A stretch of DNA of 64,000 nt from Ginglymostoma cirratum (lineage: Eukaryota), in the NCBI GenBank assembly GCA_024137785.1, contig JAHRHZ010000050.1, forward strand, positions 17,087,874 through 17,151,873, given 5' to 3'. Both the position numbers and the translations under genes were made by a program. The notes beneath the pieces are model-generated. The model worked only from the letters and a program-made list of their open reading frames with translations. It was not told where the DNA came from and searched no databases. Positions 1 through 64,000 of the stretch are shown one piece after another (the first letter of the stretch is position 1; each line of letters opens with the position of its first letter).

Positions 1-1686
1 TCACTGTCTGTTTCTTCCCTTTTGTTTCATTTTGGTTATGGCCCTCTGTCTCACTGTGTTATTTAACTCTCTTTCTTCCCACTTCCTTTTGTGTATCCAT
101 CTGTCAACCTCAGCCTCACACAGATTGCGACATGTGCAGAGTTCCACCATCTATTCTTTACTCTTGTCAGGATTCACTTACAATATCTCAGGTCTGATAC
201 AGTTGATTGTCCCTAGATTAAAATGGTACTTTCTGTGTTTGCTGAAAACATTTTTCTTTAATGAAACTGTTTAAAAAGCTCATTTAAATCTGTTTTCCTG
301 AAGTACACAATTCCATTATTTCAGTTTGTTATTGTAGCAATGTGCTAATAAAAATATATCTTTTCTGCAAAACTGCACTTAACTGCTGTTTACATGTCAG
401 TGGTAAATCAATTATATAAGTGCACTTTTATGCAATAATAACACCTGGCTACAGCTACCACAGATGTTTACCATTACAATCATCCAAGCCTGATCAGTTG
501 AAAAACTATATCTTTCACAAGACTGAATTTAGCTGTTAAATAGATTCTAACCAAACTTGCATGTCTTTGTGATTGACAGTTAAATTAACCACAAGCCCCT
601 GCAAAGTTTGGTTTAACAGAAACAGCTGAATTTGAAGCAGCTCCAAATTGAACCTATTTAATTGTATTTTTGCTTTCTCTTAACTGATTCTAATGTCATA
701 TCTTCCGTAATAACTTAGTGCATTGTAAATATGACAACTGCTATTTTCTTGCAATTACACAAAGTTTTGAATGTGCTGTGGATTTTATGATCTTTCACTT
801 CACACAGAAAATAGATCTTTCTCAGTTATATGAATGCATGATATACTTGGTCCAGTGCACACACAACACTAAGTGTAACAGATGCCAAACCTAACACATA
901 CTCTGACCTCAGCAGATGGTGGTGCAGGGACACCAATGATCCAGAACTAATATCATGTGCCATGTCACATTGTTTAAAGCAGACGGTGGAGTCCCTGTAA
1001 TTTCCTATTACAATAGCTCAATACTGTACTTGCAAACTCATCAAATTGAGCACTTTAATTGTTTACTGAAATGTTAACTAGACAGGTTCCAAAGATACTC
1101 CTTGAGAGGACAATGTTCATCCACTGCATACTTCACAATGCAAAATATTTTGATAAAGTCTAATTTATTTGTGGGTGAATTTAGAAGCAAAATGCTTCTG
1201 AAATACATTTTTATGTTTGTATTTTATTTCATCACAGTCACTGACTACAATACTTAATTAAGCAAACTCAGCAGTCAATTCACAACACTTCTGAACTTCA
1301 CTGTTCTGGAATATAAATTTACTATATGTTTACCAAAAAATTATTCTTGCAACATTTCTTCTACAGTTGCACTATCACCAGGACAATGTAGGGTGGGAAT
1401 GTAGAGTGCAGCAAAATATCAATGCAAATCATTTGACTCAGCTATTCATTATTACAGGATTTCATAACATATTCCAGGGGCCTAATACCTACTTTAGTTG
1501 TCAACCATAGAAAATACGTCCACACATTCAGCAATAAAACTGATGCCTGTATGGATCAGTAGTTTGCTGTCACATTGCGACGTGTACGTATTTTGTGCCC
1601 ATTTCTAGATTGAAACGTAGCTGCAGCAAATACCAATTTCTACCTCCATTTCTCTGTTGCATTTTGAGCGCATTTCAATTAACCAA

Positions 1687-1735
1687 TACTAACAATGTTC
1701 ATTGTTTGTGGTTTCCTGTTTTGTAGCAGGTAAGT
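1687..1735 (+). other. Splice-signal stack: branch point TACTAAC, U-rich tract, TAG/CAG acceptor, GTAAGT donor
   Basis: tactaac(1687-1693)...gtttcctgttttgtag|cag|gtaagt (AG 1725-1726, CAG 1727-1729, GT 1730). Confidence 0.5.
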
Positions 1736-2224
1736 TGAAAATAAACAATTTTTTTGCAGAAAATCAGCTTTTCTTTTTGTACATACAGTTTTGCAATGAA
1801 AATTGTTAATTGGATGGGTTTGTTTTTCACCTATACAATTCAGCAAGCCAGTTCCAGGTTTTAAAATTATTCACAAAATTGGTGCATATTTAAAAGCATT
1901 AACAAATGATTTATATTGATATCTTTGGGATAAAAACATATTTCCTGCAAGGATGTTAAGAACAATTTTATGCATATTAATGCTTATTTTACACATACTA
2001 AATATATTGGGCAAAATCCTACAGGGGCCTGAGCGATGTGGACTATGGCAAGTTTTGTGGCAGAGCTGCATTAGAAGTCTGTCGAGATTTATACATCAAA
2101 CAAAACTCACTGCATCTTTTATGCATTTGCCAAGTGGTGAGTTGTTCCTATCACTTGAGGCATGTCACTTTCATTTGCCAATCACTTTAAGTCTGCGCCC
2201 ATGAAAATGGAAACCTGGAAGAAA

Positions 2225-2445
2225 GAGCTGGCCCTAATGGTGACCATGTATCCATTGTTGAGAGCTGTAAAAGCCCATTTTAATTTGCTAATGCAAAGGA
2301 AGGAAATCTTCCATTCTTACCTGTTCTGACTGACATGTGACTCCAAACCCACAGCAATATGGTTGACTCTTAATTGCCTGCTGGGAAATTAGGGGTGGGG
2401 GCTAAACGCTGACCTAGCCAGCAATGCTCGAATCCATCAGATAAT
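2225..2445 (+). mobile_element. 5'-truncated copy of bipartite tRNA-headed SINE (LINE-derived body and tail)
   Basis: Aligns by eye to the 15429-15715 and 38351-38670 copies (aaggaaatct..cttacc..catgtgactccaaacccacagcaat..gggaaattaggg..ctagccagcaatgc). Confidence 0.75.
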
Positions 2446-4179
2446 TTTTAAAGAAGTGTTGTTCGGGTTGGGTAGGTGTGGCAATCAAGAAAATGGAGTT
2501 AACGCCACAATTTGGTCAGCCATTGTGTTATTGGATAGCAGAGCAGATTTGGGGAGCTAAATGGCCTACTCCTGTTCCAATTTCTTTTGAATGTAATGTC
2601 CCACTATCATCTATCACCACCTGCCAGTCATCACCTTCCACGCTCTTCGGTCACCCTCACTGTTCCCTTCATCACCCTCAATTGCCTATCAATCACCCTC
2701 CACTCTCCCCCACACATTCAACATTGATCCTCCCCCATCATCCCTGCTCTGCTCAGGATGACTCTTAACTCTTTCTCAAGTACCCTTGATCTCCCCTCAA
2801 TCAAAATTGAGCTGCCCTTGGTTCAACCTCTTTCTCTGTCTCTCTGTTTCTGTCTCTCTCTCTCTCTCTGTTTCCCACCACCCACCCCTGCCTTACGTCA
2901 GTCAACACCCTCTGACAGAATACCAAGCCCCACATACATGAAGCTGCAGAACTTCCACTCCCCTGTTCCAGCATCACTCCCTGCAAACAGACTGGGTTTG
3001 TTGCCTTGTGCCCTTTTTGAGTCAATGGTTCCTTTTAAGAATTGGTATAATGTTAACTAATTTATAATTCATGGCAATGCTAGAGTGGCAGAGAGAGTTC
3101 AAGAATATTGGACACACCTCCATTAAGTCTGATTGTGAATTCCAATTCAAGATCAAATGCATAGAAAAACTGTGACAAGAGCCATTATGGCAGATAGGTG
3201 CCCATCCTCCAGTAGTTGAGCATGCATTTATTATCTTATTCCAGGATCAAACTAAAAGTAGCACCTGGCTGCCGAATAAAGAGAACACAAAACTCTCCTC
3301 ATGCACTTCATGTCTGGGCATGGTTGAGAAAACTTACCCGAAAACATCTTGATGGTGTGCAGCGTTAAAGATCCCTTCAGTCAGTGTCACAGCAGATTTA
3401 CACTGGACATGATATCTTACACTGGATTGAGGACATGATCAAGTAATTTGCTTTGCATGGATACTTCTGCAGGGATGCACAATTCATGAGAAAGTCGATG
3501 CACTGGTACCTTAAGCATTAGCGGTGACGAGATAGACTTTGTTGTTGAAGAATTCAGTTCAGATTTAGTGATGTCCAGAACCTGTATAATGATAATTTTA
3601 AATAAACTAATATCAGTTAATGATGACAAGCAATATATTTCAATTATAGAGTCTAGACGTTCAAATTAAAAATACTGAGAAAGCATCCAAAATATCAGAG
3701 ACTGGGCAGGAGCCAGAACAGCTAGAAGCCAGACTGTCCCATATCTGAATTGTTACCCTGGGCCAGGTGAAGTTCTAATGATTTTATAAAGACACAAGAA
3801 AGATTGTGACCAATATCCCGGTCACTTGTAGGATTCCATCCAGAGACAGTATCCTGTTGTCTTACCCCTTCTATTAGTGGTTACCTTCATAGAAATTCTA
3901 TTTCTTTTAGTACTTCCTCTGTTCCTACCTGCCTCAGAAAAAGAAATGGCTTGGGAAATTTCCAACTGTGTGCTCCATGAGAACAGTCTTCCAGATTTTT
4001 TATTCCTTTATGATTTGACCTTTGGGATCTTTCAAAGCCCACACATTTATGAACCAGCTTGTTCATATTGCTGGATATTTGATTTGTCTCAATAGTTCCC
4101 TAAGTTCTAACTTAATGTGAGGTTTTTAACTTTTACTGAAGAGATAACAGAAGTTAATGTCCAATTTTGAAGTCTTGGA

Positions 4180-5260
4180 CTGAAAACAGCAAAAGGTGGA
4201 GATCACAGCGGGCCGGACAGCATCCATGGAGAGACAGCGAGCTAATGTTTCGAGTCCAGGTGACTGTTTATCAGAGCTGACGTGAAGTGTGGAGAGGACA
4301 GCATTTATGCTATAGTTTGGTGGCGTGTGTTAGGTGCTGGTGGAGAAAAAATGTTGATAGTTCAGATTGAGAGATTGGAATGTGAGAATGGCAGAAGAAT
4401 GGTGTGTCTCCTGACAGACTTGAAAGGACAGGAACTGGGAAGGGCTGTGGGGTGGGGGGAAGACATGATAACAATCTAAAAGATTGCTATCTTTATCTAA
4501 AAGATTGTACATAGAGGTGTACAAAATGATGAGAGGTATAGATGGAATAAACAGCCAAAGACTTTTTCCTAGGGTGGAGGTAGCTATTACGAGGGGGCAT
4601 AGTTTTAAAGTGAGTGGAGGTAGATATAGGGGAGACGTCAGAGGTAGGTTCTTTACTCAAAGAGTGGTAGGGGCGTGGAATGCATTGCCGGTGAGGGTAG
4701 TGGAGTTGGCTTCATTAGGGGCATTTAAGTGGCTATTAGATAGGCATATGGATGATAGTATAAGGTAGGGGTGGAGGTTAGATAGACCTTAGGTTTAGGG
4801 TAAAAGTTTGGCACAACATCGTAGGCGGCCTGTACTGTGCTGTACTGTTCTATGTTCTAAAGGGAAGTAATGGTATCAAAACTTAAAGATGTTGAACTCC
4901 ATATTAAGTCCAGAAGGCTGTAAAGTGCATACTCTGAATATAAGATGTTGTTCCTCCAGTTTGCATTGTGATTCACGAAAACAGAGAAGGGGCAGTGAAG
5001 GAGGAGGTGAAGGAGCAGATGTTGCACCTTCTGCGGTTACATGGGAAGGTGCCAGGGTGTGGAATGGACAAGGGTGTCCCGGAGGGAAGGATCCCTGCAA
5101 AATGCAGACAGGGGCAATGAGGGGAAGATATGTTTGATAGTGGCATTCTGCTGGAGTTGTCTGAAGTGGCAGAGAAATGGGGTGTGACAAGCTGTAGTGA
5201 AGGTAGCTATGGAGTCAGTGGCTTTGTGGAGGACCTGGAGCTTGAAAAAAATGTGTTGGC
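4180..5260 (-). mobile_element. Penelope-like element remnant (GIY-YIG C-terminus + pLTR), interrupted by a CR1 fragment
   Basis: ORF 4876-5190(-) contains KLEEQHLIFRVCTLQPSGLNMEF, typical of a Penelope GIY-YIG C-terminus. A pLTR-like sequence with a degenerate hammerhead core lies at ~4240-4280. Confidence 0.75.
4490..4858 (+). mobile_element. CR1/HER1-like LINE 3' end (relatively intact)
   Basis: ORF 4484-4768 reads IEVYKMMRGID..LFP..TRGHSFKV.G.R.RGDVRGRFFTQRVVGAWNALP. Ends in tgtactgttctatgttcta tail. Confidence 0.9.
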
Positions 5261-6699
5261 TATATCATTCCCTCTGTGATAATCATTTGAGTCACCAGAA
5301 TGAATGATAAGTGAAGCAAGAGATGTTTAAATACAGTTTCCAAAAGTTGGTATCTCTATCTGATTCCATGCACAAGCCAAGACTCTTCCTTGCACTCACG
5401 CACAACTAAGGGAGGATAAAGGTCTGGAGGGGATGCAAGGAACATTAAAAAAGCTTACAATAGCACATCTGAACCAGAACCAACACAACCTGTAGAGGAA
5501 ATAGTGCCTGAACCTGTATTGGAGAAGTAATAGCTGAGGACTCTTTGGTAAAATCTCCATCTCTTCCCAATGCTGAAGCTAACGATTCCAGAACATTCTC
5601 CTGGACTTCAGTAACAAATAAGAAGGTTCTAACTATTGGTACAAGAGCAGCAGCTGTGTCTTCAGCCTTGGGCTCCCAAACCTTTCTCTTGCATGCAAAA
5701 TATCTGCAGTAGATTCTGCACTAAATTAAATTATTATTATCCACTTGGCAGAAGGACTTGCTGATACAGCTTTCATATAAGGATGATGCATCCAAGTTAA
5801 AAATATTGGCAGTAGAAGTTTTCACGGTAAGTTATCGATAGTAGCCAGACTTCAAGAACACAATCTTTTTTTGCAGTTAACTGGAAAGACCTTGAATGCA
5901 GACTCAAATTCCAATTATGGCCAAAACCGCCTCGAGGAAAAACCCATTATACTTGGAAGTTAATGTACTAGAGTGCTATTTTGAGATATACAAGATATTC
6001 TGTACCAGTATGAGTCATTTAAAAGTTTACTCTTTTTTTCCTTTTGGGGGTGGCCCTCAAGTTGCCTGATGTCTCATGCTACCATTTTCTTTTCCAGTGG
6101 CATCTAAGTTCAAACTGTTGACAAAATTGGTCAAATGCACAGAAGCGGGAGAGGAAGAGGTGAAGACCATGATGGGTGGGTTTAAATCAGAACATAGCCC
6201 AGAAGTTGTTTCCAGTGAATTGAGGATTTGAAATAGAGAAGTCAATTCTGTACTTTACCAGGAAAGAGGTTAATTATCAGACTGAGGGTAAGTTGCTTAG
6301 AAACACTGTCACCAACCTTTCCTTGCACAGCCTCCCGCCACATCTGAGGACAAAGATAGCAGCAGAACAAGGAAAAGATTAAGGATGACAAGGCCAATAT
6401 AGATGTTTACAAGTTAGGCAAGAAAGATGGTTGAGGGATCTGGCACATGCCCCCAACCAATCATTGCTATTGTTCACAACAATAGAAATCATTGTCTGAA
6501 TAGCCTGTCAATCAAGATTGTCTACGCATCTTATTGCCTGCTTTCGATATTGACTATCTCAACTGATGGGCTTCCCATCAATGAGTCTAGAAACCCCCAA
6601 GGGGCTTTAGCCTTGCCCAGTGGGGGTGCTGGAATGGCACTCTGGTGCACTCAGCAGAACTACATTCCTGACAGATAGGGAGAAGCAATATAGACATCA

Positions 6700-7835
6700 T
6701 AATGCAGTTGTAAAAAGCTGGGGGTGTACATGCATTGATCCCTGAAGCCAGCAGGGCATGCTGAGACAGTAATGAACGAACTGGGATTTTGGTCTTAAGA
6801 AAATAGAGATAATGAGTACAAAGCAGGGATGTTATGCTGAAACTTTACATCTCTGGTTATGCCTGAACTAGTGTGTTGTACCTAATTCTGTCATTATTCT
6901 TTAAGAAAATCATGCAAGGATCCATGAGAAGATACGGTTAGGGTTAGAGAAGATGTTTGAGAAGATGCAGGAATGGTTGCAGAGATGGGTTCTTCCTTTA
7001 GCAACAAGATTCAGCTGGAGAAGTTGTTGTTGTCCTTGGAGCAGAGGAGACTGAAGGGAGATTTGACAGAGGTATACGATATTTTGGCAGATTTGTATTA
7101 GGTAGACAAGGAAACATGGTTCCCATTCAGTGATAATACAAGGACAAGACTAGACAGATATGAAGTTCTGAACAATTGATTCAGAAGTTACGTGAGGCCT
7201 TTTTCTAAAACAGTAACTGGCATCAAACTAGAACTTGCTACCCATGAGGGTGGTGGAAAGTAGGACAGTCAATGATTTCGAAAGGAGTACTGTGAGTAAT
7301 TTGGTCTCCTTATTTAAGGAAAGATATCATTTTATTGTAGGCAGTTCAGGGAAAGTTCAGGAGGAATATCCCAAGTAAGTAGGGATCGTCCTATGAGCAA
7401 AGACTAAACAGATGGGACTCTACTCATTGGACTTCAGAAGAATGAGAGGTAAACTTATTGAAACATGAGAGATTCTTGAGGTGCTTGACAGGATAAACGT
7501 TGAGAAGATGTTCCCCCTCAATAGACAGGCTAGGACCGAAGGGCATAATCTCAGAATTAAGAGATGGCAATTTAAGACTGAGATAAGGAGGAATTTCTTC
7601 TCTCAGAGGGTTATAAGTCTTTGGAATGCCTAGTCACAGATAGCTGTGCAGGCAGAGTCCTTGTGCATACTTAAGGCTGAGATAGATAGCTTCTTGATCA
7701 GTAGGGGAATCAAGATTTATGGTAAAATGCAGGTAAGTGAATGTGAGGAATAGCACATCAACCATGATTCTATTGAATGGTGGAGCAGGATTGAGGGGTC
7801 AAATAGCCTATTCCTGTTCCTATGTCTTGTGGTCT
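6700..7835 (+). mobile_element. Two adjacent decayed CR1-like LINE 3' fragments
   Basis: CR1 3' motifs (aggaatttcttctctcagagggtt, ttgaatggtggagcagg..gaggggtcaaatagcctattcctgttcct). Confidence 0.75.
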
Positions 7836-7881
7836 TGAGAGCATTTGACTTTACTGGGTTAGCTCAAATACTTTCTATTGC

Positions 7882-8116
7882 TAGATATTTTCTAATCAAT
7901 GCATTCAGAGATGTTATTACACATCACTGGAGAAGGTGGGACTTGAACCTGGGCCTCCTGGCTCAGAGGTAAAGGACACTACCACAACAGGCGTTATGCA
8001 GGTGTGTAGTTATTTTTAATCAACTTGTTCCAATATGTTATGGCACATCTCTGAAGCAGGGAGATGGAACCAGGATCTTCTGGATGAGAGGCAGAGACTC
8101 TACCACTACACCACAA
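7882..8116 (-). mobile_element. Tandem pair of ~115-bp tRNA-derived mini-SINEs
   Basis: The reverse complement matches + strand copies at 24770, 27488, 45628 and 62587 (A-box/B-box-like head, tail taacatctctgaac..gattagaaaatatct). Confidence 0.75.
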
Positions 8117-9449
8117 TGGGCACGATGTAATTCCATATAATATAATTCTAAACATAATCCACCTGTTTCCCTTTATTCTATTTTCCTGAGTTCAGGCCAC
8201 ATTGATAAATTTTGCTTCTTAAAGTTAATCATTCTTTGATCATATTCTCTTTTCCACTATTAGTCTAATACAAACTTTCTTATGGTGTCATCACAGTTGC
8301 AAGGTATCTGTATTCTCTCAGTGTAATCTGCTTTACCATCATCTCATTGTTAATTAATATTTGATTCAATAGTGCCTCCCTTCTGTTGACCTTCTTTTCA
8401 TATAACACTTCACAATTAAATCCAAGATTAGTGTTTCACTCTTGTTCTATACTTTATAGATGCCAGAATCTAAATGAGGTCAGCCAAACAATTACATACC
8501 TTTCTGTACATTCTTCACTTGTTTATAACATCATAGGATGCCTGCTGAGATCTTGCATGAATAATCTTAATTACTAATGGCATAATAATGGATAAACAAA
8601 AATATGCCCTTTTAATCTTAAGAAAATCAGAGTGTTATAGTGTGGCTCTTCCGGGACATGTATTTTCAGCAATCTTGCATTTATCAGCAGATAATTTAAA
8701 ATTTAGAACTCCCTCAGATAAACATCCAATAAATGTTCACATAATTGTCAGATAACTCGAATAGTTACCACGAAAGATAATTTTCTTGACTTGAAACTTA
8801 AAACTAATCTAAAGCATCTTTAAGATAATAACGACGGATTGTGCAGAAGAAATGTTAATGTTTGTAAAAGCACATATGTTTAAGTCTCCAAAGACAAAAG
8901 TTAGACATGTTATTTGGTTTGACGCAAATTATGTGAATGATAATTCTTCAGTAACAAAGTCACATCTCAAGATGAGTTATCATGTATCATTTTTGGTGTG
9001 CACGATGTTAACATCAATATTGCTTCAGAAGACAGAGGTACCCTTGAGAATCAATCAACCAGGTAAACAAAAGGATGCATTTGAAGGTAACAAAGAAATG
9101 CACTCAATGTAATTTGTTCTTGCCAGGTGACACACGAATATGGTAGGATGTCACAAGTAACTGAGCATCAAGGAGAACGAACAATTAAGTAGTAAAGGTC
9201 TTGCCTTCATTCTCATGGATTTGACTTTTGAGTTCATTTGCTGTCTTGCTTCTCTCAACCTTACCTGCCCTGTACCCGCCCTGGTAAATATTCATGGCCA
9301 TCAACTCAACCTCAATATTGCTCATGGCTTCACTATTCCCAAGGTCTCAGTCACTAATGAAACTGCCTCCAACAATTTTCTTATAGCCCTTAATTACCTG
9401 CTTCTCCCTAGGCAAATGAGTTTATGGAGAAAAATGTAGTTGGTCTGGA

Positions 9450-10040
9450 CAGCTAATGAGTGAAGAGACACAACTAAAGTTGAAACATTTTTCTAAATTG
9501 GTATTTTGCTCTTCAAAGGAGATTGTGACTTAGGGATAACTTCCATGTTCAATCATTAACTTTTTGGTTGCAAGTATTCACTATATTTATTATTGACATA
9601 GATAATACATTAGAAAGTTTGCAGATGATACAGTAAAAGATGGCTTATTAACATATGGAAGCATCCATAAAATCACAAAGACATTGATAGATTAAGTGAT
9701 TAGATAACAATGTGGCAGATGGATTTCAACACAATTAAATGTGAAATAAACCATCTGGTGGCAGAAACAATTACATGGTGTAAAACCAAGAATAGTGAAA
9801 GGTCCAAAGAGATGTAGGATTCCACAATCATTGGTTATTAAAATATTGGCCAAATACAAATATGAATTAAAAAGACTAACGGAATGTTGGGCTTGTGTCT
9901 ATAGGATTGATGTATAGAGAGAAAGATTTGCTATAGCAATACAAAGCTTTGCTTAGGCATCAGCTGGAGTATTGTGGATAGTTCTGAGCATGAAATCTGA
10001 GGAAACCATAATTGACCTTGGAAAAGAGTGCAGTGATTAA
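9450..10040 (+). mobile_element. Highly decayed CR1-like RT fragment
   Basis: aagtttgcagatgatac (KFADDT), tggcagatggatttcaac, ctggagtattgtg..gttctg motifs. Confidence 0.65.
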
Positions 10041-10239
10041 CCATAATGTTACTGCTCTCACTATTTAATAATCTCTACCACTGTATCATATGTTCATTAT
10101 TTACTTTTCTCACTGTCTTGGACATTCATTTCTGCCATGTACAGTATTTCTCATTTCTTTTCATACTCTGTTCTCATTTTTACTACTTCTGTTTATTGCA
10201 ATCTCTCTTATTTATGATTTCTCTTTTTCTCTACCAGTG

Positions 10240-11930
10240 TTGTAACTGGAAGAGCTTGGCTAGGGGATTGGCAAGTTCTGGAGCACAAATCTTCAGTCCT
10301 TTACTGGAATGCTAACAGGGCCCATAGCCTTTGCAGTATTCAATACCTCCAATCATTTATGAAGACTGGCATCTGTGATGTTGGGGATTCTGGAGGAGGT
10401 CATGTTGGATCATCAAGTCGGCACTTCTGGCTGAAAATTGTTGCAAATGCTTCAGCCTTATCCTGTGCACGAATTTATTGGGCACCCCCATCATCAAGGA
10501 TGAGGCTATTTTTGGAGGGTCCTCCTTCAGTGAGTTGTTTTATTAGCCACCGTCATTCATGACTGGATGCAACAGTACTGCAGATCTTAGATCTGATTCA
10601 TTGGATGTGGAATAGTTTAACTTTATCGGTCATTTGTGCATATGTTATTTGACATGCAATTTGTCCTGTTTTGTAGCTTCACCATGTTGACACCTCATTC
10701 TTAAGTATGCCTGGTGCTGATCCAGCATGCTCTCCTCTACTCTTCACTGAACAAGGGTTGATCTCCTGGCTAGAATGGGTGATATACTGAGTAATGAGGT
10801 TGCAGATTGTGTTGGAGTACAATTCTGCTGGTGCTGATGGTCACACCGCCTCATGGATGCTCACTGAGTTGCTAGATCTGTTCAATGTCCATCCCATTTA
10901 GCACAGTTATAATGCCACACAGCATAATGAGATATTCTCAATGTGAATACGTGACTCCATCTTGACAAGAACCATGCAGTGATCACTCTTACTGTCACGG
11001 ACAGTTGCATCTGCAACAGGAGGACTGGTGTGGATGAGATCACATATGAATTTTCCTCTTGTTGCCTCCCTCACCATCTTCTGCAGACCCAGTTTACTAG
11101 CTTTAGGACTCAACCAGCTCAGTTAGTAGTGCTGCTGCCAAGCCACTCTTGGTTGTGAATGTTAAAATTCAATCTGCACCCTTACCACCTTTAGTGCTTC
11201 CTCCAACATGAAGAAACACTGATACGCTTATCGAGGGAGAATGATATGTGACAATCGTTTCCCTTGCCCACGTTAAATCCAGTGCCATGAGACTTCATGG
11301 GGTCTAGAGTCAATGTCAAGGACTCCCAGGGCAACTCCCTCTCAACTGTAACTTACTGTGCTGCCACTTGTCCTGCCAGTGAGACAGGCCATATCCAGGG
11401 ATGGTGATGGTGGTGTCTGGGACATTGTATGGTTGATTATGTATGACTATGTCAGGCTGTTGCTTGATTAATCTGTTAGAGAACTCTCCGTGTTTTGGCA
11501 CTAGTCCCCAGATTTTAGTAAGGAGGACTTTACGGGTCAACAGCATTGTTTTTGCTGTTGTCATTTCTGGTGCCTAGTTCGATACCAGATGGTCTGCCTG
11601 ATTTCATTTCTTTTTGACAGTCTTTAGCAATTGTTACAACAGAGTGGCTTGTTTAGACATTTCAGATGGCAGTTATGAGTCAACCATTATAGTTCTGGAG
11701 TCACATGCAGTCCAGACCACGTAGGAACAGCATTTTCCTTTCCTGAAGGACATTTGCAAACCAAATGGGTTTTTCTGACAATTGACAATACTTTCATGGT
11801 CATCAATAGATTTTTATTTCAGATTTTTATTGAATTCAAATTCCTTGATTGCTATGGCAGAAATTGAACCCGGGTTCCCAGAATGTTAGCTGGATCTCTG
11901 AATTAATAGTCTAGCGATAATACCACAAGG
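10240..11930 (-). mobile_element. 5' part of an APE-RT LINE with a tRNA-like 5' head (head ~11640-11930; APE N-terminus ~11316-11564)
   Basis: The - strand begins ccttgtggtattatcgctagactattaattcagag...ccgggttcaatttc (same as the SINE head at 15429/38351) and runs into LLTKIWGLVPKHGEFSNRLIKQQPDIVI..VPDTTITIPGY and later SDHCMVLV (APE motifs). Confidence 0.8.
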
Positions 11931-12359
11931 TCCAAGTGCTGGCAACTTAGCGTTATCTCTAACTGGCAATGTAGTGGCACAGCAGCCCAAAGCTACACTG
12001 CTCAAGGGCATATAGTGGGCATGGCTGACACTCTCTCGCAAATACAATTGCATTCTTTCACACTATTCACTGTTTCATCATCAGGTCACACTGTCATTAG
12101 CTACATCCCATCTAAATACTATTTCTAGGTCACCACTACCCTGTCCCTAATGCCCACACGACACATACAGTTTGTCATTGTCCAGGAGGGGAACATCACA
12201 TACAGTCAGGCCAGAAAATTCCAAACAAGATCTTTTATTACAGCCACCAAAGGCAAACACAAAAACAAAATAAAGCCTGCAAGACGCCTCCACATGCAAG
12301 TCAAAAGCTGGAACCTTAACCATCAGCAATTTTACATTCCATTCATTGGTCAAAACATT

Positions 12360-12825
12360 GCGTATAAGAGTCAGGATGTCATGTTGCAGCTTACAGGACA
12401 TTGGTGAGGCTACTTTTAGAATACTGTGTACAATTCTAGTTGCCCTTCTCTAGGAAAGATATTGTTAAAGTTGAGAGGGTGCAGAAAATGGATAGGGTGA
12501 TTAGCCAAGGTCTTTTTCCTAGGGTTGGAGAGTCCAAAACTAGATGGCATATGTTTAAGGCGACAGGGGAATGATTTAAAAAAGACCTGGGGGGTAACTT
12601 TTTCACGCAGAGGGTGGTGCATGTGTGTAACGAGCTGTCAGAGGAAGTGGTGGAGATGGGTACAATGACAACATTTAAAACGTGTCCGGATAGGTACATG
12701 ATGAGGAAGGGTTTAGCGAGATATGGACCAAATGCTGACAAACGGGACTAGGTCAGATTGAGATGTCCAGTCAGTGTGGACAAGTTGGACCAAGGGTCCG
12801 TTTCCATGCTGTATAACTCTATGAT
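12360..12825 (+). mobile_element. CR1-like LINE 3' fragment
   Basis: gagagggtgcagaaa..ttttcctagggttggagagtcc..cttttcacgcagagggtggtg..tttccatgctgtataactctatga tail. Confidence 0.85.
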
Positions 12826-13019
12826 GGCTTGCTGCACCTAGCTCTCATCCACTGGAACTGGGTGACAAGGAAGTCCTGTCTGGATTATGGCAACAGACAC
12901 AGCTGAGCTCTCTCATGGACAAGAAGAGCTTCCTCTTCCCCAGTGTCCTCATCCTCCTCCTTGGAAGATTGCTCCTATTCTCAAAGTTTCTCAGCATCTA
13001 TCACATTGTCTTGTTGTCT

Positions 13020-13720
13020 ACTCTAATTGTGCATAGCACAGCATGCCAGGATGATGCAGCACATTCTGTCCAGACTATGCTGATGGACCCCTTTGCCAAC
13101 TAGTCCAAGCAGTGGAACCACCTTCAGCAGCCCTATTGTCTGCTCGATCATGACCCTGGTCAAAGCATGAGCACATCGTTTCTGTACTCCTCATCAGTTA
13201 GTGTGCTGTGCAATGGTGCATGAGCCATAGTTGTAACAGACAAATCTAACCAGACTGGTAAGGCACCTGGGGCCTCAACACATACTAGGCACATGGGAGT
13301 GCACCAGGATGCAGGAGTCATGGCAGTTGCCAGGACAGTCGGCACATACCTCCAGGAAGTGGTAACGATGATCACAGGTCATCGGGACATTAACTGAATG
13401 GTGCACTTTCCTCTTGATGAATTCTGTAGAGTTGTGATACAGCCCTTGCAATGCCATATGTCTGCAGTCAATGGCACCCAGTAGCTGTAGGAAGCCAGCT
13501 ATGTTTCTGAATCCTACTGCCCAGGCTGCAGCTGTGACCTTGTAATTGGGAAATGAACCAGTGTGATCTTACACAGATGGCATCACTCACTGTTCTGATG
13601 CATTTGTAGGTGTATAACTGAGAGATCCCATAACACTCCCTATATCCACAGGGTACTACCTTCATAATTTTCCAGTTGCATTTTGCATCTAGACAAAGGC
13701 AAGTGATGGTAGGAAACACA
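13020..13720 (-). pseudogene. PIF/Harbinger (HARBI1-like) DDE transposase fossil, frameshifted
   Basis: - strand peptides in order: GISQLYTYKCIRTVSDA, AGFLQLLGAIDCRHMAL, FIKRKVHHSVNV..CDH..CPGNCHDSCIL, TRVMIEQTIGLLK..FHCLD, IILACCAMHN. These correspond to Harbinger motifs IDGTH, NRKG.HS.N, PGS.HD, R..IE..FG.LK, C..LHN. Confidence 0.85.
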
Positions 13721-14939
13721 ACTTACAATAGATAGTCAGTACTGTGCCACTCCTCCCCTGCACAGACCCCAAACATCCATGTCCCCTTTCAGCTCATATT
13801 ACCCCAAAAACCCATCTCCATCCATCACCCCCATGTGGAGACCCATCATAATGAACTTTACCTCCCTCCATAACAACATACAATTCCCAACTGCCGGTGC
13901 TGGCCCTACATGACTGACCTTTGTCCACTCCCCGGACTGCAATCGGACAGATATCCTGACTGTGAGTAACACAAGAGGATAACTGACTGTGGCCAAGCCT
14001 CTGGACTGTGTGCAGATTGTGCACCTTACTAATGATATGGGGAACCCCTGACATCAGCTACCTCTCCGCAACACCTTTCCTCTGCCTAACTGGTTGAATA
14101 AACGTGCAGTGCTTTTGCCACAAAGGCAGCTGGCATGTGCAGTAGGTGTTAGATTAATGTCTTTGTCCATCGTTCACAAACATTAATCTTCTCCCAACAT
14201 CCGTCTCCAGAGGTAAGCTCTAGTCTGAGTGTCTACACAAAGAGAATGCCTATAAAGCAGTACTGATAGCCTTCAGCTCTAGATGAAGCTGCAATTTGCT
14301 ACCAGGCACGGCAAAGCAATGCATGGATACTGCAAGGTAGGTGCTAAGTGAGTGATTGCTGAAAGAGCAAGCAGCCCTGAAACTCAGTCTGGTCCAATCC
14401 ATAATTGGGTTTCTGTCTCTGTGCACAAAGAGCCCTTGCGGCAACCTTTCGATGCTGGTTGCCAGAATGCCCTATAATGCAAGTTTGTGCTTCCTAAGTT
14501 GCCTGCAAGTCAATCAGAGGTGCCATGACAGTTGGCAAGTGTTAGATACAGGCATATGTACAGTTGGTGAATATGGATCATGCCTTGAGATGCCGTTGCA
14601 TGGTGAGCAACTTGGAGGCTCCTTACAACCAGAGAAGAGCTAAAGTAGCCAGGTATCTGTTCTAATATCCACATCAAGAATTCTCAATCTCCAGCTTGGT
14701 TGGCGCATTTGGTCAGATAGGAAGCTATATATTAATGAAACGAGTTGTAGCATCAGTAAGGTGTCTAACAAATTGTAATTTCCCCTTAATTGGTAACTTG
14801 CTGCTTCCCTCAGCACTCCACAAATGCATAAAAGATGCAGCGAGTTGCTCCCGATGACAATAGGCCTTGACTGACTTCTCATAATTCTTCCACAAATCCT
14901 GTCATAGCTTGCATCGTTTAGGTCCCTATATGATTCCAC

Positions 14940-15410
14940 TCACTACTTCTATTTCTCTCTCATTCTCTGTTCTTATTACTCTTTCAGTATCACTGCTCCA
15001 AGTATTCACTCTATTTTTTTTCCAATGTTCTTATTTCTCTGCTTCTACTTTTTCTCATATTTATTCTCACTCCCTCACCCTATTTCATTCTTTCTCATCA
15101 TTTTTCTTTTTCTTTTATTCTCAGTTTTTAGTTCTCTCCACATTTCTGCTTTTTTTATTGCTTCATTTCTATTGTCCCTGTTTTCACGTTCTCACTTCCT
15201 ACTTCTCTCTTACTTTTGCCGTTTCTTTTTCTCTCACTTTCTAGTCTTCTCATTCTCACTGTTTCTATTTCTCTGTCATTTTCCATTTCTCTCCCTCATC
15301 CTCACTTTCTTGTTTTCCTCCCACATTATCTTGTCTCTCTCTGTTTCTATTTCCCTCTCTTTCCCACTCCTTGTCACTGTCTCTTTTTCCTCACTCCTTG
15401 TCATTCTCGC
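14940..15410 (+). repeat. ~470-bp pyrimidine-rich (T/C) low-complexity tract
   Basis: Almost G-free (ttctc/ttttc) sequence. It explains the F/S/L-rich ORFs at 14909-15567. Confidence 0.85.
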
Positions 15411-15428
15411 TGCCAACTATTTAGGCAA

Positions 15429-15715
15429 GGCAATGGCTTTGTGGTTATTATTGCTAGACTATTATTCCAGAGACCCAGATGATGTTTCTTGGGGTCTGGG
15501 GTTCAAATCCCACCATGGCAGGTGGAGAATTTTAATTCAGAGAAAAAAATTGGAATTAAGAACCTAATGATGACCGTTACGCCACTGTTAGATTGTCGTG
15601 AAAACCCATCTGATTCACCAAGGTCCTTAGGGAAGGAAACTGCTATTCTTACCCAGTTCGGCCTACATGTGACTCCAAACCCACAGGAACGTGGTCGACC
15701 GTTATTTGTCCTCTG
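15429..15715 (+). mobile_element. tRNA-headed SINE immediately upstream of the RBPJ promoter
   Basis: ggcaatggctttgtggttattattgctagact (A-box-like)...ggggttcaaatccc (B-box)...aaacccatctgattcac..ggaaggaaactgc..cctacatgtgactccaaacccacagg. Confidence 0.8.
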
Positions 15716-15754
15716 GGAAATTCTCTCTTTCTCTTTCTCACCCTCACTGCCTCA

Positions 15755-15820
15755 TTATTCTTATTCTTACTACTACTACTACTACTATATTTATATTCTT
15801 ATTCTTATTCTTATTCCCTA
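15755..15820 (+). repeat. Compound microsatellite (tac)n / (ttattc)n
   Basis: tactactactactactact and attcttattcttattcttattc. Confidence 0.85.
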
Positions 15821-15894
15821 CTCTACCTTACCTCTCACTGCTCCTCACTCATTCCCAAAACCCAGTGAAACCTCGCGATGCACCCACTGCAGGA

Positions 15895-15979
15895 TCTCGC
15901 GAGATATTCCCACCCTTTCCCCCTCCCCGTCCCGGCGCGGTGAAGAGGGGTGAAAGGGATGGGGCGGAGTCTCGCGAGA
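15895..15979. promoter_or_regulatory. Two TCTCGCGAGA palindromes (BANP/'Kaiso' motif; 15895-15904, 15970-15979) and a GC box (GGGGCGGAGT, 15961-15970)
   Basis: Exact motif matches just upstream of the ATG. A third partial copy (cctcgcgatg) lies at 15871-15880. Confidence 0.8.
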
Positions 15980-16004
15980 GTTGGAGTTGGCTGAGAGTTT
16001 GTGG

Positions 16005-16013
16005 AAGATGGCG
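16005..16013 (+). promoter_or_regulatory. YY1-type motif AAGATGGCG overlapping the start codon
   Basis: gAAGATGGCGc. YY1 sites commonly coincide with the Kozak/ATG in CpG-island genes with short 5'UTRs. Confidence 0.6.
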
Positions 16014-16027
16014 CCTGTTGTGACAGG
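16008..16027 (+). CDS. RBPJ: RBPJ coding exon 1 (MAPVVTG), phase-2 donor
   Basis: ATG GCG CCT GTT GTG ACA GG|gtgagt inside a CpG island. MAPVVTG is the conserved N-terminus of the major vertebrate RBPJ isoform and joins in frame to the exon at 50439. Confidence 0.95.
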
Positions 16028-17365
16028 GTGAGTGTCCGATTGGAGGGCTCTCGCTGCCCACCGCCCGCTGTCGAGCACCGGCCTCGCTGCCACGGTCCCC
16101 GGAGCTGCTGCCGCGGAGGATGGGAGGCGGCCCAGACGGTCAAGTGGTGGCGGTGGTCCGGGAGGAGCTGCTCGTATGGCCCGCGGTCCCTATTGTTTGC
16201 TGCCTGTGTTTTTTTTGTGACTCCAGCTCCCCGAGTGTCGGCCGTCAGCCGGGCCCGGACTCTCCGCCCCGGGAGCTGCCGTTTGGCTCAGTGCGGGGGC
16301 GGCTGGTGAGGACAGGGAGTGCGGCTTGGCTCTATAGCCCAGGTCGTGAGCCCGGCTCGGGACGGCTCGTTAGCCCACCGTCCGGGGACAGCTCCCTCCG
16401 GCTCGGCTCGGCTCGGCCCGGCCTGACCTGACCTGATCCTCGGGATGTTTGTTTATGTCTTTCTGGGGTCAGCCCTGTCCCCGGGGCGCCGGCCAGAAGA
16501 TGCGCCGTTTCCTCCGCACAGTGGAGGAGGAGGCGGCAGGCAGGCCGGCCGGCCAACTTTGTTTAGGACCTAAAGTGTTAGTATCTGCTGTCCGACACTT
16601 CATCACCACCACCTCCCCCCCCCCCCCCCACACACACACACCCACCTCCCCCCGCTCTCCTCTTGTCTGTTGAGACTGTGTTTCTCTCTGGTGACAGTGA
16701 TTCCTGTTTCTGGTGTTTTGGGGATTTTAAGACATTCCGTCCCTTTCTCCTGTTCCTAATATTCCACTCACGGTGATGAAGGCAATTTGAGAGTTGACAT
16801 TTTTGTGGTGTTTTGTCAACTTTTTTTTTCCGCTGAATGATCGCCTCAGCGCTCTGTCACTGTTTTATTGTACACCGCCTGGGTTAACCGTCCCCCTGGT
16901 GAAAGGACGCAGCTGGTTGCGGATTACCCCAGCCAAGCGAATCAAAGCTACTCGCCTGTGGCGCAAACATGCGTGCTTGTACGCATCAGGGTATCTACAG
17001 GGAATTGCTCCAAAAACTGTTGCGTCCTCTGGGAATTTTTCTTTCTTTTTCCACTTAACGTCCTCCCTTCGTGAACGAGGATACTGGTAACGCAGTACTG
17101 TTTCCGCAAATTGCCGTGAATGTATTTGGTGGTTCACATTCATCTAAAGACAGTTCACATTGTACGGCTACTGAGACTAAGTTGTAATGCTGTCAGTCCG
17201 GTTAAATGCTGTACTGCTAAACTAGTAGATCAGCGTCAACTTTTTTTTTCTGGCTAAACGTTATAAATGTCACTAGAGTCTTCCCCGAAACTTGTTTAGC
17301 TGTGCGTATGTGAGCCACAGTGCAAGGCAACATGATTTATTATTATGCATTCATGTTCTGAAATT

Positions 17366-17501
17366 GGAGGTATTAGGAACTGCAGATGCTGGAGAATCTG
17401 AGATAACAAGGTGTAGAGCTGGATGAACAAAGCAGGCCAAGCAGCATCAGAGGAGCAGGAAGGCTGACGTTTCGGGCCTAGACCCTTCTTCAGAAAAAAA
17501 A
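17366..17501. mobile_element. Short Penelope-derived insertion, 11-bp TSD gttctgaaatt (17355-17365/17502-17512), intact hammerhead-like core on the - strand
   Basis: TSD seen directly. - strand 17493-17466 = CTGAAGA A GGGTCTAGGCCC GAAAC GTC. Confidence 0.8.
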
Positions 17502-18799
17502 GTTCTGAAATTATCACTTATTGTAAAGTTAAGAATTAATTCTCAGGGTGAGTGTTATGGGGGAGGGGCAGAATTTATTGCTGATTCCCAAATGCCCTGA
17601 AGATGATTAAAGTCAGCACATTTCCTGCCCTTGGGGTATAATCAATCATTTGGGCTTTTCTGACAACCATACAGTTCAATGGCAACTTCTATTGGAAACA
17701 CTTTTTTTTATTTCCAGGTTTGTAAAACTAATTTCCAAAGATCAAACTGCTGTGGTGGGATTTGAACTCTCATTTCCTTTGAGTAATTAGTTCAGTGGTA
17801 TAATCACTAAAATATGTAGCACCACTATGGAAATTGAATCAGCCTTCCATACTTCAGAATGATGAACAGTAGTCAGGTGCTGCGAAGGGGATGCTGTAAC
17901 TTGTGTTGTGTATTCTAGAATCTGATATTATTGTGCAGTAGTTGCATTTTGCTGCTGAGTTTTCTCTACACTCGAGTGTTTTAAACATGTTATTATGAGG
18001 TCACCTTTTCCTGCAGCAAAGCTCACCTTGAAGATAACCTGTGTCTCATGATTCAAGCTTAAATCTCCATTGAGAAAATGGATAAACTTTTCCAAAAAAC
18101 TAAACTCAGGACTGAAAATTTGTGGCAGAGTTATTTTAACTAGTTTTGCTATTTCTGTTATCTGAAATGGCTCTTATTCTGTGCATCCTACTTATTTCAG
18201 GTATTCTATAAATGGATTTATTCACGACTAGTTCAGGATAAATAAACGTATGGGAAAAAATGTTCTGTGATACTGTGACACAGTGCCAGTTAAGTAGGCT
18301 GCTTTGCCTGGAGTGGAACTGAGTTGTGTTGTTAGGTTATAGATTGCTTCACTATCTGAGGAGTTGCATATGATGCTGAACAGCACACAATTATCAGTGA
18401 ACATCCCCATTTGTGAATGTGTATTGTAGGGAAGGCAGTTGTTGAAGCAGATAAAATCTGGGTGGGCTGCTTTTTGGAGAGGCGGTGTGGACTTGTTGGG
18501 CCGAAGGGCCTTTTTCCACACTGTAGGGATTCTATGAAATAAAGATGACTGGCCTAGGACGCTCATGTAGAGTACTCATGTTGATGTCTTGTGACTATGA
18601 TGATAGACCTACAACAATCATGGTTGTCTTCCTTTGTGCTAGATATGACTCCAACCAGCAAAAGAGTTTCACCTCCTGATTTGCACTGTCTTCAAATTGC
18701 AAGGGCTCCTTGTTGCTGTAATCTATGTAATGGTGTCTTACGTGCTGTTAATACATGACAATTATTAACTTCATCTTAAGTGAAAGGCGTTGATGTAGA

Positions 18800-19515
18800 A
18801 GTGCTCCCGACCACACATCTGCACCATCACTTTACCTGTGACCATTTCTGTGATCTCACTTGGCTTTGCCTTATCTTGTCATTTTCTGAAACCATCACTC
18901 ATGTCTTCATTCCTTTTAAACTTGACTGTTCTGATGCACTGCTGGCTGTCCCTCCCCAAAAAATGCTTTCCTCGAAACTTGATGTCACTCTCCACTCTGT
19001 CCGTGTCCTATTTGCACGAATCCCAGTTCACCCAGCATTCATCTGCTCAGAGTTACATTGAGTCCTGGTAAGGAATATTCTGATTTTTAGAATGTTCAAT
19101 GTTGTTTGCAAATCTTCTACATCCCAATCTCAGTACTGTCCTCCAGTTCCACAATGTTCTAAGATATCTGTGCTCGTCTATTTCTGGCCTCTTGAGCATG
19201 CCAAATTTTAAGTGCTGCCCTATACCTCCAACTGTATAGGCTGTTGAGCTCCTTAAACAACTCTGCCTCTCAAATGACTTAAAATCTTTGCCTAAGCTTA
19301 TGGATGTCTGACTTCCAAAGAGTCATATTGGACTCAAAATGTTAACTCTTTGTCTCTCCACTGATATTGCCATACCTGTAGAGTTTTTCCAGCACTTGTT
19401 TTTATCTCGGAACACCACTGTAAGTGGCTTGGTCTCAAATTCTGCTTCTTGTTGTTGTGAAGTACCTTGGAATGTTTTATTGCATTAAAGGTGTTATGTA
19501 AGTATAGGGTTTTGC
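18800..19515 (+). mobile_element. L2-like LINE 3' fragment with a Penelope-end insertion (~19310-19415)
   Basis: ETITHVFIPFKLDCSDALLA resembles L2 ETLIHAF..SRLDY.NALL. Tail tgtgaagtaccttggaatgttttattgcattaaaggtgttatgtaagt. Confidence 0.65.
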
Positions 19516-20045
19516 TCTGCCACGCCTTATTCACAAATACTACAGGTGTCTTTGACATGCACTCGTGAATTGACTCTTGCGACATTATTTTTAACTATGC
19601 ATTTAATTAGCATTCAAATAATTTTGACACAATTATTTTTGAGCATCTAGATTAGATTTTTCAATATTGGATTCATAAAATGCTAAGGTTCCTGAGACTG
19701 TGCTGCTGGTGGTAACCTCTGTTAATTTACTGTGTTGAGTTTGTTGGCTGGAAGATCTAAGAAGGTGGCTTTCTGTAGTAGATGAGTTGGGAAATTTTGT
19801 TCAATGGGTTAATTTAGTTAGGCCAGAATCTTGTTAGATAAGAAAACATCTGTTTCAAAAATCTTGGTATTAGTGTGTTATCATGGTAACGCAGTGCGTA
19901 GGACTTTTAATTTACTGCTGTGAAGAATTAGTAAAAACAGCTTTGACAAAAGGGGAGAATTCTCTTTGCGGAGTAATTTTTTCTTGTGCCTTGAGTTTGA
20001 TTGGCACCATAGTCTAAAACTGAAGGTATGCTACATTGTGAGAAG

Positions 20046-20218
20046 AGATAGCAAGAACTGCAGAGGCTGAAGTTGGAGACAACATAGTGTGGAGCTGGAG
20101 GAACACAGCAGGCCAGGCAGAATCAGAGGAGTAGGAAAGTTGACGTTTCAGGTCCTGACCCAAAACGTCAACTTTCCTGCTTCTCTGCTGCCTGGTCTGC
20201 TACGTTCCTCCAGATCCC
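20046..20218. mobile_element. Hairpin Penelope-derived insertion, 12-bp TSD cattgtgagaag (20034-20045/20219-20230)
   Basis: Inverted arms (ggaggaacacagcaggccaggcag..aggaaagttgacgttt / aaacgtcaactttcctgc..ctgcctggtctgc..gttcctccag) plus an exact TSD. Confidence 0.85.
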
Positions 20219-20379
20219 CATTGTGAGAAGTTCTGTTTTTAGATGAGATCCTAACTATAGGACTCATCTCATCCTTTGGTACATGTGAAATGTCCCATGA
20301 AACATAACAGTAAGTTCGTGTTATGGAAACTATCTGTCCTTCAATAAATTCATTTCAAGGAACATCGGGCTATTTTACT

Positions 20380-22650
20380 TTTGTTAATCATTCACTGAAT
20401 GTGAACTAACATTGAGGCCTGCATTTATTACTTTTCCGTGGTTGCGTTTGAGAATTGCTGGTGAGCTGCATTCTTAAACCGCTGTGGTTCATTTGGTGCA
20501 GGTATATCTGCAGTGCTATTAGGGAGTTGCAAGATTTTGATCCAGTGAAAGTGAAGCAACAGCATGGCTTGGAGGGGAACTTGCAAGTGATGACATTCCC
20601 ATGTATCTAGTGCCCTTGATTTCCTAGATATTAATGATTGTGGGTTCGGAAGGTGTGCCGAAGAAGCTTTGGTAAATTTCTGCCGTGCATCTTGGGGATG
20701 ACAATCACTGCTACCACAGTGTTTGTTAGTGAAGGGACTGACTGCTCGAGGATGTGATGTTAGTTAAGCAGACTGCCTTGTCCTGATGATATCAAGCTTC
20801 TTGGATGTCGTTGGAGCTGCACGCATCGAGGCAAATGGGGGATATTCCACCACTGTAGATTTTGGAGAGGCTTTGCAGATTAGATGGAGATTTACTCACT
20901 GTAGGACTCCTAATCTCTGAACTCTTGTAGCTGCTCATCTAGTGGTAATTCACAAGGAGTTGATAGTGGAGAGAAATTCAATAATGCTAGTGCCATTGAA
21001 TGTCAAGGGGCAAAGGTTAGATTCTCTCTTCCTGGACATGATCATTGCTGGCATGTGTGCTGCGAATGTTACTTGTCAGCTTAAGCCTGAATGTTGTTTA
21101 GGTCTTGCTATGTGTGTGTGGAATGTGTTAATATCTAAGAAGTCATGAATTGTGCTCAACCTTGTGTAAACATCAGCAAACATCCCCACTTCTTACCTTT
21201 GTGGAGGGAAGGTCATTGAAGCAACTGAAGATGGTTAGATCTAGGTCACTAACAGAAGGAACTCTGTAATGATGTACTGGAGCTGAAATGACTGACCTTC
21301 AAAAACCTTGACTGTTCTACTTTCAACTAGATTTGAATCCACCAGTTTTCTTACTGGTTCCTGTTGACCCTCATTTTGCTAAGATACCTTGACCTGGCAC
21401 TTGGTCCAATTATATCAGACAGTCACTCTCATCTCCCCTTTTGGAATTCACCTTTTTTTTTTGGTCCAAACATGGCTACAATGCTGAAATGAAGTAAGGA
21501 GCTAAATTGCTTTGGCAGAATTCAAACTCGGCATCAGTTATTGCTGTGCAAGCATCCTTGATAAACTGATGACTCCCATCGCTTTGCTGGTAGTCGAGGC
21601 TAGCGGGATAAATTTGTCCTGCTTTTTGTGTACAAGTCATACCTGGGCAATTTTCCACATGTCAGGTAGATGCAAGTGTTATAGATTTACTGGTTCATCT
21701 TAGCGAGGGGTGTGGCATGTCTGGAGCATGTCTTGAGTGTTATGTTGGAATGTTGCCAGGGTCTGTGGTCTTTGTGGCATCCAATGCCTTCAGTCATTTC
21801 TTGTATCACATGGGGTGATTTAAATTGGCTGAACACTGGCATCTGTGATGCAGGAGACCTCTGGAGGAGACCAAGGTAAATTTGTTAACTTTGCACTCCT
21901 GGCTGATGAATGTTGCAGCCTTGTCTTTTGCACTGATGTCTAGGAATTTCCCATTATGGCTAATGGGGTATTTGAGAGTTGTTTCCTCAGAGTTGTTTAA
22001 TTGTCCGCCACCGTTCGCCACTGGAAGTGATAGGATGCAGAGTTTAATTCTGATGATTGTAGAATCTCTCAACCTTGTCACCTGCTTTCTATGCTCTTTG
22101 GCAAGTGATGAAGGGTTTAGGCCCGAAACGTCAAGTTTTCCTGCTCCTATGATGCTGCTTGACCTGCTGTGTTCATCCAGCCCCATGCTTGTTATCTCGT
22201 AGTCCTGTGTTGTAGCTTTACCAAGTTCGCATCTAATTGGTGCTTCTGGTGTTGCTCCTGGCGCGCACACTAGCGCACTCAGTGACCTTGGGTTGAACCC
22301 TGGCTTGATGCTCATTGTAGAGTAATGGATATGTCGGGTTATATAGTTGCAGATAGTGTTAGACAACAATTCTGCTGATGGTGGCCCACAGCACCTTGTG
22401 AATGCCCAGTCTTGAGTTTCTAGATCTGTCACATTTAGCACTGTTGTACTGCCAGGCAAAGTTATGGAGGTTACCCTTAATGTGAAGATGGGACTTTATC
22501 TAAATATGGATTTTGCAGTGGTCAGTCTTATTGATACTGTCAGAGACAAATGCCTCTGTGACAGACATATAGTTGGGGCTGGGATCATGTATGCTTTTCC
22601 TCTTGGCTCATTCATCACCTGCTGCAGACTTGGCTGACCAGTAATGTCCT
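20380..22650 (-). mobile_element. Middle-to-3' part of the tRNA-headed LINE family (3' tail at ~20385-20480), with a nested Penelope end at ~22105-22198
   Basis: 21700-22630 aligns with 10240-11100, and 20385-21300 aligns with 26540-27480. Confidence 0.75.
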
Positions 22651-22869
22651 TTTTGTTTGTTGCCACTTAAGTATGAAATATGTAAGAATGTTTACATAAG
22701 GCAGACTGGAAATCTGGACCACTTTTCCTCAGATTGGAGATTATGGCTCAGTTGAAATCTTAAAGACCTAAGTATCTATTTATCTAGAATTGGAGTTTGT
22801 TTACAAAATGTGACGTAATATAGCCTTGAAACTATTGGAAGCATCTGAGGGGTAGAATTAATTTGCACT

Positions 22870-24345
22870 TGGACGGATTAATTTTGTTAAGAGGGGGTAA
22901 CTGCTGATCAAATTGATTGGTTAGTTCTTCAAAAAATTCAATACATTTGACACAGTTTACTTGGACTTCAGCACTTTTGATAAAGTCCTGCGTGGAAGAT
23001 TAATAGCAAAGTTAAGAGCCTATTTAATCCAAGGAAATTTGGCAAATCAGATACAATATTGGCTGAGTGGCAAGAAGCAGAAGGTAATGGTCAAGGGTTT
23101 TTTTGTGACTGCCTTGTCCAGAGGAACTTGACAAGATCAGCGCTGGGGCCCTTGCTGTTTGTGGTACATGTATAAATGATTTATTCTTGAATATAAGATT
23201 GATCTGTAAATTCATGGATGGTACAAAAATTGGAGGGGTGATAAATAGTGAGAAGCATAGCCTTAAATTAGAGGAGCTTATGGACTGGCTGATCAGAAGC
23301 GAATGAAATTCAAGCCGGATATGTGGGAGGTGATGCACTTGGAAAAGACAAACAAAGCAAGGGAATACAGGATGAAAAGTAGCACTTGACAAACCACTGA
23401 GGTTGAGAGAGACCTTGCTATACATGTCCCCCGGTCGCTTAACGTAACAGGACAGGTAGAAGTGGTTAAGACATGTGGTATACTCCTCTTTATTAGTTGA
23501 GGCATAGAGTTTAAGAGGAGTGTGATGATGTTGGAACTGTGTAAAACTTTGTTTCGGCCACTGGCTAAAGTATTGTGTGTAGTTCTGAATTAGGACTGAA
23601 TTGAGAAGGAACTTCTTCACCTAAAGGGTTGTTAATCTACGGAATTCCTTGCCCAGTGAAGTAGTTGACGCTACTTCAGTAAACATTTTTAAAGCTAAGG
23701 TAGATTTTTTTTTGAACAATAAAGGAATTAAGGGATACGGTGAGAGCGCAGGTAAGTGGATCTGAGTCCACAAAAAGATCAGCCAAGATCTTATTGAATG
23801 GTGGAGCAGGCTTGAAGGGCTGGACGGCCTACTCCTGCTCCTAGTTCTTATGTTCTGGAAGTAGCATTATAGGACGGATGTGATTGCACTGGAGAAGGTG
23901 AAGAGGACTTTTCTAGGATTTTGCCAGGGCTGTAGTTATGAGTTTTAGTTATGTGGCGAGATTGGATAGACAGGGGTTGCTTTCCTGAGAGCAAAGGAGA
24001 CTGAGGGGGAAACATGATTGTGACATATAAAATTATGAGGAGCATAGATGGTAGATGGGAAGAAATTTTTTCTCTTGGTGGAGGGGTCAATGTCTAAGGG
24101 GCAGGAGGTTTAAAGGGGATGTGAGGAAAACTTTTTCGCCCAGAGTCTGGTGGGAATCTAGAACTAACTGCCTGTTAAGGTGGTAGTGACAGAAACCCTC
24201 ATAACATTGAAAACGTATTTCAGTGTACACTTGGCATACAAGACTATGGGCCGAGTGCTGGAAAATGGAATTAGAATAGATGTTTTTCATCGGCAAAGAG
24301 TCGATGGGCTAAAGGATCTTTTATTGCGCTATAGAGCTCTATAAC
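22870..24345 (+). mobile_element. CR1-like LINE (RT to 3' end) with a nested second CR1 3' end at ~23590-23855
   Basis: tacttggacttcagc..tttgataaagtcc (YLDF..FDKV), aagcagaaggtaatgg, aaattcatggatggtac. Two separate 3' tails are present. Confidence 0.8.
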
Positions 24346-26539
24346 GCTAAGTCTTCTATTACTCTGCCATGCAGTCTTTTTCTAGAACTGGCTCCAACCA
24401 TCAAACTGCTTGCTAAAACTAAATGAAGCTCTCCTGTGCACCACAGTGTATCAAAAAGTAAAGAATAAACAAGCTGTAGTTGTATAGGGAGTGGTACATC
24501 TCCAGTTAATGACACTGCTAAACCACAACAGCAAATTTTGTCTTGCTTACTTAATGTGCCTTTTTAGTGCAGAACTCCAGCTGGCTTTAAATCTGTATTA
24601 TATTTATTACTTTAACCCATTGTTGTAAAGTTAATGGCAGTTTTGACCAGTTTTAAAGGTCCACAATTTAATCCAATTTAGATTTATGTGCTAATTTCTA
24701 GAGGTTTGTTTTATCCAACGAAGAACTCTTGAGCTCATTAAGTGATATTTTTGAAGAAGGGAAGACCCAGGTGCTCTTGTAATACAGTAGTTGCCCTGTC
24801 TTGGAGTCAGGAGGCCTGGGTTCAAGTCCCACCTGCTCCAAAAGTGTGTAGTAACATCTCTGAACAGGTTGGTTGGAAAATTTTTTAAACAAAAAGGAAG
24901 ACCTTGTCAGATGGCAATTAGAAATGCTAACTAGGTGACTACTCTTTCATTGATATTTTAAATGACCTGGTTGACGCAAATCTGGGAGGTGGGCAACACA
25001 GGATTTGAGCCACATTATATGCTGTTGGAGTGGAAAAAGTTTTGGAATCACGCTAATTAGTACTCCTTATTCAAATGATTGTAGAGTCACATTTAATCAG
25101 TTATTTGTTCTGGGAATTGACTTTAAAGAGTTCTAAATTCTGACTGTCTCAAGAACTGAATTTTAGATGAATAGATTTTGAGTTTTCCGTGGACGCTTCC
25201 CTTGCAGCATTGTACTCCATATTGCTTGAACTTATTTTAAAATTGCAGTGACACTTTGCTAGATTTTATTGCTCCTACAACTTAGATGAAAAGCAGAGTT
25301 TTCAAGTTTGATTTGCTCCCTGTTGGGTCCTTATTTATCTGCTAACATAGTGTTTAATAGGTGAATACATCAGACCTTGACCCTGTGGAAATACCAAAAA
25401 TCCTTTCAGAGGAACTATTGTCTGCATGACTAATTGAAATAATCATTTTCCAGACATGTGCAAGAAAGAAAACCCAATCAGTGACACTTAACTGTGTTCT
25501 AGATCAAGGTGTGGGATGACCTATTGAATGACTTGAGTCACCATTCTCAGCAGTCGCACTGAAATCATCAGAATTATGTTTAACTATTAGGAGAAAGACC
25601 TGGAAGCTGTGATGAGCGTGGTACCTGCTAAATTCAACATTGTATTCCAGAATGGTGAAAGAGCTTTGCATTGGTTGATTTTAAATCTTAAAAACATTAA
25701 ATGTATTTACCTTTGTGGAGATGTTTCGTACATGGAGTAGTTGTTGCCATATCTATGGCTACTTCTACTAGCCAATGCTGTTATAGTGACATTTGTTTAA
25801 TTAGATCCATGACTTGGGACAGGCTAGCGAGTTGAATTTATTCCATATTCATGTGGAAAAAGTAAAGATTGTTATATATTGCAGATGTGACTAGGGTTCA
25901 GTAATAGCTAAAATAACATCAGCTTTCAGCATTAAATTTGAGTACCTGAATGAAGATAATGTTGCTTTATCTTAAAGGTGTTCTAGACTTCAGAAATTCA
26001 TTACATGATTGACAAATTTGTCAGGTTTCTGTAAGGAGATCTATTCCATCTCGAAGTAGTGATTTGAGATAAAACTTGCAAATAGAAATAATTCAACTGA
26101 AGTTTAGGAAGCTGCATACGCGTTGTGTGTCATTGCTGGACATTAAGGAGAAACAAAGGACCTTGCCTCAGGTATTCATGTTGTACCCTCCCATCTCTAA
26201 TCTTCCAAATTAAACCTTAAACAAATAGTCAACCTCGCTTGTTTTTAACTTGAATTGATTCTGAGTGTTATTGTTCAATTTTGTGAGATTGCACACAAGG
26301 GAGCTTAGGAACTGAATGAACTAAAAAAAATGGTAAATTACCTGAGATTAAATTTCATTGCACAAATTAAGCTTATAAATGAAGAAAAATCTTCATCAAA
26401 CAGATAATGTTGGCAGAGCAGATTCTAAATTCATACTTAATATTTTCTTGCTGTGATGAAACTGACAACAAATGATAAAACTGTTAGCACATGGTGAGTT
26501 AGGTTGAATCAGCTCCTCCTTTTTCAGTTTTCTTGTTGG

Positions 26540-27740
26540 CATATTTTATTCGCCTGTGGGATGGATGTGGGCATTGCTGGCTGGCCAACATTTGCTTCCT
26601 GTCCTAAATTGCACTTGAGCAGCTGGTGGTGAGCTGCTTTCTTGAACTGCTGAAGTCCATATGCTGGAGGTGGGTTCACAATGCCCTTGGGGAGGGAATC
26701 CAGCATTTTGACTCCAACAGTGAAAGAACAATGATATTTTTCTAAGTCAGAATGGTGAGTAGCTTGGATGTGAACTTGCAGATGGTGTTCACTTGTATCC
26801 GCTGCCCATGTCCTTCCAGATGAAAGTGGTCATGGCTGTGGAACGTCCCAAAGATTTTTGGTGAATTTCTGCAGAGCATCTTGTCGATAGATCATACACG
26901 CTGTTGCTACTGAGTGGTGGTGGAGGTGATGGATGTGGTGCCAATCAAGTGGACTGCTTTATTTTGAAAACTGTTAAGCTTCTTGTGTATTGATGGAGCT
27001 GCACTCAACCAGGCATGTGGGGAATATTCCACCACACTGCTGACTTCTGTTTTGTAGATGGTGGACAGGCTTTGGGGAGTCAGGTGAGTATTCATAGCCT
27101 CCTACCTCATTGTAATCAATGTATTTATGTGGCGAGTCTCGTTGAGTTTCTGGTCAGTGATACACCCCAGGATGAGAGTGGGCGATTCAGTGATGGTGAT
27201 GCTATTAAATAGCAAGAGGTGCTGGTTATTATTGTCTTTTAGTAGAGATGGTTATTGCCTGGCATTTGTGTGGCGCAGTTGTTACTTATTACTCTTGAGC
27301 CCAAGCTTGGATATTGTCCACATCTTGTTGCATTTGAACTTGGACTGCTTTAGTATCTAAGGAGTCATGATTAGTGTTGAACATTGGACAATCAATGAAC
27401 ATCCCCACTTTTGACCTGATGGAGGGAAGGTCATTGAAGAAGTAGCTGAAAATGGTTGGACCTAGGACATTACCCCAAGCAACTACAGGGCTGTTGTGGC
27501 ACGATTGTCTTGTCACTACCTCTGAACCAGGAGGTCTAGGTTCAAGTCTCATCTGCTCCAGAAATGTGTAATCACATCTCTGAATATGGTTGATCGGAAA
27601 ATATCTTGCCTGAAGAAATTGTCAGAGATAGGAAGATGGTTGTGGTTGCTGGAAATCAGTCTATGTGCCAGGTATGATTGCAACCAGCAGAGATTTTGCC
27701 CTCCTGATTCCCGTTTTGTGACGGTTTCTTCTTGGCACGC
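26540..27740 (-). mobile_element. RT and 3' end of the tRNA-headed LINE family, with a nested + strand mini-SINE (27488-27606)
   Basis: ORF 27289-27552(-) reads GNVLGPTIFSYFFNDLPSIRSKVGMF. The - strand 3' tail is gttcaagaaagcagctcaccacc..gcaattt..atgttggccagccagcaatgcccacatcc. Confidence 0.8.
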
Positions 27741-28819
27741 TGCCTGTTTTAAATATATCATTTATTGATGTGTAAGGTTTATAGTAGTCTCTAGATTATT
27801 CTAACTTGATGCAAGATTTTAAGTTAGTGTGGAGATGCAATATTTTTCAGACGACCCTGTGTCATGATTAAAGCATAATCTATATTTATAACAGACACTA
27901 AAACATTTGTGGATATTCTTCATCATTTACTGAGTTTACAAGGTGAGGTCTGGCAGTGGTCAAGAAACCTCTATTTGATTTCCAATATATTTCACCATTT
28001 GCTTGAATGTGTAACCTTTTTATATTGAATAATTTTGGTGTGGGGGTAGAAGTCTAGGCAGTCTATTTAAAATAAAAACTTCCTGAAAACCGCTCTGGAC
28101 TGAAACTACATACGTAACCCTGAATCAGACATGTTGGTTGACGTCATTTGTGTTCCATGAGTGGGAATTCAAACTGTGAAATTGACTGCCATAATATAGA
28201 CATTTGCTTTGCCAATATAAACCATATAGAGTAATTTCATGTGAGCAATAGTGAGTTTCCATAAAGGAATGATAAAATTGAAGCAATATAACAAAGTTAG
28301 GATTGTGAGGTAGCATGGAGTGTTTTGGTGAAATAATTCCATGGAACCATATTTTGCTGAAACTACACCGATCCTGATGTGGAACAATGGTTTATTGTAG
28401 CTGAGTTATAAATGTTGAGGGTAAAGAGAAAAGATGCAATGCAAAATTTCAGCAATATTCAATTGGAAATGAAGTGAAATACATGGTATCATCATCCATT
28501 TGGCTCATACTGGCTCTTGTTATTTAACAATTGAAAGTGTCTAAAATTATACATAACTGTTGCTATTTTAAATTGAACTATGGACAATTAAATGTCTACA
28601 GATTCATCTACAAGTGTCAGGCTGCAGGTCAGTGAATGCTGTTTACGTTTTTTGGACAAAGTGGTTTGCATTCACAATGAGATGTATGGCTGCAGGATTT
28701 TCCAGATGATTTACTGTAAATTAATAGGTTTGAAATGTAGTTTCTAATGTGCAGAGAATCTGACAAATTTGCAGGCAAGTTCCCTCCGATGTCTTTCGGT
28801 TAAAAGACAAGAGAGTTTT

Positions 28820-29045
28820 CAGTAATGTTTGTTGAGGATGAATAAATATTGATCAGAACTTTGAAATAACTCTCTGCTATTTGAATAAATCCACGGGATC
28901 TTGACGTCTATGAGTGGGATCTTGATTTAATATCTAGAACAAAATAGGGCACGCATGCCTATTGTTGTGATCCTCCTTCACAGGGCTGGTAGCCTAGGTC
29001 TTGACTCATGTGGTATCTGACGACACTTCTGATTCAGGTGAGGAT
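28820..29045 (-). mobile_element. Decayed Deu-domain SINE fragment
   Basis: gttgaggatgaataaatattgatcag..ctctgctatttgaa..cgggatcttgacgtc is the reverse complement of the Deu core. Confidence 0.55.
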
Positions 29046-29289
29046 GATGTCACTCTGCCAGTTTGACATTTCCATTTGTTTTAAAGTGTAACATTTTGAA
29101 GTGTGACCACTAGATTGTGATAATGGATGCAGAACTTAAGTTTAGAATTTGGCTGACCTCCTATGGGATTGCATGAGGTAAATTAGAATGGGATATTTTG
29201 TATATTTTACAAGGAAATGCCAAAAAAAAAGTTTCCTGCCTGGGAAAACGTTTGTTCTTTCTGGGCAGATTCTTGGGATGCTTCTGCTC

Positions 29290-29640
29290 TGTTTCAGTGG
29301 GTTCTGAAATGGCTGATGGTGCAATCTGTGTTCTCAAGATGCTGCCACATGAAGCAGGTGGTACTGTGAAGGCTTGTGTAATTGGTTGTTGGAAGGTTTG
29401 TGTGCTCTCTCCTTTGAGTTTGCCTCTGCATGTTTTTGACAATGTCTTTCCACGTGTTTGCCTTTGTTTTGATAGATTACAAACTAGGGTTGTCCATGAC
29501 TTGGGAAGGATGTTTGACATTTTCATGAAAGCTTTGAGAGCATCCTTACACTGTTTGTTATCCTCCTGGGATTCTCAGGCAACGTCTGAATAGAATGGTT
29601 GCCTCAGAAGTCTATGTTATGTATTCACAGCATGTCCTGT
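29290..29640 (-). mobile_element. RTE-like LINE 3' remnant
   Basis: - strand KQCKDALKAFMKMSNILPKSW (cf. RTE KR.KD.LK..L...I....W) and terminal ISHFRTH*. Confidence 0.65.
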
Positions 29641-30059
29641 CTAACAAAACTGATTTTGAATGATAATTCCCTGTTCCTTTACAAGCACGAAGGCTAGTCG
29701 CTAAGTACAGTTCAGAGTTTGATCATTGTTTCAGCAAGGAACTTTGGAAAATAGAACATACTCTTTTTGGAAATGTTATAATTTAAGGTTTCTCCGAATC
29801 TCAATCTAATTTTGTTGTGTCGTCAGAAGGGATATCCACATCCATGTGCATACTCTTTTTTTGATTTTGTTCACCTATTTGTCTGTTTTAATTTTTGTTA
29901 TTTTAAAATGGGATATTATGTTAAATGAATGATGTTTTGAAATAAATGATGTTTTACAGGTGGATTTATTTGATTTTTATAGATTATAATTATTGTCTGT
30001 TATATGGGTTATGGATTAAGTATCTGTTTTATATTTAGTAAAACAGAAGCTTGTTGAGT

Positions 30060-32410
30060 TAAGATTAGGTTTTTTGACTTATTGTTACGTGCAGCAAAAT
30101 ACAGTGAAAAGCTTTGAGTGGCACAGGCAGATCACAGCTAGCGAAGGACATACAGATCAAAAAGATTTAGAGGCATGTAGGTTACAGTGCAAGTTATATT
30201 ATTTGAGGCTAGAGCCCATTCAGCAGTCTGATAACGGCCGGAAAGAAGCTGTTCCTGAACCTGCTCATGCGTGTGTTCAGGCTTCTGTATCTTCTGCCCG
30301 ACGGAAGAGGTTGCAGGAGGTCATTACCAGGGTGCTATAGATGTTTGATGATTTTGGCTACCTTTCCGCAGCAGCTAGCCATATAAACTGAGTCCATGGT
30401 TGGAAGGTTGGCTTCTGTAATTGTCTGGGCTGTGCATGCCATCTTTTGTAGTTTCTTACAGTCCTGGGCAGAGCAGTTGCCATATCAGGCTGTTATGCAC
30501 CCGGACAGTATGCTTTCAATGGTGCATCAATAGAAGTTGGTGAGGGACGTTATGGATGTGCCAAATTTCCTGAGCCGCTTAAGAAGAGGCTTGTTGTGCT
30601 GCTTTGACTGTCGCATTTAAGTGGCAAGGCCAGGACACGTTGTCTGTTATCATCACTCTGAGGAACTGTTGATGTAGATAGGGGTGTGTTCTCCTTGTTT
30701 CTTTTTGAAGTTGATCAGTTCTTTAGTTTTTATGTTGACTTTTTTTTTGTTTTGGTTTGTTTTTATTGCACCACGTCACTAAGCACTCTGTCGCTTCAGT
30801 AGTTAGCCATTATTAGATATCTGTCCCACTACGGTGGTGTCGTCAGCGAGCTCGTAGATGATGATCCTACCAAAATGTACGACTTCACATTTTATTTACA
30901 TTGTATTCCATCTGCCAGACCTTTGCCCACTCACTCAATGAATGTATCTATGTTCCTCTGCAAAGATTCTCAGTCCTCTGCATACTTCGCTCTGCCACTC
31001 ATCTTAGTGTCATCTGCAAACTTTGACCCCCTACACGTGGTCCCCAACTCCAAATCTTCTATATAAATTGTAAATAATTGCGGTCCCAACACCGATCCCT
31101 GAGGCACACCACTAGTCACTGATTGCCAGCCAGAATAGCACTCATTTATCCCCACTCTTTGCTTCCTGTTAGTCAACCAATCCTCTATCTATGCTAATAC
31201 TTTGCCCCTAACTCCATGCATCCTTATCTTATGCAGCAGCCTTTTGGAAATCCTGGTACACCACATCCACTGGGTCCCATTGTCCACCTTGCTCGTAATG
31301 TCTTCGTAGAATTCCAAAAGATTTGTCAAGCATGACCTGCCCTTCATGAACCCATGCAGCGTCTGCCCAACGGGACAATTTCTATCGAGATGCCTTGCTA
31401 TTTCTTCCTTGATAATAGACTGAAGCATCTTCCCCACTACAGAGGTTAAGCTAACCGGTCTATAATTCCCCATCTTTTGTCTACCTCCCATCTTAAACAG
31501 TGGCGTCAAATTTGCTGTTTTCCAATCTGATGGGACTGCCCCAGAGTCCTGCGAATTTTGGAAAATTACTGCCAGTGCACCTGCTATTTCTCCTGCCATC
31601 TCTTTTAGTACCCTGGGATGCATTCCATCAGGGCCAGGAGACTTATCAATTCATAGCTCCATTAGCTTGCCCAACAAGGTATTGGTCCAGGTCACACGAC
31701 TTGGGTGTTGCACGTCTGACCTTCAGTAGGCAGTGGGTTTTCTGGTTCATCCAAGGTTTACGTTTGGGGAAAATTCAGATTGACTTTTTTTAGTACACAG
31801 TCCTCCACGCATTTGCTAATGAAGTCCGTGATGGTGGTGGCATAGACGTCTAGGTTTTCTGCTGAACACTTGAACGTGGTCCAGTCTGCTGATTCCAAGC
31901 AGTCCCAGAGGTGGTCTTCCACTGCCTTGGGCCAGCACTATACTACTTTTCGTGAAGGATTCTCCCATTTCAGCTTCTGCTTGTAAGCTGGGAGGCGGAA
32001 CACGGTGCTGTGATTGGATTTTCTGAAGTTTCGGTGTGGGGTGGAGCGGTAGGTATTTTTAATAATTGTGTAGCAGTGGTCCAGAATGCTTAGTCCTCTG
32101 GTGGGGCAGGAGATATCAGTGGTATTTTGGCATCACAGGCTTGAGGTTGGTTTGATTGAAGTTGCTAACCGCAATGAATAATGACTTGGGGAAGTTTGTG
32201 GTGGAGTAAATCACGTCCCAGGGCATTTGTCACATCCACGTGGGGTGGTATGTAGACTGCTGTCAGAATGACGATGGAGGTGAACTCTTGCGGTGGGTAA
32301 TAGGGATGGCATTTTGCTGTAAGGTATTCTAGGTCCAGGGAGTAGTGACATGCCAGGGTCACTATGTCTGAGCACTTGGAGGTGTTGATCAGGAAGCATA
32401 CCCCAAGTCG
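30060..32410 (-). mobile_element. Rex1/Babar-like LINE remnant, interrupted by a CR1 fragment
   Basis: DLEYLTAKCHPYYPPQEFTSIVILTAVYIPP (32165-32362) and IYELADDTTVVG (~30825-30860). Confidence 0.8.
30870..31675 (-). mobile_element. Well-preserved CR1 reverse-transcriptase fragment nested in the Rex1/Babar copy
   Basis: HPRVLKE..DWKTANLTPLFK..NYRPVSLTSVVGK..HGFMKGRSCLTNLLEF and GVPQGSVLGPQLFTIYIEDL..KFADDTK. Confidence 0.92.
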
Positions 32411-32879
32411 CAGCCTTCAGGATTATATCTGCCTTTCTGTCCCTTTAGTCAATGCAAATCAATGTCTTATCAGTGGGCACTAACTTTTTACAATTTATAA
32501 AAATGACCTGAAGAAAGAACCAAAGATATTGTTTTGAAGTTTGCTGATGACTTGAAGGTAAATTATGATGAGGTCAAAAGGAGACTATGAAAAGATATTG
32601 ACAAGTGAGAAGGCAAAGATTTGACAGAGTAAAATATGGGTAAAAATGAAATTATTCATTTTGACAGGGTAGCTGATTGAATAGTAAATGCAGGAAAGAT
32701 ATTCCAAATGACCAGAAAGTCCAGAATCAGGTGGCACAGTTTAAGGATACTGAGTAGGCCACTTAGGACTGATATGAAAAATTTCTTCACCCAGAGAGTG
32801 GTGAACTTGTGGAATTCTCTGCCCTGGAAAGTGGTTGCTGCCAAAACATTGAATGTTTTCAAGAAGGGGTTAGATATTG

Positions 32880-33157
32880 AATCGTAGAATCCCTACGTCG
32901 GAAGCAGGCCACTCAGCTTATTGAGTCCAGACAGAATAGCTCACCCTCCTACCCTGTCCCTGTAAGCCTGCATCTCCCATTGCTAATCCACCTAGCCTGG
33001 ACATCTTTGGACTGTGGGAGGGAAACTGGAGCACCAAGGAAACCCACACAGACATGGGGAGAATATGCAAACTCGGCAAAGACAGTTGCCCAAGATTGGA
33101 ATCAAACCTGGGTCCCTGGCACTGAGGCAGGGCTAACCAGGTGAGACACTGTGCCAC
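32880..33157 (-). mobile_element. HE1-type V-SINE, nested in a + strand CR1 fragment (~32420-33305)
   Basis: The - strand has a tRNA head gtggcacagtg..ccagggacccaggtttgattcc, a V-domain gagtttgcatattctccccatgtctgtgtgggtttcc..ctccagtttccctcccacagtccaaagatg, and tail gtagggattctacgat. Confidence 0.85.
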
Positions 33158-33309
33158 TCTGAGTTCTTGGAGCTAAAGGAATTAAACGGTATTGAAGGAA
33201 AGTGAAACAGGTGCTGAGTTGGACAATCAACCATGATCATATTGAATGGTAGAGCAGGCTTGAAGGGCCTTTTGGCCACTGGCTCTAATTTTCCATGTTT
33301 TTATGTAAT

Positions 33310-33845
33310 GTTATTTAGTGCGACAGGGATTGAAGTCGAAAGTAGGGAGATTATGCTTCAGGTCACAGGTGAGATTACATCTGGAATACTCCATCTGCAT
33401 TTGGTTACTTTATTTAAGGTAAGAACATAGATGAATTGGAGGCAGTTCAGAGAAGGTTTACTGGATTATTAGCTCAAGTGGATGGGCTGTCTTGAGGAAA
33501 GGTTGGACAAGTTAGGCTTCTTATCCACTGATGTTTTGAAGAGTGAGACCTGATGGGAGTCATGATAGGGTAGATGCGGTGGGTGTTTGCTCTCGTGGGA
33601 AAATCCAGAACTAGGGGTTATCTATTTAAGACCGAGGTAGGGAGAAATTTCCTCTCGTAACGAGTCATGAATATTTGGAACACACTTCCTCAAAGGGTGG
33701 TAGAAGCAGAGTCTTCACGTATGCTTTTAAGCAAGGGGTGAAAGGTTATCGGGGCTAGGCACAAATGGGGAGTAATAGATCAGTCATGATCTAATTGGAT
33801 GGTGGAGCTGGTTCAAGGGGCCCACTCCTCTTAATTCGCATGTTT
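33310..33845 (+). mobile_element. CR1-like LINE 3' fragment
   Basis: ttggaggcagttcagagaaggttta..aactagggg..tttaagaccgagg..gatggtggagctggttcaagggg tail. Confidence 0.7.
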
Positions 33846-36199
33846 GTGTAATTGCAAAAGCACTCATTAGTGCTGTCTAGAGAAGAGCTGCCCACTTGAT
33901 CAATGTTAGAATGGTCAACATACCAAGAACATAAAATTATTCTTTTAAAAACAAGTTTTTCCTTATGATCCTTGAATTATGGTCATGAGATTCATACAGT
34001 AAAGCCCCTGTCTGTGAATCACAATAGGTTAGCATACAAGCTCAATGGGTAATAGGTAAACCAAAGGGAATGTTGGCCTTTATTTCAAAGGTAAATAAAG
34101 TATAAAAGTAGTAAGGTTTTGCTAAAAACTGTACAAGGAAATCAAGTGTTATGGGACAAGGGCAAGAAAGTGAAGCTGAAGATAATCAGTTTAGTCGTGA
34201 TCTCATTGACCAATTGGCCGAATGGCCTACTTCTGCTCATATGTCTTATGATCTTGAAGGTTTTGGCCTGAAAGATGTTTGGATGAATGAAGTTGTTGAT
34301 TGCTAAAGGTAAAACGTTCAGATTGCTTATAACCTGTTCTTGCCGTATAGTTTCTGTAAAGTTTATAAAGTTAGGAATATGCAACAATATTTTGTTGATG
34401 ACCTTGTACCCAATCTCGCTACTGTTTAGTGGCTGTAATGCATTAGATGGAATTTTGCACTGCACTGTGATCACATTGGATTGCATCACTGAGACAAAAG
34501 GAAATGCCTTCGAGACCACAACGGTATTTTCTTTTGGTTTATGAAAGTTGCAACAGTTCTGCATGCCTCAGTATCTACCTTCATTTGTTGAAGACCACGA
34601 GGGGACAGCATTTAGTTTTGTTGCATCTCAGCCCATAGATAAATGGAATTGCAGATTTGCTGCGTACTACTTGGTAAGGTAAAAGTCTGATGCTTCTTCA
34701 CCACTATGCACTATTTTTAAGCATTTACTTCAAGCGCTTCCTTGTTAGTCAAGTCCAAGGATTGATTCTTTCTCTTCTGGTCCCAGGTTGCTAGAAATTT
34801 CTCACCGATTGTAATTGCAGAAATAAATATTGTTTTTCCTGAGCTGTACCAGATGTTCATTCAAGTAATAATGAAGCAATAAATAGCATGAAACTGAGTT
34901 TATCTGAATATTTTATTGTTTATGGATAGTTTTATTTAATCCATAATGAGAAAAAAAATCAACTTTATATTCATCAGTCTGTGGATATGTTGTTAAATAT
35001 TGCATCTGATCTGCTTAAATCTAAGGAAAAGATGTGCTTCTGTTTGGTTTGGTTAAACTTAGTCAAGTTTCTGTCAGGATACTGTAATATCAGTGTTTTG
35101 TTGTCTTTGTAAACTTTCAATGTATTTTTTAAACTGCTTTCCAGAAGTTAAGTGGTTTTCTTGGCAAAAACACAAGTGTTCTTCCTTGGCAGGGGAGGCT
35201 TAGAACTTGTGAAATTTATTTGATTTTGTTGTACTCTGTTTACATTTGAACTGGTGTCTATGGAATCTGAGCAATTGGTTTTGGAAGAAAAATTGCCATC
35301 ATTGAAGTGTATTCCATTCCATTTGTACTTCTGTATTAACATACTCTGTTAGAAACACAATATGTGGTTGATGCTGCACAGTTTCAACTATTTTTGATAG
35401 TGATGATAGTTGACTAGGCATTCTGTATTGTGGACTGTTGTCTTCTCAACGTTTTGTAGGACAATTTGCAGTGTGTTGGGGGAGGAATGCTAATGAAGGT
35501 TACCGTCTGATTTTTAGCTTTCAATGCTGGATTTATGTACTTAAGAGCTTTGGATCATAGATTTATGTGTACATGTCTTCCAAAGTACTTGTGCTTGGAA
35601 ATGCTGCAGTTTCCTAAGATGAACTTGGCTTTCAAACATTAACATGGAAATTGTCTCAAAGGCTGTGAAACAGTAAATTACAGAAAATGGTGTCTTAGTT
35701 CTAAATTGTATTGTTTAATGAAGGGAAAGTTGGTACAGCATTTTTCTTTTGGTTTACGATGTAGGAATAATTTATAGAAAAGATTTTAATTTGGAATATA
35801 AGCAGTTTTCTTAAAAACAGTTCTGTTTCAAAAAAGTTCAGGCTTGTTGGACCAACCTTGGTTTGTAGAATTATTATTTCACTTGCATTTAAATCAGTGT
35901 GGTTGAAAGTAGAAGCTATTGGGCACATGCATCGTATTAATGAGGCATAGTAAGTACAACATAACTTTTGATTTCTGCACCTGACTGATCACAGATTTTC
36001 CTGTGCTCCCCCATTTTCCTGGTTATAAGTTGTGTTTTGGCAGTAAATGGAGCAATTTGTTTTTCATTAATTGTAGTTTTGAATGCAAAGTATCAGGGAG
36101 TTTGCTTTATAATGAAATGTAAGAGATGCTTTTTACAAAATAATTCCATATTGCATTCAGTGTTGATTTCAGGTCCAGTAAAATTGTTAAATGGAGAAA

Positions 36200-36870
36200 C
36201 GTGTTTCATATAATGCTTTCATGATCACAACATCCCAAAGCATTTTTGAATGTTGTGGCTAATGTGGACAGGTGTTGCTATATACAAATCTACACCAGCA
36301 ATGAAGTAAGTGACCTTTAACATTTTCTTTTTGATGATGTCAGTTGAAGGATTATTGTTGGCTACAACACTGGGAGAACCCTCCTGGATAGTACAGTGTG
36401 ATTTTCTTTTTTTCCTCTTTGTATCCATTTGAGACAGTAAATGGGACCACAGTTGAAGATTGTTTTCACTGGAGTTCAGATGAATGAGGGGGGATCTCAG
36501 AGACTTATATAATTCTAGCAACAGGACTGGACAGAGTAGATGCAGGGAGGATGTTCCTGATAGTGGGTGTGTCCAGAACCAGAGGTCGCAGTACGAGGAT
36601 TCGGGGTAGACAATTTAGACGGAGATGAGATACTTCACCCAAAGAGTGGTGAGCGTGTGTAATTTATTACCACAGGAAGCAATTGATGCCAAAACATTGC
36701 ATGTATTCAGGAGGCGTCTGGATCTCACACTTGGGGCGATTGATATCAAAGGTTATGGGAAGAAAGCAGGATTAGGCTATTGAGTTGGATGGATCTGCCA
36801 TGATTGTGAAAAATGGCGGAGAAGGCTCGAAGAACCAAATAGCCGTCTCCTGCAACTATCTTCTATGTTT
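36200..36870. mobile_element. Deu-SINE fragment (-, ~36200-36460) abutting a CR1 3' end (+, ~36460-36870)
   Basis: catcccaaagc..gttgaaggattattgttggc..cactgggagaac, followed by ggagttcagatgaatgaggggggatctc..ttcacccaaagagtggtg..ttctatgtttc. Confidence 0.65.
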
Positions 36871-38350
36871 CAATGTTTCTTGCTTTGTAACCAGGGAATA
36901 GTCTTAGCTAAGATTATATTCCAGAAATTGGAAAATAAAAGGCTGGTGTACTGACGTTGAGCTAAGGCTGATCTTTGTCCTCTTTGCTGTTTGCCTGTAA
37001 ATGCAATTAAGTCTTTATTATTTAATTTTTTAAAAATACGCTGACTTTCAAATAACTTAGTCATCTATTATCCCTGATTTCCATTTTCTCTGTGAATGAA
37101 AGATTGTTGCCCTGAAATGTTAACTGTTCTACTTCCACAGATACTGACTGACCTCATGACTGTTTCCAGTATTTTCGACTTTAAATTCAGGTTTCCAGCA
37201 TCTGCAGTATTTTGCTTTTTTCCTCTTTCCCTACTTCTGTGACTGTTTCTAACACTGTGTGCTCCTTCTGCTAGGTGCTCACGGTAGGCCTGGAACTAAA
37301 TGTATATGAACTGACTTTTTCAGAGATTTAAGTTCAGTATATTGATAAATTAATGTTGGATCCAGTTTCATCCTTTGCAGCTTTATTTTGTTAGTCCCCC
37401 CGCTGAATTTAGCGGGAAGGTGAAGGACAGGAAGAAAACAAAACCAAAGATCATGTCTGCACGACCTATTGGATGTGCACATAGTACGGCTTGAGATATG
37501 AAGAGCAGGTTTTAATCAGGAAAAACTCCTGCCTAGTTGGGAAATGAAATTGTTGAATTGGCACACCACATTTCTGTAAATCTGCAGCTATTATGAAGCA
37601 ATATTTCATGCTGGGTTGGATCTATGAGGAATTTTCTAAGCTTAATTCTGAAATATTGTGTTTAGAATGTTCCATCCCATTGACTTCACAGCTATATAAC
37701 TGAGACTTCAAAATCATTAAGCAGGATTATGAGCTTAGTAGGTTTTCTTGGTTCCAGATCTCAGCTTACCAACAGGGAGCACTAACTTTGTTATGTTGTG
37801 CAAAAACTGTTCTTAAACTTTAATAGCTGCATTGCATTTGCTATAACAGTAGCATTAGCTGAGGACCGAATGAGATAATGTGGTTTAATCTTAGTACTAG
37901 GTAGCGTCCTGGTCAAACAGATTGGAGAACTTAGTTGTGTGTAGGTACATTCTAGAGTAAACGTATTGTACATTTCAACTGATCAGATTAAAGTTATAGA
38001 CTTGCATAGGAACGCTGAAGGACAGTGTGAAAGTATTTCTTGTACTTAATGCTTCAAGGCTATTTGTGGCAATTCTGTTATTGATAACTACGTAAACAAG
38101 CTTACTTTGTTCCCTCCAGAGGCAGCACACTAACCAAAATAAATACTTTCCATTTTTTGACATCTGAAGGCAGTGCTGTCCTGACAAGGAGGTAAACAGA
38201 ATCAATTCAGCATACCTATACTGGTCAGGAAAAAGATTTAAACACTGTGCTGTAAGAGACCGATCTATTGACAAAGGCAAATCAGAATGGCAGCTTGAAA
38301 CCAGCTGTGCATGAGAAAGCAAGTAGTTGCAGTAAGTGTACTCTGAACGG

Positions 38351-38670
38351 GAGGCAATGGCCTGGTGGTATTATCCCTAGACTGTTAATCCAGAGACCCA
38401 CAATTTTCTGGAGACTCTGATTCGAATCCCACCATTGGGTGATGGTGGAATGTCAATTCAATAAAAATCTGGAATTAAAGTTAAAATTAAGATGACTATG
38501 AATATATTGTCAATTAATGGAAAAACGCATCCGGTTCATAAATGTCCTTTAGGAAAGGAAGCTACTATCCTTACCTGCTCTGGCCTAGATATGACTCTTC
38601 AACTGCCCTCTGGGCAATTAGGGATGGACAGTAAATGCTTCCTTGATAGTGAATCTTGTCCTGTGAATAC
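38351..38670 (+). mobile_element. Full-length-looking bipartite tRNA-headed SINE
   Basis: gaggcaatggcctggtggtattatccctagact..gattcgaatccc..aactgccctct|gggcaattagggatgg..aaatgc. Confidence 0.8.
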
Positions 38671-39769
38671 ACTTAACAAAAGCAACTTACTGCAAATTTG
38701 AGAAGGAGAGAGAAGGAGAAAGCTGGAGAAACCTAACAGGTTTGGCATTATCTGTGGAGAAAGAAAGAGTTAATGTTTCAAGTCTGATACAATTCTTCCT
38801 CAGAAATTATTGCTGTGTGGTTTCATTTTCTATGCATCAAGTAAGGGCAGTAAACAGTTGTGATGTTCTGGTAATGACTTATGAGCAACTGTGCATGGGC
38901 AAATTTATCTAATGGGCAATTATTAGAGGAAATTCCTCCTTTGAATTGTTCAAAGTAGATTTTGCACTTCCTGCAGTTTTGAGATGGCTGTAATTATCCC
39001 ATGAGTAACGTCACTCCTAGATGCAACTGCAGGACCAAAATTCATTCATTGGAATATGCAGGTTAAGGAGTTCTAACTTCTTTACTTTTGATCTGGGTAA
39101 ATGTGCAGCTCTATAAATAACTAAAAGTAATGTACTTGTTATTTCCCGCAAAATCATTTGGTTATCTGTACCCTTGCCTCTGTGGTTTTTCATGTTCTTG
39201 CCATTTGTGCATGCTGAACCTTCAAATCTGTTTCTCCACTGTTTAATTTCCAGAATTGGAAATTTTGCCTGAGCCTTGAGTCCATTTCCAGTATTTGTAG
39301 ATATATTCTGAGTATGTTTCATGGAAACCAAGTTTAGATTTGTTTAAGGTGTAATGCTTGTACTCCATATTGTATATTGACAACCAGTTAAAATCTTTTT
39401 TATTCTGGGATGGGTTTTCTAATTCCCATCTGAGTTCTTTATGAACTAAAATAAGTTCGTGTTTATTTAATGTTTGTATCAAAAAATTGAAACTCTATGT
39501 TTGGAGCGATGGCTTAGTTTGTCTTAAGCGGTTCAGAACACCTCTGCCGGAATGGAACGGACTGTGATCTATATATATTTCATTATCCAGAAAGTTTGGT
39601 TCTGATTATTACGAACTGATGGAATCTGCCCCCACCCCACCACCCTGCTGCACTATAACACCTAATTATAGGACTGCAAATACATAAAATGATATTGCTC
39701 CTTAATGGAATATAAAAATAATAAAACATTTGATAAGGAAGAATAATTGTTATCTCAAGCAATCTTTAA

Positions 39770-42510
39770 AAAGCCATAAAGTATTTGCAGTACAGAAAGA
39801 GATCCTTCAGCCCCTCATGTCTGCACTGGTCATCAGACATCGATCTATTTTAATCCCATTTTCCAGTTTTTGGCCTGTAGCCTTGCATGCTATGGTATTT
39901 CAATTGCTGATCTAACTAATCTTAAATGCTTTGAGGATTCCCACCTCTAACAGCCTTTCAGGCATAAAATTCCAGGAACCCACAGCCCTCCGTGTGTAAG
40001 CTCTTTCCATCAAATCCTCTCTCAACCATTTGCCACTTATCTCGAAACTGAGCCCCCTGGTTATTGAACCCTCTTCTAATGGGAAAGTTTCACCCCATCT
40101 ACCTTGTCTGTATACCTCAGAACTTTCTACACCTCAATGAAATCCTTCCTCAGCTTTCTCTGTTCTAAGGGGAGAAAAAACCCCAGCCTATCTAGTCTCT
40201 GTCTCCATAGCTGACTCTCTCCTGCACAGGCAACTTTCTGCAGAATTTCCTCTGCACCCTCTCTCGAGCAATTGTATCCATCCTATAGCCTGGTGACCAG
40301 AACTGCACGTAGTATGCCAGTAAATGGCCTAACTAATGTTATATGCTGTTCTATCATAACCACCTTGCTGTTGTATTCAGTGGCTTGACTAATAAAGACA
40401 AGTATCCCATATGTCCCTTTACCTTATCTACTTGTCCTATTGGACATACACACCAAGGTTCTTCTGATCCCCTGTACTTTCTAGGGTCCTACTATTCAGT
40501 GTGTATTCCCTTGCCTTGTTAGTCCTTCCAAAATGCATCACCAACACTTTTTTTGAAATTAAATTCCGTTTGCCACTGTTCATTTGATTTTTCAGCCCAT
40601 CTTTATTGTCCTCTAGTCTAAGGCTTTCCTGGCTATTTACCACACTATCAATTTTTATCATCTGATCATGCCTCCTGCATTCATATCTGGATCATTAATG
40701 CACACAACAAATGCAAGGGAGCTAGCACTGAATTCTGGTACAGACTTCGTCACACAAGCACCCTACCATCATTTCCCTCAGTTTACTGTTATTAAGCCCG
40801 TTTTGATTCCAAATTGCCCTGGGTCCCCTAGGCCCATAGCTTCTTAACCAGTCTGCCATGCAAGACTTTGACACAAGCCTTACTGAAGTCAGTGTAGACT
40901 ACATCAACTGCATTACCTTTATCCATACACCTACCTCAAAAAATTTAGTCAAATTTATTAGAGATGATTTTCCCCTTACATAATCCATACTGACTATCCT
41001 TGATCAAGTCTTCTCTCCACATGGGATTTTTTCCAGTAATTTTGCTACTTATGAAAGGTAAATGTGCAACAAATATGCTGTCCATTCCTGATATTCTTGA
41101 ACTGAACTTGAACCCACTCATTAACCCACATTGTGGATTTTGAATTAAGTAGAAAAGATTGGTGAAGGATTTTGCCTTTTTAGTATCAGTAATATGTGTA
41201 ATATTACATTAGAATGGACCAAGGTATCAATGTTTTCTGCGTGACCGGTAGCAAGCTTAGAGCTGCAGAAACCATATACTTAATGATCTGAGTACAATCC
41301 CAAGGGAGATATTCTCATTTAGTTGAATGCTTATTTAGATGAATTAAGGGAGGGCAGCCAGCCTGGATTTGTTGAGGGGTGATTATTTATGACTACTTTG
41401 ACCTTACTTGCTACCCTTATTTAATTTTGAGGAGGGAGTATTTTTGATGGAATCTGTGGATTTTAGCAAGGTTTTTGGCAAGGTTATACATGGCAGATTT
41501 GTAATGAAAACAAAGGCTGATGGGATTCAAGAGCAGCTGTCAAATTGGATCTGAAATTGGCTCTGTTATGGAAAACTGTGGGCAGTGCATTTTGTGGCTA
41601 GAAGGCTTTTTCTGTTAGGGTGTCACAGGGTTCATTACAGTCTGTTGCTTTTTGTGGTTTGTTTCCAGGACTCTTAGATTTAAATGTAATGGGTATAATT
41701 GCATTTGCATATGATACAAAAATTGCAGTTTTTCGGAAGGTATTAATGGACTGGACTGGTCTGGTGGGTAAAAAAGTGGCAAATAGGATTCAATCCTGAG
41801 AAATGAGGTCATTTGTTTGGGAAAAGCAATGAAATATTTTAAAGCAAAGGATATTGGGAAGCATAGGGACCTTGGAGTACAAGTCTGCAGAGCCTCAAAA
41901 GTAACAGGTCAAATAGACAAGAGGATGTACTGTACATTTTTATTAGCCAAGGGCACAGATTATAAGAGCAGGAGGAGTTTGCAAAGACTAAATGAAGTGT
42001 TAGTTAATTGAGGAGTGAGAGAGATAAGGATCTAATTCTCATAGCAGAGGGGTCAGTTACCAGTCATATGAATTTAAAATGATAGGCAGAAGAATTAGAG
42101 AGTTATTAAGACAAAATTCTTTCAGATTGAGGGTAATGGAAAGTTTGGAATTCAGTGTCTGAGAAGGGTAAATAATCTCACCACATCGCATTAATAAGGG
42201 CTATGCACTTGTGCTACAAAGTGGGATTGGCTAGCTGGCTTGATTAAAAACTGAAAGAACTGTGGATGCTGTAAATCCAGAACAAAAACAGAAGTTGCTG
42301 GTAAAGCTCAGCAGGTCTGGCAGCATCTGTGAAGAAAAAATCACCAGACCCAAAACGTTAACTGATTTTTTTTTTTGTTTTTTTTTTGCTTCAGATGCTG
42401 CCAGACCTGCTGAGCTTTTCCAGCAACTTTGTTTTTGTTGGCTAGCTGGCTTGTTCGGCTTACACACATGTACTAGATCAAATGGATTCCTTTTTGTGCT
42501 ATAAATTTAT
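39770..42510. mobile_element. Two decayed CR1-like LINEs in opposite orientation (- ~39770-41050; + ~41200-42510)
   Basis: Left copy: - strand RT motifs (aagccttactgaagtcagtgtagactacatcaactgc). Right copy: + strand gattttagcaaggtttttggcaagg, tttgcatatgatacaaaaatt. Confidence 0.7.
42243..42437. mobile_element. Hairpin Penelope-derived insertion, 16-bp TSD ttggctagctggcttg (42227-42242/42438-42453)
   Basis: Inverted arms caaaaacagaagttgctggtaaagctcagcaggtctggcagcatctg / cagatgctgccagacctgctgagcttttccagcaactttgtttttg plus an exact TSD. Confidence 0.9.
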
Positions 42511-43570
42511 GATTCTCTGGTGAAATATAGGGTTTATCCTAGATTTCGATTGCCATGAAAATTGACTGACTAACTATTTTGTGACTCTTGTTATGACTTT
42601 GAAGAAGAGTTTTAGGAGTAAGTCATTCTGTACTTCAAGTTGCTTTGAAATCTTTGTATTGATTCCCCAAACAAAGATGGGAAGTGTTCATTTTACAAAT
42701 ACATTATTCAGTTTATACAATCTTTTGCTGTCCCAAGATAATGGTAAAGTAGAGGCTTGACCAATTTAGTGTGCTAAAGTACATTCCATTGAAAAATAAA
42801 AACTCAACAAGAAAGACTCATCCATGTCTCGCTCAAGAAGTTAGGGATAATGTCATTTTAATAGAAGAGCTTGTATAACACCAAAGTAACAAGTCTGAGG
42901 ACTGGGAATGTTTTAGAAACCACCAAATGGCTACCAACAAAGTTGTTAAAAAGGGAGAGAGTGGAACATCAAAGTCAAGTAGCCAGAAATATAAAAATAT
43001 ATTTAAGAACTTGAGTATATAAAAAGGAAGGTGGTAACTGAAGTAAATGTAGGCCACTGAATTTCTCCTGTCTCTGCTTTTATCATAGGATTAAGGAAAT
43101 GACAATGTTCTTGAACAAATATAAGCGCAAGTTTATTTCCAGAAATAGACCATAACCAAGAGACTTCAAGGTGATGAGATTTGGGAATTAATATCAACTT
43201 GGGTTTGATTTTGTTCATTATTGTCACATGTACTGCGATACAGTGAAAAGTATTGTTCGTGGGCTATCCAGACAAATAACAGCTTACATAAGTACACCAG
43301 GATAATAGAGCAGAATGCAGAGTATAGTGTTACAGCTACAGAGAAGGTGCAGAGAAGAATCAACTCTAATATGAGAGTCCATTCATAAAGTCTGATAACA
43401 ATAAGGAAGAAGCTGTTCTTGAATCCATCGGTACATGCTTTCAAACTTTTATATCTTCTACCTGATGGAAGAGGGTGGAGGAGAGTATAACTGAGGTGGG
43501 AGTGGTCGTTGATTACGTTGGCTGCTTTCCTGAGGCAGTGGGAAGTGTAGAAGGAGTCAATAGAAGGAAG

Positions 43571-44214
43571 AGAGATAACAAGGTGTAGAGCTGGATGAAC
43601 ACAGCAGGCCAGGCGGCATCCGAGGAGCAGGAAGGCTGACTTTTCAGGCCTAGACCCTTCAGAAAAGAATAGAGCTCCCTCACCCCAATCCCAGGCCCCA
43701 AGAAGACTTTCCACATCAGGCAGAGGTTCACCTGCCAATGTGGTATANNNNNNNNNNNNNNNNNNNNNNNNNNNNNNNNNNNNNNNNNNNNNNNNNNNNN
43801 NNNNNNNNNNNNNNNNNNNNNNNNNNNNNNNNNNNNNNNNNNNNNNNNNNNNNNNNNNNNNNNNNNNNNNNNNNNNNNNNNNNNNNNNNNNNNNNNNNNN
43901 NNNNNNNNNNNNNNNNNNNNNNNNNNNNNNNNNNNNNNNNNNNNNNNNNNNNNNNNNNNNNNNNNNNNNNNNNNNNNNNNNNNNNNNNNNNNNNNNNNNN
44001 NNNNNNNNNNNNNNNNNNNNNNNNNNNNNNNNNNNNNNNNNNNNNNNNNNNNNNNNNNNNNNNNNNNNNNNNNNNNNNNNNNNNNNNNNNNNNNNNNNNN
44101 NNNNNNNNNNNNNNNNNNNNNNNNNNNNNNNNNNNNNNNNNNNNNNNCAAGTTTTCCTGCTCCTATGATGCTGCTTGACCTGCTGTGTTCATCCAGCCCC
44201 GTGCTTGTTATCTC
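43571..44214 (+). mobile_element. Penelope insertion with inverted ends and 12-bp TSD aatagaaggaag (43559-43570/44215-44226), spanning an assembly gap
   Basis: Ends gagataacaag../..cttgttatctc. Internal PGPKKTFHIRQRFTC resembles the sequence just before a Penelope GIY-YIG domain. Confidence 0.85.
43748..44147. other. Assembly gap (400 N)
   Basis: Run of N. Confidence 1.
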
Positions 44215-45969
44215 AATAGAAGGAAGTTTGGTTTCTGTGATGGACTGGGCTGAGTTCACAACTCTGTAATTTCCTACGCTCTTGGGCAAAACAGTTACGA
44301 TACCAAGCTGTGGTGCATCTGAAAAAGTTGCTTTCTATGGTGCAACTACAGAAATTGATGGGAGTCATTGAGAACATGCTGAATTTCCTAGCCTTCTGAG
44401 GAAGTAGAGGCGTTGGTGTGCCACCTTGACTGTAGTGTTGGTGTGGATGGACCAGAACACAGTGGTGATATTTACTCTTGGGAACTTGAAGCTCTTGACA
44501 ATCTCCACCTTTAATACCAATGATACAGACAGGGGCATGTACTCCATTCCATTTCCTGAAGTCGATGACCAGCTCCTCCTCTTTGCTGATATTGAGGGAG
44601 AGATTGTTGTCTTTACACGGTGCCACTCAGCTCTCCATCTCTTTCCTGTGTTCTATCTCATTGTTTGAAATCTAACCCACTGCAATGGTGTCATCAGCAA
44701 ATTTGCACATGGAATTAGAGCTGAATTTGGTCTCCGTCACAAGTGTATAAGGAATGCAGTAAGGGGCTGAGTATGCTGTCTTGCGGGGCACTGCTGTTGA
44801 GGATTATCGTAAGAAGTGTTGCCTTTCCTTCCTGATTTTATGGTTTGTGGGTCAGGAAGTAGAGGACCCAGTTGCAGAGAGTGAACAGAGTCCTAGGTCT
44901 TGGAGTTTGGAGAATGTTTGGTTGGGATTATGGTTTTGAAGGCAGAGCTAAAGTCAATAAGTAGGAGTCTGAAAAATCTGTTCAATGTTAACCTACTTCT
45001 TAAGTTATAACATTCTGCCCTGGTTACATTGAGTTATTTACGGCACTAAGGGAGGTAATTTGTCCCATTTGAGTCCAACCATCATCTCTTGGGGCAGCTC
45101 TCTGGCAAGAAACCTGATGATAGAGATATGAAATTGAGATGCATTATGTAATGGGCCTTGTACTGAAACTTTCAAATCAAAAAATGAACATTTAACTGCA
45201 AATGTTGGATTATTCTTAGGGAATTTATTGCAGGATTTTGTAATGATCACAGGAAATTCACTTTATTAATTTCGTAAAATTTTCTGTCCAATCAGTTAAA
45301 TGGTCTCATTTGACCCACTTAAGCTGGAAGCCATAGGGCAGCATTGACAAAACCTGAATATGAGGCTGGAGTGCTCGTCCCAAATCAAGATCTGCTGAAT
45401 AATGTAGCAACGTGGATGAAGACAAGGCAGAACGAATAGGAAGAGACAATGCTTAACTTAAATTGTCCATCAGCAAATGAGGGCACTGCAGTGATTAGAA
45501 TTTAAAAATATGGTACAAGATGTTCTTTATCTGAATGCAAGTTGCATCCACAACAAGATAGATGTACAAGTACAAATAGAGGTAAATGGTTTAGATTTAG
45601 CTTCCATTACATCGATGTAGTTACAAGGTTGTTGTGGTGGAGTGTTAGTGTCTCTACCTGTAAACCAGAAGTTCTAGGTTCAAGTCCCATCTGTCCCAGA
45701 CTTGTGTCCTAATGTGTCTGAACAGGTTGAATAAAAATATCTTGATATGGTGGAAGATCACTGAGCCAGATTTTGTGCCTGGCTTGAGCATTGAGATTGT
45801 TTGATCCCCTGGTAGTTGAGGCTTACTTAAGATCACTCATTTCTGGGAGGGAAATATCCGTTTGTTTTTTTTTTTTTTTTTGCAACTTTTAATTTTGTTG
45901 AGTTTGTGCGAAGTTGTTAACTAAACACTATGAAGTCATCCACTTTGGACTTCTAACAAGGAATAGAAT

Positions 45970-47040
45970 ACTTTATTGGGTCTGTTTTACAGCACAGAAA
46001 CAGTCTGTGCCGGACATCAAATACTGATGTACCCTAGATGTAATTTTTCCAGTCCTTGGTCCATAGCCCTGAATGCTATGACACTTCAAGCGATCATCTA
46101 AATATTGCTTAAATGTTGTAATCATCCCTGCCTCTATCACCTTTTCAGGTGATCAGTTTTAGATACCTGTCATCCACTGTGTGAAAACATGCTTCCTTAA
46201 ATCCCCTGTAAGCCTCCTGCCCTTAATCTTGAATCTATGTACCCTGCTTATTGATCCCTCTGCAAAGGGGAAAATTGTTTTCCCACCTTATGTCTCCCAT
46301 AATTTTGTACCCCTCAATCAAGATCCCCCCTTGGCCTTCTCGGCTCTAAGGAAAGAACTCTAACCTATCTAGTCCCTCTTCATGGCTGAAATGTTCTAAT
46401 AGAATATATGAAGGAACATATATAGGGGGTTTGTTTGTTGAAATACCCCAAAATGTTGTGAAGTGGTACACAAAATAAGGTTGGAAGGGGGCTGGCGACA
46501 GAAGTGTAGAAGATCTGCTGCGGTGGTCTGAAACCATGATTTGGCCAGATATGGAGTATTCCATATATATTTGCTTTAGTTTTGGATCCAGTACATGGTC
46601 ATCAGAATGATGCTGATGTTAAAAAAGTTCAATTATGAGAAGGGTTGTGTTGACCAGATTTCAATTTCATTGAGTACAGTACGGAAGATTGTGATATTTT
46701 TGATCATTCAGTGGTTTGATATGATAGGTAAATTAGCTCTCTGGAAGGGAAATTCAGAACAAGGTGACAGAGCTTAAAGTTAGAGTTAGATTATTTGGAT
46801 GTAATGTCAGATATAATTTTCTACATAAGAGAGCAGAAATTATCTGAAATAAACAGTTGAGGCCAGGTCAATTAGAAGTTCAAAATTACACTTAGACTTT
46901 TGTTGAGGGTGCTCAGGGGACAGAGAACCAAGGTGGGAAATGGAATGCAGTGATAGATCAGCCTTGATCTAAACAGCTGGCAGGCACAAGTGGCTGAATG
47001 GCCTCCTGTAGCTAAATGTCTTCTTGTAGCTAAATGTCTT
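45970..47040. mobile_element. Two CR1-like 3' fragments (- ~45970-46400; + ~46590-47040)
   Basis: CR1 3' motifs in both orientations. Confidence 0.6.
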
Positions 47041-48144
47041 AACTTTGTATTTTTGTGTACGTTGAATAAGATGTTCAGCTGGAATGCTATCTCACCTAGA
47101 ACGTAAGTTGTCCTGATGTATTTAGACATATATTTCAAATAGTGTTGCTGGTAGTCACATGCGGTACATTCACATTCAATTAATTGACTTATTTAGGCAT
47201 TGCTTGAGTTATGCCAATTTTCACTATCAGTGCTATATTTTCATACTAGAATTGTTAAGAGGAGGCCTGCAAGGGCCTTTGGCTTTGTAATTTACATCTC
47301 TTGTTAATTTAATGACACTTCATCTATTGTATTGCATTTTCTGCTTTGATTTTCTTTGTCTTTCAACTGGCATTCAGCACTGAATCTTTCAGACATTAAT
47401 AAGGGATTCCCAGAAATGATAGTTGCAGAGACCTTCCACCCAAGTTGTGAAAATTGCTAAATTGCACAACAAAAAGCAATTAAGTGAAAAAGTACTAATT
47501 ACACAGATATGAGAGATTGGCTGCAAAGATGAAAATAGCTCAAAACATGTTGACAAATCAATTTCAATTGTAGGAAATGCAGGAGGTAGAGAGCGAGGAA
47601 GTTTGAAATATGGATAGACATGTTGTCAGGAGGAATTGTAGTCAAGGACATGTTGAAGGTCAAGAGTTGATGCAAGTGAGAAGAATAATAGGTGGTGTTC
47701 TGTTATATAGAAGCAGTGAATCAGTAAATACCGTGCTTTTTTACGTAATAAAGCTACATGGAAAGAACGTCATTTCCTCCTGAAATATTCTGCCATCTCT
47801 TTTCCCTTTTTTCATATCTCTATCTATCCCAATTATATATCACTCAGTTTCTTGCATTATTCCAAATGTGAATCCTCACTCCGCCTGGAAGCCCATTTCT
47901 TATGTTGATTAGTGTGTGCTTGCTGAGACAGAACTCCCCAGAATAACTGCATGGTGCTGAAGTTGATATTTAACACTTCGTATAAACTGCCAACTCAACA
48001 CTAGACGTAAGTGATGTGCCACCATTATCATTGTTTTCATTTGTATTTTTGTTTCTGGAATTCTGCTTCCTTAAGTTTTCTGTCACTCTTCAGAATTTCA
48101 GAACTCTGAATCATAGCCTCTTTCCACACTGTAGGGATTCTATT

Positions 48145-48438
48145 TGGCTTGAGTCTGCAGTAGCTCTTTGAACAGCATCTCACCTAGACCCAGCCCCCTA
48201 TCCTCATAACCCCACATTTACCATAGCTAATCCACCTAGCCTGCACAACCCTGAACACTCTGGGGCAATTTAGCACAACCAGTCCACCTAAACTCAATCT
48301 TTGTGGGAGGAAACCAGAGCACCATGCAGACATTGTGCAAACTCAGCACATTTGCCCAGTCACCCAAGGCTGGATTCAAACCTGGGTCTCTTGCACTATG
48401 AGGCAGTAGTACTAACCACTGAGCTACTGTATCATCCC
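48145..48438 (-). mobile_element. HE1-type V-SINE (decayed)
   Basis: - strand gctcagtggttagtactactgcctcatagtgcaagagacccaggtttgaatcc..tggtttcctcccacaaa..gctaaattgccccag. Confidence 0.8.
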
Positions 48439-49214
48439 ACATATCTCTTTAGTCAAACTTTTGATCAACTTTTTAATCTTTGTTCCCATTTGACTTCATT
48501 GCTAGTATTTTATTTTAAACCAGAAATGCGAAATGAATGTAAATTCTCGTTGATATCGTAAAATGAAAAACTCTGCTGTTGTAACTTATTTTAAAATAAT
48601 TTTTGGGTAACTCTGCAGCCTTCCTGTTAGTGGACAAATGTTGGCAATCTGGGATAAAGTGCATTTCACCATTTAATTCTTCCTCACCCATGATAATTAG
48701 CTAATCTTTTAATGTCCCAACTGGAGTGCAATAGCATGGTCTTGTATCTATAGCAGCAGGTCAAACAGTAAAACCAGAATCTGGACATATTTCAGTTGTA
48801 AGTTGCGAAATAGACTCAGCAGATGTGAAGTGTTTGGAACAATAGAAGTTCCAGAATAAAACCTCCAAAGCCACTTTATGATGTAGAATTCGTAATGTAC
48901 ATTTTTTTGTAGGATGCCCATTTGGAAAACTTCTGCTTCCTAAATGTTGATTTGCGTAAAGTCTGCATTCATCTTAATGCAAGTATCTTTTGAAAATCAA
49001 ATATAATCCTTGAAATTTTCATTGGAAAGAAATGCATACCACAGCATTATGTTTATCCTCCCTTCTTCATTTTTAACCTTGAGTTGTTTTCTGGCAGCCA
49101 TATGCATTTCTTTAATACTAACTTAGGGTGTGCAGTATTGATTCTGGTATGTTCTTTGCAAGCAAAAATTACAAAAAGAAAACCTGCCTTTGAATAGCTA
49201 TTGAAGGAATAATA

Positions 49215-49625
49215 GATTCGTATCTAAATGGTAGCTTTCATGTTGTCAAGTCATCCCGTACCACTTCATTGCTAATAGAGGTACTTTTGAAACCCAATTC
49301 CTTGTAATATAAAGTAGCGTGGACACTGATCTGTTCATCACGTAGTCCCAGTAATAGCAAATAGATAACTAGCCAGAAAATGGGCTTTAGGTAATCTTAG
49401 TTATGGAATTTGCTTTGCATGGAATACCGATTAAACTTGCCCCGCTCTTCTCGAATGATGTTATGGGATCTTTTGCAATCCCTTGAGGGGCAGATGTTGC
49501 CTTAGTTTTGACATCACATCTGAAAGATGGTATATTTAGCAGTGCAACACACTCTACTCCTGCAATCAAATGGAAAATCAAATATCTAGAGTACGGTTTA
49601 AACCTCCAATCTTGCAGCTCGGGGC
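49215..49625 (-). mobile_element. Deu-domain SINE (SacSINE1/AmnSINE1-like)
   Basis: - strand atctttcagatgtgatgtcaaaactaagg..tctgcccctcaagg..aaaagatcccataacatcattcgagaagagcgggc resembles the Deu core. Confidence 0.7.
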
Positions 49626-50438
49626 TAGTGTGTGCAAGTGAGATAAAAATGAGCTGTTTTCATCCTCTTCTGTGCGTTAATTGATGTCATGGTATATTCA
49701 ACTATATAATAATGCAAATATTTTTTATTGGGAGCTATTTTTCCATGCTTTGATTGCTCCATGTGTGGAGATGACTTTGCTAGCCTAAACAAAATGGGGC
49801 AAAACATGGGCTTTATCTCGATTTATTTAGGTCATGGCTGATCCCTATCTGAACTCTCCTTACTTGTATTTGGTCCATTGCTGTGACCCTTTTTGAGATA
49901 TAATGCCCAAAATGTTGGACTCCATTTAAGAGTCTGTCCACTGCAAGTGCAGTGAGACATCAGTTCTTAATTTGACTAAACAGATTTGAACTTGTCACCT
50001 CAGCCTACTTTTTACCTGCTATTACTTTGCAGTATCAAGTTGCAATAAAATTACAGATTGATCAGCAAGTGTTTGAGCCCCACATGCACTCTGTTAGTTC
50101 AGTATTGAAGAGTAATATTTACAAATAATTTTGTGCAAGGTAATAATTCCACTTGCTATTCAAGTGGATTGTCTTGCTTGAAATTTATGGAGCTGAGAAT
50201 ATCTGCAGCCATGGTTTATACCAGATTTATGGTCAAGGAAGTTTGGGATATGAAATTAAGAGGGGCATCTTGTAAAATTTTTGGCTTTGAGTCCTGACGA
50301 CAAGAAAAATGATTCATGTATACATTCATTTACGAGGTGAAGAGTGTTTATTGGATACAGAGAAATGTTCTTGGTGACAGTTGTAGCAGTTTTGAAATTT
50401 ACAATCTTGTAATGCACTTTCTTTTGTTTGCTTTGCAG

Positions 50439-50477
50439 GAAGTTTGGGGAGCGACCTCAACCCAAACGCCTCACCAG
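50439..50477 (+). CDS. RBPJ: RBPJ coding exon 2 (39 nt; G/KFGERPQPKRLT/R)
   Basis: Polypyrimidine tract + ttgcag|G AAG TTT GGG GAG CGA CCT CAA CCC AAA CGC CTC ACC AG|gtaaag. Matches the recalled human RBPJ peptide KFGERPPPKRLTR with one P>Q difference. Confidence 0.96.
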
Positions 50478-51178
50478 GTAAAGTTCTGTGATGTTTGGTG
50501 TGTCATATATCACAATTTTGGTTTAAAGACAAAAGTACCGGAGAGGTCTATGCAATTCCATTATTATGTTGCAACACAATATACAGCATGGGTTTACTTT
50601 TAAAGCATTTGGGAAAAACTGCAAAAATAGTTTAATGCTAGATGTTTAATATTGGGGACCAAAGTTATGCTCAACCAACTTCATGCACCAAATACCTAAA
50701 TTTGCTGTGGTGACTGTTGTATGAAGTCTGTGAAAATAGGTCAGTAAACTTATGAAACCTTATTTCTGCCATTGTGCACATTGAATGCACTCCCTTCTTA
50801 GAATTTTTATATGCTTTGGGCATGGAGTTATTTTGGGTATAGTTTATTAAATAGTAGACTGAGAAATGTAAAGAACTAATTTGTAAAATGATGTCTGTCA
50901 AATTTGTTTTTGCCTTTTGTTGAGTAAATAACTGTTAGATTAACAACATTAGATTCTTTTGTGACCTTTAATTACACAACATGGCAATTTCAGTCTGTTT
51001 TTGAGGTCGTTTAAGTATTTTGTCTTATTGAAGAAAACCATTCTTCTTCAAAAACTAACTTCATACTTGCAAACTTTACACCAAATGGTGAATGAACTTT
51101 CATGCGCACCTATTTTTTTGCAGTCTACAGAAATCTGTTAAGATTTAACTGTTGCTTAAGCTTTTAAACTCTTGGTAA

Positions 51179-51304
<126 letters not shown>

Positions 51305-52019
51305 TGAGTTGCTTAGGAACTGAATGTGTGGTACGTTTTTTTGTGATTGTGCTTGCCATTTGTCCAGAAAGGAAAGATAGAGCTTGCATTTATATTGTCT
51401 TCTAATGCTTTGGAGTTGTTGTAAACTACTTTGCGATTACTGTTTTGCTTTACACGTACAGCTACTTGTCAATAAACAACTGTTATACAACCCCTAGCAA
51501 ACTACAGATGGCTCATTGACAAAATGATCTCTTTTGTAGTAATTGTGTTTCTGGATAGCAGTGTTTTATCAAATAGTGCCATGCTTAGTTCTGTTTATGA
51601 AATACTGCTGCTGCTATTTAGCATGCATAAAGTCTTGTGTTGTAATTTCACCAGATTGACACCTCACTTTTCAGTATGCTTGTTGGTTGTCCTTGCATAC
51701 TTGCCTGCAATCATTGAAATGCATTTGGTAGTCTACTTTGGTTATTAGGTGAGGCATACATTTGGCCATGAATTTACAGATTGTGGTTGGAAACAATGCT
51801 GACATTGATAGTCCACAATACTTCGTTTTCTCAATTTTGAGCTGCTGTAACTGTTCTGAAACCTTCCTATGTAGTGTGTTAATGCTACCTGATACAATGG
51901 ATATTGCCTTCACTGTGAAAACAGGACCTTGTCTCCACTCTGCGTTGTTTTCCCCCTGCCAATACCGTCATTGATGTATCTGTGACACGTGAGGGCAAGA
52001 TGAAATAAGATTTTCTGTT

Positions 52020-52625
52020 TTTGTTGCTTCACTCACCACCTGCAATAGTTCTAGTCTGGCAGAAATATCCTTTTTTACTCAGCTGTTTCAGTCAGTAGTG
52101 ATGCTCTGAGCCACTCTTGTGGTGGGCAGTAAAGTTCCTAATCCAGAGTGTATTCTTTGTTCTTGTCCCTTCCAGTAGTGTTCAAATGGAATGTTGATTT
52201 GTCAGCCAAGAAAGGTTGCAAGGTTATAATTAGTCAGACATTTCTTTAGGCATGTTTCACCTGATGTCATGAGGTCCAGAGCCAGTGTTGTTGACTCCAA
52301 GGGCTCAAGATCCCGTATGTGAGTGAACAGGATTTTGTAAGGTTGATTGGGCTGATTGTGCGCCTTGTAATATTTGGTGTCTAAACTGTGCAGTTTATAC
52401 TCAAACTCTTATCCCGTCCCAGTGAAAACTGTCTGTGGTGGGTCTCTATTGCTGGTGGGACAGGGCAAACCTCATAGATGGTGATGGAGTGTGGGACATG
52501 CTGCAGGATATGATCTTGTGACGTGATGAGCTCTTGTTCAAATAGTCTTTGGATAATTCTCAATTTTGGTGCAAGTTGTCAGATTTAAGTGAATAAGGTT
52601 TTGCAGGATCAATTAGGCTGATTGT
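52020..52625 (-). mobile_element. Decayed APE-region fragment of the tRNA-headed LINE family
   Basis: Aligns with 11050-11540 (ctcaccacctgc..agccactcttg..catgaggtccagag..atggtgatggagtgtgggaca). Confidence 0.6.
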
Positions 52626-53245
52626 GCTTTCATGTGTACTGCCTATGTCATTGCAGCATATATTCAAACTTGTGCAAAGTAGTATAGCAGTAATGGATAT
52701 ATGAGCCAATATACGTGGAATTCAGTGCACAGCTAGGTACCAGCAATGTTACCATGCTGTTGTTGAAGCTCTGCCCTTCAACTACTACGTAGCATATTTG
52801 TAGTGAGCTAGCCTTCCTTGGCACTGTGTCATTTCCAGATATATGTTGCTTCTTGCACTCATACACTGATTCTTTAATGTTTAGTTTTGTAGATCTTACA
52901 CTTAGCTCAAGATTTTTCCCACCTTCTTAGAATAGTATAACCCTGTGGTTTTAAATGGAATGATATGAGATTTTCAGGCAGTAGAATGCTTAATCATGCC
53001 TCCCTGTTAACCAATTCAAGTTAATTCCTGAAGTACAATTAAGCACATTTTCAGATTAAAATTCCTAGCAATCTGCTCTGAAATGTGTAAATTTAAAGAG
53101 GTTGGATCCCTGCAGGTCATTGATTTGTGTAGTTATTATGTTCAAAAACTTGTAGTTTGACAAGTTTGTGTTTGTGTCACAAATTGGCAGCTGATCATTT
53201 GACCATTAAGTTTTATTCTAAATTAGGTACGAACATACAAATTAG

Positions 53246-53384
53246 TTCTGAGGAAGGGTCACCGGACCCAAAACGTTAACTCTGATTTTTTTTTTCTTCA
53301 CAGATGCTGCCAGACCTGCTGAGCTTTTCCAGCAACTCCTGTTTTTGTTCCTGATTTACAGCATCTGCAGTCCTTTCGGATTTT
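53246..53384 (+). mobile_element. Penelope-derived insertion, 11-bp TSD atacaaattag (53235-53245/53385-53395), mutated hammerhead core
   Basis: agtt CTGAGGA A GGGTC accg GACCC AAAAC GTT aact, inserted into a CR1 3' tail. Confidence 0.85.
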
Positions 53385-55011
53385 ATACAAATTAGGAGCA
53401 GGGTAGGCGTTTCGGTTTCTCACCTCTATGCCATTCAACTCCATCATGGCTGATCATCCACCTGAATGCCGTTTTCCTGCACAATTCCCATATCCCTTGA
53501 CAGCTTTATCTAGAAATTCGTCAATTTCCTCTTGAACATACTTGAAGATTCCACTGCCCTCTGGAGTTGGGAATTCAAAAGATTTACCACTGAACAAGGA
53601 AGAAATTCCTCATCTCAGTCTTAAATAGCCTACGTCTTAATCTGAGGATGTGTCGCTAGTTTTAGATACAACAGCTAGGATACGTTCTTCCTGTGTCTCT
53701 ACCCTTTGAAGCCCTGAAAGAATTTTATATTCTTAAATATGATCACTTCTAACACTTTTGCATAAAAACCCAGCCTCCTTAATCTGTCCTTGAAGAATAA
53801 TTTCACTCCCCGGTATCAATCTGTGAACCTTTGTTGTACTCCCTGTATGGCAACTATATTCTTCCTTTGATACAGAGAATAAAATTATACACACAGCCTG
53901 GGTGAGGTCTCACTGAGGCTCTGTATAATGAGAGTAAAAGTTTCTTACTCCTGTACTTGTTGCAATCAAGAACAAATCAATTGGCTACCTAGTTGATTAC
54001 TGCACTTAAATTTTAGTTTTCGGTGACTTTATAATTAAAGACATCCAAGGCCTCTTGAGCCTCAACAGTTTGCAATTTCTTACCATTTAAGAAATATTCA
54101 GCATTTCTGTTTGACCTTGCAAAATAGGTAACTTCACATTATTCCACACAACATTCATTCTGTCATGTGCTTGCCCACTCATTTGGTCTCAAATCCCTGG
54201 AAACCTCTAGATCCTTCTCTCAAATTGTGTTCCCTCTTATTTTTGTCATTGACACACTTGGAAATATTATATTGTTTCCACGTTCACATCATTAATATAG
54301 ATTGTGAATAGCTGGAGCCTACCGCTGATACTAGTAGTACCCCACCAGTCACAGACTTCCAACCTGAGAGTGATCCATTTATTCCTTCTGTGTTGTGTTA
54401 TCATTCCTAATCCATGCCAGCATATTAATGCCAATGTATCCAAATGATGTGGATGAGTGTGTTGGGGGGAATCGATGATTAGTAAGTTTGCAGGTGACAA
54501 TGATTGCATGGGTATTTGACAGTGTGGAAGAAGATCTTAGGTTACAGGAGAATATAAATGGATTGGTCATGTGGGCTGATCAGTGGCAGATGGATTTTAG
54601 CCCTGATAAGTGAGAGACTATTTGGAAGAAGGAACAAAACAAGGGAGTACTTGATTTGCAGGATACTAGGAAGCTCAGAGGAGCAGAGGGATCTTGGGAT
54701 GTTTGTCCACAGATACCTGAAGGTGGAAAAGCAGTTTACTAGAATAGTTTAGGCATTTGGGACACTTGCCTTTATCAGCGGAGGTACAGATTATAAGGTC
54801 AGAGAGGTTAATTGGGTCCAGTGACCATTCTTCAGAATGGAAGTTGAGTTGTGAGTCTCAGTTATGCTTAAAGATGGATTACTGGATATGAAATGTTAAC
54901 TCTGCTTTTTCTCTACAGATGCTGCGAGACCAGCTGAGCTTTTCCAGCAAGATCCAATTTTGTTGCCTGAATGGAGCACTTTAGCTGTGAAGAGAGGCTG
55001 GATAAGCTTGG

Positions 55012-55195
55012 GAGATAGTAGGAGCTGCAGATGCTGGAGAATCTGAGATAGCAAGGTGTAGAGCTGGATGAACACAGCAGGCTGACGTTTCGGGCCTAGA
55101 CCCTTTTGAAGGGTCGAGGCCTGAAATGTCAGCCTTCCTGCTCCTCTGATGCTGCTTGGCCTGCTGTGTTCATCCAGCTCTAGACCTTGCTACAC
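55012..55195. mobile_element. Hairpin Penelope-derived insertion (imperfect TSD ctggataagcttgg/ctggataacgctgg)
   Basis: Arms tagcaaggtgtagagctggatgaacacagcagg / cctgctgtgttcatccagctctagaccttgcta. Confidence 0.8.
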
Positions 55196-56158
55196 CTGGA
55201 TAACGCTGGATTGTTTTCTTTAGGTCAGGGAAGGTTGAGAAGATAGGGATGTATAAGTGAGGGCTTGGACAGAATGAATAGAAAGCAGCTATTCCCCTTA
55301 GTTGAAGAGTCAATAACAGGGGGCATAATTTTAAGGTGAAAGACAAGACACTTAGAGGAGATGTGAGGGCAATCTGTTACATGCAGAGAGTGATGGGTGT
55401 CTAAAATGCACTACCTAGGTGCGTAATTGAGATGGGTAATCTCACTACCTTTAAGAGATTCTTGGATGAGCACTTGAAATGTCATAACATTCAACTGTGG
55501 GCCTAGGGCTGGAAGGTGGGACGACTGTAGATTTAGTTTAGCTTTGACAGTACAGACATGATGGGCTGAAGTCCTCTTCTAATGTGATTCTATACTGCCC
55601 CCTTTCTATGTGCTCTAATTTTGTTTACTAACCTCTTGTATGGCACCATACCAAAGGCCTACTGAAAAGCCAAATTATCTGTTCGGCTAGTTACACCTTC
55701 AAAAAGTTTTTAACAGGTTTGTCAAACATGATTTTCCTTTCATAAATTCACGTTGACTCTGCCTGATCCTACCATTATTTTCAAAGTGTTCTGCTATCGC
55801 ATTACTAGCAATAGGTAGATGACATTTGCTTCTTTCCAGTCTGCTGGAACTGTTTCATATTGATAGGAATTTAAGATGCCCACCAACCTATTCACTGTCT
55901 TTGCAGTCACCTCATCCATTGCTCTGAGATGCAAATCGTCAGGTCCAGGAGATTTATCCCCACAAATCCATTTATTTCTTCACTACTTTTTTAAACTACT
56001 GCTAGTTTCTTTCAGTCCTTGTTCTCATTAGTCCTTTGGTTCTCTTATTTCTGGGAGTTTTTTTCTATCTTGTTCTGTGAAGATAGACACACAGTATTTG
56101 TTTAGATTCTGTACAGTTTCCCTGTTCACCATTGCAGATTCTCTTGTCTCTGCCTGAA

Positions 56159-56262
56159 GCTAGTCTTTGCTAGTCTTTGCTAGTCTTTGCTAGTCTTTGC
56201 TAGTCNNNNNNNNNNTTGCTAGTCTTTGCTAGTCTTTGCTAGTCTTTGCTAGTCTTTGCTAG
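56159..56262 (+). repeat. Decamer tandem repeat (tagtctttgc)n containing a 10-N gap (56206-56215)
   Basis: Perfect repeats on both sides of the gap. True length unknown. Confidence 0.95.
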
Positions 56263-56279
56263 GCCTGTAAAAGCATTTA

Positions 56280-56478
56280 CAGAGGCTGTCAATTTACAAA
56301 CGTCCAACTTACAAACATGATCCCACAAGGGTGTAATTAGCAACCTAGCATACAAAAAAAATTCCTGTACTTAGAAACGACTGCTTTACATTGTCCTGCA
56401 TTGTGTACCAACTTGCATACAAATCAACTTGCAAAGGGAGTCCAGAATGGAACCTGTTTGCAACTCGGGGACTGCCTG
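56280..56478. mobile_element. Tigger/pogo-like MITE flanked by TA
   Basis: TA|CAG...tttacaaac..cttacaaac ... gtttgcaactcggggactgcCTG|TA. The right end (- strand CAGGCAGTCCCCGAGTTGC) resembles Tigger TIRs; the left TIR is degenerate. Confidence 0.55.
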
Positions 56479-59400
56479 TATTGTCTTTGTTTCTTGCTAG
56501 CTTTCGTATTACCTTTTTTCTAAATATTTTTGGCGCTCATTTGTTAAATAAAAGTGCTCCCGATCCACATTTATATTGCTTTATTGCCAACTTCATTAGT
56601 GTCTTCCTTTAACCCAGAACAATCTTTTTTGCCATGGCTGGATTTTTGTGCTTCAGATGAATCTGAATTTGTTGTAAACCGTGAGTTGGTTGTTCAGGTG
56701 CCATCCATTACCTGTCTGCTGTCACACTTTAATGTTTTCAGTGGAGCATATTTCATTAGCTCTTCATGCTCTCTAATACACTGACCCATAAATTTCTTTG
56801 TTTTGAGGTAGGCTTTAATTTCGCATTGACCATATTGCTTTTAGATTTAGAATTTTACATTGTCACTTTATGATTACTCTTCCATAAAGGTACCTTTTCA
56901 ATGGGATTACTAATTATCTTTTTCTCATTGTACAATCTCAGATTTAAAATGATCCATTTTCTCATTGGTTCTCTTATTTCTGTGAGTTTTCTTTCTGTCT
57001 TGTTCTGTGAAGCTAGACGCACAGTATTTGTTTAGATTCTGTACAGTTTCCTTGTTCCCTATTGTAGATTCTCTTGTCTCTGCCTGAAGCTGTCCTCCAC
57101 AGCATTGTTGCTAATTTAAAATACTTGATCTATATGTAGATTGAAGGCCCTATGATTGCTGTATTGCTCTTGTTACCTTCACCTCTAATTTCCAGGTTTA
57201 TATTGTGCTCTATGTTGCCACTTGTTCAATGGTTTGCAATCAGTTTCTAACAATGAGTCTCTTGCTGTTTTATAGCTCCACCCAAACTGATCCTTGTGAC
57301 AGTGGGTTGGCTTTCTCTCTTCCACCACACGCACACTCTCCCTCCCATTTGCACAATTCAGTGGTTTGTGGACTAAACTTTCCCTTACACCACCACAGCA
57401 TTCGTTGCAGCAACTCAACATATTGTGAATCTATTCTCTAGAATTATTTGCTAGAGCCTCTAAACGTATCTTTCTTACCAAACAACTGACCACCTCTCAT
57501 AATCTGTCTTTTCCTGATTTGCTAGCTATACCTTACAGAGTTAAGGTATTACTCACTGTGGTCTGAAACACTTTATTATGTGAAAGTTATGGATAGGACT
57601 TTAGAACATCGGTAGTTTAAAATGTGGATTGTTTCTGCAATTTTGAGTTGTTGTATACCTTGATTGCAAGTTCTCCAGTTTCTATGCAGCTAGTCGTGTA
57701 ATGAGTGATCTTAGTCTGCAGTAGTTTTTTAAATAATTGGGCCAAAGCTGTACACTTTTTGGAAAGTTGCTCATTGGAATTAACAACTTTGTGAATTGCT
57801 TAACGCTACTGTTTTCATGAAAGGGTTAAGCTCAAGAAATGGTAGAATAATAACTTGTGGTTCTCAACAAAACGGATGACTCTGGATTCAGATTGGCAAG
57901 GTGCACTCAGTATTTGAAAGTCAGCAAAGAACTGATTTATGTTGTAAAGTGAAAGGGGTATATGTACCCTGACAAACCTTGACCAGATTACAGTAACCCT
58001 TTTTAACCTGGGCGCATGATGCATGAGACTGACAAGAGTGCCACGAGTCAGGGAAGGTCCAACACAACTTCAGTGAATACTTTATCAAGCGCGTTATCAA
58101 GGAAAAACAATATTTAACAGACTGTATTATTGTACTTGAGTTAAATTTTGTCAGTCTCTTCACAAGACTCTACAGTGAACAGTCTTAAATCTGAGTAAAC
58201 GGTCTCACATCTGCATTAGCTGTCTACGTTTGACACGCTGCTGAGGATTTGCTATACCTTATCTATAGGCCCCTATTCCTGTATTTGGACAGTTTGTCTG
58301 AAAGGACTGGTAATATCCATTCAGTAAGGCTGGAGAACAGGCTTTTCTTCAATCTTTGAGGGTTGGCTGATGTTTCAGGATCTGCAGTCATCAATTTGGG
58401 TTTCTCTTGTCTAGGTCTGGTTCTGGTCTTCGATTCATTTCACTGAGGTGATCTCTGGAGATGGTGTTGAGGAAGGTGCACAAAGCAGAGAGAACTGGGG
58501 CTCCAGGTTGTCCTATTATCTCCTTTACAGTCTTTTTGAACACTAATTAGTATTCAGTACCAGCACGGGTGGGGGCAGGAAGATCCAATAAGGTAACTAC
58601 TTTTCATGTTTGGAGGTCACAGAGCATGATTTTGAAAGTTTCAACTTTCAAATGCTGTCCTTGTCATGTTATGCCTCTGGCACTCGGCTAAGTAGGAGGC
58701 CACCAAGTCTGTGCAGCTTTCTTTTAACAAAGCGGGTTCACTGGCGGTGTAAAATAATGGTTTGTTCTGAAACAAGTTGGCTATTAACATCTGGCCAGGG
58801 AGTTCCAGGCATGTATGGTTTTGACAGGAAATTGGCTGTCCGAGGCCAGGCTGCATGAATACTCTGTTCTGGCTCTGTAGCTTACAAATTGTAGAGTTGG
58901 CTAGGTTTAAACTTGGCTTCCATGTTTCAAGATTTTATCCATGCTCATGAAAAAGGTGTCAGTCTTTCTGTAACACTTCTGGAGTTTGAGAGTCCATCAT
59001 TGAGATATCTTCAAGCCTGAAATAGATTTTCGATTTTGAGTAAGAAAGAGTAGGTGGAAGAGTGGAGTTGAGATAAGATAAGCCGTAATCATATTCAATG
59101 ACAGTGTAGGCCAAAGTGCGAAGAAGGTGACCAAGCAGATCCTCCATGCTAGCAATCTTTGGATTGCTCCCAGTACAATAATCATAGAAATAAGAAAGCA
59201 GGTAAATACTAAAGTGCTCTGCATTTCAATTTGGAACTAATTAGAACAGCGCATCACATTGACTCTTGTATAATATATTATGCTGCTGTTGTTTACAGCA
59301 GTGTGTACAGTATCTGACCCACTTGTTGCAACCTCTCCCCTCCTAAACTGTGACTTCTGCCAGAGGTCTGCATCGGCACGCACGCACACACCTCCCACCA

Positions 59401-59569
59401 CCACCACCACGCAACCAGAGACCGCCCATTACCATAGCATTGCCGGACCAGCTCTCTTCCACCCCCCTATCCTGGCGCCAGCACTGTCCACGGATCCACT
59501 CAGTCATGGAAGAGCCTTGCCTTCTGCCTGCAGCGTGCTAGCCGAGAGGGGAGTAGCCCTAGCCACTCC

Positions 59570-60770
59570 GCAGCTGCAGGGTCTGGTGACTTCAGAACAA
59601 GGCACCTCTCTTCTGAGGGAACTAATAAGAAGAGAAGAATATAGTTGACTGACAGCATCTATCCGTGATGGCTTAGGTAGGAGTGATCACTGTGCAGCCC
59701 TTGTGGAGACGAAGTCCTGTCTTCCCATTGAAGTTACCCATAATCATGTTGAGTGACACTATATAGTTGTGTTTGGGGTCGGTCTATTCAGTCAGACATC
59801 CCTGCAGGAATTCCTAAGGGTAGTGTCCTAGGTCCGACTATCCTCAGTGATTTTTGTCAATGACATTCCCTCCATCAGAAGGTCAAAGCTGAACTGCTCA
59901 TTGACCAGTGTTTCGTGCCATTTACACCAACTCAATGATGGAAGTAGTTCATGTCCATGTGCAGCAAGACTTGAGCAATCTGACTTTAGTTTTTAAAGAC
60001 AAATGAAATTTGTGCCATACAAGTGCCTTTAAATGATCATCTTCAGCAAGAGAGGATTTCATCATCTTCGCATGACATTAAATGGCACTACCATTAGTGA
60101 TCCGTCATTCGCAACATGTTGGAATTTACTATTAACAAGAAACGTAACTGGACTATTCATGTCGATACTATGGCTACATTGGCAAGTTTAGAATCTGGGA
60201 TTTGTGTGGCAAGTAACTTATTTTGACTCTTCAAATCCTGCCCACTATCAGCAAGACAGACATTGCGAGTATGAAAGAATATGCTGCATTTGCTGGGATG
60301 CATGCAGCTGCAGTAAGTCTCAAGAAGCTCAATTCCACATAAGATAAAGTGTTCCATTTGATTGGCACCCCATCCATCTTGCACATTAATTCCTATTGCC
60401 ACTCTCGCACATGACACAAACAATTGCCATATGCAAGCTAGCATCACAGCAACTTGCCAAGGTTTTTTCAACAGCACCTTCTATATCCGTGACCTATACT
60501 ACCTAAAAGGACAAGGACGGAAGATGCATGGGAACATTATCTTCAAGCTCCTTTTCAAACTATTCACCATCCTAACTTGGAAAAATTTTGCCGTTCCTTC
60601 ACTGTCGCTGTGTCAAAATCCCAGAACTCCTTTCATTACAGCACTGTTTTGTACCAATGCAGGATGCACCACAGATGTTCTGGAAAGTGGCTCATTACTA
60701 GCTTCTTGGGGGAAATTTGAGAATAGCAGGAAATGCTGGCCTAGCCAGTGGCACTTGCATATTAAAGAGG
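59570..60770 (+). mobile_element. Internally deleted copy of the tRNA-headed LINE family (APE end, RT, 3' tail)
   Basis: ggagtgatcactgtgcagcccttgtggagacgaagtcc (SDH region), cctaagggtagtgtcctaggtccgact (PxGSVLGPT), tail aaatgctggcctagccagtggcac. Confidence 0.75.
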
Positions 60771-61574
60771 AGTTATCAGTTATGCTGAACACTGTGGATT
60801 TTCTGATTGTGTTAATGGAAAATAATTGCAGCAGAGTTTGATGCTTGGTTTATTTCGGAAAGACATTAGCCTCTGTATACAATCAGAATAGACAATAAAT
60901 TGTTCAGTATTGTAACAATTAGGGTTAGGCAAGTGTCCATCTTGTTTCCTATACTTGACATGATCAAAATTCATACATGGCCGTCAACTGAATTATTCTT
61001 GGGAGGGAAAATATTGAAAATTTTTAAATGAGTATTGAGTTTTAAAATGGATCAGAAATATGGCAACAAAGCCATTTGAAAGAATTTCAGTTACTTCCCG
61101 TGTAGATGCCTAAAATGGTCAAAATGTGCAATGAGAATCTTGTGTAAATAACATGTCATACACTCTGGAGGAAATTGACTCCGCTGGTTAACCACAATAC
61201 TTAGTTTTAAGAATTTAAGTTCTAAGAATTTACTGTAGTGTGATTTAACGTGAGCAGGAAATCAGCAATCCGTTTACATTGAAATCCTTTGATGACCGCA
61301 GGTGAGTAATTTGAGAATTATTGGAATTTTGTACTTTGTGCATACTGTTGTAGCAAAGCTTAAAGATTTGTTGGTACGATTGTCGTTTGAAATGATTTTA
61401 TTTTTGAAGTGTCGGAAATTTCAAGTAAAACTTGATCTTCAAGGGCCAAGAGAAGTTTTGAAAACAAATGAAGTTTAAAATCTAGCTTCAACTTGAGCTG
61501 GAAAATTGGACCAGGGCATTTTAGTTTGGACAATATCGGTACAACATTGTGTTGGGAATACTGAATTTTAAAGG

Positions 61575-62250
61575 TAAACATAAAAGCCTTTAAATTAAGA
61601 GCGGAAGTAGGCCATTCAGTCTCTCAAGCCTGCTCCATCTTTCAATGAGATCATAACTGCTGTGATGGTAAGTGCAAATCCACATTCTCACCTACCCCTG
61701 ATAACTTTTTGCACCCTTGATTAACAAGAATCTGCTTACCTGTTGTGAACACCTTATTTTGATGATCTGTGATTGAGTACTTTCCCTTTCAGAGGAAACA
61801 CTCTCTCGCTTTCCACTTTACCGAAACCTTTGCTAACTTTAATAATCCCATTAGGTCCCCCTTGAGACTTTTTTCAGGAGAGAGACCCACCTGTTGATAT
61901 TTTTCAAAAATGAATACTCCAACGTCTTCTAGACTTTTTTAGAATTATCCTGGTAAATCACCTTGCATTCTCTCTGGTACTCCTATTTCCTTTGCATTAT
62001 GACAACTAGAACTACCCGCAGTGCTATAAATGTGGTCTAACCAAGAGTTGATGCAGGATAGTGGAATTTCCCTACTTTTCAATTCCTTTCATCCAGAAAT
62101 AATTTGGTCTTTTTTGTTTTTTTACAGCCATGAGCTGATATCATTTTTAATGATTGGATTTGTACTGAGAATTTCTTGTTCCTCAGCACCACTAGACCTG
62201 CAGCACTCAAGTATAAGTTACCTCCCTATTCTTACAATCAAAATGTAGCT
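61575..62250 (-). mobile_element. Decayed CR1-like 3' fragment
   Basis: agcggaagtaggccattcagtctctcaagcctgctccatc..aatgagatc is the reverse complement of a CR1 tail. Confidence 0.65.
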
Positions 62251-62586
62251 ACCCCCCTCACATTCATGGTTTCAGAAAGTCCTGAAAGGTAATCCAAGGT
62301 CTACCCTCTATCAGAGTAGTTAGAACATCTCATTGATTTAAATTTTTAAAATTTAATTTATCTCCACAGCCCCACGCGTTGTTAGGATAAATTCACTTCC
62401 ATGGGTGTCCAAAGTACTATATCGTCAATATTTTAAAGTGTTCCATATGACACATTTTTTAAAAAATCTCAACTTTCTCTCTCTATACTGACTGTGCTTC
62501 TGAGATGAGTTGTATTTTAAAACTGTTGGTGCTGAGGTCAGCTAACCTACGTTTCTTAAGTTTTTTGTTTACTTAGTCACTATTAA

Positions 62587-62707
62587 GGCTGTTGTGGTGC
62601 AATGGTAGTGTCTCAACCTCTGTACCAAGACGCCTGTGTTCACATCCCACCTGTTCCAGCGATAGGTAATAACATTTCTGAACGGATTGATTGATTAGAA
62701 AATATCT
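62587..62707 (+). mobile_element. ~120-bp tRNA-derived mini-SINE
   Basis: ggctgttgtggtgcaatggtagtg..gtgttcacatcccacctg..taacatttctgaac..attagaaaatatct. Confidence 0.75.
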
Positions 62708-62999
62708 ACTTAGTTACTGTGACATCATTTTGCCATAATGTTACATTGGGACTGAAAGTTGAAATTTGTGATACAAGAAATAATAATGCAGTAAATGCAA
62801 CATAGGTGTTTAAAGAATACAATATTGAAAAGTAATACATAATTAACAGCTCTTGTACTCCTAGCTTACAATAATTTGTTTAGTGAGTTGGTTTGACAAG
62901 TTTATAAAATTTGTAGGTCTCTAACTGCAACATATTGCTGAACTGTAAAGGAATGTGCAGTAGTATTGGCTGTTCAACCAGTAAAACCGTAGTGTTTCA

Positions 63000-63778
63000 T
63001 GGAAGTGCTGCACTTTAGGAGATCAAATATGAAGGAAAAGTATATGGTTAATGGCAGTACTCTGAACAGCATTGATGCACAGAGGGATCTTAGGGTTCAA
63101 GTCCATAGCTCCCTGAAAGTGGCCATACTAGTAGTTAGGGTGGTAAAGAGGCATATGGCATTCTTGCCTTTATTAGCCAGGGTATTGGGAGCAAGAGTCA
63201 GGATGTCGTTTTGCAGCTTAAGACTTTGGTTAGGCCACATGTAGAGCATTGTGTTCAGTTCTGTTGCCACATTACAAAAATGATGTGGAGACTTTGGAAA
63301 GGGTGCAGAAGAGGTTTACCAGGATGTTGCCTGGATTAGAGATTTTGAACTAAAAGGAGAGGCTAGAAAAACTAAGGTTGTTTTCTCTGGAATGGCAGAG
63401 GCTGAGGGGAGACTTGATAGAAGTCCATAAACATTGAGATGTATAGTTAGGGTTGATGGTCAGAGTCTTTTTCCCAGAGTTGAAATGTCTAAAACCAGCG
63501 GAGCATGCACTTAAGATGAGAGGGGGAAAGTTGAAAGGAAATGAGGGGCAATATTTTTACACTGGTCGGTGTCTGGAGTGCACTGCCAGGGACTGGTGGC
63601 GGAGGCAGGTATGATATGGATGTCTAAGGGGCTTTTCGAGAGTTAATGAATATGCAAGGAATGGAGGCATATGGATCAAGGGTAGACAGAAGGGATTAGT
63701 TAAATTTGGTGTCATGTTTGGCACAACATCGTGGGCCGAAGGGCCCGTTCCTGTGCTATACTGTTGTTTTATGTTCAT
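63000..63778 (+). mobile_element. CR1/HER1-like LINE 3' fragment
   Basis: EVLHFRRSN..QRDLRVQVHSSLKVA; ggaaagggtgcagaagaggtttaccaggatgttgcctgg; tail gggccgaagggcccgttcctgtgctatactgtt. Confidence 0.88.
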
Positions 63779-64000
63779 TAACTAGGCTCGCTGACATGAC
63801 AAAATTGCTCAAATGTGTAATTGTCAAAAAAGCTGTTACAATTTAGGTTTATTTTCAGAAGAAAGCATTTGCAATGCAAAATTGTGTTATTAGACTGATT
63901 TGACAAAATTAGTAAGCATGAGAAGAGACCAGAAAAGGTAATATAACTTGAGGTCGAAGAAAGATTGTTTGAGTGGCTGTTCAGTTTTATTTTTGACCCA

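Follow-up and report, generated by a model that had tools for sequence, protein, structure and literature searches.

The elasmobranch Zenon LINE has a 5' end derived from tRNA-Ser, and its source copies were likely transcribed by Pol III and likely translated without a cap and without a normal AUG; a probability of about 0.6 is given to this reading. The observations were made on a stretch of 64,000 nucleotides from the nurse shark Ginglymostoma cirratum (called the window below), part of a host genome of 4.36 Gb. Its minus strand holds, at 11934-10232, a decayed and 3'-truncated copy of a single-ORF LINE of the CR1 group, about 3.29 kb in full length. By its sequence it belongs to the elasmobranch Zenon LINE and is no longer active.

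The LINE copy and related pieces in the window

At 75% identity to the majority sequence of the family, the window copy is old; it has neither a tail nor a TSD. Positions 11930-10232 correspond to element bases 14-1848, so that the copy stops inside the RT region. Its tRNA-Ser-like head lies at 11846..11934 (minus strand; element ~11-92), with a degraded A box, TGGACCTTGTGG, at 11934-11923 and a B box at 11871-11860. The coordinates named in an earlier note on this DNA all check, including aactgccatctg at 11674-11663 (minus strand). The string quoted there as A-box-like, however, is not the A box; the real A box, TGGCCTAGTGG (element 11-21), sits just before it. The head (11930-11696) aligns with the plus-strand SINEs at 15429 and 38351 (72-73%; E 1e-24 and 2e-29). 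The SINE at 2225 has no tRNA part.

A non-coding conserved body common to the LINE and the SINEs follows at 11635..11845 (minus strand). The SINE form designated SINE-A departs at 11663 in this body, and the form designated SINE-B would depart near 11638. The leader (11532..11634, minus strand) consists of an A-rich spacer of variable length with an out-of-frame ATG near 11607, and also holds a basic in-frame extension without an AUG. The LINE copy does run on past the SINE junction into an endonuclease, as had been noticed, although its start, KVLLTKIWGLVPK, stands at 11531, about 130 bp on rather than ~100. The broken APE endonuclease, the linker and the start of the RT occupy 10232..11531 (minus strand).

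Other pieces of the family are scattered over the window. An older 5'-truncated copy with a tail (20416..22652, minus strand; element 905-3252) consists of two parts, 22652-22199 and 22054-20416, interrupted by a short repeat at 22198-22106. Another 5'-truncated copy holds the RT C-terminus and tail (26563..27715, minus strand; element 2195-3272), and within it 27484-26563 corresponds to element 2306-3272. Old fragments were found in the endonuclease region (51583..52627, minus strand; element 401-1428) and, with an internal gap, at 59655..60748 (plus strand; element 1008-1115 and 2292-3258, the latter at 59795-60748). A further RT fragment, absent from the earlier note, lies at 18339..18716 (minus strand; element 2165-2456). 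The overlapping pieces tile the family majority, as the earlier note proposed, although the copy on which it centred ends at 10232 without a tail of its own.

Several other features were also recorded. A high-copy repeat of ~100 bp occurs at 17366-17500, 20045-20161, 22106-22198, 43572-43669, 44148-44215 and 55012-55192; the copy at 22198-22106 is the one that sits inside the LINE, and by eye the repeat resembles the primers of nurse shark NSRE1 (PMC1513397). Direct repeats of 127 bp (93%) and 45 bp (exact) lie close together around a 10-base N gap at 56036-57091, and a run of 400 N lies at 43748-44147. Further repeat families are present at 7572-7985, 23590-23859, 24804-24881, 27484-27609, 45622-45744 and 62587-62708, one of them inserted in a LINE copy at about 27484-27628.

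Structure and reading frame of the LINE family

The majority sequence, built from 17 copies, is 3,292 nt long. An A box at 11, a B box at 74 and a non-coding body reaching to about 322 are followed by a variable spacer, the endonuclease from 426, a stop at 3228 and a short A-rich tail. The 5' end is fixed ten bases ahead of an intact A box, and the B box lies 63 bases beyond the A box. Copies end ...GAATAGAAAAAAA, a tail of the poly-A type that is short in these old copies.

APE and RT are encoded in a single ORF, with Pfam Exo_endo_phos_2 and RVT_1 found on two natural copies. The majority frame has 977 codons and one stop, located at a CpG site where 8 of the 17 copies read TGA and 6 read CGA. 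The absence of a visible ORF1, reported earlier for the window, extends to the majority: only 425 bases precede the start of the APE, and no frame of 60 codons is found in them. The nearest named protein comes from Branchiostoma belcheri (42%). The family makes up much of the genome: among 400,000 sampled bases, it covers about 8% of the 161,006 that were readable (overlaps unmerged), and most of the 8 head matches in the sample are SINE-like.

Purifying selection was detected among 47 copies. The N/S ratio is 1.27 at shared changes (those in four or more of the copies) and 3.67 at single-copy changes (p 3e-10), against 3.38 and 3.63 in a shifted-frame control; the lower ratio at shared changes implies that the source copies needed their protein. 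No in-frame AUG precedes codon 171 of the majority, where the first Met stands, and at any of the first 62 codon columns ATG is found in at most 1 of the 17 copies. Selection on the in-frame leader is non-significant (p 0.45). In six of seven published heads, compared by eye over the portion shown, an out-of-frame ATG occurs at 349; its 35-codon frame was considered as coding and rejected (N/S 4.5 vs 4.5, few sites).

The head-endonuclease junction

The junction between head and endonuclease is the 5' end of the LINE family itself. With a query across the junction, 40 of 4,196 candidates were scored; 39 of these matches are non-self, and all 39 span it. Twenty loci were fetched, picked for long alignments from 29 non-self loci; 17 of them carry head and tail in one piece of ~3.2 kb, with a common 5' end. 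Because the junction query itself contained the head, a head-blind search was run with endonuclease DNA as the only query, giving 30 loci (one self and two re-finds included). Every one of the 30 extends upstream into this head or leader; 21 reach the 5' end and 9 break off within bases 128-365. No common alternative flank was visible in these 9 when 30 bases of flank were compared by eye. In 5 of the 9 (L082, L083, L084, L096, L100) the truncation falls close to base 180 or to bases 250-254 of the head, so that these points form clusters.

The head is not confined to the young copies, for an older LINE subfamily also bears it (8 with a long head among 19 pattern matches). In contigs of one public run, unrelated flanking sequence takes over at this very 5' base (787 contigs, agreement 0.34), and the head starts all seven elasmobranch Zenon consensus sequences in the portion shown in PMC13343379. 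The junction is thus not peculiar to this locus, no full-length copy with a different 5'UTR or an ORF1 was present in the 30 head-blind loci, and the proposal of a single-ORF LINE with a tRNA-derived head at its family-wide 5' end stands on the junction, head-blind and published-consensus evidence together. A longer two-ORF parent, such as a canonical CR1 or L2 with an esterase-type ORF1, was rejected, as the same 30 loci, with 30 bases of flank judged by eye, show no other 5' end.

The tRNA-derived head

When the head of the LINE majority was scored against 27 distinct host tRNAs, a set in which some isotypes are missing, the best match was tRNA-Ser(GCT) (z 9.1; next isotype 4.8). The SINE head gave the same best match (z 8.4), and the SINE majority has both A and B boxes. 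ARAGORN called no tRNA anywhere in the window, the head included, and Rfam called none in the head of one copy. In genomic copies the A and B boxes are kept at 0.88 and 0.86, compared with 0.85 for the intervening sequence; this is expected for dead copies, yet it lends no support to Pol III.

Folding of head, body, leader and tail gave no z below -1.6. The body folds like its shuffles (z -0.5), so no IRES-like structure is established. The exact body motif is absent from GTDB contigs, a 16-base motif matched 19 viral contigs that have no further likeness, none of 80 metagenome loci matched head or tail, and the body motifs led to no named SINE in the paper text and four supplements searched.

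Scarcity of T runs and the mode of transcription

TTTT is a stop signal for Pol III, and TVTTT a less efficient one (PMC8466645, excerpt). The earlier note had suggested a check for internal terminators, and neither of these two occurs on the sense strand of the 3,292-nt majority. In the ORF, TTT was observed 3 times against 12.3 +/- 2.7 in synonymous permutations (0/1000), while runs of A, C and G are at expected levels. For TTTT alone the difference is non-significant (0 vs 1.8 expected with codon usage fixed, P 0.11).

The control was an ORF2 of a CR1 family in this genome, constructed likewise from 30 loci; it contains 12 TTTT and 5 TVTTT in 2,664 nt. A canonical fragment of this younger family, whose copies are 88-92% alike, lies in the window at 30946-31644 (minus strand). 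A second control consisted of 39 related ORFs, namely those of the 80 metagenome loci with an open frame of at least 800 codons. All 39 have at least 4 TTTT and none has an upstream pair of A and B boxes, by a pattern that recovers the heads of the shark family as positive control. These ORFs are distant (25-37% identity) and T-richer than the LINE (23-36% vs 20%); the five with 23-25% T have 4-11 TTTT each. The LINE ORF contains 1.7% Phe, compared with 2.1-6.5% in 87 long homologues.

The tRNA-derived head, taken together with the lack of Pol III stop signals, suggests that the LINE is likely transcribed by Pol III. Transcription would start at base 1 of the head, proceed through 3.3 kb and end only where the flanking DNA offers its first T-run, and such a long reading may be possible because terminators have been selected away. 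Against this, Pol III is described as weakly processive, and SINEs are 100-700 bp in length (PMC10886601). Translation of this RNA may then begin in an IRES-like manner or at a non-AUG codon, much as has been proposed for R2, and the protein would use the A-rich tail as the starting point for copying the RNA that encodes it.

The strongest competing explanation is that Pol II transcribes the LINE, from an internal promoter in the body or by read-through from the host. The head would then be a passenger or an RNA-structure element serving as promoter for the SINEs only, and the scarcity of T runs would have another cause. Published accounts assign the transcription of non-LTR retrotransposons to Pol II (PMC10886601; PMC5786205, excerpt), and in Lepidoptera both Zenon and its deletion derivative Persaeus function with no Pol III promoter, according to the excerpt of PMC6740152. 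The body (about 186-320) is also more constant between lineages than the tRNA part, and the TTTT test when taken singly agrees with this explanation. Pol II transcription, however, leaves unexplained a fourfold depletion of TTT that is confined to T, as well as the fixed 5' end just ahead of the A box and the missing in-frame AUG. We consider it unlikely, and Pol III transcription from the head remains the preferred reading.

SINE partners and the direction of origin

Two forms of SINE accompany the LINE. Form A consists of LINE bases 1-295 joined to 3221-3292, a tail of ~72 bases, and form B of bases 1-320 joined to 3217. The SINE-A majority is about 360 bp long and is 91% identical to LINE 1-295 and 86% to 3221-3292. 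All 29 non-self loci found in a SINE search are composed of head and tail and are non-coding. The form B junction gave 26 exact matches against 0 in the reversed control, and SINE-B is the older form, its copies averaging 82% to their own majority compared with 91% for SINE-A. Public contigs show both junctions as loose ends, the A junction in all 4 runs and the B junction in at least one. Neither form contains a base that is absent from the LINE, which favours an origin by deletion.

In the window, SINE-A copies are found on the plus strand at 15428..15722, where the tail is lost to a simple repeat ~8 bases beyond the junction, and at 38349..38643; a 5'-truncated SINE with the A junction and older-type head letters lies at 2211..2435 (plus strand). 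The junctions reported earlier, 2382/2383 and 38611/38612, are correct, and the 15429 copy is joined alike at 15714/15715. In the 38351 SINE, a stretch of about 27 bases that would separate two GACTC repeats is missing immediately upstream of the junction (38598-38600). In the random sample, some head-tail junctions are shorter than A or intermediate between A and B (L307 9293-9475; L315 6649-6924/9964-10000; L304 8686-8766), and these may be further deletion forms or products of decay. The SINE tail begins 7 bases before the LINE stop codon (element 3221-3230; window 38612-38621), and its SINE-specific letter falls in the last sense codon of the LINE.

The idea that the SINE is a derivative of the two LINE ends was borne out in so far as only the first 295 or 320 and the last ~72 bases of the LINE are present. 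A simple excision from the LINE in its present form does not account for the SINE, because both SINE tails read AATTAG, as none of 30 LINE tails does, while the heads follow changes in the LINE. In a tree of heads (rows used 17/17, 25/29, 5/25 and 8/19), SINE-A groups with the young LINE and the window copy (100/98), and 16 head columns against 1 favour SINE-A with the young LINE; an AU test on the heads did not reject a clade of SINE-A and SINE-B (p 0.113). The tails, in contrast, group the two SINE forms together. Older head letters occur in 3 of 30 copies with the A junction, including the 2225 copy in the window. These three copies and the shared tail letter make a fresh origin of SINE-A from the young LINE less likely.

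A single old lineage of SINEs, with heads exchanged between it and the LINE, appears to fit these data best. The lineage would have begun as an internal deletion of an ancestral LINE, form A arising by a further loss of 29 bases, and the SINEs would then have swapped heads with the LINE through the common 5' block. With both boxes present in a deletion derivative, such an element would be SIDE-like in its working and would be filed as SINE2. The expectation that one TSD would bracket head and tail was not borne out, as no TSD of at least 8 bases was found in 15 LINE or 27 SINE copies; shorter ones are indistinguishable from chance.

The reverse direction has also to be weighed. A classical SINE of form B, composed of tRNA, body and Zenon tail, may have come first, and the LINE may have captured its first 320 bases; this concerns the origin only and is compatible with the use of Pol III. 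The age of SINE-B and the tail letter common to both SINEs agree with this direction, as does the resemblance by eye of the SINE-B head letters to the Squalus consensus over the part shown. Hagfish and coelacanth Zenon, moreover, start differently in the 400 bases shown, which implies that the head was gained from somewhere, and bivalves commonly have ordinary HCD SINEs that end in a Zenon tail (PMC11481361). Capture, however, would need to have hit the exact boundary of body and tail, leaving no SINE-only base and no remnant of the tail in the LINE, a result that deletion gives automatically, and Zenon is known to yield 5'+3' deletion derivatives repeatedly (PMC6740152, excerpt). Capture of a SINE head by the LINE is therefore regarded as rather unlikely, and deletion from the LINE as about three times as likely.

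The weakest alternative, a SINE that landed by chance beside a 5'-truncated LINE at this locus only, would suit the age of the window copy and its lack of tail and TSD, but is ruled out, with practically no probability left to it, by the recurrence of the junction throughout the family, in 39/39 matches, 17/20 loci, the loci of the head-blind search and the consensus sequences in PMC13343379.

Published Zenon elements and other known systems

The suspicion that the family was already catalogued proved right, in that the LINE corresponds to the elasmobranch Zenon of Stuart et al. 2026 (PMC13343379), to the extent of the sequences shown there. RhiTyp_Zenon-1 has 3,293 nt and the LINE majority 3,292, and about a dozen letters differ by eye in the first 400 bases, the portion compared. 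The consensus sequences from CarCar, ScyCan and HypSab and three from SquAca start with the same head as the LINE majority over the part shown, whereas the hagfish and coelacanth elements have another start. For the stingray family, 3 of 612 ORF2 are listed as intact. Zenon is defined in the main text of that paper by the lack of ORF1 and a poly-A tail, and both the published elasmobranch elements and the shark LINE are without ORF1 and have an A-rich tail. The same main text contains no tRNA, promoter or polymerase III, and SINE appears once, in a reference; the tRNA head, the avoidance of T runs, the missing AUG and the SINE partners are thus undescribed in it.

One element that resembles the shark SINE is Persaeus of lepidopteran Zenon, described in the excerpt of PMC6740152 as a short, internally deleted and very successful element of 260-390 bp. 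Like the shark SINE, it is a non-autonomous 5'+3' derivative of a single-ORF Zenon. Persaeus, however, has a variable central region and neither tRNA homology nor a Pol III promoter, while in the shark the derivative is a complete SINE2 that contains no additional sequence. Bov-tA, AfroSINE and SINE2-1_EC (Kojima 2018; PMC5786205, excerpt) are likewise bipartite and hold 5' and 3' parts of their LINE, but in these the tRNA head was added to an RTE or Vingi derivative, whereas in the shark an autonomous LINE of the CR1 group bears the head itself. A precedent for a LINE with tRNA-like sequence matching many SINE2 is given in the same excerpt by RTE-1_DAn and relatives; RTE-1_DAn belongs to the RTE clade, and the place and function of its tRNA-like part are not given there.

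R2 and L1Tc, non-LTR elements with a single ORF, offer a precedent for the translation of uncapped RNA, for which an IRES-like 5' structure has been proposed (PMC6765202, excerpt). According to the same excerpt, an HDV-like ribozyme releases them from a Pol I transcript or from a polycistronic one, while the shark head matched no Rfam family. SacSINE1, CmiSINE and the MetaSINEs (PMC5499810 and PMC4824008, excerpts) resemble the shark SINE in being tRNA-headed and in their occurrence in cartilaginous fishes or their conserved bodies, but are described with Deu, CORE or Meta bodies and with L2 or other tails; the body motifs of the shark SINE gave no match in the searchable supplements on them. 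The nurse shark repeats NSRE1 and NSRE2 were considered as the shark SINE and rejected, being different repeats by their primers (PMC1513397). A literature search, with subscription journals, Repbase, Dfam and SINEBase outside its scope, found no account of a Pol III-driven LINE or of the shark SINE.

Implications

LINEs are commonly viewed as Pol II units and SINEs as Pol III units, and the usual products of Pol III are short RNAs that do not code for protein. A LINE whose coding RNA of 3 kb is made from a tRNA promoter would, if true, break this split. The fullest form of the idea, in which an autonomous coding LINE would run on Pol III with an uncapped 3.3-kb RNA purged of T runs and AUG-free translation, would have been kept across sharks and rays and would have given rise through one deletion to a SINE that trades heads with it, is put at even odds. 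It would offer a natural case of a Pol III messenger RNA with translation independent of cap and AUG, and a one-step route from LINE to SINE. Should the use of Pol III fail, an undescribed SINE of sharks and an unnoticed feature of a published LINE remain.
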